From Squalus acanthias (taxonomy: Eukaryota): 64,000 bases of DNA. Shown in pieces: positions 1-64,000 of this stretch (positions within the stretch are counted from its first letter, which is position 1; each line of letters begins with the position of its first letter). Below the pieces are notes generated by a model. The model was given only the letters and a program-made list of their open reading frames with translations. It was not told the DNA's origin and made no database searches. The translations under genes and the position numbers were made by a program. The DNA is taken from positions 89,778,001-89,842,000 of the forward strand of contig CM059432.1 of assembly GCA_030390025.1 (NCBI GenBank), read 5' to 3'.

Positions 1-465
1 CAATCTTCCAGCCACCACGTCAAACCTGAGGGCGGTTGCTCGGAGACATGGGCTATCCACTCTGCACCTGGCTGATGACTCCCCTCCGCAACCTCACAAC
101 TTGTGCGCAGCACTCATATAGTGAGAGCCATGCTGCCACCAGGAACCTCATCAAGCAGACTATCAGGGTTCCGCTGCCTTGACCACTCAGGAGGAGCCTT
201 CCAGGCCTCGCTGGAGCGGGTGTCCCATTTTGTGGTGGTCAGCTGCACGCTCCATAATTTGGCCATCGTAAAGGCCCAGCCCTTGCCACCAGGGATTGTG
301 GGACCACTTCCGGAGGAGGAGGAGAAAGAGGAGGGTGAGGTAGAGGACAAGAACAAGGAGGAAGAGAAAGAGGTAGAGGAGGAAGAGGGAGGGAGGAGGC
401 AGACAGCAAATCCCCATCCCGGACGGGCTGACCGTGAGAGCCTCATCAGACTCCAATTTCAGTGA
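1..465 (+). pseudogene. Harbinger DDE transposase, 3' remnant
   Basis: Translates to [20 protein letters not shown], then after a frameshift FRCLDHSGGAFQ...VVVSCTLHNLA, an acidic tail and RESLIRLQFQ. Clearly homologous to the intact transposases at 34731 and 49658. Confidence 0.85.
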
Positions 466-681
466 ATGAAACCCCAGATCCCCCCTGCTCACCACTTCCC
501 CATCACACCATCACTCTGTTACAGAACATTACAGCGTCCTCCTGGGCACAAAGCTGAAATGAGAGCCACCACAAAACACACATTCCAAACAAAATTCATA
601 AATTTATCAGAATCCAATCAAACTGACACTATCAACTATTCACCCGTGTGCCTTCCCTTAGTGTCTTTTGTGTGCATTTAC

Positions 682-2410
682 CTACTCTAGTGCTCCTACA
701 CAGTGCTCTTCCAGTGGTTGCAGCATGGCTGGTGAAAGGCTGCTGACTTTCAGTGGGGGAGACTGCAGATGGCCTCGAGCAGCTCTGAACCTAGAAGGCC
801 TGGCTGTAGACTGCACCATCTCGGCATGGGCGGCAGCAGTCTCGGCTGGCTGGCTGACAGGCAGCAGCAAGGGCACTGGCGGAGTGGCAGTGTTGGGAGC
901 AGGAATACTGCCATCCTGAGAGAAGACAGCAGGTTCTTGCTCTACAGACCTCAGCATTCCTAGCAATCTGGTGGAGGACAGATTGCTGGTCTGCTGCAAC
1001 ACCTTTCGAGACTCGTAAACCCAGCAACGATGGCAGCAGTCTGAGCTTCTACTGCAGCAGTGAGACATTGGGTCGCTTCCGCCTGTGCTGCAATGGAAGT
1101 TGTGAGATCGTCCATCACACCCAGCATCATCTGTGGGTCCACAAGATCTCTCCTGGAGTTGTCCATCATTTCTATCCTGGAAATCATGGGCTCCAAGCTC
1201 TGAGGAAAGACCCGTGCAATGTTGGAGCCGGACTGTTCCATGCTCCTTGACACTGACAAGAGGCTCTCTGGAAGGCTTGTCATTGCACCAAGCATTTCCA
1301 TGTGCATGCGCATCACCCTTCTTCTGAATGCCGCCCCATCGAGGTCATCATCTGAGTCCTGTGAAGCAGAACTCATGCACGAACTCGCCCTCCGGGGAGC
1401 TGGCACCCGAGCTACCCTTTCCCCTTGGCCTGGCTGCAGCCCACTCGTGCCCAGTGACTCACCATGTGCAGATCCCGCCTCTATACTACCCTCTAAAGTC
1501 TGCGCAGTGCCATTTTCTGAGCTGGGGGTGTCTGCGAGTGTCTCTTCTTTTTGCTGATGATGAGAGACAGGCTGGCCTGCTGACAGTTCTTGGGTATCTG
1601 AAAGCAGAAAATCACAAAGGTCAGGTTATGGTGAGGGGAGGAGGGAAAAGTAAGATATCCATGCATACACCATCAGCAGCTTGTAAGTGAGAAGAGATTG
1701 TGGGATGAGGGGGAAGTGGGATGTGAGAAGAAGGATTAGGTATGACAATACCGTCATCATCAGCAATGGTTTCAACTTCTCCGCTGACCACGGACTCCAT
1801 CACTGCCCCTCCAATTAGTTCAAGCACGGATTCCTCCAGGTCCATCAGGTTCTCTATTGTGGCTTGGCCACCTCCAATCTGTTGTTGCTCCCTCCTGTTA
1901 TGTGCCACCTTGGCCTGCAAGAGAAAGGGAAGTGTGTCAGTGAGTGTAGTGCAATGTGTTTGGGTGATGAATAGCTGGAAGTGTGTGCAAGGTGTGAGAT
2001 GTGCGTGTGAGGCTTGCAGCAGTGGTAAGTGTGTAAGGGTGAAGTGAAGCAAGATTGTGAGGTATGAGTGGTGATAGCTAGAAATTGTTGGTAGGTGAGT
2101 GATGTGGGTGCAGTGCATTGAGCAGTGTGTGAGGCTTGTGATGCAGATGGTGGGATATGGCATTTGCTGAAGATTTCACTCACCTTGACCAGCCGTGTGA
2201 GGTCATTAAGCTTTTTTCAGCGCTGGATCCAGGTCCTTGGGACAACACTGGTGGCCATGACGGATTCAGCAATCTCTTCCCACATCCTTCTGCTGTTTAC
2301 CTTTGATAGCCTCTTGCCTCCCTGCGGGTAAAGGACAGCCCGCCTTTGTTGAACCCCCAGGTCCAAGGCCTCCAGTACAGCATCGGAAAATCATCTGACT
2401 CTCTCTCATG
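682..2410 (-). pseudogene. Harbinger Myb/SANT-like DNA-binding gene, 3 exons, frameshifted
   Basis: Exon 1 ends ...KKLNDLTRLVK|gtgagt (~2184). Exon 2 is cag|AKVAHNRREQQQIGGG...DD|gt (~1751-1914). Exon 3 fragments (MHMEMLGAM, AQAEATQ, VQSTARPSR) match the Myb gene at 51101-52923. Confidence 0.8.
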
Positions 2411-3349
2411 GTTGTTTGACCATTGTGTCTCCAGATTGACAATGAGTTGCTTCTGCAACAAAGCACCTCCCCTTAGCCTAGGCCAACCTTTATTAGCCAG
2501 TAGACTGCACCTGATATTGCGCCCCCCCCCCCCCCAACCTCCATTGAGTGCTAACAGCACGTTCAGCGCTAAGATTAGTGCTCCACTCATGTTAATGAGC
2601 AGGCAGCACGAAATTTGCATGCTGCCTGCAGCAGTTAGAAGAGGCGCAGGCAAATAGCGCTGGCCCGTGACACCGCCCATTTTTGAGCTTTATCCAATTT
2701 CTAGGCCAGGATTTCAGTACATCATTAAAAAAAAAACTCTTGTATTTATAGCACCTAATCAAGTTGCCCAAAGCTCTTAATATAGTGAATTACTTTTGGA
2801 ATGTAGCGACTATTATGTAACTGTAATTGGTGCAAGGGTTCAGACGCTCGTCATAATGGGCGTGAAATTGCTCTTCGGCAGCAGCGCCAAACCAATCGGC
2901 AGTCAGTTTTACACCCCAACAATTATCTTTTCCATTGACTTCTAGAACCTATATTAGCTCTCGTCATAGGCCGAATGGCTATGTGGCTTGAAGATGACAC
3001 CCCAACAGAAATAAAGCTGGGCAGAGAACCGCTGTCCCACCTAAAGTGTTCCAAATATTCTATATTGTGGTTTGAATAGCCTTAAGGTGCACATGAACAT
3101 AGCTGAGAAGAGTCTAGATTCCATCACAAATGGCTGATAAGCCAAAGTCTGCAAGTCATTGTTAATGTCGGCTAAACCATTACGAGAAGCACACTACAGA
3201 TTCTCTCCCGCACACTCCCCTCTCTCCATCTGCTGCACTTACAGCAGAACAGACTGAAGTCCTGCACACCAGGAATATAGCAACTATTATGTAAGTAATC
3301 ATGACAGCCATTTTGCAGCAGCAAAATCCCAAAAAAGTTCCCACAAAAA

Positions 3350-4942
3350 CAATGAGATGTGTGCCGAGTAAACCTCTTTCCATGTAATCCAAGTTGGTGT
3401 TGGATTCCTCCATGCTCCTTGACATTGAACACAGGCTTTTTGGCAGGCTTCCCAATGCACCAAGCATTTCGTTGTGCATGCCCATCAGCGTTCTTCTGTA
3501 GGCTGCCCCATCGAACTCATCATCTGAGACCTCTGTAGCGGAACCCGTGTGCGATCTCGCCCTCCGGTGAGCTGGCAACTGCGCTATCGTTGCCCCCTGC
3601 CCTGGCTGCAGCGCATCCGTGCCCGGTGTCTCACCACATACCGATCCCGCCTCTAATCTATTCCCTAAGATACGCACAGTGTCAGTATCTAAGCAGGTGG
3701 CTGCGAGCGTGAAATCAAGTGACGGTGCTGTGTCTTCATCATCACTCTCTTCTTGGTATTATCCCACTGCCTGGCCAGATTGCACCTCTTCGATATCTGA
3801 AAGGAGAAAAGCCCAAGGGTAGGGTTATGGTGAGGGGAAGGGGAGAAAGTAAGAGGTGCATGGTTACACCATCTTCAGCTTGTAAATCATAAGAGATTGT
3901 TGGATGATGGGGAAGTGGGATGTGAGAAGGAGGATTAGGTATGAGGATACCGTCATCTTCGATGGTTTCAGCCTGCCGCTGGCAATGGCCTCAACAATGG
4001 ACATTGCGATAATGGTCAGTACTGTCTCCTTCATGGGGGTTAGGACACACAGGTGCACCTGTCCCCCTCCAGTTAGCTCCTGCTGCCTCCAGTTGTGTGC
4101 TCCCTTGCCCTGCAACAAAGGGGGAAGCGTGTCAATGAGTGTTGTGCAATCTGTTTGGGTGACGTGGCTGTCATGGTTGAATAGCTGGCAGTGTGTGCAA
4201 GCTGTGAGATGTGGATGTGAGGCTTGCAGCAGTGCTAAGTGTGTAAGGGTGAGGTGAAGCATGTGAATGTTAGGTATGAGTCCTGATTAATAGAGATTGT
4301 TTGTGGTGAATTGAACAGTGGCTGAGGCTAGTGGTGCAGTTGGTAGCATATGGCATTTGAAGATGCAGTCACTGACCTTGATCACTTGTGTGAGTTCATT
4401 GAACTTCATGCGGCACTGCATCCAATTCCTCGGGCCATGACTCCTGGCATTGACCTCCACGGCTCTCTGCTCCCACTGCCTTTTGACTGTGCATCTGGAG
4501 TGCCTCCTGGCCCCCTGTGGATAAAGGATGTCTCTCCTCCTTTCCACCTCCTCCATCAAGACATCCAGTGCAGTGTCCAAAAACCTTGGAGCCCGTTCTC
4601 TCCCAAGTTGGGCCATTCCTCACTGTTTCCCAGGATAGATTGACTTCCTGCACGACTCCCTGCACCTGCTCCAGCCACAATGTACCTCCCCTTTAAGAGG
4701 TGCAGGCTACCTTTAAGCAGTGCAGACTAGCTTTAAGTGGTGCTAGGAAGTTACGATTTTGGGCCTCGAGCTGATGTGTGCAGCCAATGAACAATACAGT
4801 TAGCGCTGGCTGCAAGCAGAAATCATTATAATGAGCAGGCAGCACAAAGTTAGCATGCTACCTGCATTTCAATCAATGGGCACGGGTTAATCACGCATCA
4901 TGATCCCTGCATCCAGTTTGGGGGACTGTTCAATTTAGCTTC
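3350..4942 (-). mobile_element. Second decayed Harbinger, right half only (Myb gene plus terminus)
   Basis: Exon 1 (4377-4616) is MAQLGRERAPRFLDTALDVLMEEVERRRDILYPQG...WMQCRMKFNELTQVIK|gtcagt. Exon 2 reads KGAHNWRQQELTGGG and exon 3 is truncated near 3350. Introns resemble those of the copy at 682-2410. Confidence 0.82.
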
Positions 4943-5115
4943 AATTGTCCCTGCTTCAATTCTGTCCCTGACCCGCTCAGTGTGGGACTGAAGTATTTAG
5001 GCATAAGGCCATAATGTTAAAATATATTTTTACTATTGTAATATTTGCAAAATCAATTACTCTCAATGTTAGAAATTGAAACTAGCGGATTGATAAATTA
5101 TTAAAGTAATTAATT

Positions 5116-5725
5116 GGGTTTATTCTCCTCCACGATTCTGTCTGATTTCGGAGCGGAGAATGAAAGACAATTCCAGTGGTGAGGCCTACCACCATCTCAC
5201 CGCACTGACCTGGATTTCCCTTCGCTCTGCCGAATGGCCATTCTTTCCCCTCCGCCGCTTGCAAATAGTGGGGGAGGGGGGCAGGTCCCCAGTGGATACT
5301 CCCGGTGTCCACCCCACCTGCCATCACATTCTGGGACTTCCATATGGAAGATGGCCATAGCCCTGCACTCAGTGGTAATGACCTTGTGGCCCCCTCAGTA
5401 GAGGGAGAGGGCCTTCTCGCAGCCTTCTTTCCCTCCAATCTGTCTCCCACTTACCTTGGCAAAGGCAGACAATTTTCAGATCTTCAGAGCTCTTCTTACC
5501 CCTTTTAGTACCTGGCTACCTCTTCTGGTGCTGCAGTGGCAGTCTGTTGCCACCAGGAGCCTGCCATGCATCAGTAATGACCTCTGACCCAAGGAAATGG
5601 GTTGGAGTTAGGGCAGATTCGACTGCCCATCGGAACTTCATCAAAAGTGGAAAAGCCAAGTTCTATGCGTTCAGAACATTCAGTTGGGTAACTGAGAACC
5701 ACGGATGTTGTAGAAAAATAGTCCC
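5116..5725. mobile_element. Degenerate MITE-like element
   Basis: GC-richer island with imperfect inverted ends (GGGTTTATTCTCCTCCA / TGTAGAAAAATAGTCCC) and the internal ACTTACCTT motif seen in other MITEs here. Confidence 0.4.
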
Positions 5726-8700
5726 ATATCCAGTAACTAATTAAATTATATGCAGATTAGATAAGACTGAATAGCAAAAATGTATTCAATGATCTGAGTC
5801 TGCAGAGGTGGTGTAAATACAGAATAACAGGTATGCAAGGAGCATAATACAGATGTGTATATGGTGCCAAGCTGGCTTGGGCAATCACAGCGCACATACA
5901 AGGCCAAAACAAATACAAGGTCCAAATGTGTGCATCTGGCTTTAGAACCATCCACTATTTTGTATAGTAAAACAGTCAGCCCAGCTCTATACAACTCTGA
6001 TGAATAAAAATTCCTGCTGTGTGCATTTTTCTTTCCTTTATAATTAATAATTGTGAGGTCCGTTATATCCTGACCTAGTTATACACAGATACATGTCCAG
6101 CCTGACCAACAGCATATACAGTAGCAGCGCACCACTTTATCTACAAGGTGTTTTTTTAATTTCCCTCGTTTCTATTTGTGAAGAGTGGCTGGCATCTTGT
6201 CAACATAAGTTGGTTGCGCAGGTGAAGAGGTGGTTGGTAATGAAGAACAATTGGTATGAAGCATCAGAAGTACAATAACACAATGTACATTTAATGTCAG
6301 ATACATAAATGACAGGAAAATAATTTGCACATTCTGACACAAGATTGTTCACTTTACAGGTATATCATTTTTGGGAAATGCAGAGGGACAAAGCACCTCA
6401 TAGTTATTATAAACAGAACAGATGATTTGTGAGGAATGATGTATGAAAACTTTTCCCTTTCTGAGGCAGTTGTGGCACTTGTGAATTATGAGACGCAACA
6501 TCATTCAACAATATATATTTTTTATGACACCTCTAGTCCATTTCCCTTGCTACCTCATTGTGTATTCCCTATTCCTTATTACTGGAGTAATTTTATAGTA
6601 TGTACACACAGCTGCTTTTTTGCCATGTTGATATAACTCAGGTATAAGATTTAAAATTTTTATGTAAACTCATTTGCTCAAACCTTTGCTTTTTGGCAAA
6701 GCGTTGAGCAAAATAGTCACTTATTATGTTTAGATTAAGCGACAAAAACAACTGAAGTTTTGCTTGTATTTATGAGTTCTAAATGTTATGTAGATAAATC
6801 AATATTATGATTTTTTATTGATACAAATAACCTGGTTTATTATAATTTATTTAATATAAACTAGCTGTAAAGAGCAATTTACTTCTGCAGATGTTGAACA
6901 GGTAATTTCAGGATCCAGAAGCAACAACTATACCAGCTGGTAGATTTTTAGCCAAAGAAGCTTTGCATTAACAACCAGATCATGCCAACTTTACTAAAAT
7001 TAACAGATTATCAAAAGTTTAAGAGTTAATCACAGCTAGCTTTCTCTGCCATGTTGGCTTGATTAAATTTGGAGTTTGATGATGAATCGGCCAAAATTCA
7101 TTAGTGTTCCCTGGGCGCACATATTGGTCAAGGTCAACTGAAGCACTCGGCTTGTGATACTTTGGGGGAGGGGAAGGAACTGGAGAGGAGGAGGAACCTA
7201 TAGAGGTCAAGGGTTGCAGTGAGAAACTTTGATACTTTTTAACGTAATAAATCTTGACAGCTTAATCATGGCTAAGTCTTAGCAGCATTATTCGTACAGA
7301 TGGCAAACCTAGACACATTTAAGGAGATTCCAGCAGCTAGTGGTGGGAGGGCATTGACACAAATGCAGCGTGTGGTTATGGAGGAAGTGCAGGGAGGGAG
7401 GATGAAAGCCTGCACAGCATTTTCCATCTCTTGACATCTTCAACAGCCACAGATAGAAAATATGATAAGGCTCCTGCTGTGCTAATAGGCCCAACAAATG
7501 TCTGGGCCTGCAGAGTAGATGAAGCAGGGATCAAGTAGTGGGAGCTGCTATATGAAAACAGGGCAGCACCCAGAGTATAATAGAGCTGAAGAAGGCACAG
7601 TGGAAAGAAGATAGAAAACACATAGAACAAATAGGGAAGCTGTCAGTAAAGGTTTGTCCTGTGCTGGCAGCTTGTTTCACCCCACAAGATTGACATGGTC
7701 TTTGATTTCAAACTGTGATATTAGAGTGTTTAAAAAAAAAATGCTGGTGAAAATAATTACATCAAATATGTTGATTTGTTAATTAATTTTATTCAATTCG
7801 CTACCAAAACTCTACATCAGCAGTTAGGAGTATAAGATACCAAGTATTAAATGTTTGCTGTAAAGTATAGAGAAATGTCACAGTTGTTAACTTGTTAAAT
7901 GCTGAATGTCTGAATGAGAAAGTCAGAATTTACTTTCTCTAGCCTATAAAACCTGCAATCATAATGTGTGCATTCTTGCACAATGTTGAACTTCATAGGT
8001 CAGAATTAAAGGAACATACACAATTCCGGAAAGTCTTGGTCCAGAATCCATTTATCTGATGAAAATTGTTTTCACGGAGGTCCCATTATTTGTGCATTAT
8101 TTTTTAATGTAATGCTACCTTCTGGGATTGATAAGTTAAGTGTCATTTTAACATTATCTAAAGTCCAAGTTGGTCATTAGTGAACTTGTCAGTAGATGTC
8201 GGCCTTCAGCCAACTTGGAATATATAAATGAATGGAGAGCCTGACATATTCAGTTGATAGGTAAAATAAAACTTCAGGTAAAATGCCATGTCTTGGTTTT
8301 GAGTTAAGAACACAGGCAATAAATATGCCAGGATTGTACTCAAAAAAATGTTCTCAAATTTTCAAGAAATTCACTTACTATAACTTCAGTCTGTATTGTA
8401 CTGAGGAATGTTAAGTAAATACGACATTATGATAAGAAACTGTGTTTTTGTGGCTGCCATTTTACTATGCTACTGATCTGAGACCGGTACCTGCAGAATG
8501 TGCTTCACAGCAGCACCCCTGCCATAGTGTGGACTGTGAATTGGACTCCTACAGCCATGGAAGTGCACAGAGATCTGCTCCCAGGCGGTGAAATTTAAAG
8601 GGATTCAATACCGAAAACTCTGCTAAGTTTAAAAATCACCTGGGAGGTCGAATACATCACCTGGGCACTTTTTAAACCAGGCCTGACACCACTCTGGAGT

Positions 8701-8780
8701 TACTCAGTGTCAGACCCAAGCAGGTATGAGACAGCCTTCCTGAGGGAGCTGTCACACCATTGATAACCAGGTCTTTACCT

Positions 8781-8850
8781 TGCAGTTATACTGTCACTTC
8801 AGTGCTACTGCAAAGCTTTGTAGCACCGCACAAGTTACAGTATAACTGTA
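8781..8850. repeat. 70-nt imperfect hairpin
   Basis: TGCAGTTATACTGT (8781-8794) pairs with ACAGTATAACTGTA (8837-8850), plus inner ACTT/AAGT and GTGCTAC/GTAGCAC pairs. Confidence 0.75.
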
Positions 8851-8927
8851 CCTTAAAAACATTTTTAAAAACATTTATTAAAGAGATCACTTTATGCAGA
8901 GTATATGATAATACTTCACTTTCGTGT

Positions 8928-10547
8928 TTTTATTTATTCGTTTATGGGATGTGGGCATCGCTGGCAAGACCAGCATTTATTGCCCATCCCTAATTGCCCT
9001 TGAGAAGGTGGTGGTGAGCCGCCTTCTTGAACCGCTGCAGTCTGTATGGTGAAGGTACTCCCACAGTGCTGTTAGGTAGGGAGTTCCAGGATTTTGACCC
9101 AGTGACGATAAAGGATCGGCAATATACTTCTAAGTCAGGATGTTGTGTGACTTGGAGGGGAACTTGGAGGTGGTGATGTTTCCATGCGTCTGCTGCCCTT
9201 GTCCTTCTAGGTGGAAGAGGTTGTGGGTTTGGGAGGTGCTGCCGAAGAAGCCTTAGCGAGTTGCTGCAGTGCATCTTGTAGATGGTACACACTGCAGCCA
9301 CAGTACGCCGGTGGTGGAGGGAGTGAATGTTTAAGGTGGTAGATGGGGTGCCAATCAAACGGGCTGCTTTGTCCAGGATGGTGTTGAGCTTTTTGAGTGT
9401 TGTTAGAGCTACATTCATCCAGGCAAGTGGAGAGCATTCCAGCACACTCCTTACTTGTGCCTTGTAGATGGTAGAAAGGCTTTGGGGAGTCAGGAGGTGA
9501 GAAACCCATCGCAGAATACCTAGCCTCTGACCTGCTCTTGTTGCCACAGTATTTGTGTGGCTGCTCCAGTTAAGTTTCTGGTCAATGGTGACCCCCAGGA
9601 TGTTGATGGTGGGGGATTCGGCGATGGTAATGCCGTTGAATGTCAAGGGGAGGTGGTTAGACTCTCGCTTGTTGGAGATAGTCATTGCCTGGCACTTCTA
9701 TGGCGTGAATGTTACCTGCCACTTCTCAGCCCAAGCCTGAACGTCGTCCAGGTCTTGTTGCATGCGGGCATGGACTGCTTCATTATCTGAGGAGTTGCGA
9801 ATGGCACTGAACACTGTGCAGTCATCAGCAAACATCCCCATTTCTGACCTTATGTTGGAAGGTCATTGATGAAGCAGCTGAAGATGGTTGGGCCCAGGAC
9901 ACTGCCCTGAGGAGCTTCTGCAGTGATGTCCTGGGGCTGTGATGATTGACCTTCAATCACCACAACCATCTTCCTTTGTGCTAGGTATGACTCCAGCCAG
10001 TGGATAGTTTTCCCCCCGATTCCCATTGACTTCAGTTTTACTCGGGCTCCTTCATGCCACACTCGGTCAAATGCTGCCTTGATGTCAAGGGCAGTCACTC
10101 TCACTTCTCCTTTGGAATTCAGCTTCTTTGTCCATGTTTGGACCAAGGCTGTAATGAGGTCGGGAGCCGAGTGGTCTTGGCGGAACCCAAACTGGGCATC
10201 AGTGAGCAGGTTATTGGTGAGTAAGTGCCGCTTGATAGCACTGTCGGTGACACCTTCCATCACTTTGCTGATGATTGAGAGTAGACTGATGGGGCGGTAA
10301 TTGGCCAGATTGGATTTGTGCTGCTTTTTGTGGACAGCACATACCTGGGCAGTTTTCCACATTGTCGGATAGATGCTAGTGTTGTAGCTGTACTGGAACA
10401 GCTTGGCTGGAGGCGTGGCTAGTTCTGGAGCATAAGTCTTCAGCATGATAGCCGGGATGTTGTCGGGGCCCATAGCCTTTGCTGTGTCCAGTGTGCTCAG
10501 CCGTTTCTTGATATCACGTGGAGTGAATCGAATTGGCTGAAGACTGG
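8928..10547 (-). mobile_element. 5'-truncated non-LTR retrotransposon (CR1/L2/jockey group), RT region plus 3' tail
   Basis: ORFs 9850-10578 and 8990-9685 carry RT motifs (ANYRPISLLS, QFGFR, LDIKAAFDRV, PQGSVLGP, MFADDC after a frameshift at ~9855, ILGVTIDQKL). Short 3' UTR with A-rich end at ~8928. Confidence 0.93.
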
Positions 10548-10966
10548 TAAAGGGTAGTCGAAGGCTATGACTAAACATATATAATGTTCTTTTCGTGATT
10601 ATGCAAGGTGAAATACTTCAGCATTGAAAGGCCATTCTCTAGCTAAGTCTTTTGTTTCATCAATGATTTATCTGCACAATGTTACAGGTTGTTTAAGAGT
10701 GTCTCGAATGTTGGATCTTTTTGTTTAATTTTCTCACAGGCAGTTGGTAATTATCATAGTCCTGCAGTTTCTGTGGAATGCTGAGGAGGGTCAAATGCCA
10801 GTGGAATCCAACTTTATAGGCTAATTAAGACAGTCGACATAGTTATTAAATACATTGTGCTAAACCAGGATGGAATGTTGTACTGTGCAACATGAGAAAA
10901 AAACTAAAATCCAGTATCATAAATAAAACCTGGCTGAATGAAATACATCTATAACTGAAAATTAAG

Positions 10967-11012
10967 GTGGTGGTGGTGGGGGGCGGGGGGTGGTGGGGGG
11001 GGGGGGCGTGGG
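10967..11012 (+). repeat. G-rich tract (GGT/poly-G), G-quadruplex-capable
   Basis: Sequence ggtggtggtggtgggggcggggggtggtggggggggggggcgtggg has at least 4 G-runs. Confidence 0.7.
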
Positions 11013-14000
11013 TATGGTCTCAGACAGAGACTGTGCTGGTTATTCTGTTTAATTAGAAGCCTTAAATCCTTGGACACATGAGGCTAGTTGGCAGCAGGCA
11101 AAAATGCGGGGAGGAAAGCAGAACATCTTGGAAAGCGTGGCTCAAAATGTTAACATTCATGGAAGCAGTGAATCAGATAATTATTCCAATCTCAAGCTAG
11201 CAGGGGAAGGGGGAGGGGGTGTGTTCTTGGATAAAGGAAAATGAATGAAAATGTATTTCCTATAGTAATTGCAGAAGTGGAAGCAAAAGTGAATATTTGA
11301 CAGGCAGCAAGCCAAATCACTTCAAGATCACTAGTCGTTTTCCCTCACGTTATTATTCTGATTTCCACATGGAACAGATTTGAGCTAACGATGTGTAGTT
11401 TGGCATCGGATTTGTTTTTCTTTGGCGTGCAGCACTTGGTCCAGTTTTGAACATTTCTCTTTTCCGTCTGCCCATGGGTGCGCTGTTGTTGAGTTACTCC
11501 TAAAGTGCTGCTCCGGGAAAGCCAGCTGGGGATCACTTACTAGAAAACGTTATATATATTTTTTTTCTGTAAAGATCAGCTGTTCCCGTTTAGACAGTCT
11601 CAGCTGATGGCACTGAGTGAATGCAGCTGATAATGGGTGTGTGGGGGAACCCAATCCCTTCTTAGGCCCTTCTGCCCTTAGGTCAGAAATCAGCCTTGGC
11701 TATGAATGGGGAGGTGTGATGAAACACTACCCAGCTGAACCTTCACAGATGATTTATCAGTGACCTGCTGCTACTACAAGCAGCTGGGGAGGGCAGAAAT
11801 GCAAATCTTTGGACATTGGTTCCACATGATCTGTGGCAAGTCATCACACCGGCTACCAGTGCATATGACTCGAAGCAGATAGGGCTTCCGCTACCTACAC
11901 ACAAGGAATGGACCCATTAAAGGGAAGTTGTTTATTTCTACTTCTACTGAAATCATAAACACCAGCCACGACGCTGTCTGCGCAAGCTGTGCCGCAGTGA
12001 ATTCCAGCACTTTACTAGCCATTCCTGACTGGCCAGTTGTAGCCACTGGATCTGATTCCCCCGTGAATATCTTGCAGAAAAGATAATCTATCCACACTGC
12101 AGGTGTACAGTTGTCCGCAAATCCAATTATAGCACGTGAAAAAAGGGCACACAATTTTTTTTTTTTAAACCCCAGTCATATGCATCGTGACTCATACCAG
12201 ACAATAGAGCTTCGTGTGTTCTGCAGCTCAGCAAACTGCAAGGAATTTTGTTTGGAAGTGATAGCTACTGTCAATGTGATATTTAAGGCCGTTTTGCAGA
12301 CCAATTGGCAGACAATGAAAGAGCTCCATCCGCCAGCATATGCTGCGAAAGGATGTGGTCCTATGCCTGCTCCTCCTTTCCTGACTTTTTGCAAATAGTC
12401 CAACATAAGAGACAGTTGTTTCTGGCTGCCCCGCTGCCTGTCATGGCTGTCAAGTAAAATCCTATGAATTATTGCTTCTCCAGATGTAAGAGATTTCCAG
12501 GCTGCTCGAAACAGGCTGTGGTCTGCGGTGCAGAAGCGAGAATGAGATTAGACTCCCTAGCATCAGTAGAAATCTAAAAAAGATTGCGAAGAGGACATAA
12601 TTACACCTTCTTCATTCCAAAGCAGGACTCGGGATGTGGTTGTTGTAACAACAGAGACAGTTGCTTAGGTTTAGGACTATGTAGCGAAAGACAAAGCAAT
12701 GTTTTGAAGAGGTTTTTACATCACAGTAAAACTGATGGAAACAATGATTAAGGTCAAATAAATTTTGATGAGGCTTGCAGTAAAATAAGGTAAGGAATTC
12801 CAAGTAGGCCAAGTTATTCTGTTTTTCTAGTTGTTGACAAAACTGTTAGCTTAATAGCTGGCACATTTTTGCTGTAATGTGTGAAACTTGTATTTGACTG
12901 TTATAAATGAAGGAGAGTTAAACTTGAAACTATTCAGATTGGATTGTTTAGCCCATTATTTTTCCTGCAGCCAGATGTAAAATTAGCTGCAATTATTTGT
13001 AGGCTTCATATACTGCTGTACACATGTCTTAACCTTTTGGCCTCACGTGAGACTTTTTTCAACAAAAAGTCATTCACTTCAATGGATTTTTTTTCTGGTG
13101 AAAACAAAGAGATAAACAACATTAATCAGTTGAGTAAACCGATATTATTAATAGAATATCCTGAAGTTCAAGAAACTTTTATAGTCCATCGAGCAAACCC
13201 AAAATATTTGTTGAAAGTTAGTGTACTTCCGATTAATCTGTTATGAAATGTATACACATTTCAGTGTGCTGGGAGATTTCTGTTTGATTAACTCAATGTG
13301 CAAATATCATTGAATATTTTTAATTAAAAGACCCTAAACCAGAATTAATTCCATATATCACTAACTATCCTGGTTGTCCTTTGATCATTCACAAAGTACA
13401 GCACCTGGAGATTATTACATTAGATGATGGGGATGACACATGAATACACAATATAGTTAGAATCGAGCAATTTTAGTAACTACATACACTTTCTCATGTG
13501 GCTTTGTCGTTTATGTAAAATTAGACATGTTTAGGCCTGTAATATTTTGGCAAGGCAAAATTAACAGAATAAGATTAATTGTAGGTACGTAAAGTATATG
13601 TTTTATTAAAAACACATGGCAATGATTGACATAAAAGTATATATGTCCGATGTCAGCCAGAAACATTTTGCAGACATAATTGCTTTAATTCAGCTCTCTA
13701 ACTTTTTGAAACCTGACGTAACTTATTTGACTGAATGAGAGGCAGTGTGGTGGCTACCAGATGTAAAAGCTGTCAGTCTTGCTTCCCTCTTCATTTGAAG
13801 TCATGCAGTTCAGATAGACTCACTCGTGTAAGGAACCCCAGTCAAAAGTGATGAAAACCACAGGTACAAATGGCTGCAGTGTCTCATGTGAACGTGTTTA
13901 TTGCTTTTCATGCAACCTTACAAAAAAAATTAGGATGGAGTCCCTATTCTTCTTGGTGCTGATTGTTTTCAGTGAAAATACGTTAATTATTTGACACTGG

Positions 14001-15929
14001 TTTTGCCTTGAAGTCATTTATACCGCAGGACACAAATGATAGATTGCAGCTGAAAAAATCATCAGCATATTTGAGGTAGGCTCACTGAGTCTTTTTTTTT
14101 AATGTTCTGCGTGAAGTTATCTTGAACTGAAACCTCTGCTCCATCAGGATTAAGGGATTGAAGAGCAAAGGCTTGAGATGGTGTAATTTAAAACCTACTG
14201 ATTCTTTAGCACAGAGGCAGAAAAATGTACTCAGTCAATCTGCTACTTTTCTGCTTCAGCTAAGAAATAATTTTGTCTTTTGAAAATATGTACTATTTGC
14301 ATTCAAAACGTATCACTAACATTAAAGCACACTACTGCTTGTCTTTTAGTGTGAGAACAGAGATGCGAAACAAAGAAAATTGAAGTTATTTCATAATACA
14401 CCTCATAATATCTTTGAAAAATTGTACTTTTCAATAGCAAAATAAATAGATGCAGTCTTAATTGTTTATATCACTTTTACCTCAGTAAAATTAGAATATT
14501 CTGAAAAGAGTACATGCGGCCCTAATAACTCCATATCATCATTGGCAGAATTGTCTGAATATCAGATATACCATTTATTTATTAGAGATTCATACACAGC
14601 TACATTTCCAGATTGTAAGACCATTCATTTAAAACCTAACATCATGCATTTGCAGCTATTTGAACTCATGGAGAGCTATTCTAACTGAATACTTCGTGTA
14701 AGTAGTTGATACAAGATAAATATTACAAGAACGTTTCTCACTTATGCAACCTTATAAAGTTACATTAAGCATTATCTTGAAGGGCAATTATGTATGTGCA
14801 TATGAATATATATAGTGTGCAGTTAGCAGTGATGCTTTACGTAATGTCAAGCCTGCAACTCGTTATTTTCATTTTCTAAGCTTATGCTGATGATTTTTCT
14901 AAATGTTGTTATGAATTCTGCTTAAAAGCTTTGTCTTTTGCTTAAATGAAAATGAATAAGAAGAATTATATCTGGAAAATATTAATCAATGATGCCTTCA
15001 TTATTACTGGGCATGGAAATATCCTAAATGTTGTCATCTGGAAGTTTTTATGGCGCTTTAAAGAGAATCAATGGAACTGCTTCATAGTTCTCAAAATCAG
15101 ACAAGCAACAGATTGAAATGCAAAGCTATTTGTTTCAGTTTCATTTTCTTATCACTGCTTCCTATCTCTAAACTATTCACCATAAAATTACAAAGTAAAA
15201 CTCGGTGTTAGGTCGGTAATTCCATCAGTACAGAATATTTGTTACTAGCTGATTAATATCATTTGAAAATATATTTCTAACAAGCTAATGTATGGAGTAT
15301 AATAGCACCCACATTTCCATTCTGTGCAATCATTTTTAGTATTCAATATGTTTTATTCAACTATTTTTAGTTGAGTTAGACAAAGTGTAGTATAGGACAT
15401 CAGGTATGCCTTCTTCAGAAATCACTGCAGACTGAAAATGGTTGCCCGGTCTTCTTCAGACTGTCAGTTCACATTCAGTGGTGTCCCTCCACTGTTTTCT
15501 TTTTGGGTATGCCTTGATATAAAGTTGCTCTAACTTAATTGAGATCAACGTTGATTCCCCATCATTTAATGTTCAATCATTAGGAAATGTTTTTAAAATC
15601 AGGTGTCAAACAAATAAACCATGCTACTTCTGAAAAGGGAAGGAAATTACTATTTTTCATGCATGTTTGTCAGTTTTGTATAATGTAGAATTGGCAGCAT
15701 GCACAGTGGAAGTGAAGTTTCAAATTATGAAGTTATTTCTATTTAAAGAGGGCTTTAAGAAACATACTGTACAGCGAAAAATTCCCCATTTCTGCAGCTG
15801 GTCAGTTAGGCAACATACCATTTGTCCAGCTGGCGTAGAGGTTCTTGGAATTCCAAGTTTAAAAAAATATAGAGGACTGTCTAAGGTTGCCATTGCCATT
15901 TTGAAATGGTACAGAATAGTGTTTATTTT

Positions 15930-16130
15930 CCAATACGTGGTAATGTAAATGCCTGGAGACTTAGTATTACATGTCAGATCACTTTCCCATCACCTCTGGG
16001 GCCTGAGTTTGAATACAACTCAGGTATGCAATGGAAGTCTCCTCTGCTTAATGCTGTCAAGGGTTCTATGTAAAATCAGTTTGGCCATTCTCAATCCAGT
16101 TTTAGTGAGTATGGGTACACAGCGTACGAT
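15930..16130 (+). mobile_element. Old tRNA-derived SINE resembling LF-SINE
   Basis: Box-B-like GAGTTTGAATAC after TCACCTCTGG, followed by CTATGTAAAATCAGTTTGGCCATTCTCAATCCAGTTTTAGTG. These blocks are colinear with the LF-SINE consensus as I recall it; no alignment was run. Confidence 0.5.
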
Positions 16131-17129
16131 TGCATTCAGATTCAGCAATAAGTGTATTATATTATGAACCTCATTCAAAGTGGCACCAATAATAGAGGAC
16201 ACGAAAGTTTCAAATGACTGCAGTAATTGTTTGTTTGGGAAAAAGATTACAAAGCTAGAGTTAAGATATACGGGGCTGAGCCTCATAACTGTGCCATGCC
16301 ATATCTGATGATGAAATGCTTAATACCGTCAATAGATAGAGAATAGAAGAGTGTTCCATTTCTCAGCATTACCATCTATCTATTTGATAATTGCAAATAA
16401 ATATCAATACTTTCATAAGAGAAAAAGAATATTCAGAGTATAACAAATAAAATATAATATCCAGGTTTTGGAGGTTACTAACAGTTAGAGAAGTTCTAAA
16501 ATGTTTTATCAGATCGAAAAATGATTTTGCTTGTAATTGCCACGACTGAAGGCCCAATGCCAAGAAAAATGAAAGGAAGAAAAATATGTTATTCTAAGTG
16601 AAGAACAGTTAAGAGGATATATTATGCAAAACAATCCTTCTGTCCATATTAACCAGTGATATGCTTCTGGAGCTGATGTGGAATAGTAGTTACCCTATTT
16701 TACTCTGCCTTAATTAACAGTGCACCTGAGGCAAACTACATGAATTCAAAGGAAATTACTCCTTCAGTGCAGAATAAAACATACAAAAGAATAGCGTTAC
16801 AAATGTGGTTAGAAATCCTTCAGAACTCAGGCACGTGTTATTGGTCATAAAATCAAATGCATTTTGAAAATCTTTCAGTGTTCATCTAAAATTAGATGTA
16901 CTTGTAAGTTATTTATAATGCAAAATAAAAAGTATATTTTATTTACTAGAATACTAACAGAACAGTGAATAAATGTTACTGATTTTGCTGTATAGTTTTT
17001 CATAATCAACTTGCTGCTTTTATTGGAGGGACATGAACTTCTGCTTGGATATATGTTAACTGATAATAAAGGAATAGTGTCTTTTTTATTTGTGTAGTTC
17101 CTATTGAAACATCCAGACAAAGTCATTTT

Positions 17130-17310
17130 TCCCAGCCCAAGATGAATTTCTCACTATCACATGCCAGCCCATCTAGTGGCCTGACTGAGAAGTGAGAAAA
17201 CGTGTACAGTTGTAGCGAGTGAGCTTGAATGACAGGCAGCTTGAAACTCAAACATAGGACCTTTTGGCTGAAAGCCAAATGCTCAACTGCTTGAACAACT
17301 GGGCAGCCCC
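17130..17310 (-). mobile_element. Degenerate tRNA-derived SINE head
   Basis: Minus strand reads GGGGCTGCCCAGTTGTTCAAGCAGTTGAGCATTTGGCTTTCAGCCAAAAGGTCCTATGTTTGAGTTTC, a decayed box A / box B layout. Confidence 0.4.
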
Positions 17311-20300
17311 AATAGGGTTGAATCTTTGACAATTTACCCATCACTTGGAACTGCCTCAGGCATTGTGCAAAGTTCTGATGGTTTTCAAGAAACTTTAATC
17401 ATTGCATATTATGGTAATATTGCAAAGATTTTTCTGTGGTTTCTGTTATTTTAGCTATGTTAGTTATGCTAGACTGCTATGTGTATATGATTGTAATAGT
17501 GTCACAAAAAAGAGCAATAAATCTAAAAGGAGTAAGCAAAAAGGATATCACTTCTTTATATTGAACATTATTACTTCCATACTTGCAAACATTACACTTT
17601 GCATGTGAATTGCAGTGCAACGTCAAGTGTGCTCCGTAATAAAATCCTTTTTTTTCAGGTTTGTATCGAGTGACAGTATAAGCCATGATTTGGGTCAGTA
17701 GCAAAGTTAAGTACCCTCACATTGCTTTGACAAAGTACCCTAAACCCCAACCTCAGAAACATACTCTCCGCCTTTTTTAATCTCTGTCACTTGCAATAAA
17801 ACACTATGACATTGAGCATGCACGTATTAAACTTTCTGATATCTTTTAAGTCTGGATCACTAGATGTGGGTATAAGGAATCTGACGAAAAATGACAGACA
17901 CAGCAGAGGCAGCCATAGCACCATAACCTAATTAGGAATGTTATCTCAATGTTCAATCAATATATCCCACAGTTATAAAAGCGAATTTACAGACATGCAC
18001 CAGTAAATATATTTAACATTATCTTTGCATACTCGTTCATGGAACAGTTATGTACATTGTCTAAGATGTCAAACACTTCATAAAGTACAGCCTCAAAATG
18101 ACCACTCCAGGCAATTTACAAACGAGAATTTCATCTGGATATGTGTCAACGTAAATCAGCAGCTTACAGCGCATAGTTTTTTTTCTATGCATGCCATAAC
18201 CTTTGCAAGCCCCATTTCTTCAGCTGCCATAAATCTACCCTATCGTGCTGTCTCTTCACATTCCACCCCAAATCAGAAAAACTCTTTGGGTTTTTATTCC
18301 TCACTTACTCTGAACCATACATCAAACACATACATAGGAGCTGTTTCATGATTACACCTAATGCAATTATCAAGAGGCATTTAGTATTTCCGCCGTGAAA
18401 TATACATTAACTGTTATTCAGTACATTATCTGAGCCAGATCACTCAATACTGCTTTTTTAGAAAGTATACCTTCATGTTTGTTTCTCCTGTGGTGTTCTA
18501 ACTTTACTGGGTTTTACACCATTGCTATCCTGTAACATCTGAGCACAATGCACAAGTGAATAAATAAATGCCCACAGTCAAATCAAAGCTGATGTTTAAT
18601 TGCAATAGCGCAGAATGCTAACTTAGTTTTACCTTGTAATGCACCTGATTATTATCCCTGCCTGCACGCACCTTCATTTCAATCCTTAGATTCCCAATAA
18701 AGCAAGAAAACTATGAGAACATGTGCACCATACATAATGCATGCAGGCTATTTGAGCAACTAAAATTTAAAATGTTTTATGTACTCTTAAGGAATGCACT
18801 AACTGCATAAGTTTAATAAATTTATTTTCCTCAGTTTGCTTTATCGGAATAAAAATCTGTGATTATTTAAAATGAAATATGTTCAAATTATTTGAAATAT
18901 GCTTGATATTTCTCCAAGCAAAAGAATGATAGCCTTCAACTCATTAGAAGAGGAATACTGCATTTTTAAACAAAAAAAATCAGTTGCAATTATCGTGATA
19001 TCTTTGTATTCAAAGCTATTTTCTGCATTAAATGCATAACAAGCTACTTTCATATTTTCAAATGTCTGGAAGTGGATGTGCATTTTCCACAAAAGTCCTC
19101 AATTTCACTCTTCTTCAACATCATACTCATCCTTTGCACTAGATGGTTTTAATTCAACATAGACCAGTATGAAATGGAATCAATTTTCTGGTGTATAAGT
19201 GTGACAAAAGGTGGAAGAGGCATAATATTAGCAAATTACTTGCAGTACAGATCTGAAAAAAATCTAAATGAAATTGTGAAGTGCTTTTGAAAGACATTTT
19301 TTTCCTCGGATTTAAGTAAAGTACTTGATAATGAATCAGCCTTTTATGAGAAGTTGATGTTGTAAGATTAACATATGCTGCAAAATAAGATGTTGCATTG
19401 TAAGTATTAATATCCCTGCAACGATATAGGCACTTACAGTGCCTGCCTTCTTTGTACTAATAGAATATAGTTTTTAAACAGGTGCACACTTATTTTGCTT
19501 CTCTGTTTTATTCCCAAACAAAACTCATTTGTTGTACATGATAACACTGACTGATAGCGATGTTTCTCCAGATCTTGTAATTACATTTTAAAATTTGGAT
19601 TAATAGCAACTTCTGAAGTAAAAAATCTTTACACTGCCATTTGGCTGTTCCGTCTAATATATCTTTAAAGGAAAAAAAAGATATTTCCAAATTTAAGTCA
19701 GTCATTTCTAAATTAACATTAAAACTTGTCTTAGTTTTCCAGATTAAACATCCACTCAACCTACCCCTACAGAAAATGCCATCTGGTACACTTTAGTTCT
19801 AATACTAATAATTTATTAGAAGACAGAATCCAGTATTGTTACCCAAGTATCTACTCTTGATGACAGATGATGTCATGTTCTATCAACCGTAGGATCGGCA
19901 CAGTAGGACAGGACCTTCTTCAACTGACAGTAACACTGAAAGCATTTCCCCTATTGAATTCATAGAAATGTGTACTTGCTGCTCCAATTTGCCTGAAATC
20001 ATCAAGTTAATGGATATTTAACATAAATCAGCAGGTTTCAATTTTGAGCCTTAGAAATTCGTGTGAATCATTAGATTGATTACCTTTCCAAATTAAATCA
20101 TCTGTTCAGGTCTTCATTTCAGTTGAAATTATTTTATGATATTTATAATTTAATTTAAGAAAATTGTGTTCAATCAACATAGTTTTGAACCTTTGAATGC
20201 TCAACTCAGATTTCATGACAGCCACAGAGGAGAAAAGGTTTTATTTTAGTACTGTCACGCAAATATAAAGATGGAAAAAGTGCATGCTCAATAATATGTA

Positions 20301-22487
20301 AACCCATTCATCATAGATTACATTGGATTGAAATTTTAAATTTCTGACTGTGCATTATATATATATGCTGGAAAGAAAAATCTATACAGTTCGAAGGTGC
20401 TGTTTTTTACAGAGCTCTAGTATTACCTGCACTAGACACAGGCTTACATTGCCTCAGGGAACATCTGGTACCTCTGCATTAATTCTATCCCTGTTTGAAC
20501 ACTGTGCAACATATGCACTTCTCTTTTGTCTATTATCCCAATGCTGTGTTATTCCCAAATATTGACACCGTCTGCTTTTATCAGTACTAACTGTTCTGAA
20601 ACCTTCAAGTCTCATGCTCATCTCTATTTCCTTCTATTGATTACCTTCCTCACTTCGGCAGGTAGCCAGACAGCAAGACTGTCCTGAGGAATAGCTTTCA
20701 ATGACTTTATACGGACAATTTACAGGGAAGTGTTTAAAGAAGATATTAGCCTCAGTACAAATCAGTGAACCTAATTTAGTCAATACTGTTAGATTTCACT
20801 GTTTGCACATGGTCACAAGATATGCTTTAAAGGTGCCTATCAAGTCCTAGTCAGTGCATTAAACCCAGTACAGTATTCAGTTTTGCCTGAAATCGCAAGC
20901 TTTTTGCTGAGACTATTAAACATCACCCATTGTGTTCACCAGGGTTGCCATCAAATATCACAATATTCATCTGTAGTTTTTTGTTGTAACATTTGTTATT
21001 TTTAACTTTCACTTTTGGTTAAAATGTAAAGAATAGTATCATAATTATTAAAATTGATTATTTTCTCCTCTCCTCTCAAGTGCAAAGTGCAAAAACAAAG
21101 GTATAATTATTGAGAATCTCTAGCTTCTCTAATTTGACAAATATTCGTGACAAAAAATTAGTGAAAGATGAGATTTAATGAAAGTAGCACTTCAGTGCTT
21201 CACTATATTTCAGAGCATTACATTATATCGTGAAGTAAAATTACCTATTGGAACAGACTTCATTATTTGTACAATTTGTACAAGTACTATAAGCGCTGAA
21301 AAACTATACAATATTACAATCAATAAAAAACACTAAAGGAAAGTAATCTACTTACAATGTATATTTAAAACAAATATTTTTTTTCTTTTGCAATATCTTA
21401 AATTTTCAAAATGTTTATATCAGAGGTTATAAGGGCTAAATGTTTAGACTGCAGCCATTGCAGGTATGAAAAGAATTGTGTTTCCTTAAATATCAGTAAG
21501 CTAGAAATATTTCACTTTTAAATATTAATATGGAACAATATTGTTTTATTACTTCTTCATTCAAGGGCGTGAGGGTGGGGGGTGGGAGGGGCAACAAAGT
21601 GTTTAAACCCAGTATTGACAATTTAAAAATAATAATAATCTGACTCATCAGATCTCAATCTATTTTAAAAGTGCACAGACACACAGATTTCAAAACACTT
21701 TGTACAAAATTAACATGAAGTTTATCATGATTGAGATACTGTACAATTGTGGAAATTATATTGTCTTGTTATGCAGGACAGTCATTCCATCTTGATCATA
21801 TAACATCTATAGAAACATCATATAGTTTTTGTTTTAAGTTGTATTTTGCTGTAGTTTTTGTGGCCTGCCTGCATCAATATTCTAACCTATACCAGCTATA
21901 GGATTCACAGTGGTAGTTATTAAAAGCTGAAATGTATAACTTTAAAGTAATTTTTTACAGTCCCTAGAGTAACATTGGCTACCAGCATTTCAGTGTCTCA
22001 AAAGGCTGCCGTTAGCTTCAGAGTGTATTTTTCAAAATCTGATTGAAGGCTTATATATTGGTTTGTATGAAAAAAATGTTGAAGGCTGTAAAGTGGATTG
22101 TGAAGGCCAGTAAAAAGGGATATTGCAATTTTAATAATGAAAACCTTACTTATTATCTTTATATCTGTTGTGCTTAAATGCTTTGCTTTACTCTAATGAA
22201 TTATTTAAGACTTTTATGCTGTTATGTTTTACAAGCCTCAACTTATTAATATAGCTAATAAGCCTTACTGGACTGTTATTTTGACATTCTCAATATTTTT
22301 GTTTACTTGAATAAACTAAATGTCATGGGAAATTTAACTGAATGTGCAACCGTTCAGACCTAGCATATTTTCCATTAAGGGCTATGGAAAATAAAAGCTT
22401 AGTGGAAGTGCAAGATTTTTTTTTCAAAACACAACTTATGCATTTTACATGACCTCTACTTCTTTCTCTTTTTTTCTTCCTCTAAAG

Positions 22488-22703
22488 ATCACTGAGGGGG
22501 AGCCAAGGTTCCAAACTGCAGGTAGCAGTGAGACAAGCTGAAAGATAACCGTCCTGGCCTACCCATAGATCTCCCAATTCTTCAGTGTAAGCCAAGAACT
22601 CACAGAGGCGGCTTTCCCAAAGATTCAGCAGCACGTACTGAGTCCCTCAGAAAACCTACATACGGGAGGACGAGAACAAGCGTGCACACAAACAGAAAGG
22701 CAG
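22488..22703 (+). other. Candidate exon of an unidentified host transcript (probably UTR/non-coding or terminal)
   Basis: Very strong polypyrimidine tract ending TCTAAAG at 22487, followed by a GC/CpG-richer block in AT-rich surroundings. Donor CAG|GTGTAG is weak, and all three frames hit early stops. Confidence 0.35.
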
Positions 22704-23701
22704 GTGTAGTAGAGGAATCTTTAGTATGTTTCTAATGCAGAGTTGTCACTGTTGTTTTCATTTTCTGAATGAGCATTAAAGCCATTTTTGATATGCTTAA
22801 TGCAGTTATGTCACTGGTGCAGTACTCAGTAGTGGAGGGAGCGAGGTAATCATTTTGAATATTCCAAATCTTTTTATTTTATTTTGATGCATTGTTTCTC
22901 AGATATAATGGCTGAAGGTGTTTGTGGCCCTGAATTGTTTTAAATGCTGTTTGTATTAAAGCTGCACGATACTGTATGTTTTGATTGATTCAGGGAAAGG
23001 TAGTCACAAGAAAATGATATTACAGTACTTTGGTAGCTAAACTTGTTTAGCTCTTTTGCGCAAAGATCTTCAATTTAAGGGCATTTCATTTACTAAAAGA
23101 AATCTTTCTTCAACCAATGCATTATTCAAAAAAAGAAATTATTTGTGGTCCTTGGATTTTCTTTCTGGTTTTCAACAGTTATAAATCTTTGGAAAAATCT
23201 CTTAATATTTTTCATTTGGAACAACTGCTACAGAACACAAATAAAATGAAATTATGAAAACAAATCATCCTTTGATATGGCCCCAAAATATTATATTTAA
23301 ATGCATATGTTAGAATGGTTTTAGTAGAAGTGTGTACTAGACTATCACATATAACACTGTATTGATTTTAAATTAATGTAACTGATACAGGCAGATATTA
23401 ATATTATACAAAGCGTGCGTGCACACAGTGTGCAATTTGAAGGAGGATATTATGTGAAGAAGAAAAATAATGTTCAGAAATATTTTTATTTGAAAGTGAT
23501 TGAATTAATACTTTATTTTCAGAAAAGCTCTGAATTAATTTTTGGAATGCATAAGAAAGAAATAAAATAGTTAATCCAGTGCTGTTAAAAAAGCAAGAAC
23601 ATGATGCTGTGCAGCGTTACATCAAATATCATATTCTGCTTTATTACCCTCTAACCCATAATTAACACCACCTGTACAACACAGTCATTTTTAAACACTA
23701 T

Positions 23702-24393
23702 GAGGGAAAAATTCGGTATCGACCATTTTGGGGCGCTAACATCACCTGGGCGCTAACTTTAGCACCCAACGCTAATTAATGCCAGCGACCGCGAAATTGA
23801 GTTTCAGCGCCCCAAGAGGGACGTGGGGCACTAAATCAAGTGCTCCACTTCCTTCTTAGGGCGCTAACATCGGAGAGCGGGGCGGAGATTGCAACAGCGC
23901 TGCACACTGGGGCCGTGCAGCGCTGCCGCGTTCAAAGGCTTCAAAGGCTCCTTCCCTCCCTTAAAGGGAAGAGCTATCACTGCAGGCTCTGCAATTTAAA
24001 AAGTACCTACCTGGACCACCAAAGCAGCTGCGATCCCACGTGATCAGCCCAGCACTCAAGCAGAGTGTTGGGCTGATCAGTCGCGGGCAAAAACCCACGA
24101 AAAAAACAAGAACCACCTCGCCTTTAATCATCACTCCCGAAGCGTTGGCCGCCCAATGCATACCTCCTGCAGCTGTCGGGGTTTTCGACCGGCGCTGCTG
24201 TAGGGGGTGGAAGTCAATTTTGGATTCAGGGCGCTACTGGGGCGATGCGCACAGCACTGACATCACGATCTCTGGGCGAAGGAGATTGGGGCACAACGCT
24301 GTAGCGCTGCGCCCAGTCGCAAAGCCATTTATGCCCTATTAGCACCCCCCAGGGACGCTAACGGGAGGCGCAAAGGCACCCAATTTCACCTCC
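23702..24393. mobile_element. Non-autonomous Harbinger (MITE) related to element 49150-53282, opposite orientation
   Basis: Imperfect TIRs GAGGGAAAAATT / AATTTCACCTCC with TAT target-site duplication. Shares TTGCGCCTCCCGTTAGCG and repeated GCGCTAA with the termini of the 49150 element. Confidence 0.85.
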
Positions 24394-24399
24394 TATAAA

Positions 24400-24540
24400 C
24401 AAAAAGCAAAGAATTGCAGATGCTGGAAACCTGAAACAAAAGCAGAAGGTGCTGGAAACATTTAGTAGATCAGTCAGAATCTGTGGAGAGAAAAAATGAG
24501 TTAACATTTCAGGTGTGGAACCTTTCATCAGAACTGGATG
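24400..24540 (-). mobile_element. Penelope-like element pseudo-LTR fragment (decayed)
   Basis: Homologous to 56044-56170 (gcagatgctggaaa...tgtggagag...gagttaacatttcagg...cctttcatcagaact). Carries a hammerhead core. The purine-rich sequence to ~24880 may belong to it. Confidence 0.7.
24499..24535 (-). ncRNA. Minimal type I hammerhead ribozyme motif
   Basis: Minus strand AGTT-CTGATGA-A-AGGT-TCCAC-ACCT-GAAA-TGTT-AACT gives stem I AGTT/AACT, core CUGAUGA, stem II AGGT/ACCT, GAAA and a GUU triplet. Confidence 0.65.
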
Positions 24541-24887
24541 AAATTACAGAATGACAACATTTAAGAAAGAACAGAACAATGGGAAGGTAGGGGGTGTGTG
24601 TGGTGGGGGGCGAAACACACGCACACATACAGGAGAAGACGTAGAAAGATGTAAATGTGCTGAAATGGAAAACAGGAAATGGTTAACTGGCTGAAGTGAT
24701 ATGAATGTGAGATAATAGGTGGCAGAATGAGAGAAACTAAAGACATATATGAAACAGAGAATGTGTGAATAGCTAAGAGTGCGGGGGGCAGGGCAGATAG
24801 TAATGAAAGCAGGAAAAAACTAACAAAGTGGAGCAGGCTCCAAAGGCCCATGAGCCTGGAAGATTTTTATAAAAAGGCTGACGGTAA

Positions 24888-27132
24888 GGGGGGAATTTTA
24901 ACGTTTTTAAAAAACGGGTGGGTTTAGGTCAGGTGGGAAGTTAAAGTGTTAAAAGTCTGAATCCCAACCAGAACCCGCCTCCAACCCGCCGACTTCCAGT
25001 TTTAACAGAGACGGGACGGAGGCGGGCAGACAGCCTGCTCCCAGGAGGCAGGGTCTGCCATTTAAATATTATAATGAGGCTGCCATACCTCAGATTTAAC
25101 CTCCATTTTAAATTTAACTTTAGCTGGTTGGGTTTTGCAGGCCTCGTAAAACCCGCCAGCGAAAGTAAGGTGAGGACTGCACTTACCTCCTGGATCCAGC
25201 GCCCCTGCCTAACCCACCCTCGCGATCAAAGACACCCCCACGGGGTCCCCAATCCCCCCCAGGTCTCCGATCCCCCCCATGAGGCCTCCCCATCTCCATG
25301 ATCCTCTCGCCCCCGTGCTACTCCTGGCCCCCCGATCACCCCCCGGCCCCCCGATCACCCCCCAGCCCTCCGATCACCCCCTGGCCCCCCAATCACCCCC
25401 CGGCCCCCCGATTACCCCCCGGCCCCCCGATTACCCCCCGGCCCCCCGATCACCCCCCGGCCCCCCGATCACCCCCCGGCCCCCCGATCACCCCCCAGCC
25501 CTCTGATCACCCCCCGGCCCCCCGATCACCCCCTGGCCCCCCGATCACCCCCTGGCCCCCCGATCACCCCCCAGCCCCCCGATCACCCCCCCAGCCCTCT
25601 GATCACCCCCCCGGCCCCCCTATCACCCGCCGGCCCCCCCAATCACCCCCCGGCCCCCCGATCACCCCCCAGCCCTCTGATCATCCCCCGGCCCCCTGAT
25701 CACCCCACGGCCCCCCGATACGCCCCCAGCCCCCCGATCACCCCCCAGTCCCCCGATCACCCCCCAGCCCCCCGATCACCCCACGGCCCCTCGATCACCC
25801 CCCAGCCCTCCGATCACCCCCCGACCCCCCAATCACCCCCCGGCCCCCCTATCACCCCCCAGACCTTCGATCACCCCCCCCCGACCCCCCAATCACCCCC
25901 CAGCCCCCTGATCACCCCACGGCCCCTCGATCACCCCCCCGGCCCCCCGATCACCCTCGGCCCCCCGATCACTCCCCGGCCCCCCAATCACCCCCCAGTC
26001 CCCCGATCACCCCCCAGTCCCCCGATCACCCCACGACCCCTCGATCACCCCACGGCCCCCCGATCACGCCCCGGCCCCCCGATCACCCCTCGGCCCCCCG
26101 ATCACTCCCCGGCCCCCCGATCACCACCTGATCCTCTGATGATCACCCCCCGGCCCTCTGATCACCCCCCCGGCCCCCTGATCACCCCACGGCCCCCCGA
26201 TCAGCCCCCAGCCCTCTGATCACCCCCCGGCCCCCCGATCACCCCCCGGCGCCCCCGATCACCCCACGACCCCTCGATCACCCCCCCCAGCCCCCCAATC
26301 ACCCCACGACCCATCGATCAACCCCCGGCCCTCTGATGATCACCCCCCGGCCCCCCAATCACCCCCCGGCCCCCCCCGATCACCCCACGACCCCTCGATC
26401 ACCCCCCCCCCCGGCCCCCCAATCACCCCACGACCCCTCGATCAACCCCCGGCCCTCTGATGATCACCCCACGGCCCCCCGATCACCCCCCGGCCCCCCC
26501 GATCACCCCACGACCCCTCGATCACCCCCCCCCCCGGCCCCCCATCACTCCACGACCCCTCAATCACCCCCCGGCCCTCTGATGATCACCCCCAGGCCTT
26601 CCATGCGATCCTCCGGCACTCTAATGGGCACCCGCCCCGCTCCTCTAGCCCCTGATCAGCTGCTCCCTGCCCTTTGATGATTAACACCCCCCCCCCACCC
26701 CATCCCCCACACTCCTCTGGCCCTCCAATCATTGCCGAACCCCATTCCTCCAGCCCTCCGATCGCTGCTGACCCCACCCTGCTGGACCTCTGGCCCCCGA
26801 TTGTCTTGCTCCAGCCCCAATTGTTCCAGACACCCCCCACCCCCCAGCTCCTCCGGCCCTCTCCGTGCTCCTCTGGACATCCCCCGGTCCACACGTGATC
26901 TCTTCCTCCTTCCTCTGTGTGGCCTAGTGCCACAGGCCTACCCGCCTGCAGCGAGCCAGCCTCTCAATCTGGCTGGCTCTGGGTGGGAAACAGAGGTTTC
27001 CCATGCAGATCAGGCCCTGTCGTTAAATTTGGCAGGTCCCGCGACAAACCCGTTCTCCCGGGATTTCCGATCACTTCGGAGCCGCCCCCGCTCCCCATGC
27101 TCCCAATCCGCCGCCTCATTAAAATTCAGGCC
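24888..27132. mobile_element. Harbinger-type MITE inflated by an internal minisatellite
   Basis: TIRs GGGGGGAATTTTAA / TTAAAATTCAGGCC with perfect TAA TSD (24885-24887 and 27133-27135). Confidence 0.85.
25245..26600 (+). repeat. C-rich ~19-20 bp minisatellite, consensus CCCCCCGATCACCCCCCGG
   Basis: Dozens of tandem units with variable C-run lengths. Explains the Pro-rich ORFs in the track. Confidence 0.97.
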
Positions 27133-27162
27133 TAAGCGTGCAGATCCCCTCTCAAACAGGTT

Positions 27163-28015
27163 GGGGGGGAATTTTAACCCCCAAGAATGGGTGGGTTGGT
27201 GTCAGGTGGGAAGTATAAATTTAAAAAATCTCAAACCCGACCCCAACCCACTTCCAACCCATCTACTTCCGGTTTTACCGGAGGCGGGAAGGGTGGGCGG
27301 GCGACCAACCCGCTCTCAGGAGGTGCGTCGGTCACTGAAATCTTTTAAGAAGGCTGCATGCCTCCATTTTAGCAGGATATTTATTTTTAACTCATGGAGA
27401 CTGGGTTTCCCGGGGCTCGGGAATCCTGGCAGGTAAAAGGAGGCGAAAAGGGCCGGATCCATGAGGTAAGTGCATTTACAGCACTGCTTACGGGCCAGGA
27501 AGAGCAGGAGTGTTTTCTCCATGCCAAAGAAGCTAACCTCTTTACAGACCCCATGATCGGACCCCGCGATCTCCGACTTCCCCACCCCACCCCCCACTAT
27601 CTCAGCGTGCTCACCCCCCAATCTCCGACTCCCCCCACCCCCTATCTCTGACTCCCCCTACCCCCAATCTCTGACTCTCTTCACCATCCCCCCACCCCCC
27701 GATCTCTGACTGGTCCCACTAACCCCCATCTCTGACTCCCCATCTCCCCTCTCAATCTCCGAGTGCTCACTGCCCCCACCCGCTCCCGATCTCCGACTCA
27801 CCCCTCAACCCCCCTCCCCCATCTCCTACTTACCTGGCATCCGCTCCTCGGCTGCTTTCCCAGCCAATCAGGTTGGCCGCCGGGCGGGAAACCTGTTGAG
27901 AAATTTAAAAGACGTCCTGCAGTTAATTGCAGTAGGACGTCCGGGAAACCCATACTTCCAGAAATCCTCCTCCCCGCCGCCGCTCCCTTCACGGCCCTCA
28001 GTAAATATCGGGGCC
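27163..28015. mobile_element. Harbinger-type MITE, same superfamily as 24888-27132
   Basis: Starts GGGGGGGAATTTTAA and its first ~250 bp parallel the previous element. Short internal CCCCCAATCTCTGACT repeats; ends TAAATATCGGGGCC. TSD unclear. Confidence 0.75.
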
Positions 28016-31000
28016 AGTGTTTCAATGGAGGGTTCCGAGCCCAAGTACCAATCTGTCCCTTCTCCCCTGAAATGCTGACACCCCCATGCTGCATATTACA
28101 CCCCTTCAAGCCTGCACTCACATTCAACATGCCTGCTGCAGATGTGGTGAAAAAATATCAGAAAAACAGAATTCTAATTTTTAAAAGTACAGTACGAAAT
28201 AACAAATATCTTAGAATGAGTTTTTAGCTGTAATTCAATCTTGTGCTACTGTTGAAGTTCACAGAAAGATCTGTTGCTCTGATCTCACAGTTTGTGATAT
28301 TTTCAGAATCCCTCAATTGAATTACAGCCTTGTAACTCACTGTCAGCAATCTATTATACCACATAAATTATAAATCTTACAATAAAGTGGTCAGTAAGAG
28401 GCCAATATCCAACAAAGGATGAATGTTTTTGTTTTAAACTTGAGTTGTACTTCATGGAGTCCAAACCCATATGAGCTGCCTCTACTGGATTCAATACAAC
28501 TATAAATGTTATCTTCTGATCACTCCTATGTCCAATGGTATAACAACTATAGGATAGGATCTGGATGTAGGTATAGAACAAAAATTATTTGAATGACATT
28601 TACAGTTTCAAAATGAGGATACATAACCATGACTGAGTAACCTTCTCCATAAGAATAGCAAACGTCATAGACAATTTTAGATTTTTTTTTAAAAAGAGGA
28701 TGCAAGGCTTATTGTAAAAGTCACAGCATGCTTTACCCTTTTTATGCTCCCAGAGTTGTACAGCCTATGTATTAATGATAGCCATTAAAACACAAGATTT
28801 GAATGAGGCCAGCAATGGACAAAAAGCCATCGTTTAAGCTTTTAATCTAGTATTAGCATTTCAGGCTGCTGTTTTCAAAAGGATGTCAGATCTGTTAACG
28901 ATAATTATTAAAGTCTTAAATTTCTAACAAGGGAAGTAAAATTCTACTTGCTTTTTGCTACATATTTTTCTTATGCATATAATTTTATTCTGAGACTCAC
29001 ACAACCTCAGGTGATTTTTGGACCGATGTCAATTACTATTAGCATATCAATGATCCTGCAAAGCCACTGAAAAAAGCCTTAGATGCCGTACATTCTCTTT
29101 GGAAAAAGAAGCACTGCTGTCATCCTTTATCATCAGACACCGATTATCTTGTGCTGAGATTAGGCTGAACATTGTTTAGAGAAATTATAACAGCTTATAA
29201 AAGAGCTGGGCCTTGATTAGATATGTATGGGTCTGCCTACTTGTTTGTTCTAGCTCCTGCTTATCATCACTTTGTCTAGTTTATTTAACCTGTTCTCTAA
29301 TTATACTTCATACTCTTTTCAGAGTTAAAACATATTCCGCATCATAAGTATGTTAATAATCAGGTTTACTGAAGACACACGTGATCAGTTCTTAATTCAC
29401 ACTGTTTATCGTTAAAGTAGCTCTGTTATCTTTATTTTTTTGGTATTTATTGATTTCTGTTGCTGCTGCTTTTTGTAGCTTATTATTGTGCTAGGGCGTC
29501 GAAAGGGTTTCCACTTCACCGTGCGCTGAATATGATTTGCAATGACATAGCCTGAACCTTTAAATGTCTTTATGAAAATACTCATGGTCATGAATTTGAT
29601 AAAGGAGCGAACAAAGAACATTCCTCAGAGAGAGCATTGTTTAATATTATATTTTTAAAGGGCAAATGAAAGGATTATAGACTAGTGCAGCAATAGTTTT
29701 TTTAACCAGGAACTGTTACATTATAAAGTTGCTGTAAGATGGATAGAGAGGAACCAGAGAAACATATGGAAAAGCAATGAGTATAAAAAGAAAATATATT
29801 CCTTTCTCACCTTATTTTAGTTAATCCTTTGCCATAGGTCATTATTATTTCCATTTTGATGACACTTTGCTATAGCAGTGTGAGATGTCATGATTGTGGA
29901 TTTCGTCAAAGTGAAGGTAAACAGTGGAAATTAGAATGTAGAATAACAGATTCTAGGCACCATTCCACCATAAAAATGGCAGTCAGCAGAGTGTAATGAA
30001 AATATGTTGAGTGCAGAAAACTCTTGAATGGGCCTGTGAAGGGCTGCAGGCCCAATTATTTTTTAGCATTAACTGAACCACATCTTCCTATGCTCAGCTG
30101 CACTGAGTGACACTATTTGTGATGCCCACTCTGCTGAAACAGAGCAGGTTGCTGTCAGTTTAAAAATGACTATAATAAAAGTGACCATGAAGATGGATCT
30201 TGTGATTTTGCGTTTCTAATCAGTCATCTGTGAAGAACACTTTTGCTTTGATTCAGCAGACTGGTGACAGCCATGATTGATAGTGCATGAGGGAAAAAAA
30301 AAGGTTATTAACTGTCTTCCTATTAAACTCAATATATTACCCCTCTAGGTGTAGCTCATAGTTCTTAGGGTGCACATTGGCTCAGGTGAGGTCATAGAGG
30401 AACTCTATAAAAATTGTAGGTTGAGGGTTGGCAGCTTTACTACAGTAGAAAGAAGACAATTTCACATTATTGTGATGCCAGTGTCACTAATATCTGTGTG
30501 AAAAAAGCATCTGTTACTGATTGGAAATCTGTCAGTATGTCAAGCAGAACACAAAAAAATGTAGTGAACATTTTTCTGAAATGTTTAAACAATGATTACA
30601 TGCAAACACCTGATTAAACATAGTGAACACAAGCACAGATTGTGAATCAACAGAAATACGCAGAAACTTTTAATCACTAAGTTTTATTTTTGGTTAAAAG
30701 CAATTGTCATAAAAAGGAATGCTACAACTCGAAGGTAATTGAAATCTTTGTGATATCAGATGAGTGTATCCCCATTGCGTACCTCATCATTGGTATAGCC
30801 AACTGCTCATATAAAAAAGGCAGCAGTTCTTGCCATGTGAAAATGCAGTTTGCTATAATACAATGACAATCGTTACAGTTGCTTACACGGATAAAGTATA
30901 AAAAATGCAGTTTAGTTCTTTAAACAGGTACTACAATGAAGAGACATTTATGAAGAAGTAGAAAACATCAGCTCTTGAAAAAAATTGCTTAGAACCAGCC

Positions 31001-31712
31001 ATTTACAGAAAACACTCAGGCTACAGCAACCAACGATTGTGGTCCCTTGGTGCTCTTGCCATTATAAAGTACATGTAAATACACAATACAAAGAATACAC
31101 AGAGAGAAAAGAAACTGTAAAATACAAAGTGAAAGAACCTAACATGATTTCTAGAGCCTAATGATAAAACTGGGGTGGGAAAGATTTATTACACTGATTT
31201 ATCATGCAACAGCTGTCAAAAAATCTAACAATAAGAAGCTTCTACAACGTGCTTGTAACAACCCAGAGAAGTTGCTCAAGAAAAATGACAGAAAAGAATT
31301 ATAAAGACTAGGGTACCTGTATGTAAAATTCATGATTGAAGCATGACATTGATTCATTGAATGCTTAGACATTTAAGTGTAACATGCAATTGTTCATTCT
31401 GTATCCCAGATTAAATTTTCTACTTGCTAACATAATATGGATTTGACAAAATAAACATGACAGTTATTAGGCTTTGTCACCATAAGAAGTAGAGCAAAAA
31501 CTAAAACAAATCCTTTGCTAAAGCAAAGCTGTTTGGATTTAGGATCTTGATTTATGAAAATGCTACATTTTGTACACTGGTCAGGATAGTACTGTGCCAT
31601 TGATAATTTAAAGATTTTATTGCTACAATTTTGCCTTGTATTGAAATATAATTAACCTTAAAATTTAAAGTAATATATTTACCATTGCAATTTGTGAATT
31701 TCAATATACTAT

Positions 31713-32347
31713 GGCCCGGATTTTGCAGTGAGTACGCTGTCATACCGCCTTTGAAATCCACCGCAAGTTCGGGATTTCCGCATGCGCATGCACTAAGTCC
31801 CGAACTTGCGTTCTGTCAACATACGCCATCCGCGCAGGGCCTGTTTCCACAGCGTTAGGGGATACTCGAAATGAAAAAAATGCTTTTTGTTTATTTAAGT
31901 GACATCCAGGAACAATAAAAGCAAATGAGAAACAATTCTAGTGTATGTTAAAGCTGCAGGTTTTTTTTTAAATAACGTTTATATTTCATAACTTTCTGCA
32001 CAGTGCACGGTATTTGTTTAGAAGTGGGAATTATGAGTAATGAATTGGATTCCCACGATAAAAGCTAAATCTGTAATGTATTTTAAAGGCTGTAGTAATA
32101 AAGTTTTGTAGTAATTTAAATGAATGAAAGGCAATCTGTTTTCTGATTGGAGAGCAGGCCCACATGATCCCAGATGCGCTTCCGCACAGGCTGCATCCCC
32201 GGGATCCGTGGGCCATTACGCTGCCCTCCTACTTGCAGCGTCAGAGCGCAGGTTTATGAAGAAGGGCCGCCATCAGGTAGGTGCGTATTCTTTTTGCAGG
32301 TCAGCGGCGTACTCCAGAGGTACGCCGCCAACCGCAATTTTTGGCCC
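31713..32347. mobile_element. Harbinger-type MITE
   Basis: CpG-rich ends GGCCCGGATTTTGC / GCAATTTTTGGCCC in AT-rich flanks, with an internal 13-bp-arm hairpin at 31762-31810. Confidence 0.65.
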
Positions 32348-33339
32348 ATTGGAAATAAGTTTCCCTGAATCATCGATTAACAGACACTTACTAACGAGCA
32401 ACTATTTCTTAAGAGAAAAACAAATTAACAGTTTTGCCATTCATCAGCATCTCTTATGCTGTGTAATATTGCAGCATTAAGTGCTCATTTTATCCTTCAT
32501 AAATAATTCTGTTTAGAAATATGGCTTTTGAAAGCACAGCACTGCACATAATTTTAAACATCAACATTCTTTGTTGGCAGTTTAGTGGCTAAAAGTCTGC
32601 TTATGCTGCATGCAGTACTTTCACATCAGATCCTTGAGAAAAGCAGCCAAGATGAGACAAGCACAGGGATTTATTTTCTCTCCATTTTATATGTAAAGGG
32701 TATGAAATTGCCCTTGCTTCTTAAAAGTGAAAAAAATATGCACTTAGGATGTGACTAGATGTTCTAAACTCCTGAAAACTGAAGGTGCATAGGGACTGTT
32801 GAAAAGTGACAAGAAGCAAAGCTGAAGATGATCAAGGTGATGAAAATACTGTATATGTAAAGTAGCTCCATCACACTTTCACTACATAGAAAGTACTGTC
32901 ACAGGGAAAATATAATTGCCATAAGCAACATTTGTGCTACCTGTTTTGTAGAGCAATCATTGTGCTGTCACCCAGCAGATCTAATTAGTCTACCATATGA
33001 TTTGGAAGTTTTAGCTGAAAAGAAACAAATGAAAGAAAATGCATTAATTTCTGCTATAACCTTTGGTTTCTTAGAACACCAAAAGGAAAGATGTATTATA
33101 TCATTTACACGTATTCATGGAAGAAGCGTTGTTAAAATAAGTATTATTTGTTGCTGGGATATTTTACAAGTAGTGTTGCAATACCATATAATGCATGGCT
33201 CCAAAAATTTACAGGGAAGATATTTTTTGATGCTGTTGTAGATAGTGTTGGCCAATTGTAATCATGACCTGCCACACATTTAATAGCAAAATAAGTTAAA
33301 AACAACAAAATCTCTTTCAGATTTAGGAAAAAACAGACT

Positions 33340-33700
33340 AATTTAATTTTGTTTAAACACCAGAAACCGACCGGGCAGGGAGCAGTTAAAAAGGAGTGTG
33401 GCACTTACCCACTCTTTTCCCGCCCTGATCTGGCCAACTGCAATTTTAAATTGCAGAAAGCAAGGACACCCACCCTCAGCCAGCCAGGTCCTCTTTAAAT
33501 ATGCAGATTAGGTTGTGCCTTCCCTGCCAGGTCAACCCTGCCAGGAACAGCAGCCAGGGCCAGAAGAGGCCCAGCAAGGTAAGCTTTTTTTTAAAAATTG
33601 TTTCCTTTTGAGCGAGGAGAAGCAGGACTGTTTCCCTCAAGGAAAACTGGCCTCCTTTGTTCCGGACTTCCCCTGATGTTTCAGAATTTTGGCTTAATTG
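33340..33700. mobile_element. Decayed MITE fragment
   Basis: Contains TTTAAATATGCAGAT, AAGGTAAG and GGAGAAGCAGGA blocks shared with the MITEs at 27163, 40690 and 42131. Confidence 0.5.
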
Positions 33701-33720
33701 TCTCTGGCTGGGAGGAGATG

Positions 33721-34065
33721 AAGGAAGGAAGGAAGGAAAGAAAGAAAAAGAAAGAGAGAAAGAAAGAAAGAAAGAACTGTTTTACTGCTGTTGATTGAGG
33801 GATAAATATTAGTCAGGACATAGGGGATAACTCCCCTGCTCTTCTTCGAAATAGTGCCATGGGATCTTTTACGTCTACCTGAGAGAGCAAACAGGGCCTT
33901 GGTTTAATGTCTCATCCAAAAGACCACACCTTTGACAGTGCAACTCTCCCTCAGTATTGCACTGAAGTGTCAGCCTAGATTTTTGTGCTCAAGTCTCTAG
34001 AGTGGGACTTGAACCCACAAACATCTGACTCGAGAGTGCTACCAACTGAGCCACAGCTGACACTG
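33721..34065 (-). mobile_element. DeuSINE (SacSINE1-like), internally deleted, with (CTTT)n tail
   Basis: Reverse complement of the head and Deu region of the copy at 56851-57320. The (GAAA/GGAA)n run at 33721-33776 is the tail. Confidence 0.88.
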
Positions 34066-34730
34066 TAAGAAAGAAATTCCACATAAAGTTTTCTACTTTT
34101 AGAAACTTCTGGTTATTCATCTTGTGATTACATTGGAAAGAATCCACAACAATACAAACTGTACACAACCTGTTAGACAAGTAGTCTTAATGAACACAAA
34201 GGGCTGGATTTTCATAGGGCCGTTGAGGCGGGATTGGAGGCGTGTGGGGGGTTAAAATTGCAGAAACTGGCGGGTGGGCCCGATCCCGCCTCCATCCCGC
34301 CTCCACGCAATTTTGATGAAATCGTGTCTGCTGGTCCCGTCTCCGTCCCGCCTCCAAGAGGCGGGAGAGGCCATTAATGCCCTTAACAAGCCCTAAATTG
34401 GCTCTGTAATGCAATTTTGATAGTTTTTAGCTAGTTTAACCCTTTTCCCACGTGAAGCACGCCTGATCTGAAACACACCAGTGAAACCTGGCGGGAGCAC
34501 AAGTGGATTGCTGACTCTCAGCTGCAGCTCAACCATTAAATAGGAGATTTGATCAGCCATCATTTGCAGGTGGCAGGACTTTGTTGTCACAGGTCTGGGG
34601 GAACTTTTAGAAGGCATAACCACAGCTCTGGAAGTTTGGAGCCTGACACCCATCTCCAGAGTGACCTCCTGGGAAACCCCTCTCGCCACCCTCATTGAGC
34701 GCTTCCTCAACTGAGGCATATACCAGAGGC

Positions 34731-35987
34731 ATGGGAGCCATTTATTTCCTTCCCTCCTGGGCATCAGATGAGGACGAACACCAGCCGCGGCACCAGCAGA
34801 ACCATGAACAACAGCAGCACCAACAGCAGCAGCAACAGCAGGAGCGCCAAGCTGCTGCTCACCCACCTGAAGCTGCACAGGCCAAAAGGTGCCAGCGCAT
34901 GGAAGGCCGTCAGCGCAGGAGATACCCCCCAAACAGGGTCTACAGACACAGGGTCAGCTACCTCAACATGTCTGAGCAGCAGTGCCAAAGGCGGCTCCGA
35001 CTTTCGCGAGAGGTAGTGGGTGACATCTGTGCAATGCTGCAACAAGACCTGGAGCCCAGAGGACCAGGTGGACACCCCTTACCAGTGGCCCTCAAAGTCA
35101 CCACCGCACTCAACTTTTTTGCCTCAGGCTCATTCCAGGGATCAGCAGCAGACATCAGTGGCATCTCCCAGGCGGCCGCACACACCTGCATCACGCAGGT
35201 AACCGATGCCCTCTTTACCATCGCGCACAATCACATCCATTTCACCAAGGATCGAGCAAGTGTCACGGCGCGTGCGGTTGGATTAGCTAATTTGGCAGGC
35301 TTTCCAAGGGTGCAGGGCGGCGTTGACTGCACACATGTGGCCCTTAAGGCACCCCATCGCAATCCAGGTATTTTTGTCAACCGCAAGGGCTTCCACTCCC
35401 TCAACGTTCAGCTGGTGTGTGACCACAAGAAGGAAGTTCTGCATGTTTGTGCCAAGTACCCTGGCAGTTGCCATGACTCCTTCATACTGCGCCAGTCTAG
35501 TGTGCCTCCGCTATTCAGTCCGCCAGACCAACTTCACAGATGGCTACTTGGAGACAAGGGCTATCCCCTGAAGACGTGGCTAATGACGCCGTTGAGGAGC
35601 CCATCCAACGCAGCTGAGGAGAGCTACAACTCCAGCCACATTTTCACCAGAGCCATAATCGAGCAAACCATCGGTATGCTGAAGATGCGCTTCAGATGCC
35701 TGGATAGATCAGGTGGAGCCCTGCAATACTCAGCAGCCAGGGTCTCCAGAATCGTCGTGGTTTGCTGTACACTTCACAACATGGCACAGTGTCGTGGCTT
35801 GCAGATGCCGGAGGACCAAGTGGCTCCTCACATAGCCTCCTCAGATGAGGAGGAGGAGGAGGTGGAGGAGGAGGAGGAGAGAGAGAACGAACAACTTGCA
35901 GAGGCCCATCAACCAGCGGCAGCATTACGCGAGACCATAGCTGCCCAGAATGCAAGCAACGCACTCACCTTGGCCAGATTTGCTTAG
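34731..35987 (+). CDS. Harbinger (HARBI1-family) DDE transposase, 418 aa from first ATG, uninterrupted
   Basis: Motifs [18 protein letters not shown] (D), [33 protein letters not shown] (D), RAIIEQTIG (E), FRCLD and CCTLHN. N-terminal poly-Q and C-terminal poly-E. Confidence 0.93.
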
Positions 35988-36243
35988 CCTAGACAATCAA
36001 GCACTTTTGCCTCGCAGCTTCTTACCAGAGCTACGACAATGGCCAAGAACCAACGGATCCCTAACAATTTGACCACCATACTGACAATTGCAAGTTATCC
36101 TAAGGCCTCATTGTGGAAGTCCCATTAGCGAAATGACAGACGCCACAACTGCAGCTGTAGCCATCAGAGTTTTTATTTACACTTAACACCTGATGGCTTT
36201 TTTACATTAACATCAAATTTCACCCAAGTGACTACCCTTGTGA

Positions 36244-38167
36244 CTATTTGTGCAGTATCTTTCTCTTACGCGTGCTCCTACGTGGTGCTTCCCCTGTGGC
36301 TTCAGCAGAGGTGGAGGCCCCCTGCTCAGTTTGTTGCTGCTCCTGTCTCGATACCTTTGGTGGGCGTCCTCTGGGGTTGCGAACCTGCGAGGGCTCGGCA
36401 ACAGTCTGCTGCTCCTACGGCTGGGCAGGGGTTGAGACGCCGATCTCAGTTGGGTGCGGACTCTGGTGGGGCTCTGACCGAGGACTTGTCAGTGGCATGG
36501 AAGTGTGAGCGCTTGGAGAGGAGCCCCCACCTCCTTGTTGTCTGCCACCAACATCCCTCTCATGGGCCAGGTCCACCTCAGCGCTTGGAAGTGGATTGAG
36601 AGCACCTTGCTGCACATCAGGGGGGCCATGGGGACCCGTATCTGCACTGGAAGTCCTACTCAGAAGGACTCCATGAAGGTCTGGTTTCTCTGTTCAATAG
36701 ATGTCCATCGCTCCTCCAGAGATGTCATTCTATTCAGAACACTCACCATGTTTTCTGCACTCTGGCGACTTATCACCTCCATGGAGGTTGCCATCCTTTC
36801 CATGGTGATGCGTTCATGCGCCAATGACTCCACAAAGGCTCTGCTCATGTTCGCTATGGACTCCTCCATTCGCTCCACACTCGCAGCGACCCTGGAGACA
36901 AAACCTGTCAGAGACTCCTGCATCTGTTCCTGGAGTTCCAGCAGCGCTGATCTTATGGATGGCCCCAAAGGCAGAGGGTCGACATGCAGCTGAGCCGAGC
37001 TAGGAGAGTCCTGCGCCCTCCGACTAGGACTCTCCACTGCTGTCCCTGTCTCCACCATCTGCTGATGCTCACTTGTGAGCTTTGATACACCAGGTGACAA
37101 CACTACTCTATGTCCCGAGGGTCCCACCGAGGTGTGAGTCTCTGCGCTGGTGCTGGGTGCGCTGAATTCTGCTGACGCTGCGCCCTCAGAGGTTGCAGCT
37201 TCCTCTGAGGAATCTGGATGCTCAGGCTCTTCCTCCTGGCTAGTGGGGATGGGTGCTTGCGATAGTCCTGTGGGGGAGTAAAGGAAAGAGTCAGAGATGT
37301 GATGCCAAGGTTGCATGCACATTACATATTGCAGATGATCATAAATCCATCTGTCAGAGCTTCAGATTCATTATCAGCGACTCATGCAATTTCAATGAGA
37401 GAGATGGAAAACTATTCTGTCACCAGCTTGCTGTGATGCACCCGTCTGTCCGTCCCCCACTTGCCTATCCTCCTCTACTCCCACGATCTCCAGGACCGCA
37501 TCCTCCCAATGGGTGAGCTGGGCTAATGAAGGTGGCCCTCCTCCTGTCCTGGCTCTTTCCCTTTTATTGTGAGCTATCTTTTCCTGCAATGAGGGAGACA
37601 AGTGGAGTTTGAGTGAGATTTAAAGGAGTGAGTGTAGAGAGTCCATAGCATAGATGTTTAGAAGGAGACAAAGATGGAGTGAGGTGGCGAGACCAAGGGC
37701 CCTCCCTGTGTGTTGTAAGTTGTTTTCATAGCATGACAGTGATAGGGAGTGTGAGGGCTGCATAGTCGAATAGTAAGGTGAATGTAACCATAGAGGGAGA
37801 GGGAATGGGTAAGGGTGCACGGATGTCAGTGTCAATTGGGATATGGAGGAAGAGGTTGCTAAAGCTGTGTGCTGGTGAGGAGAGGCAATGGGGATCAGAT
37901 TGAGGGTGAAGGGAAAGTCATACTCACTTTTGCAGTGCGTAGAAGGTCATGAAACCTATTCCTGCACTAGAACCAGGTTCTGCAGGTGATGGATAAGGAG
38001 TTGACCTCCTGGGCGACCTGGACCCACACAGCCTTGGTCTGCTGGGGAGGCTTATTCCTCCCTGAGGAGGGAAAGAGCACCTCTCTGTTGGCTCTTGCTC
38101 CCTCCACCAAAGCTTGCAGGGCAACGTCATCGAACCTGGGAGCAGACCTGGGTCATTGGCTGGCCAT
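36244..38167 (-). pseudogene. Harbinger A Myb/SANT-like gene (exons 38167-37928, 37583-37424, 37267-36244)
   Basis: Canonical GT-AG junctions (phase 0, then 1). Sequence APRFDDVALQALVE...VWVQVAQEVN...CRNRFHDLLR; C-terminus RGRPPK...RRSTRKRK. Premature stops at 38153-38155, 37967-37969 and 36415-36417, plus a frameshift near 36660. Confidence 0.9.
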
Positions 38168-38529
38168 TCCTCCTGCAGTTGCCTCTAGGATACAGGTCCA
38201 AAAGCTTGGCAGCCTGCAGAAGAAGCAAGGCTTGTTGCAGACCTTAAATGCAGCAGCAATGATGACATCATCGGAGGTGACTTTCAGACTGGAATAACTC
38301 ATTGGCCATGGGTTCCCACACGTTGGAACTCAATTGGCCAATTAAGTTAAAATCACACCATTCATCCACATCGATCTAGATTCGGGTGGGCAACACGAAA
38401 AGCGGGTAACATGACCCCAACCCGCCCCAGTATCAAAATCCAGCCCAATGGGTGGGAAGTGGTCTGTTTCTCTGCTGTTGACTTGATGTGACTCGATGTA
38501 ACTGAATGGCCCATCTGATCACACACTGA

Positions 38530-39362
38530 GGGCTGGGTTTTCTCAATGGGGGCGCATTGGGAGCAGGACAGCTGGTTATCGGGTTTCAGTCCCGCCCCCA
38601 ACGACGTCCAGCCAACACACGCTATTTTCCCTTGATTGACCTTGTTAAGCCCGCCCTGCGGGCTTAGCCGGCCAATTAAGGGAAAGCCGGTGACAGAGGA
38701 CATCAGCGTATGACGTTTCATCTGTCAAAAATTTTTGACAGGTGAATTGTCAGCGTTTGACAGCTCTGAGAAGCTGTCAAACACTGACAATCTCTGTTCA
38801 AAGGTAAGCCCTTGGACTGAGGACTCACCAAACCTTTCTCCTTAGTGGAAAGCAGATGGCTCCTGCATCGGAGAATGCGGCAGCCATTCTGTCATCTCTG
38901 CCGTTGAGATGAGGCACCTCCGGATCCCCAAGGGTTGAAGCCTGCAGGAAGAAGCAAAGGTAAGTAAACTTTTTCTAACACTTTGCACTCACCTCTCATA
39001 CATACCTCTCCACACTTGCACCCATCACTCACCTCCACAGTGCACTTTTCGACCCCTCCGACCCCCGCAGACCCACTGCTCGCCTCGGTGACCCTGGCGA
39101 GGTTTGCAGCTGTCGGGAAGCCCGCACTTGTGTGGGTAAAATGGGGATAAGCCTCTTAACTGCCTGTTAACTACTTGTTAACAGGCAGTTAAGTGGCTGT
39201 AATCCCCTTCCTGCCTCGAGGAGACGGGTCCCTGCGCGAGTCGGGGACCCGCCTCCCGGGAAGATGGCACAGAGGCGGGTTGGTACCCGCTCCCAGTTTC
39301 TGCCATTTTCCCGGCAGTCCCGCCTCCATACCCGCCTCCCCAGGGCTGCCAAAATTCCCCCC
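38530..39362. mobile_element. Harbinger-type MITE
   Basis: Ends GGGCTGGGTTTT / AAAATTCCCCCC. The first ~200 bp are homologous to the reverse complement of 47230-47409 (CTTGTTAAGCCCGCCC...GCCAATT). Confidence 0.7.
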
Positions 39363-39895
39363 TTCCTTACATAGGTCTCAACATGGGGGCAGGGGAATAA
39401 CAAGAGTCAAAACTGTTCCACCCATTTTGGTACCCATGTCTTACCTTCACTTGGAGCAAGTTCCTTGCCAATTTGTAGCCACTTGCAGCAAGTTAAATCA
39501 GTTGATTCAAGTTTCCCATATTCCAAGGAGATCCTCCATGGCTGCCCAGAGCATGGGAAATGTGAACTTTCCAAGTCAAGTTGTTGCAAATGTGAACAAG
39601 CCATCTACCAGCCAGCCAGTTCCTTCAATGAGAAGACTGCGGCCGAGAGAATGGCAATTAAGGTCTCTTTGCCAGAACTTGCATGCAATATTAGTTAACA
39701 TGTCCATATTAGCAACTGAGTCCGATAAATCAGTATATTCCAATGTCTGTTGTTTCCAGGAAACCAAGTAACTGAAGGCTTCCTAGAAGCACAGAAAATT
39801 TGAATCCACTGATTTTCAAGTAATTACTCATGCTACAGTTGTACATCTTGACTAGAAACATGCCATGGAAGACTTCAAAAACTTTTGGATATGAT

Positions 39896-40175
39896 GGGCT
39901 GGATTTTGTCTTGGGGTCGGGTTGGGGTCGTGTAATCCACATTTCGTGTTTCCCCCACCCGACTCCAGATTAATGTGGATGCCTGATGCAATTTTCACTT
40001 AATTGGGCAATTGAGTTGGAGCATGTGGGAACCCATGAACTAATTAGTGTTTTCAGTCTGAAAGTCGCCTCTGATGATGTCATCATTGCTGACTGCCTAG
40101 TCTCAGAGACTGTTGGTGAGAGAGGACCTGCCTGGCTTTTGGTGTGAGTGGACCTGGATGCAAAAATGGGGGGGG

Positions 40176-40212
<37 letters not shown>

Positions 40213-40658
40213 TTTTTTTGCCAATCAAGTCCTCCCAGGCAGTCTCTGAAGACATTCAATGCAGCAGCATCAGAGGCGACGTTCAGACCTAATACTACTA
40301 CCTTCATCACATCTCCGTTGTAATAGTGGACCTGCAGCCGATAGTCAGCTATCCACTTGTGCTCCCGCCAGGTTTCACTGGAGTGTTTCACACCAGGCGT
40401 GCTTCACGTCAGAAGAGGGTTAAACTAGCTACAGCGTTTCAAAATGGCATTACAGAGCCAATTTAGAGCTTGTTAAGGGCTTTAATGGCCTCTCCCGCCT
40501 CTTGAAGGCGGGACGGAGTCGGGAACCCCGCGACTGATTCTGTCAAAATTGCGTGGAGGCGGGATGGAGTCGTGATGGGGTCGGAAACCCCGACTCCGCA
40601 AATTTAACCCCCCACACGCCTCCAAACCCGACTCCATGGGTCATTCAAAATCCAGCCC
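39896..40658 (-). mobile_element. Non-autonomous deletion derivative of the Harbinger A family (763 bp)
   Basis: Perfect TIRs GGGCTGGATTTTG / CAAAATCCAGCCC with perfect GAT TSD. The two arms are colinear with the two ends of 34201-38446 in inverted orientation. Internal (AG)n. Confidence 0.93.
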
Positions 40659-40689
40659 GATGAGTCTTATCATTGGAAATCAGGCAGGT

Positions 40690-41180
40690 GCAGGGGGAAA
40701 AGACTCAGATGAATGCCTAAAACAGGCATTAGGCCCCAGAAGTATGTTAATGAGGGGTCTAACGTCGATTGCTGGACCCCAATACAAAATTTGTTACCAA
40801 TGAGCAGGGCAGGCGTTGGGCTCAGGATTCTTCAGCAGTCCCTGCGGCCACTAACTAAAAGTAAGTTTGTAATTGTTTTTATATAAGCCTTTCTCTGGAG
40901 CTGGGAGGAGCGGGAGTGCACCCTCCATCTCCTCTCCCTTTCCGCCCCCCGAGTCCACAGTCCTTACGATTGCCCCCTCCCCACCTTGTCCAATCCAACT
41001 CCCCTCCCGGAACTTACCTGACAGCAGCTGCCGGTGGCTCGAAATTTATTTTCTCGTGGGATGAGCTACCTGTGGAGGCACGACAGGCAGCTCGTCCTAA
41101 AGATACAGAGGAGGTCCAAGGCCCAGCCTCAGGCCTCTCTGTTTGGCACTCTACAGACCAGTTCTGCTCCTCAATATTTC
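40690..41180. mobile_element. Decayed MITE
   Basis: Layout AAACAGGCATTAGGC, ATGTTAATGAG, AAAGTAAGT, C-rich core, ACTTACCTG is shared with 62870-63597. Confidence 0.55.
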
Positions 41181-41189
41181 ATGGAATCA

Positions 41190-41375
41190 GCATCTATGTT
41201 TTAGTTTTAAAAGAGAATTAGATAGTTATTTGAAAAAGAAGAATATTAATGAGTTTGGGGAGTGCATAGGAAGTGGATTAGACTAGATGGCTCATGTGGT
41301 GAGAAATACCAATGCAGACTTGATAGGCCAAATGGTTTGTTTCTGTGCTGTAACATTCCATGATTCTTATGTTCT
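41190..41375 (+). mobile_element. CR1 LINE 3' end fragment
   Basis: FKRELDSYLKKKNI-like end of ORF2, then GGCCAAATGG...TTCTGTGCTGTA and a TTCTTATG tail. Confidence 0.75.
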
Positions 41376-41850
41376 AACCTCAATTTAAAATATTTACCAA
41401 GAATTTAAAGAACACATTTCTTGTATAAACAATCCATTGTTAGACTCAAAGGTAAGAATAAGTGACATTCAGATTAATCACATCTATACTCATTACATAT
41501 TGTCCATTTATATGAATTACTATCGTACACTGTTAAAAGAAACCTTAGTTTGAAAAGAAACATTGACAATTCAGAGAAAGCTGATATGGAATTTATATCA
41601 TGTCCTGCTCAGAGCTGATCTGTGCACAGCCACAGTTTTCTTCAGCAAACGTGATTGGGATATTGAACCGAGGATCTACTTGGTACCCTGTGATTCAGAA
41701 TGCTGGAATGAATGACGTGTGCATTAAAAACAAACTCATATATGTCAAAAAGTTCAGAAAGTTCTGATTTGCAGTTGATGTTCACAATAATCTCTGAGCT
41801 ACAACGAATGACGCAAATTAGTTTTCTTCCTCGTGAGTAAGTAGAGGATA

Positions 41851-41988
41851 TCTCACTGATGATGAGTTACGGCCATTCTTTCATGAGTGTGAAAGACCCA
41901 TAACTCACCAACATCGCAGACATGAGTGAGTTATGATGCTGTTTCACACAAGTGAAAGAATGTCTGGAACTCACCATCACTGGTGAGA
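41851..41988. repeat. ~140-bp imperfect palindrome
   Basis: Paired blocks TCTCAC/GTGAGA, TGATGATGAGTT/AACTCACCATCA, CATTCTTTCA/TGAAAGAATG, GTGTGAAA/TTTCACAC and CATAACTCAC/GTGAGTTATG. Confidence 0.85.
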
Positions 41989-42130
41989 AGGTCTGCTTGT
42001 TATACCATGCAAACCTTGCAACGGAAATAATACTACATGTTTTCGTATATGCTTAGAACCAAGCTAAGAGGTTCTTACTTTATCCCATTGCTAATGGTAT
42101 CTACTCCAGAGTCTCCTTTACAGTATCAAT

Positions 42131-42814
42131 GGGGGGAATTCTAACATGGGGGAGCGGGTGGAATTGGGTGCAGGTGAGGGGTTAAATAGGCAAAAACTGG
42201 ATGTGTGTCAGGAAGCATTTTAAATATGTTAATGAGGCTGGAAGCCTCTGATTTAACCTGCTTTGCAGCTTTTATTGTGGCAGGCCGGGTTCCCCGGGCC
42301 TCGGAAAATCCGGCAGCTGCAGCGAGGCGAGGACAGCCTCGGGGAGCACTCCTTGTGGGCCAGGAAGAACAGGGGATCGGACCACCCCCGAGGTCAGGGA
42401 TCGGACACTCCCCAGTATCGGGGATCGGACCCCCCCCCCACCGGGATTGGGAATCGGATCCCCCCTGGGATCAGACCACCACCCCCCCGGGTCAGGGATC
42501 AGACCCCTTGGGATCACACCCCCTCTCCCGGGGTCAGGGATAGGACGCTCTTTGGGATCAGACCCCCCTCCAGGGTCGGGGATGGGTTTACCTAGTCCTA
42601 TGGCCTCTTCTCCAGCGTTCCCCACCCGACTGGAATCCAATCCTGTCAATCAGGCTGACTTCCGGGCGGGGAAACTGTCAATGATGAAAGATGCACGCTG
42701 TGGAGTTAAATCTCCACAGTGTGGGGGGAAAACTCAGATTTCCGGGATTCTCGCGCACTACCGGGACCCCCCGTTCCCCCGCTCCCAGCGTGTCAAAATG
42801 TTAAAATTCTTTCC
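42131..42814. mobile_element. Harbinger-type MITE with GGGATCGGACCCCC repeats
   Basis: Imperfect TIRs GGGGGGAATTCTAACAT / ATGTTAAAATTCTTTCC with flanks AAT/TAT. Confidence 0.78.
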
Positions 42815-43906
42815 TATGAGTTACTAGCTAAGCAACTCTGTAAATTGGGAGAGATAGTACTGTCAATACAGAAATAAGAACCTCCTGGAGCTTATAGACT
42901 TATGACAAAACATAGTTGATTTTAGTACATTTTAACACCAGCTCCCCAGTCACTGCCATTTCTCACTGATCTCAATTAAAATAGTGTGTTGGCTTGGTTT
43001 TTATTGAAGTTCCTTGTGCTGTGTACAGTGTAAGCACTCCCATTTTGATTGTGACTGGGACACGCAGGAAATGCTCATGCGTGATACGGGATACTCAGAG
43101 CATGGACACCACATCTGACTGGGGGGAAGTAACATTCTGATTTATAACATGAAATATGACCTTTGACCTGCATTCCATGCTTAAAATCATCATAGTCTAC
43201 AGTGAAAATACGTACAACATGGAAATACAACTTTAGCTACACAAGTGGTTAATACCAAAATTCACAATCAATCAAGATGTGAGTCATTTAAATAATCAAC
43301 TCATTTGATAAAAGCAATGGTGCATAATTTAATATGTAACATTCTCTTCATACAGTCAGGTTAAGTTCTATTTCATTAAAATATATTAATAACTGCCATA
43401 AAGAGGATTGTTCAAGGTATATTCCATCAGTGATACCTGGGAAAATCTAATCATTTTCCAGAACCATTACAAAAACAACGTTCAAAAATAATCAGGAAAT
43501 ATCACTTATGATGTTTTGTATGATGTTAAATAGGTTGCTGTTATATTATAAATACTGAGCTCATCGATATAGTGTAATGGGCATCTAGCAGACCCAAGTT
43601 ATACTGCTGGCTGCACATCTCATTCTGCCTAATAACAAAGGTGCCCTGCACATGATGTACAGTTCCACTCGCTGACAGGTTCCATTTTTAATGTCAAGCA
43701 AGATATGGGAGCATGGCCTCTCCTAACATTAGAAACATTAAAAGTGATGTTTACAATATTCAATGTACAATGGACAATTTGGAAACTTTCTAAATGCAGC
43801 TTTGGACCTAGCTGAATTTATAATGCATCCAGTACAAAGCCCAAACACGTGAGACCATCTTGTGGATTCAGGAGTTAAATTTTGTGTTGATGCATTAGGG
43901 TTAGGG

Positions 43907-43980
43907 TTATACTACCCATTTTCACTTTGATACAGAGTGGTTTGAAACCACTCTGCATCAAAGTGAAAATGGTAATATAA
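43907..43980. repeat. Near-perfect palindrome, 28-bp arms
   Basis: CCATTTTCACTTTGATACAGAGTGGTTT (43916-43943), a single G, then AAACCACTCTGCATCAAAGTGAAAATGG (43945-43972), with 1 mismatch. Confidence 0.92.
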
Positions 43981-44974
43981 CAGCACAGTAGGATTCACTG
44001 TGACATTGTAAACAAGATTTCCTTGTTTCAACACAATCTAAAGCTGGTTTTCGTGTCTAATTTCACTGCAGTATAGAATGTGCACAAATTGATGAAAAAT
44101 ATGATACTCATTTTTTCACCTCGTGGGTGAGACATTGTAGCTGACTCACGACTTTACCATTATTAGCACATACTCCTTAGTCATGGAATAAATTCCCTAT
44201 TGTGTATGCTGAATTCATGCAATGTGCATGGCTTTCTGAGCCATAAAGTAGCACTCCGATATTCCCCATTTGGAATATTATTAGTACTGTAATCTTTTCC
44301 TGAATAAATAGTCCCAATGGTCATTGATTATATGTGCAGATATGTGTATTTCCTTGCACTGATTTTCTCACCCAGGCGATTGCTGCTATCACAAAGCTGC
44401 TGATATCTTTATTAAAGCCAGTATTTTATTTAATTTTATTGATTTTATATTGAACTACTAGCTACAAAAAAAATCAACAGTGTAAACATAAGCCAACAGT
44501 GTAAACAGGTATAACATCAACATTAAAAACCATGATACAAATGTTTGATATAATCCCAACCATATCTATGCATACCCACCCTTCTATGATACCCAATCAA
44601 TGAATAAGGGGAAAACATGTTCAACTTTGTCCTTTGGAAGAGGGATTCAAATTCAACTCTGGACAGCAAGTGGAAGAGAGTCATTTCCCCTCCCCTACCC
44701 CAGACGCCCCCCTCCCCCCCACCCAACCAACCCCCCCACCCGCACAGTGGAGGAGATTTTCATACATAGCCCTGCAATCAAGGGTATTCCTCATCCGTTC
44801 CTGAACTGGTAGAGAACCAACTTACTCTCTTTTCAGAATGTTACTCTCTCCAGATTCATATTCTCAACAAAGTTCCACACAAATGGTTAGTAATTAAACT
44901 CAAAACTATTAAAATAATCCCTTGAAGTGGATAAGAAACTGCCTGAAGGAAACAATGAGCACTCGTTAGAGGAG

Positions 44975-47740
44975 TTATGTCAGAATGGGGGCTAAGTACC
45001 TAGTGGGGTACCTCAAGGCTTGGTACTGGGGCCACTACGGTTTCTAATTTACATAAATGACCTGGATTCAGGAATTCTATCCAAAGTGGACAACTTTGCA
45101 GGTGTTCCCAAACTAGGACGCAGTAGAATTAGAAGGAGAAGCTCAGAAATTTCCGAATAAGTTGGACAAAATATGTAAGTGGAAAGAACAACTGCGGATA
45201 AAATTTAATGCAGATAAGTGTAAAGAACTACACATAGGAATGAACAATAGATGACACGCATACTCCACGTATCTTGTTGAAATAGCCAAGTATGAAGGTT
45301 AAAGAGACCTAGGAGTCTTAGTAGACTATTACTAAATATGTCCAACCAATGAAGAGCAGCAATCAACAAAGCTATCATAATGTTGAAGTACATAGTCAAT
45401 AAAGTAGAATATAAGTCAGAGGAGGTAATGGTCAAACTATATAATGCTCTGGTCAGATCAGACCTTCAATACTGCATTCAGTTCTGGTTGCCAAGAAACA
45501 AGAGACAGGTTCAGGCACTAGAGGTAATGCAGAAATGAGCCACAAGGCTGATCCCCACAGTCAGGGGTTTGATTTTTGAGAAAAGACTGGAGAGTCATGT
45601 CTTGCAAAGGGGGTGTCTGAGACATAGGAGGGAATTTTTTGGCGGGGGGGGAGGGGGGTTAGCGGACGCGATCGGTGGTGGGTCAGGTGGGGGGAAAAAA
45701 ATGTTGACAGCAGGTCAGGACCCCACTGTCAACCCGCTGCCACGCGCCTTTACCAAATGTCAGGTCTGTCAATGCTGAGCAGACCCAACACACAGCGGCG
45801 GAGGAGGCAATTCAGGTCATTATGACTTTGTTAATAGACCATTAAGAACTATTTTGAGCTCACCTTAAGAGTTTATCAGGTCACCCACGGGGTCTACGCT
45901 GCTCAGGGATCATGTCAGGTAAGCAGGTTCGGGAGTTGAATGGCCATGGAATCATCTCATTACTTGGCAGCTACAAATGTGCTATAAAAGCTCCCATCTC
46001 ACAGCTGTTCACTTTACAAGCTCAGAAGCTGTTGCTTACTGCATTTGGAAGACAGACTGAGCTTTATGCAGGTTGCAAGTGTTTGGAGTAAACTCTCTAT
46101 CCAGTGTCACCTCATTGGAACAACCTCTCTCACCACTGATAAATCGCTTCTGTCATCTCAAATTCACCTGCCATCTATTACATCAGCATCAGTGCCGTTG
46201 AAACTATCTCACCTTGGTCCTCAGAATCCCACCATGATCAGCCCCAGCACCAGCAGCACCAGGCATACCAGCAGCACCAACAACAACACCAACCTTCTCC
46301 GCCATCAACTGATGCTGCACAGGACAGAGGGCATCAGCACCCGACCACATTGCTGCCAGGGAGGCCAGGGATGGCTTCACCATGGCCAGATTTACTTCAC
46401 TTGACGCTGTACACCCTGCCTGCCACATAATGCACCAGGTTGGCACCACCCCACACCAACACCATAAAGCATCCCTACAATTCCCAAGCCATTCCTTTCA
46501 CACTCATCACCATTGCGGGAGGTACTGTTATGTCTCACCATTCATTGCAACTCACTAAGCCACTTCCAAAGGTGCACACAGATCTGTCCAAGAAAGCAAC
46601 GTGTTCAAAATAAAGGTTTCAATGTTTGACAGCACATTAACAGAAATTTCACATGAACATTGGCTAAAACACACAAGTGCCTACCCTTGTGTGTTGTTAG
46701 TTGATATGATTGGACCAGGATGAGGGTGAATGTGAGGGGTGGCTAGTGAGATGGGGAAGTGACAATGTAGATAGAGAGGGATGGGTGGAGGTGCAAGGTA
46801 AGTTGGTTTGAGTAAGGATGTGCATGAGTAGGGTTGGGAAGGCAGAGTGATGGGGATGTGATGAGTGGCACAGCAGGATGAGATTGAGTGTGGCATTGCA
46901 GTAACGTTTCGTGATCTACTGAGATTATTGAAAGGTTTGCGCCACTGCAGCCTGGTCCTCCTGACGACATCCCTTCTTGTGTCCTCCTGTGCAATGTGCA
47001 ACCAAGCTGAGTTGGTCTCCTGGAGAGGTCTCTTCCGCCCATTGGAAGGGAAGAGAACCTCCCTGTGTGCTGTGACTCCCTCCATAAGCATATGGAGGGA
47101 GTCATGGGAGAGCCTGGGTACAGCCGTGCACCTCTGTGCAGTGCTTGTTGGTGTTTGCAGTACCTCAATGCTGGAGAACACTGACAGCACAACTGTCAAA
47201 GTAAATTTGTGCGTGGTCCATTTAAGGAAACCGGCTGATGACACGTCATCAAATGACGCCATCAGACCTGCTTCCTTCAATTGGCTGGCAAATGCGCTGG
47301 GCGGGCTTAACAAGCCCAATCAGGGGAAAGTCATTTTGGACAGCGGGCTGGAGCCAGCAGCGGGGCCAGGACCCGCCACAGACCCGCTGAGGTTGGTAAA
47401 ATCCAGCCCATAATCTTGTGAAGTTTTACAAAATTATTAAAGATATAGAAAAATTGAACCTGGAATATTACTTTAAATTAAACTGTGGGAGTATAACTAG
47501 GGGCAACAGGTTCAATCTAGTAAAAGATGAGTATTATTCATTAATTCTTCTTCAGACAAAAAGTGAGCAACATGGGGAATAAACTTCGAGAAAGAGTAGG
47601 GAAACAAATACCGGAATCGTGCAAGAAACAATTGGATGTTCCAATGGGGGTGGGGGGGAATGCCTTAGTGTTTCTCTGGATGGATGAATTAAGATGTGTC
47701 AAATGGCCTTTCCCAACTATAATTATCTTGTGATCTTGTG
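44975..47740 (+). mobile_element. Old CR1 LINE 3' portion, split by a Harbinger insertion
   Basis: Decayed RT motifs (SGVPQGLVLGP, IYINDLD, LYNALVR) to 45626, resuming at 47410 (YKIIKDIEK...TRGNRFNLVK) and running to a 3' UTR-like end. Confidence 0.8.
45627..47409. mobile_element. Internally deleted Harbinger (GGGCTGGATTTT-type terminus)
   Basis: Right end AAAATCCAGCCC, left end GGAGGGAATTTT, ATA TSD. Contains a Gln/His-rich transposase N-terminal remnant (+, ~46200-46340) and Myb exon 1 (-, VPRLSHDSLHMLMEGVTAHREVLFP...WRKPFNNLSR). Confidence 0.85.
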
Positions 47741-48640
47741 AACTATGTTCACACAATGACAGTAGGTAGGCATCTCTCTCAATGACTATCACTTAGCCAC
47801 TGACAGTGGGTCTAATAAAAAGTATCTTACAACCCTTGTCAATGACGATACCAGCTACCTTAGATATATGAGCCACTTCAATGATGGTGCACTCTTTGAG
47901 TTCACCCAAGCTTTCCAGTATGGTGCCTCGCTGAATCAAGCAAGTAGACTCGAACACCTAATGTAACAATAAACACGTGAGAGACTCATTACCTCTCCTA
48001 ATTTGTTAATCACTTGCAAATTAGTCCCACATTGAAATATCTGATTTTTACCACCTGCTCACTGCATTAGTGCTGCTTGCCCAAACAAAACAGGTGCTGC
48101 TGGGATTTTATTCTTTGCCCTTTGGGAGTTCCATGCAGTTATTCTGGATTGTTTGGGGCTTTTTGAATATTTGTATCTACACTATTCTTGGTGTATTACT
48201 TCCTGCTGGTGTTTGGTGCTTTTTATTTGCATTAAAATGATTCTTTTTCCCCAGTCCTTTTCCCGCAACAGTCTTGCTGGCAGCTGCTATTTCACTGGCA
48301 GCAAGCAAATTGGGAATTTCTTTGGACATTCCTATAATACTCCTACACTTGGAGAAGGAAGAGGAGTCTCTGTGACAATGGAAAAGCAGGTACAATCGCA
48401 CCCGATATTTTTGGTGCCCACTTGCCCTCATCCCAGGAGCTGAATGATCAGACCTGTGAATGTCCGAAGTGACCTGCTTTTATGGTTTATACTTTATGAG
48501 CAAAGCTGTCGTTGAGTTATGGAGTCTCCTTTATTATGACCTCCAGACAAATGGCTGTGAAGATCACCATAGCATTAAATTTTATGCTACTGGATTCTTC
48601 CAAGCCATCACCAGTGACATTTTCCAGATCAGTCAATCTT

Positions 48641-48815
48641 CACTAAAGCAGATTATTTGGTCATTATCACATGGCTGTTTTGGAACCTTGCTGTGCACAA
48701 ATTGGCTGTGGCATTTCCTACATTACAACAGTGACTACATTTCAAAAATACTTCAGTGGCTGAAAACCGCTTTGGTACATCCTGAGGTCCTGAAAGATCT
48801 TTATTCTTTCTTTCT
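48641..48815 (+). mobile_element. DeuSINE 3' fragment
   Basis: Matches 57128-57320 (CAGATTAT.TGGTCATTATCACAT...ACAGTGACTACA...CTTT tail). Confidence 0.88.
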
Positions 48816-49657
48816 GTACACTGACATATTAAACAAGTGACAGAATCTTTGTTTGCCGTGCAAAACACTTTCATCTCTTTCCCCACAGAAATATGGTAAC
48901 AGCACAAGAGGGCAGAGCATTTTTACCAGGCTAGTACCAAAATTACAGAGCTTCATTGATGGTCATCTGGACCCCTAACAGCAAAAGGTTTCCATTCTAT
49001 TTGTGTGCAGCTGGTTTCACATCGCAAGAACCAAATGATACAATTCAATGCACAATACCCTGGCAGTAGCCATGATGTTCTAATTTTGTATCATTCCATC
49101 ATTATTTGAAGGAACAGGTAGATTGGACCAAACGCTGCTAAGGGACTAAGGGGTAAAAATTCACTTGGTTGCGCCTCCCGTTAGCGCCTTAAGAGGGCGC
49201 TAATGGGGTGTTAAGCCGCTAACGCCCGGGCGCAGTGATGTTTGCGCCGCTCGAGAACTTAACTTGAGATTGTGCGGCGGCGCTAAAACTTACCGCTGCG
49301 ACCACCTGCGCGCGCAGATTATGACGTCATTCCATGGTGCAACGCCCTTGGAGCGCCCCGGAGCGGAAATTGAGTGGCGCCCCCTGCCTTACCGCCTGGC
49401 GCTTCCAACGACCGGAAGACTGGAACGCTATCAATCGGTGTGGGGCTGGGGGGGGGGCGCTATTTAAAGGGGGCCTCTTCCTGTCTTTTTCTGTGGTCGA
49501 CATTTATGCACCACTCGTTCTGAGAGAGAGAGAGAGATTCGGAGAGAGAGAGAGAGAGACTTCTACATTGACTCAACGCTTTGTGAGGTAGTTTTGCCTA
49601 TTCATCCTAACTTTGTTGCTACTTTAGTTGCTGTACCTCATTACTTTTCTGGCTGCA

Positions 49658-50806
49658 ATGATTGGGGGCGTCGTCCTGCTCCAGCTGAATCGGAGGATAC
49701 AGAGACGCAGACAGAGAGTGGCAATGATGGCCAGACGGAGGAGGGCCATCAGGCGCATGTACAGGAGAGCTTACCCTCCCAGGGTATATCGTGAACAGCT
49801 CTCCTACATCCATATGTCCGAGGAGCTGTGTTTGCGAAGGCTGCGATTCAGCAAGGAGGTGGTCACTGAGCTCTGCCACCTGCTGCAGCCAGATCTGCAG
49901 CCTCAGCTGAGGTCCAGGACGTCTCTGTCGGTGGCAGTGAAGGTCACAGTGGCTTTGAACTTCTACGCCACTGGCTCATTCCAAGCTGCTGTTGGGGACC
50001 TCGCCAATATCTCCCAGTTTGCGGTGCATCGCTGCATCCGGCAGGTCACCAATGCCCTCTTCAATAGGAGACGAGACTTCATCTCTTTCCCTATGACCCC
50101 AGACAAGCAGCGTGACCGTGCTCTGGGCTTTGCGAGGGTAGCGGGCTTCCCCATGGTGCAGGGCGCCATTGACTGCACGCATGTGGCTTTGCGTGCTCCG
50201 CGAGAGAATGCAGAGGAATTCCGGAACAGAAAGGGGTTCCATTCCTTGAATGTGCAGTTGGTCTGTGACCACAGACAGGTGATACTCGCTGTCAATGCCC
50301 ACTATCCGGGCAGCTGCCATGATGCTTTCATCCTGCGCCAGACTACTGTGGCAGAAGTTTTCGAGGCACCGCATCAGCCAGTTGGTTGGCTTCTGGGGGA
50401 CAAGGGGTACGCATTGAGCACCTGGCTGATGACACCGCTCCGTACGCCAAACACCCCTGCTGAGCTGCGGTACAATGAAAGCCATCAAGCAACCAGGAAC
50501 ATTATTGAGCGCACAATCGGCGTGCTGAAACAACGGTTCCGCTGTCTGGACCATTCCGGAGGAGCCCTGCAGTACTCGCCTGAGCAAGTTTCGAACTTCG
50601 TAGTCGTGTGCTGCATGTTGCACAACATGGCAATCCTCAGGACCCAGCCAATGCCACCAGGCCTTGTAGCACCACCAGAGGAGGAGGAGGAAGAGGAGGC
50701 AGAGGACGAGGACGATGATCATCAGCAGCACCAAGGCAGGAGGGCGGCCCACAATGGTCAAACTGCAAGGGCCGTCCGTCAACGACTAATAGCAAGCCGC
50801 TTCTAG
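49658..50806 (+). CDS. Harbinger (HARBI1-family) DDE transposase, 382 aa from first ATG, uninterrupted
   Basis: Motifs GAIDCTHV (D), [31 protein letters not shown] (D), RNIIERTIG (E), KQRFRCLD and CCMLHN. TATTTAAA element at ~49461 upstream. Confidence 0.95.
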   Translation: MIGGVVLLQLNRRIQRRRQRVAMMARRRRAIRRMYRRAYPPRVYREQLSYIHMSEELCLRRLRFSKEVVTELCHLLQPDLQPQLRSRTSLSVAVKVTVALNFYATGSFQAAVGDLANISQFAVHRCIRQVTNALFNRRRDFISFPMTPDKQRDRALGFARVAGFPMVQGAIDCTHVALRAPRENAEEFRNRKGFHSLNVQLVCDHRQVILAVNAHYPGSCHDAFILRQTTVAEVFEAPHQPVGWLLGDKGYALSTWLMTPLRTPNTPAELRYNESHQATRNIIERTIGVLKQRFRCLDHSGGALQYSPEQVSNFVVVCCMLHNMAILRTQPMPPGLVAPPEEEEEEEAEDEDDDHQQHQGRRAAHNGQTARAVRQRLIASRF

Positions 50807-51100
50807 GGCCCCTGCCATTGCTACAAACAGTAATCAACCCAGCACGCAACCCCTAAGCCGGCCAAAGCACCAATAATTCCAACCACCAGCCATGTATATT
50901 TTGAATACAGAAACTTATTTATTTTACAAACTCTGTGTGTGTCAATTCCTCATGACAAACTCATAGAAATAAACACAAAAAAACAGTCAATAACATAACT
51001 GGTTCTCACAACCTGGAGATAATGTCCAAAACACTAAACAAAAGTTGGACCATGAACCTCGGCCTTTAATAAAAAAATGACCAGCATTTTGTCACACCTC

Positions 51101-52923
51101 CTACTTTTTGCCCTTCGAGGGTGATCTCCTTCCCTTGCGCACTTCCCCCCTTCTAACCCTACTGCTCCTCCGTAATGGGACCTCAGTGGCTGCAGCAAGG
51201 CTGGTGGAAGGCTGCTGCTCGTCAGACCCTGACACTGCAGATGCCCCTGAAGGACGGCCTCGACCACTTCTGGGCCTGGAGGGCCCGGCTGCAGACTGCA
51301 CCAACTCTGCATGGGCGGCAGCAGTCTGTCCTACAGGCGGTGGCAAGTGCAGTGGAGAAGTGACAGTGTTGGCAGCAGGAATGCTGTCATCGTGCGAGAG
51401 GACAGCAACTCCCTGCTCGCCCGACACACTGGCACTCCCACGGGGCAGCACTTCAGCATCCGGAGCAATCTGCCGGAGAACAGATTGCTGGCCTGCTGCG
51501 GCGCGGTGACAGCCCCGGGGACATGTGCACGAACCATCGAGTTTGGCAGCAGTCTGTGCTCGCGTGGCCTCCATCTGAGTCTGTATGAGAGCAGTCAGAG
51601 GTGGGATCACGGCAGCCAGTGACTGAATTGCAGCACTAAGCGTTAGTGTGGCATCCGCCTGTGCTACAGCGAAGTGCTCCACACTCCTTGCCAGTGACTC
51701 AATGCATTCGGGCACCCTTCCCACTGCACCCATGAGCTCAGTGTGCATGCACACCGCCTGGGTGTTCATTTCTGCAATCAGCCGCTCCTCCTCTGCCTCC
51801 ATTGCAGTAGGAGTGTCTGGCATACTCTCCCTCTGGGGAGAAGGCCCCCGTTCTTCCCTACCCCCCCCATGGCGTTGCTGCAGCCCGCTGGGTCCTGGAG
51901 CTTCACCATCATCAGCCCCTTCCCCCCTGCTCCCCTCCGGGGAAGGCGTGTTCCCAGTGTGGGCATGGGCTTCCTCGGGAGAGGGTGGCACTGATGCTCT
52001 GGCTTCCTCTTCCTCCTCAGCTGCAGCATCACTCCCAGTGGCAGCTTCAGGGCCCGTCTCCTCAGCTGGTGAATCACCATCTGAAAGCAGGGAGGTACAA
52101 GAGTGGCTTTAGCGTGAGGACAGGGTGGCAGTAAGGGAGGAATAAGTGCAGTGAGTTAGCAAGTTGGATTGAAAGTGTCAAAGGCTGGTATTGTGAGGGA
52201 CAAGTGGAAGGACAGAGGACAAAAAGGTGATGACCTTACCATTGCTGTCCACAACGGGGTCGGCGTCTCCAGTGGCGACGGGACCGATCACCCGGCTTGC
52301 CACAATCCTGTGGACGCGCTCCTCCAGATCACTGAGGGGTTGCAGCTGAAGCCGGCCTCCACCTGTCCGTTGCTGCTGTCTCCTATTATGAGCCAGCTTA
52401 GCCTGCAAGAAAAAGGACAGCATCTGAGTAAATATACAGCCATGGTCTTGCCTGATGTGCCTCCCATAGATGAATAGCCCTTACAATATACAGCCATGGT
52501 CTTGCCTGATGTGCCTCCCATAGGTGAATAGCCCTTACTGTATGCAAAGTGTGGAATGTGTGTGTGTGTTTGATGAAAGGGCCATAGGTGTTGGATGAGT
52601 GTTGTGCATTGGGGTTTTAAGACCCTCTGGCCTTAGAGTGAGGTTGAGATGGAGGGATGGAGAGGTATTGAGAAAAAGCCACTCACCCTGACGACCCGAG
52701 TGAGGTCGTTGAACTTTTTGCGGCATTGAGTATGGGTCCTGGGCACCATGCTCCTGGAGGAGACGCTCTGAGCCACCTCCCTCCACACTCTTCTGAACTC
52801 GCGTGGCAAAGGCCTCCTGCCACTCTCCGGGAACAGCATGCATCATCTGCGCTCCACTGCGTCAACCAGAGCATCCAAGGCCCGCTCGGTGAAGCGATGA
52901 GCGCGTTCTCTCACCCTCTCCAT
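51101..52923 (-). pseudogene. Harbinger B Myb/SANT-like gene (exons 52923-52687, 52402-52240, 52080-51101; 459 aa), single premature TGA
   Basis: GT-AG junctions keep the frame (237+163+980 nt). Protein MERVRERAHRFTERALDALVDAVERR*CMLFP...VWREVAQSV...QCRKKFNDLTR with basic C-terminus containing GRGRP. The only lesion seen is TGA at 52843-52845. Confidence 0.92.
52431..52538 (+). repeat. 54-bp tandem duplication in Myb intron 1
   Basis: Two units starting AATATACAGCCATGGTCTTGCC at 52431 and 52485, differing by 1 nt. Confidence 0.95.
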
Positions 52924-54012
52924 GCTTGGCAGCAAAATGGATTCACAGGTCTCTCCAGACTGAGATTCAAGGCTGCAATGAGCAGGGTGTGGCTGGGGAG
53001 CAAGTGGCCCCCCCCCGCTTTAAGAACTGGCCGGCGCCAGTGTGTCTGTGTTCCCTCGCTAACTGGCAGCAGCTGCACTGCGCTCGCGCACTGAGTTAGT
53101 GCCTCACCCCTTGGCCTTTGCGCCTTAAGACAGGTGTGCAGCGCCTGCTTTAGCGCTCCACTCACCTCCCGGGGCGGTAAAAGTGAAGTTTCCTGTCAGT
53201 GCCGATAATTAGCGGCAGGCGCTAATATTTGCGTCCAGACGATATTTGCGCCCCAAATGGGGCACGACCTAATTTTTACCCCTAAGAGTAGCAATGGCAG
53301 CCTGTCTGCAGACCCTCCTAAAGAAACCCGCAATCAGACTTGGACAGCAGATACAATAAAGCTCATGACTCCACCTGAATTCTTCTGGAATACATTACCT
53401 GCACACTCAAGCCAAGATCTAGGGTTCTGACAAAGTCTCCAAAATCATTTATGTCAGCTGCATATTTCAAAATTTTGTCATTGAGTAAGCAGTATGGAGC
53501 AAAAGGACAATGAGGTGCAGCTACAGCCCTTGGAAGAAGCAGAAGAAGAAAAGGTAGAAATGACTGAATGTGATATATAGGCAGGGAGACACATGCATCA
53601 ATGAGTGATAGACAGGACTTTCACCTAAGTCTGTGGTGCAAATCCTGCATATACAGTCCTAACCTACTGGGCACAATACAGTGACTCTATGCCACCATGC
53701 CCTCTATGACAATCAACTGTAACTAAATTATTATAAATGGCCATTAACCAATTGCACGTTACCTAATATGCCCCTTTTTGAAAGACATCTCAGTACTACA
53801 CTGAAATAAGTGCAACTAGCTTAATTTCTCCAGTAATGGTGTGTGTATGTGATTACTGTTCATTTCCCAGTGCTAACCTTTTGGTGACAGTGTAGTGTGT
53901 GTCTTCTGCTAGCTAATCCAGTGTTGCTTCTAAGTGCTATTTTAGTGTGAGAAGTAGGTTTAGTGACAGCCTGCTGCTCGTCAATGGGGGCCTCATGAGA
54001 TGACTTTGAATT

Positions 54013-55230
54013 TAAGAACATAAGAACATAAGAAATAGGAGCAGGAATAGGCCACTTGGCCCCTCGAGCCTGCTCCACCATTCAATAAGATCATGGCTGA
54101 TCTTGGGCTCAAAACCACTTCCCAGCCCGCTCCCCATAACCCTTCACTCCCTTATCTTGCAAAAATTTGTCTATCTTCACTTTAAATGTATTTAATGACC
54201 CAGACTCCACAGCTCTCTGGGGCAGAGAATTCCACAAATTTACGACCCTCTGAGAGAAGAAGTTCCTCCTCATCTCAGTTCTAAAAGGGCGACCCTTTAT
54301 TCTGAGACTGTGCCCCCGAGTTCTAGATTTCCCCTTGAGGGGAAACATCCTCTCTGCATCTACCCTGTCAAGACCCCTCAGTATTTTATATGTTTCGATA
54401 AGATCACCTCTCATTCTTCTAAATTCCAATGAGTATAGGCCCAGCCTGCTCAACCTTTCCTCATAAGTCAAACCCCTCATCTCTGGAATTAACCTAGTGA
54501 ATCGTCTCTGAACTGCCTCTAATGCAAGTATATCCTTCCTTAAATAAGGAGACCAAAACTGTACGCAGTACTCAAGGTGTGGTCTCACCAATACCTTGTA
54601 CAGTTGTAGCAGGACTTCCCTGCTTTTATACTCCAACCCCCTTGAAATAAAGGCCAACATTCCATTTGCCTTTTTGATTACTTGCTGTACCTGCAGGCTA
54701 ACTTTTTGTGTTTCATGCACAAGGACCCTCAGGTCCCTCTGAACTGTAGCATTTTGTAATCTCTCTCCATTTAAATAATAGTTTGCTTTTTTATTTTTCC
54801 TGCCAAAGTGGATAACCTTGCACTTTCCCACATTATACTCCATCTGCCAAATGTTTGCCCACTCACCTAGCCTGTCTATATCCCTTTGCAGATTCTTGAG
54901 TCCTCTGCACAACTTGCTTTCCCACCCATCTTTGTATCATCCGCAAACTTGGCTACATTACACTCGATCCCTTCATCCAAGTCATTAATGTAGATTGTAA
55001 ATAGTTGGGGCCCCAGCACCGATCCTTGTGGCACCCCACTAGTTACCGTTTGCCAACCAGAAAATGACCCATTTATCCCGACTCTCTGCTTTCTGTTAGT
55101 TAGCCAATTCTCTATCCATGCTAATATATTACCCCCAACTCCATGAGCTCTTATCTTATGCAGTAACCTTTTATGTGGCACCTTATCGAATGCCTTCTTG
55201 AAATCCAAATACACCACATCCACTGGCTCA
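54013..55230 (-). mobile_element. 5'-truncated CR1 LINE (RT C-terminal half, one frameshift)
   Basis: YLDFKKAFDKVPH, GVPQGSVLGP, KFADDTK, RPHLEYCVQFW; frameshift at ~54900; (TTCTTATG)n tail. Confidence 0.96.
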
Positions 55231-56043
55231 CCCAGTGTACATCTTTGTGCTGAATCATGAGATGACCTTCTGCCAGCACTTTATATTCCATGCTAGCTGA
55301 CTTCTCTTGCCTGCTACTTGGTACTTCCTAAATGCTTTGAGAATGTGTTGGATGGATATGGATATGGTGCCACTGTGAGAGGTACCTGCCTCTTCCATTC
55401 TTCCTCTGCCTTGTCCTGGGTGCTGGGTATTCCTTTCAGATGACCAGAGACCTATGTGAAAACAAATCATTGGTCATGACTGACGAATGTGAAATTTGCC
55501 ATCAAGGTTCTCTCAATCTAATCCCCTAGCCTTCCCAATGAGAACTTTCTGTAAAATTGGGCCTGAGGTCTCCATAGCCACAGTCGCAGCATTTGTGAGA
55601 GAAATGGCATCTGAACTTTGAACCTCTGTCCTTGGGAAGCTTCCCTGCAGATGCCTGTGGAGTTACCACTCGCTCCATGGTGAATGGCAGATTTCAGAAT
55701 TCCCTCATGCACTGTTCCAGTGATATCAGAGCTGCATTTCGGCAGAGTCTCTGACTTACTGCACAAGATGCTCTGCACATTCTCAAAAGACTGCAGAAAA
55801 TGCTTTTGCTCATTAATGAGCTCCCCTCTATAGACAGCCCCTGCAACAAAGGAATGTCTGGCCCTGCGTTTCCATTCAACCGGTTCCAGATCCTCTGCTT
55901 CCCCTCCCTTTGGTCTCCTCCCTTGTGCTGTGTACTTCACCAGGTACTTCCTCCTGAATCTGACTATGTGAATCTCCTGAGGTGGATGTATCTAAACTAT
56001 TGCTTGCATGATCAAGACAGTGTGACTAGTATTTCTGAGATGA

Positions 56044-56228
56044 TAGCAAAATACTGCGGATGCTGGAAATCTGAAATAACAACAGAAAACGCTGGAAAAA
56101 CTCAGCAGGCCAGGCAGCATCCGTGGAGAGAGAAAGAGAGTTAACGTTTCAGGTCGATGACCTTTCGTCATCGACCTGAAACGTTAACTCTCTTTCTCTC
56201 TCCACGGATGCTGCCTGGCCTGCTGAGT
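56044..56228. mobile_element. Penelope-like pLTR insertion in inverted (fold-back) arrangement
   Basis: Perfect 62-bp inverted repeat 56100-56161 / 56167-56228, flanked by a 16-bp direct repeat AGTATTTCTGAGATGA (56028-56043 and 56226-56241). Hammerhead-like TGACGAAAGGTCATCGACCTGAAACGTTAACT on the minus strand. Confidence 0.8.
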
Positions 56229-56850
56229 ATTTCTGAGATGAACCTGGTTCCTCCTCCATTCTAATGCCATGGTGCCTGTATAGAATGGCTGGGCACAGAA
56301 TCTCATTAATAATACATTGAGTGCCTTGCTGCTTTTATGCAGAATTAGGATGGATCTTTCTTCTTGAGTGAACACGTTTGAAGGGGAGCAAGAAGATTAA
56401 GGAAAAGAGGACACTTGCCATGTTGGACTGACACCAAGCCACCAAGCTCTCTCTCATACTCCCTTAATTGTTTCCATCCCTCTGGACTGCCTCCTCATGA
56501 TGATTGAGTTTCTTCAGGTTAGCAGAGCCACCAGCAGTCCTTGTTCTGCCCCAATAGTGTGAACAGCTTTCTCCTTTGATCCTAGCAAAACATGCATCTG
56601 TTAACATTTTGAAGAGTATAAAATGTCACTCCGGTGTCCAGCCTACATTTCAACTTACATGATTGCATGGCAAAGCAGTATGCAAGTAGTTTCTGGTGCC
56701 AGTGTGATTTGCTGCCACAACATTCAAAAGTCATGTGTGATATACTGTGAACATTTCTGGTCTCCATGTTATAAAAAGGATATAGAGGTACTGGAGAAGG
56801 TACAAAAAAGATTTACTAGGATGATACCAGAACTGAGAGGTTCCTATCAG

Positions 56851-57320
56851 TGTCAGCCAATGGCTCAGTTGGTAGCACCCTCGCCTCAGAAGGTTGTGGG
56901 TTCAAGTCCCACTCCAGAGACTTGAGCATAAAAAATCTAGGCTGACACTCCAGTGCAGTACTGAGGGAGTGCTGCACTGTCAGAGGTGCAGTCTTTCGGA
57001 TGAGACGTTTAACCGAGGCCCCATCTGCTCTCTCAGGTGGACGTAAAAGATCCCGTGGCACTATTTCAAAGAAGAGCAGGGGAGTTATCCCCAGTGTCCT
57101 GGCCAATATTTATCCCTCAATGAACATCACTAAAAAATTCAGATTATCTGGTCATTATCACATTGCTGTTTGTGGGAGCTTGCTGTGCGCAAATTGGCTG
57201 CCACGTTTCCTACATTACAACAGTGACTACACTTCAAAAAGTATTTCATTGGCTGTAAATTGCTTTGGGACGCCCAGTGGTCATGAAAGGCGCTATGTAA
57301 ATGCAAGTCTTTCTTTCTTT
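56851..57320 (+). mobile_element. Full-length tRNA-derived DeuSINE (SacSINE1-like)
   Basis: Box A TGGCTCAGTTGG, box B GGTTCAAGTCC, Deu-domain-like GGATGAGACG...AAAGATCCC.TGGCACT...GTGTCCTGGCCAA, (CTTT)n tail, and CTATCAG TSD (56844-56850 and 57321-57327). Confidence 0.92.
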
Positions 57321-57644
57321 CTATCAGGAAAGATTGAACAGGCTGGGACACTTTTCTCTGGAAAAGAGAAGACTGAGAGGTAACCTGATAGAGGTGTAAA
57401 GATTATGAAAGGGTTTGATAGGGTAGACAAAGAGAAGATGTTTCTACTTGTGGGGGAGACCAGAACTAGGGGCTATAAATATAAGTTAGTCACTAATAAA
57501 TCCAATAGGGAATTCAAGAGAAACTTCTTTACCCAGAGAGTGGTTAGAATGTGGAACTTGCTACCACAAGGAGAAGTTGAGGTAACCTCCATAGATGCAT
57601 TTAAGGGGAAGCTAGATGAACACATGAGGGAGAAAGGAATAGAA

Positions 57645-59227
57645 GTCCCTGGGTCCTGATGGACTTCATCCTAGGGTCTTAAAAGAAGTGGCTAGTGAGA
57701 TAGTTGATGCGTTGGTTTTAATTTTCCAAAATTCCCTAGATTCGGGGAAGGTTCCATTAGATTGGAAAATAGTGAATGTAACTCCTTTATTCAAAAAGGG
57801 AGGGAGACAGAAAGCAGGAAATTACAGGCCAGTTAGCTTAACATCTGTCATAGGGAAGATGTTGGAAGCTATTATTAAAGACGTTATAGCAGTGCATTTA
57901 GAAAAGTTCAAAGTAATCAGGCAGAGTCAACATGGTTTTGTGCAAGGGAAATCATGTTTAACCAATTTATTGGAGTTCTTTGAGGAAGTAACATGTGCTG
58001 TGGATAAAGTGGAACCGGTGGATGTACTGTACTTAGATTTCCAGAAGGCATTTGATAAGGTGCCACATCAAAGGTTATTGCGGAAAATAAAAGCTCATGG
58101 TGTAGGGGGTAACATATTGGCATGGATAGAAGATTGGCTAGCTAACAGGAAACAGAGAGTAGGCATAAATGGGTCATTTTCTGATTGGCAAGATGTAACA
58201 AGTGGTGTGCCACAGGGATCAGTGCTGGGGCCTCAACTTTTTACAATTTATATAAATGACTTGGATGAAGGGACCGAAGGTATGGTTGCTAAATTTGCTG
58301 ATAACATAAAGATAGGTAGGAAAGTAAATTGTGAAGAGGACATAAGGAGGCTACAAAGGGATATAGATAAGTTAAGTGAGTGGGCAAAGATCTGGCAAAT
58401 GGAGTATAATGTGGGAAAATGTGAAGTTGTCCATTTTGGCAGGAAGAATAAAAAAGAAGCATATTATCTAAATGGTGAGAGATTGCAGAGCTCTGAGATG
58501 CAGAGGGATCTGGGTGTCCTAGTGCATGAATCACAAAAGGTTATTATGCAGGTACAGCAAGTAATTAGGAAAGCTAATAGAATGTTATTGTTTATTGCGA
58601 GGGGAATTGAATACAAAAGTAGGGAGGTTATGCTTCAGTTATACAGGGCATTGGTGAGACCACATCTGGAGTACTGTGTACAGTATTGGTCTCCTTATTT
58701 AAGGAAGGATGTAAATGCATTGGAAGCAGTTCAGAGAAGGTTTACTAGACTAATACCTGGAATGGGCGGGTTGTCTTATGAGGAAAGGTTGGACAGGCTA
58801 GGCTTGTATCCACTGGAGTTTAGAAGAATAAGAGGTGACTTGATTGAAACATATAAGATCCTGAGGGGTCTGGACAGGGTGGATGTGGAGAGGATGTTTC
58901 CTTTTGTGGGAGAATCTAGAACTAGGGGTCACTGTTTAAAAATAAGGGGTCGCCCATTTAAGACAGAGATGAGGAGAAATTTTTTCTCACAGAGGGTCGT
59001 GAGTCTTTGGAACTCTCTTCCTCAGAGGGCGGTGGAAGCAGAGTCTTTGAATATTTTTAAGGCAGCGGTAGATAGATTCTTGGTAAGGAATGGGGTGAAA
59101 AGTTACCGGGGGTAGGCGGGAATGTGGAGTAATCAGATCAGCCGTGATCTTATTGAATGGCGGAGCAGGCTCGAAGGGCCGAATGGCCTACTCCTGCTCC
59201 TAATTCGTATGTTCGTATGTTCGTATG
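57645..59227 (+). mobile_element. Young 5'-truncated CR1 LINE; open RT frame 57688-59115
   Basis: GPDGLHPRVLKE, NYRPVSLTS, QHGF, YLDFQKAFDKV, GVPQGSVLGP, KFADNIK (D>N); (TTCGTATG)n tail; no endonuclease domain. Confidence 0.96.
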
Positions 59228-60089
59228 ATATGTTGATGGGCTGGATAAAGAAGGGTGGAAAGAGGCTTGTATGGGGCATAAACACAGGCATGGACCTGCC
59301 GAATGGCCTGTTTCTGTGCTGTAAATACTGTGTAATACTATGTAACATTAAAAGTGTTTTTAGTGTCAGCTACAAAGTTCAACCTGCAACATTATGAACA
59401 TGGAAGTGCAGGTGCTAAAGATCTGAAAGATTGTGTTAGTGTTTCCCAAGCTCCTTCACTTATATTATACCATGTTAAGAGCACAGTGATTATGTCACGC
59501 ATGTTATGGCCTGAGACTTAATTAGAGTTGGCATACTTTGGCTGACTTTATTTTAGCATTCTTCCTCAGACCAAATAACTCTCTTTTCTCATTTGCTCCC
59601 ATGGTTTATGGGTGTGGGAGACAGCATTAACTTAATCTGCCATCTTTCTGACATACCTGTTGCATATTATGGTGCAGAAGAGGGTACCCCTCAGCCCCAC
59701 ATATGGATAGCCTCCTCTTCTGCACCTCTGTCAGAAGAACATTCAAACTGTCTCACTCATAGATGGCAGCTCTGGTCACATTCCCTTTCACCATAGATTG
59801 CTGACCTGGGAGACTTGTTGCCGCCAAAGTAATAAGTTTTTCAAGTGGAAGCAGCAGCTGCTGTTCTCCAGATATCACACTCCCTACCAATCATAGCTTG
59901 TGAAAATCGTGCAATGAGTATATACTAATTATGGTCATTAGCTGACCTCGCTGAATCCGGTGAAGTCAACTGGTTACGCCAGTTGACTGAAGTCCCACAA
60001 CAGTGCAGCTATTCCAATACAATCACTGCATCAGTTCTATAATACCCAGTACTGTTTCATAAAAAGGGAGAGATAAGAAAGGAAGTAAA

Positions 60090-60310
60090 ATCAAGAGTGA
60101 GAAAAATACATTTGGTCCATTGAAGCCCATCCTTCTAATACCCTAACTCTCAAGATCGCATCTAATTGTATTTTGAACAATTCCAATGTTTTTGCATCTA
60201 CTCTCTTGCCTGTCAGATTATTCCAAATATTTATTACTCTTTGAGTAAGGAAGTGTTTCCTGATATCTGTTTAATCATTTTTCACTAATTTCCATTTATT
60301 CCCTTGTGCT
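60090..60310 (-). mobile_element. Decayed CR1 3' fragment
   Basis: Minus strand gives RKHFLTQRVINIWNNL-like coding followed by a 3' UTR. Confidence 0.65.
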
Positions 60311-61074
60311 ACAATGTCCGAAGGAGGTACAAGTTGTAAAAAGTGTTTTTTTTTATCAAGTCAAATTGCTTAAATGCAATTATGCAATGTGCAATCCTTG
60401 GTTAGAAGCATTTTTTCACCTTGATTTCAATTACATTTTGATTTGTTTTAACAAAAATCTCTACATGCAAATTCCAGACAGATAGAAATTAAAAAGTAAG
60501 ATTTATATGTAATCATTGAGTAATGCCCATTTATATGCATATCAAATATTTTCCTTTAAATACAAACATCAGGCTGGGAGCAATCCCTTAAATATAACAG
60601 CAGTACATGTTGATATTCCCTACCTGACTTTCAATGCTGGACATGTACAAATAATACCATGTTATAAAAAGAATGACTTTGATAATCATTTATCAAGCAT
60701 CATTTTTGCTATCATTGTTTCAGTTTTTATGTGCGACCCTTTAAACAAGCTTACCTTGCCCAAGCTGCTTATATGCAAATTTGGATATATGCATTTTCCA
60801 GATCCTAAGCATTTGCATGTAAGAGGATTTAGTCATGTGTTCAAAACACTTACCAACATACACACTTAGATTGGTTGGGGGTTGGGGGAGAAATTACAGC
60901 TTCCATTTAAACCAAGTATATTGCTGATATGCTGAGTGACTGGGAGGAAGTATTTAATCTTTGCTCCCCAGGGCAAGTGATGAGAGCCCCTAGTCCATAT
61001 AGTATGTGCTTCAGACTGTTACTCTTCCATTGAGAGCCTACAACTACTTGAACTAATCAGGATACAAAAGCATG

Positions 61075-61160
61075 AATGCACCACCACCCTCTCAGGGCAA
61101 CTAGGGATGGGAGATAAATGCAGCCTTGCTAATGTTGCCCACATCCCAAGAACAATTTTT
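61075..61160 (+). mobile_element. 3' tail of the LINE family seen at 8928-10547
   Basis: CACCACCACCCTCTCAGGGCAACTAGGGATGGGAGATAAATGC...GCCCACATCCCA matches the reverse complement of 8940-9017. Confidence 0.8.
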
Positions 61161-62118
61161 TTAAGTCTTCCAGTCCTTGATATGGCTATCAAAAATGTTA
61201 CCAACAGTAGATTAAGTTTCCATTTGCCAGAGGGAGTCACTATCGTTGCAGCTAATATATTTGGTAAAGTGTCACAAATGAAAAAAATAAATTACTCCTG
61301 ATAATTTTCCATGTTAATTTTAAAAGGTAGGATTTTCAATTTAACTTTGGATTTTTCTTCATGTAAAAAAAATTCTTGTTTGTTAGTTCAGTTTCTTAAT
61401 AGTTGCATGATTTAAAATATTATGGGGTAGATTTTGTGCCTTCATGGGTATCATTGATAAATGAGAACTCGAAGGGGATGTGGGAAAAGACAGCAAGGAA
61501 GCCCTTCACTTGCCATTGAGGGAAATATTAAAATGGTATTTTATTCATAGTTTAAGGCCTTTATAATTTGCTCCTGTAATACATTTTGTATTCAAGGTTC
61601 TCCTTTGTTACCTTTATGTATTTATGTCTTAGATAAATAAATCTTTTTGCCTCAAAAAATTCCAAACTATAAAAAGATATTTATGAAAACATCAGGAATT
61701 TTAATGTTGAATTACAAATATATTGAGTGCATAAAATTATACTTTTAATAGATGACTGGAAATAAGCTACAAGGCAATAATTCAATTGAGCCATTTTGAT
61801 GATATCATAAATTGAAAAATGAAAGCTTGAACAACTTATAAATGTCAGCAGATTCTGGGTTGGATCTTCCTCCATGGCTGGAAGTGTATTGAAACTGCGC
61901 TTCCATCCGCCAGCGTGGTCTGATTGCATTTTCTTGGGTATGGTCAACTTTAATATTGAGCGCATATTCCATGTGTTATCTGTACCCTTTCTACAGAGCT
62001 TACCTTTCAGGGGGAGAAAGGATTCAAGGTGCTGTTGCAGTATTTAAATTGCTGCAGTATTGTGAAGGGGTAGGCCAGTAATTAGCCAAGGAATTGAATT
62101 ACAGAGAGCAAAGGAAAC

Positions 62119-62790
62119 ATGTCTGGTCATGCTTCAGCAGAGCCTGGAACCCTCAAATGTTTACTCCTCGGTAGAGATTTTTCTGTCCAAAATAAGGCAA
62201 ATGAACAGCAGATATTTGGCACTGAGGGAAGGAGGCCAAACAAAGGTGTGTTGCAGGCCCAGTGGAGGAAGGTGGCCTTGACAGTGAATGCCACCTTTAC
62301 CAAACTCTGTGCCAGAAGATGTTCAATGACCTGACCAGGTTAGCCAAGGTAAGAGAAGGCACATATCTCCACCCACTTTACTTTTCTTGTGTTGAATATC
62401 ATCTGCTACTTACCTGAAACGTATAGGAAGTACTGCATCAACCTTCACACCCCTTTCTTTCTCCTGCAAGTATTCCTCACGGGCAGGCTATCATAAAGCG
62501 AAACAGTGACTCACCTGATACCTATTTGCTTGTTTCCAGCACCTGTTGCTTTCTCATACCTGGATTGCATTCCATATGATTGCAAGCAGAAGGTCTTCAC
62601 ATTATGCGCTTTGTTCTTAAAGGAGAAAGAGGCCCACACTCAATGGCTGAAATCTAACACAGCTTGTGAAATGCCCAGCATAGACCTCACACCTCTTACG
62701 AGGAAGAAGCCCTGGAACTCTTGGGCAGACATACAGAAGAAGCAGTGGAAATGGGGAAGTAGGAGCAGAGGTGCCAGCTGCACGTTGGTC
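62119..62790 (+). pseudogene. Decayed Harbinger Myb gene, exons 1-2
   Basis: QIFGTEGRRPNKGVLQAQWRKVALTVNA, then after a frameshift CQKMFNDLTRLAK|gtaaga; downstream SYEEEALELLGRHTEEAV resembles exon 2. Confidence 0.65.
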
Positions 62791-62869
62791 ATGGAATTCA
62801 ACTTCTCATGTCTCTTAAATTCCTGCAGCACAACTGAAATCCATCATCACAATACATTAAGACCAAGCA

Positions 62870-63597
62870 ATTTAACCATGCAGCACACATTTGACGGGCG
62901 ATACACGGCCTCCTAAGCCTTCAATATGGCAGGCAGGAAGTGTATGCTCATTACGAGCTGGAAGTGCGCCTATGCAAATAAAAGGCCTAATGCCTGTTTG
63001 AGATGCTTTTTCAAGATTGAGTTGCTCTGGATACAGACGTCATTCAGGAAAACCAGGTTGACATGCGGCCTATCCAGCAATCCTTAAAGGGACCGCTGTA
63101 GGCCGCAACCAAAAAGGTAAGTTTCTTTTTAAATACTTACCTAAATGTGGATTTGGGAGGGGTAGGAATGCCCCATCTGGCTCCATATTCAAGTCACCGC
63201 TGCTGGCCTCCGCTCCCCCACCCCCCCCACCCTGATCGCCGCATCCAACCCCTCAATCACCACATCCACCCCCTGCCAATTGCTGCAAACAGCCCCTGAT
63301 CACCCTCCTCTCTCAGTTGCCCCCCTCCAGATTGCCCCCTCCTCCCGATCGCAGCTCTCCTGATTCCCCACTTCTCCCGGTAGACCCCGACCCTTCCCTC
63401 CTCCTTTAAAGACTTCCCTGAAGGCTGCTGCCAGCGACACAGCAGCCCAATATTAGAAGTCTCTTCACCGCGTGCTACCTAGGGATGCCCAGTAGGTGTC
63501 TGTAGCTCGGAGGTGTAATTTAAATGTGGCCCAAAGCCCAATATCAGGTGAGTCTCGGGCCTACTCGGTCAGGTCAGCACAAACTAATTTCTACCCC
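62870..63597. mobile_element. Harbinger-type MITE
   Basis: Right TIR AATTTCTACCCC, C-rich core, and AAGGTAAGT/ACTTACCT motifs. Left end uncertain. Confidence 0.6.
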
Positions 63598-63654
63598 TGT
63601 GAATGCTTCAGCTCATTTCATGTGCTGAATAGAGTGCATAGAGTGATGCACTAG

Positions 63655-64000
63655 AATCATAAAATCATAGAATGATACAACACAGAAGGAGCCCATTGTG
63701 ACTGTGCTGGCTCTTTGGTAGAACTATACAATTAGTCCCACTCCCCTGCTCTTTCCCCATAGCCCTGTATTTATCCACTTGTCTTTTGAATGTTACTATT
63801 GAATCTGCTTCCACCAACCATTCAGGCAGTGCAATCCAGATCACAACAACTTGCTGTGTAAAAAAATGTTTCCTCATGTCACCTCTGGTTCTTTTGCCAA
63901 TCATCTTAAATCTGTGTCCTCTGGTTACCGACCCTTTTGCCACTGGAAACAATTTCTCCTTATTTACTCTATCAAAAACATTATGATTTTGAACACCTCT
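63655..64000 (-). mobile_element. CR1 3' end (continues beyond window)
   Basis: FPVAKGSVTRGHRFKMIGKRTRGDMRKHFFTQQVVVIW plus an ATTCTATG-type tail. Confidence 0.9.

Follow-up and report, generated by a model that had tools for sequence, protein, structure and literature searches.

Within the 64,000-nucleotide stretch of Squalus acanthias DNA analysed here (the window), we observed a full-length Harbinger element of 4,133 bp (49150-53282) with a two-gene layout, the two genes being convergent. It is bounded by a perfect 12-bp terminal inverted repeat (TIR), GGGGTAAAAATT, on the left (49150-49161, plus strand) and on the right (53271-53282, minus strand), and by the target-site duplication (TSD) TAA on both sides (49147-49149, preceded by C, and 53283-53285, followed by G; both plus strand). 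Inside the TIRs lie a left subterminal region (49162-49500) and a right subterminal region upstream of a Myb-like gene (52950-53270). Both are CpG-rich, with observed/expected CpG of 1.07 at the left end and 0.68 at the right end compared with 0.19 and 0.10 in the flanks. The perfect TIRs, the TSD and the CpG-rich ends described in the original prediction were all recovered. TTAGCGC-type motifs are repeated within the ends, three in the left subterminal region and two at the right end, and the left region with its motifs is a candidate for Myb-binding sites and the transposase promoter.

The combination of a 12-bp inverted repeat and a 3-bp duplication within 9 kb was found 5 times in the window and 0-2 times (mean 0.7) in 20 shuffles of it; as the pattern is not rare, it was rejected as stand-alone proof of an element. 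The boundaries are also marked by public contigs, the depth of which steps at both ends from about 11 up to above 1e5. Three contigs of run X15 depart from the stretch exactly at 49150, leaving loose ends beside the depth step, and repeats joined to other flanks were observed at 49150 (X15) and past 53289 (X9). The features of the PIF/Harbinger (PHIS) superfamily (PMC4482050) are present, namely a PF13359 transposase ORF, a second Myb/SANT ORF, a TAA (TWA) duplication, a TIR of 12 bp that begins GGGG (the superfamily has TIRs of <60 bp with A or G as first letter), and a length that fits the figure near 4.1 kb.

The insertion target reads C-TAA / TAA-G at the element's own site, and one other junction, in X9, likewise continues TAAG. 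On the left, the host sequence matches residues 53-229 of a decayed Harbinger transposase (48460-49097, plus strand); on the right, it continues the same transposase with a weak match to residues 262-304 (53322-53450, plus strand). As judged from this sequence continuity (weak, E=2.8e-4 on both flanks), the element split an older, dead Harbinger transposase. Compared with run X1, the flanks showed 1 difference in 437 letters and 2 differences plus a gap in 548 letters, and one X1 contig spans the right junction unbroken at single-copy depth. The left junction piece, with 20 letters inside the element, was not counted as a bridge. No empty-site joint was observed among the best 15 of 26 joints.

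The first gene is an intronless DDE transposase ORF of 382 amino acids (49658-50806, plus strand) that is open from the ATG at 49658 to the stop at 50806 and matches PF13359 (DDE_Tnp_4; E=2.4e-39). The acidic residues D172, D222, D248 and E284 are present, each being the commonest residue of its own column, and 102 of the 104 columns conserved at >=80% among 61 relatives are kept, placing the protein among the least degraded of the 62 compared; the intact transposase that had been predicted is borne out by these results. Its predicted structure was confident (mean pLDDT 89.7). Foldseek returned nothing at E 0.001, with weak top rows that were mostly DDE transposases and integrases, and a PDB sequence search gave two matches at chance level. 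In a tree of the transposase and its relatives, it grouped, strongly supported, with "HARBI1-like" proteins of chondrichthyans such as sawshark and rays, the best identity being 66%. All of its relatives are labelled "putative nuclease HARBI1" in the databases, which would favour two host genes domesticated together, as in the HARBI1/NAIF1 or MSANTD kind. A domesticated gene would be a single-copy locus free of TIRs and TSD, but this locus has both, along with very high repeat depth and a position inside another transposon, and the HARBI1 name may be an automatic label on transposon copies. Given this depth profile, we regard domestication as next to impossible here.

The second gene is Myb-like, lies on the minus strand and comprises three exons and 459 codons with one internal TGA. 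Exon 1 (52687-52923; 79 codons) encodes the Myb/SANT domain PF13873 (E=4.4e-9 for a translation in which X replaces the stop), and is followed by predicted intron 1 (52403-52686; 284 nt), which contains a 54-bp tandem duplication (52431-52538), exon 2 (52240-52402; 163 nt), predicted intron 2 (52081-52239; 159 nt), and exon 3 (51101-52080; 980 nt), which is open and ends in a basic tail. Both introns have GT..AG ends, in agreement with the canonical splice sites of the original prediction. The splicing model is predicted from these signals and from homology: each of the six best-matching Myb relatives reads across the exon 1/2 junction, and relatives that are full length (465-554 amino acids) align almost end to end, reaching residue 442-456. 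Among the best 15 of 26 joints in X15, a run whose RNA origin is a guess, none skipped an intron, and an X15 contig over exon 1 continues unspliced into intron 1, which says nothing about expression. A profile-free search gave 78 Myb relatives, the best with 60% identity over the domain and 0 of the same family. Two further searches for same-family Myb proteins gave a single distant match and none, respectively; a JGI metagenome scan gave 178 pattern matches and 0 relatives.

The premature TGA (52843-52845, minus strand) is codon 27, within the Myb/SANT domain, so that the copy lacks the two intact ORFs of an autonomous element. Nearby Harbingers in the window likewise carry stops in Myb exon 1. 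The prediction of a 459-residue Myb gene with a lone TGA stood as to the 459 codons and the single stop, while its derivation from CGA by way of a copy at 4616 with an ERRR context did not. The region at 4616 has 46% amino acid identity to Myb exon 1 over 76 residues with no blastn match, and its codon at Myb column 27 is AGA. We therefore rejected it as a sister copy; it belongs to another family and gives no support for a CGA>TGA change. Arginine is the commonest residue at column 27, found in only 22 of the 76 aligned relatives, and an X15 contig of 458 letters that spans exon 1 carries an Arg codon at this position. The contigs closest to this copy account for an X1 depth of 82,666 at 52845, roughly one tenth of the median over the element, and read T in only 1.6%; the 98% that is "not T" may be either the stop itself or CGA. 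A CGA>TGA change is a plausible candidate for the origin of the stop.

These counts bear on the possibility that the stop predates the insertion and is shared by hundreds of copies, the TGA marking a Myb-null subfamily amplified in trans by the Myb protein of other copies. The rarity of T among the nearest contigs would fit, as would the finding of no A>G row at 52845 among 40 of the 141 rows of differing sites, and Harbinger variants that retain a single ORF and are non-autonomous have been described, such as 2,263 copies in L. colubrina that have the transposase alone (PMC8437027). However, these 40 rows all reach 100% in X15, X9 or X1, and any A>G row with a value of 90-98% would fall outside them, as do 12 of the 18 A>G places of X1. 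In addition, no single change is commoner than a CpG transition, and this copy shows others of the CpG type. We consider the subfamily explanation improbable.

That the family is very abundant was evident from X1, where summed depth had a median of 720,847 across 23 bins of the element compared with about 11 in the unique flank; this ratio of 63,800 (2,060 if each base is counted 31 times) is not a copy number. The element is covered along its entire length, indicating that many copies are full length, and we roughly estimate thousands to tens of thousands of copies, most of them full length and falling into several subfamilies. A total of 57,448 public contigs were aligned, with the largest class 90-95% alike (27,119) and 11,474 at least 99% alike. 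The proposal of a recently active family, possibly with live copies, holds to the extent that the family is young and its copy number high. On sequence evidence, the best reading of the family is a geologically young, Nuwa-like PIF/Harbinger expansion with a C|TAA|G target, and it probably still holds intact copies.

The copy itself differs by about 1% from long family contigs: among the closest or longest of the best eight in each run, six long X9 pieces gave 24 differences in 2,189 letters and six X15 pieces gave 22 in 1,618. In the same 40 of 141 rows, which include 39 sites within the element, the majority of X1 depth reads another letter at 29, of which 11 alter a residue and 10 are nearly private. 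At 10 of the 39 sites the other letter makes up at least 97% of depth in both X1 and X6, and three of these leave at most 13 single-copy depths for the letter of this copy. Only two of the ten near-private changes alter a residue, one at transposase residue 136 (a variable column) and a conservative one at Myb residue 228, and thus the stop as the sole disabling lesion is not contradicted. The description of the copy as one base from complete accordingly fits its reading frames but not its identity with the family.

A window letter at 50065 had no depth in X1, while that at 52633 was seen at single-copy depth (7.1). Since the former is unseen, a number of the "private" letters may be assembly errors or alleles carried by a single individual, and the argument on age is weakened accordingly. 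The unseen letter also shows that the window holds letters that X1 does not confirm, as would be expected if the Myb stop were an assembly or sequencing error in an intact copy. Against this stand the single-copy support at 52633, the close agreement of the flanks with X1, the exon 1 stops of the neighbouring Harbingers and the 0.8 nonsense changes expected per copy at 1% divergence. At that divergence about a third of copies would have a single nonsense codon and be whole in other respects, and we regard an error as very unlikely.

At the epaulette shark rate of 7e-10 per base per generation (PMC10587355), which may not apply here, the rare non-CpG differences (3-7 in the rows) would correspond to about 1-2.4 million generations (range 0.5-12 million), a rough estimate. 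Set against a shark repeat landscape, the insertion is young, yet not fresh, as it carries substitutions of its own. A family that is transposing now, with this copy a very recent and possibly polymorphic insertion changed only by the stop, would be suggested by the perfect ends, the CpG-rich termini, the little-degraded transposase and the contigs at least 99% alike. The estimated age, the 90-95% class as the largest and the unbroken single-copy contig across the right junction speak against this scenario, and we hold it to be quite unlikely.

We consider it probable that the element is a single full-length insertion of a very-high-copy cartilaginous-fish PIF/Harbinger at a C-TAA-G site, non-autonomous through the Myb nonsense codon. 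It would have jumped into a C-TAA-G site inside the older dead Harbinger, and the nonsense codon in its Myb helper gene would later have made it non-autonomous. By analogy with Harbinger3_DR and Ping/Pong, the spliced Myb/SANT protein would bind the element ends as well as the DDE transposase, bringing the latter to the nucleus, and the transposase would excise the element and insert it at a TNA site with a 3-bp duplication. The Myb frame halts after 26 residues, 156 nt ahead of the first exon junction, which would lead to message decay or at best to a product restarted at Met29 that would be devoid of the first helix. As the ends and transposase look sound, the copy could move, or lend its transposase, given Myb from another copy.

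Zebrafish Harbinger3_DR (NuwaI-2_DRer; Han et al. 2015, PMC4482050) is similar in its length of about 4.2 kb, its 12-bp TIR, its pairing of a DDE_Tnp_4 transposase with a Myb_DNA-bind_5 protein (PMC4482050 supplement 1, Table S5) and, by eye, its DDE core blocks (PMC4482050 supplement 2, Fig. S3). It differs in its Myb protein (221 amino acids compared with 459) and in its activity, which has been shown, both proteins being required in human cells (as cited in PMC2836001). The CWG duplication of NuwaI and Harbinger3_DR, in a 15-bp target (PMC3016246, PMC4482050), also contrasts with TAA in C-TAA-G. The NuwaII group (turtle Harbinger-n_CPB, amphioxus and Xenopus; PMC4482050) shares the C|TNA|G target, two ORFs and a length of 4-5 kb, a likeness by target and layout, with the target fit at one site and TAA fitting TWA equally well. 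NuwaII TIRs also start GG but are 13-46 bp long; the turtle members listed carry Myb_DNA-bind_4, and Table S7 (PMC4482050) has no cartilaginous fish member.

Harbinger-Snek of sea kraits (PMC8437027) resembles the family as a mass expansion of a two-gene vertebrate Harbinger with intact beside broken copies. The coelacanth LatiHarb1 and newt Harbingers (PMC3787270, PMC5741667) are likewise high-copy vertebrate expansions; coelacanth, lungfish and caecilian relatives formed a separate clade in our tree. The closest sequences, the chondrichthyan "putative nuclease HARBI1" entries, are automatic gene models undescribed as elements, and none is of this family. A first of its kind could not be claimed, as fully intact vertebrate Harbingers are already published, including 269 in Laticauda colubrina (PMC8437027) and families with two ORFs in turtles and fish (PMC4482050 supplement 1).

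As a single copy the element is of little import and its kind, the known two-gene Harbinger, is ordinary. The suggestion that it is a specially good candidate for resurrection was not upheld, as it is one of thousands and has its own substitutions; any sister copies that still work would be the ones worth testing. The family is of somewhat greater import, since thousands to tens of thousands of copies, most of them full length, would make up a notable share of a shark genome. Elephant shark yielded no Harbingers in a 2022 survey, which urged examination of other cartilaginous fishes (PMC9179366), and in a 2025 reef shark genome Tourist/Harbinger elements were the commonest DNA transposons, yet DNA transposons made up 1.58% (PMC12498223). 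It is possible, although we think it unlikely, that the family ranks among the largest full-length two-gene Harbinger expansions in vertebrates, undescribed in elasmobranchs, with native intact copies that transpose. It would then number tens of thousands of copies at most, some percent of the genome, and provide a two-component vertebrate transposon with a short CTNAG-type target and no need of reconstruction. Native intact copies, if they move in cultured cells, would give vertebrates an equivalent of the Pong system of plants, which is reported to serve for targeted integration (PMC11254759). Neither the PDB sequence search nor Foldseek found any relative with a solved structure, so that a pair that is active and folds well would be of structural interest too.

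Horizontal transfer has been argued for Harbinger-Snek, whereas this transposase groups with its relatives from chondrichthyans and shows no sign of transfer. For organisms B-G (shares 0.31-0.45), of which X6 and X9 were examined, such a transfer was considered and set aside. Run X6 contains 184 letters of the unique flank with 0 differences, and X9 also contains, at 48700-48870, an unrelated repeat of the flank; this agrees with trace DNA from the same or a close species.

Element B, a full-length Harbinger with a transposase gene and a Myb/SANT gene, spans 49150-53282 (4,133 bp), with perfect 12-bp inverted repeats at its termini and TAA on either side. This pattern by itself is weak evidence for the ends (5 such cases in the window vs 0-2 in each of 20 shuffles), but contigs from public sequencing runs mark the same ends. 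Pieces of the window were present in 20 runs from 11 studies, four of which (X1, X6, X9, X15) were used for contig comparison. Three X15 contigs diverge from the window at 49150, and the summed contig depth of X1 was 10-13 in the unique flanks vs 2e5-1.4e6 within B. CpG observed/expected was 1.07 at the left end and 0.68 at the right, vs 0.19 and 0.10 outside. The flanks match an older decayed Harbinger transposase, the left at residues 53-229 and the right, weakly, at 262-304; as two halves of one transposase, they identify B as a nested insertion, at a C-TAA-G site. Both ends carry repeats of a TTAGCGC-type word, three on the left and two on the right, as candidate Myb-binding sites. An unrelated repeat in the left flank (48700-48870; X1 depth 9.5e5) was found in all four runs compared.

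The transposase is encoded by an intronless, 382-aa open reading frame on the plus strand (49658-50806; PF13359, E=2.4e-39). In an alignment of B, window element C and the best 60 of 120 database relatives listed, it retained 102 of 104 well-conserved columns, which ranks it in the top three of the 62 rows. D172, D222, D248 and E284 are each the commonest residue of their own column, and we infer the choice of triad among them from the family motif. The predicted structure was confident (pLDDT 89.7); a Foldseek search with it gave no match at E 0.001, the weak top rows being mostly DDE transposases and integrases. The top 65 relatives listed all came from sharks and rays (best identity 66%), and in a tree of 33 chosen rows the transposase grouped with sawshark and ray proteins (support 98/98), pointing to a cartilaginous fish as the most likely host. 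In that tree some transposases of distant elasmobranchs were also very close to one another (sawfish/catshark/zebra shark; white shark/bamboo shark; two rays); domestication, slow evolution or transfer could account for this.

The Myb/SANT gene lies on the minus strand in three exons (52923-52687, 52402-52240, 52080-51101) totaling 459 codons, separated by two GT..AG introns (284 and 159 nt). Its sole internal stop is a TGA at codon 27 (52843-52845), within the PF13873 Myb/SANT domain. Relatives of 465-554 aa align nearly end to end with the predicted protein; the six best relatives all align across the first exon junction and four of them across the second, where conservation is poor. The predicted splicing is thus supported by splice signals and homology. 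A basic C-terminal tail, judged by eye, is a candidate import signal. Intron 1 contains a 54-bp tandem duplication (52431-52538, units 98% alike), and backward joints in X1 contigs there, e.g. 52535 to 52433, suggest extra units in other copies. The original prediction had drawn this anatomy correctly: the ends, the open transposase and the Myb gene with canonical splice sites and one TGA were all re-found.

That prediction had also derived the stop from CGA, taking the Myb-like region at 4616 as B's sister. We rejected this pairing, as the region is a Myb gene from a different family: its product is 46% identical across 76 residues, and its DNA gave no match to exon 1. Its ERRR reads GAA AGG AGG AGA, and so supports Arg rather than CGA at the codon. 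A 458-letter X15 contig over exon 1 likewise carries AGA (Arg) at codon 27; it differs from B at six more sites within 35 bases and therefore belongs to another subfamily. Around 52834-52845 X1 depth drops to roughly a tenth, as would happen if short, more distant contigs of this kind missed the 90% cut. AGA made up 1.6% of the X1 depth aligned at codon 27 and the remainder was TGA or CGA, which the X1 table does not separate, being limited to rows that reach 100% in some run. The stop could thus be common to a subfamily, but loss of B's own CGA through CpG decay is the likelier origin.

A total of 57,448 X1 contigs aligned to the window, 11,474 at >=99%, 18,855 at 95-99% and 27,119 at 90-95%. 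The ratio of B's median X1 depth to its flank depth was 63,800, falling to 2,060 should overlap make every base count up to 31 times; this ratio is itself no copy number and is read only as a family of thousands to tens of thousands of copies, many of them full length since the depth extends along the whole of B. Forty of the 141 contig differences listed were visible, 39 of them in B. At 29 of these 39 sites most X1 depth carries another letter than B, and 11 of the 29 alter a residue (4 in the transposase, 7 in Myb); most of the 29 are subfamily-level differences. Ten visible sites were nearly private to B (other letter at least 97% in X1 and X6), and only two of them alter the protein: one falls at a variable column of the transposase, the other is conservative and lies in the Myb tail. 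Over six long X9 pieces, 24 of 2,189 letters differ from B; over six X15 pieces, 22 of 1,618 do. In each run the other two of the eight visible pieces, which were more distant or duplicates, were excluded. The description of B as one base from complete therefore holds for its reading frames, with their single stop, but not against the majority of X1 depth.

Three to seven rare non-CpG differences of B occur among the visible rows (0.07-0.17%). If the rate given for epaulette shark (7e-10 per base per generation; PMC10587355) applies, which it may not, they correspond to some 1-2.4 million generations, or 0.5-12 million across that paper's interval. Counting against this estimate, one of the three letters is unseen in X1 and could be an error or an allele of one individual. 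The right junction is bridged by an X1 contig at single-copy depth. At divergences of 0.5%, 1% and 2%, uniform substitution would leave 67%, 45% and 21% of copies, respectively, stop-free in both genes; these are upper figures, with indels and CpG excess left aside. Intact sister copies are therefore likely, which makes B unremarkable as starting material; B itself is ordinary and its family of modest interest.

B shows the PIF/Harbinger features given by Han et al. (PMC4482050), and at its one site fits the C|TNA|G target of their NuwaII group; it has TAA where Harbinger3_DR and NuwaI have a CWG duplication. An autonomous Harbinger has both frames intact, whereas B has the Myb stop. Harbinger3_DR, the zebrafish element with shown transposition, was reconstructed, as originally stated (PMC3016246, PMC2836001). 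By analogy with Harbinger3_DR and Ping/Pong (PMC2836001), the Myb protein would bind the element ends and carry the transposase into the nucleus, and the transposase would cut the element out and reinsert it with a 3-bp duplication; anatomy, repetition, target and lesion were observed in B, the steps of movement being taken from those systems. B cannot encode a whole Myb domain and can only be mobile in trans.

Published studies describe 269 intact Harbinger copies in Laticauda colubrina (PMC8437027), two-ORF families in turtle and fish (PMC4482050 supplement 1), large expansions in coelacanth (9.3%; PMC3787270) and newt (PMC5741667), and a spontaneous PIF/Harbinger insertion in a nematode (bioRxiv 10.64898/2026.05.26.728016). 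PMC9179366 reports no Harbingers in elephant shark, and in a reef shark the principal DNA transposons listed by PMC12498223 are Tourist/Harbinger (its Table S4 is possibly relevant to abundance). Our search of the literature yielded neither a description of the B family nor an elasmobranch Harbinger expansion. B is a further member of the known PIF/Harbinger kind, and intact vertebrate Harbingers are already published. A 2024 survey reportedly covered 130 DNA transposons in human cells.

At least seven pieces of the window derive from Harbingers. The other full-length Harbinger (34201-38447; terminal repeat beginning GGGCTGGATTTT) belongs to a different, second family; its flanking triplets do not form a matching duplication, its transposase frame is open (34665-35987, 58% aa identity to B's), and an in-frame stop interrupts Myb exon 1. 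Both full-length elements thus combine an open transposase with a broken Myb gene, which with n=2 may be chance. A 763-bp element (39896-40658) with a GAT duplication and a 13-bp terminal repeat of the same type is likely a MITE of this second family. Two tandem Myb-side remnants (1-4900) are 71% alike over 1.1 kb; the first, preceded by a transposase 3' end, is B's nearest relative in the window (67-73% in patches). More decayed Myb/SANT exons lie at 46684-47319 and 62212-62354. Two reverse transcriptase stretches in opposite orientation (57643-59115, an open frame of 490 codons, and 54013-55229), 79% alike, are taken to be CR1-like. A C-rich tandem repeat at 25283-27436, reading as proline-rich open frames, is probably a minisatellite within a repeat with inverted arms (24888-25091 and 27164-27364).
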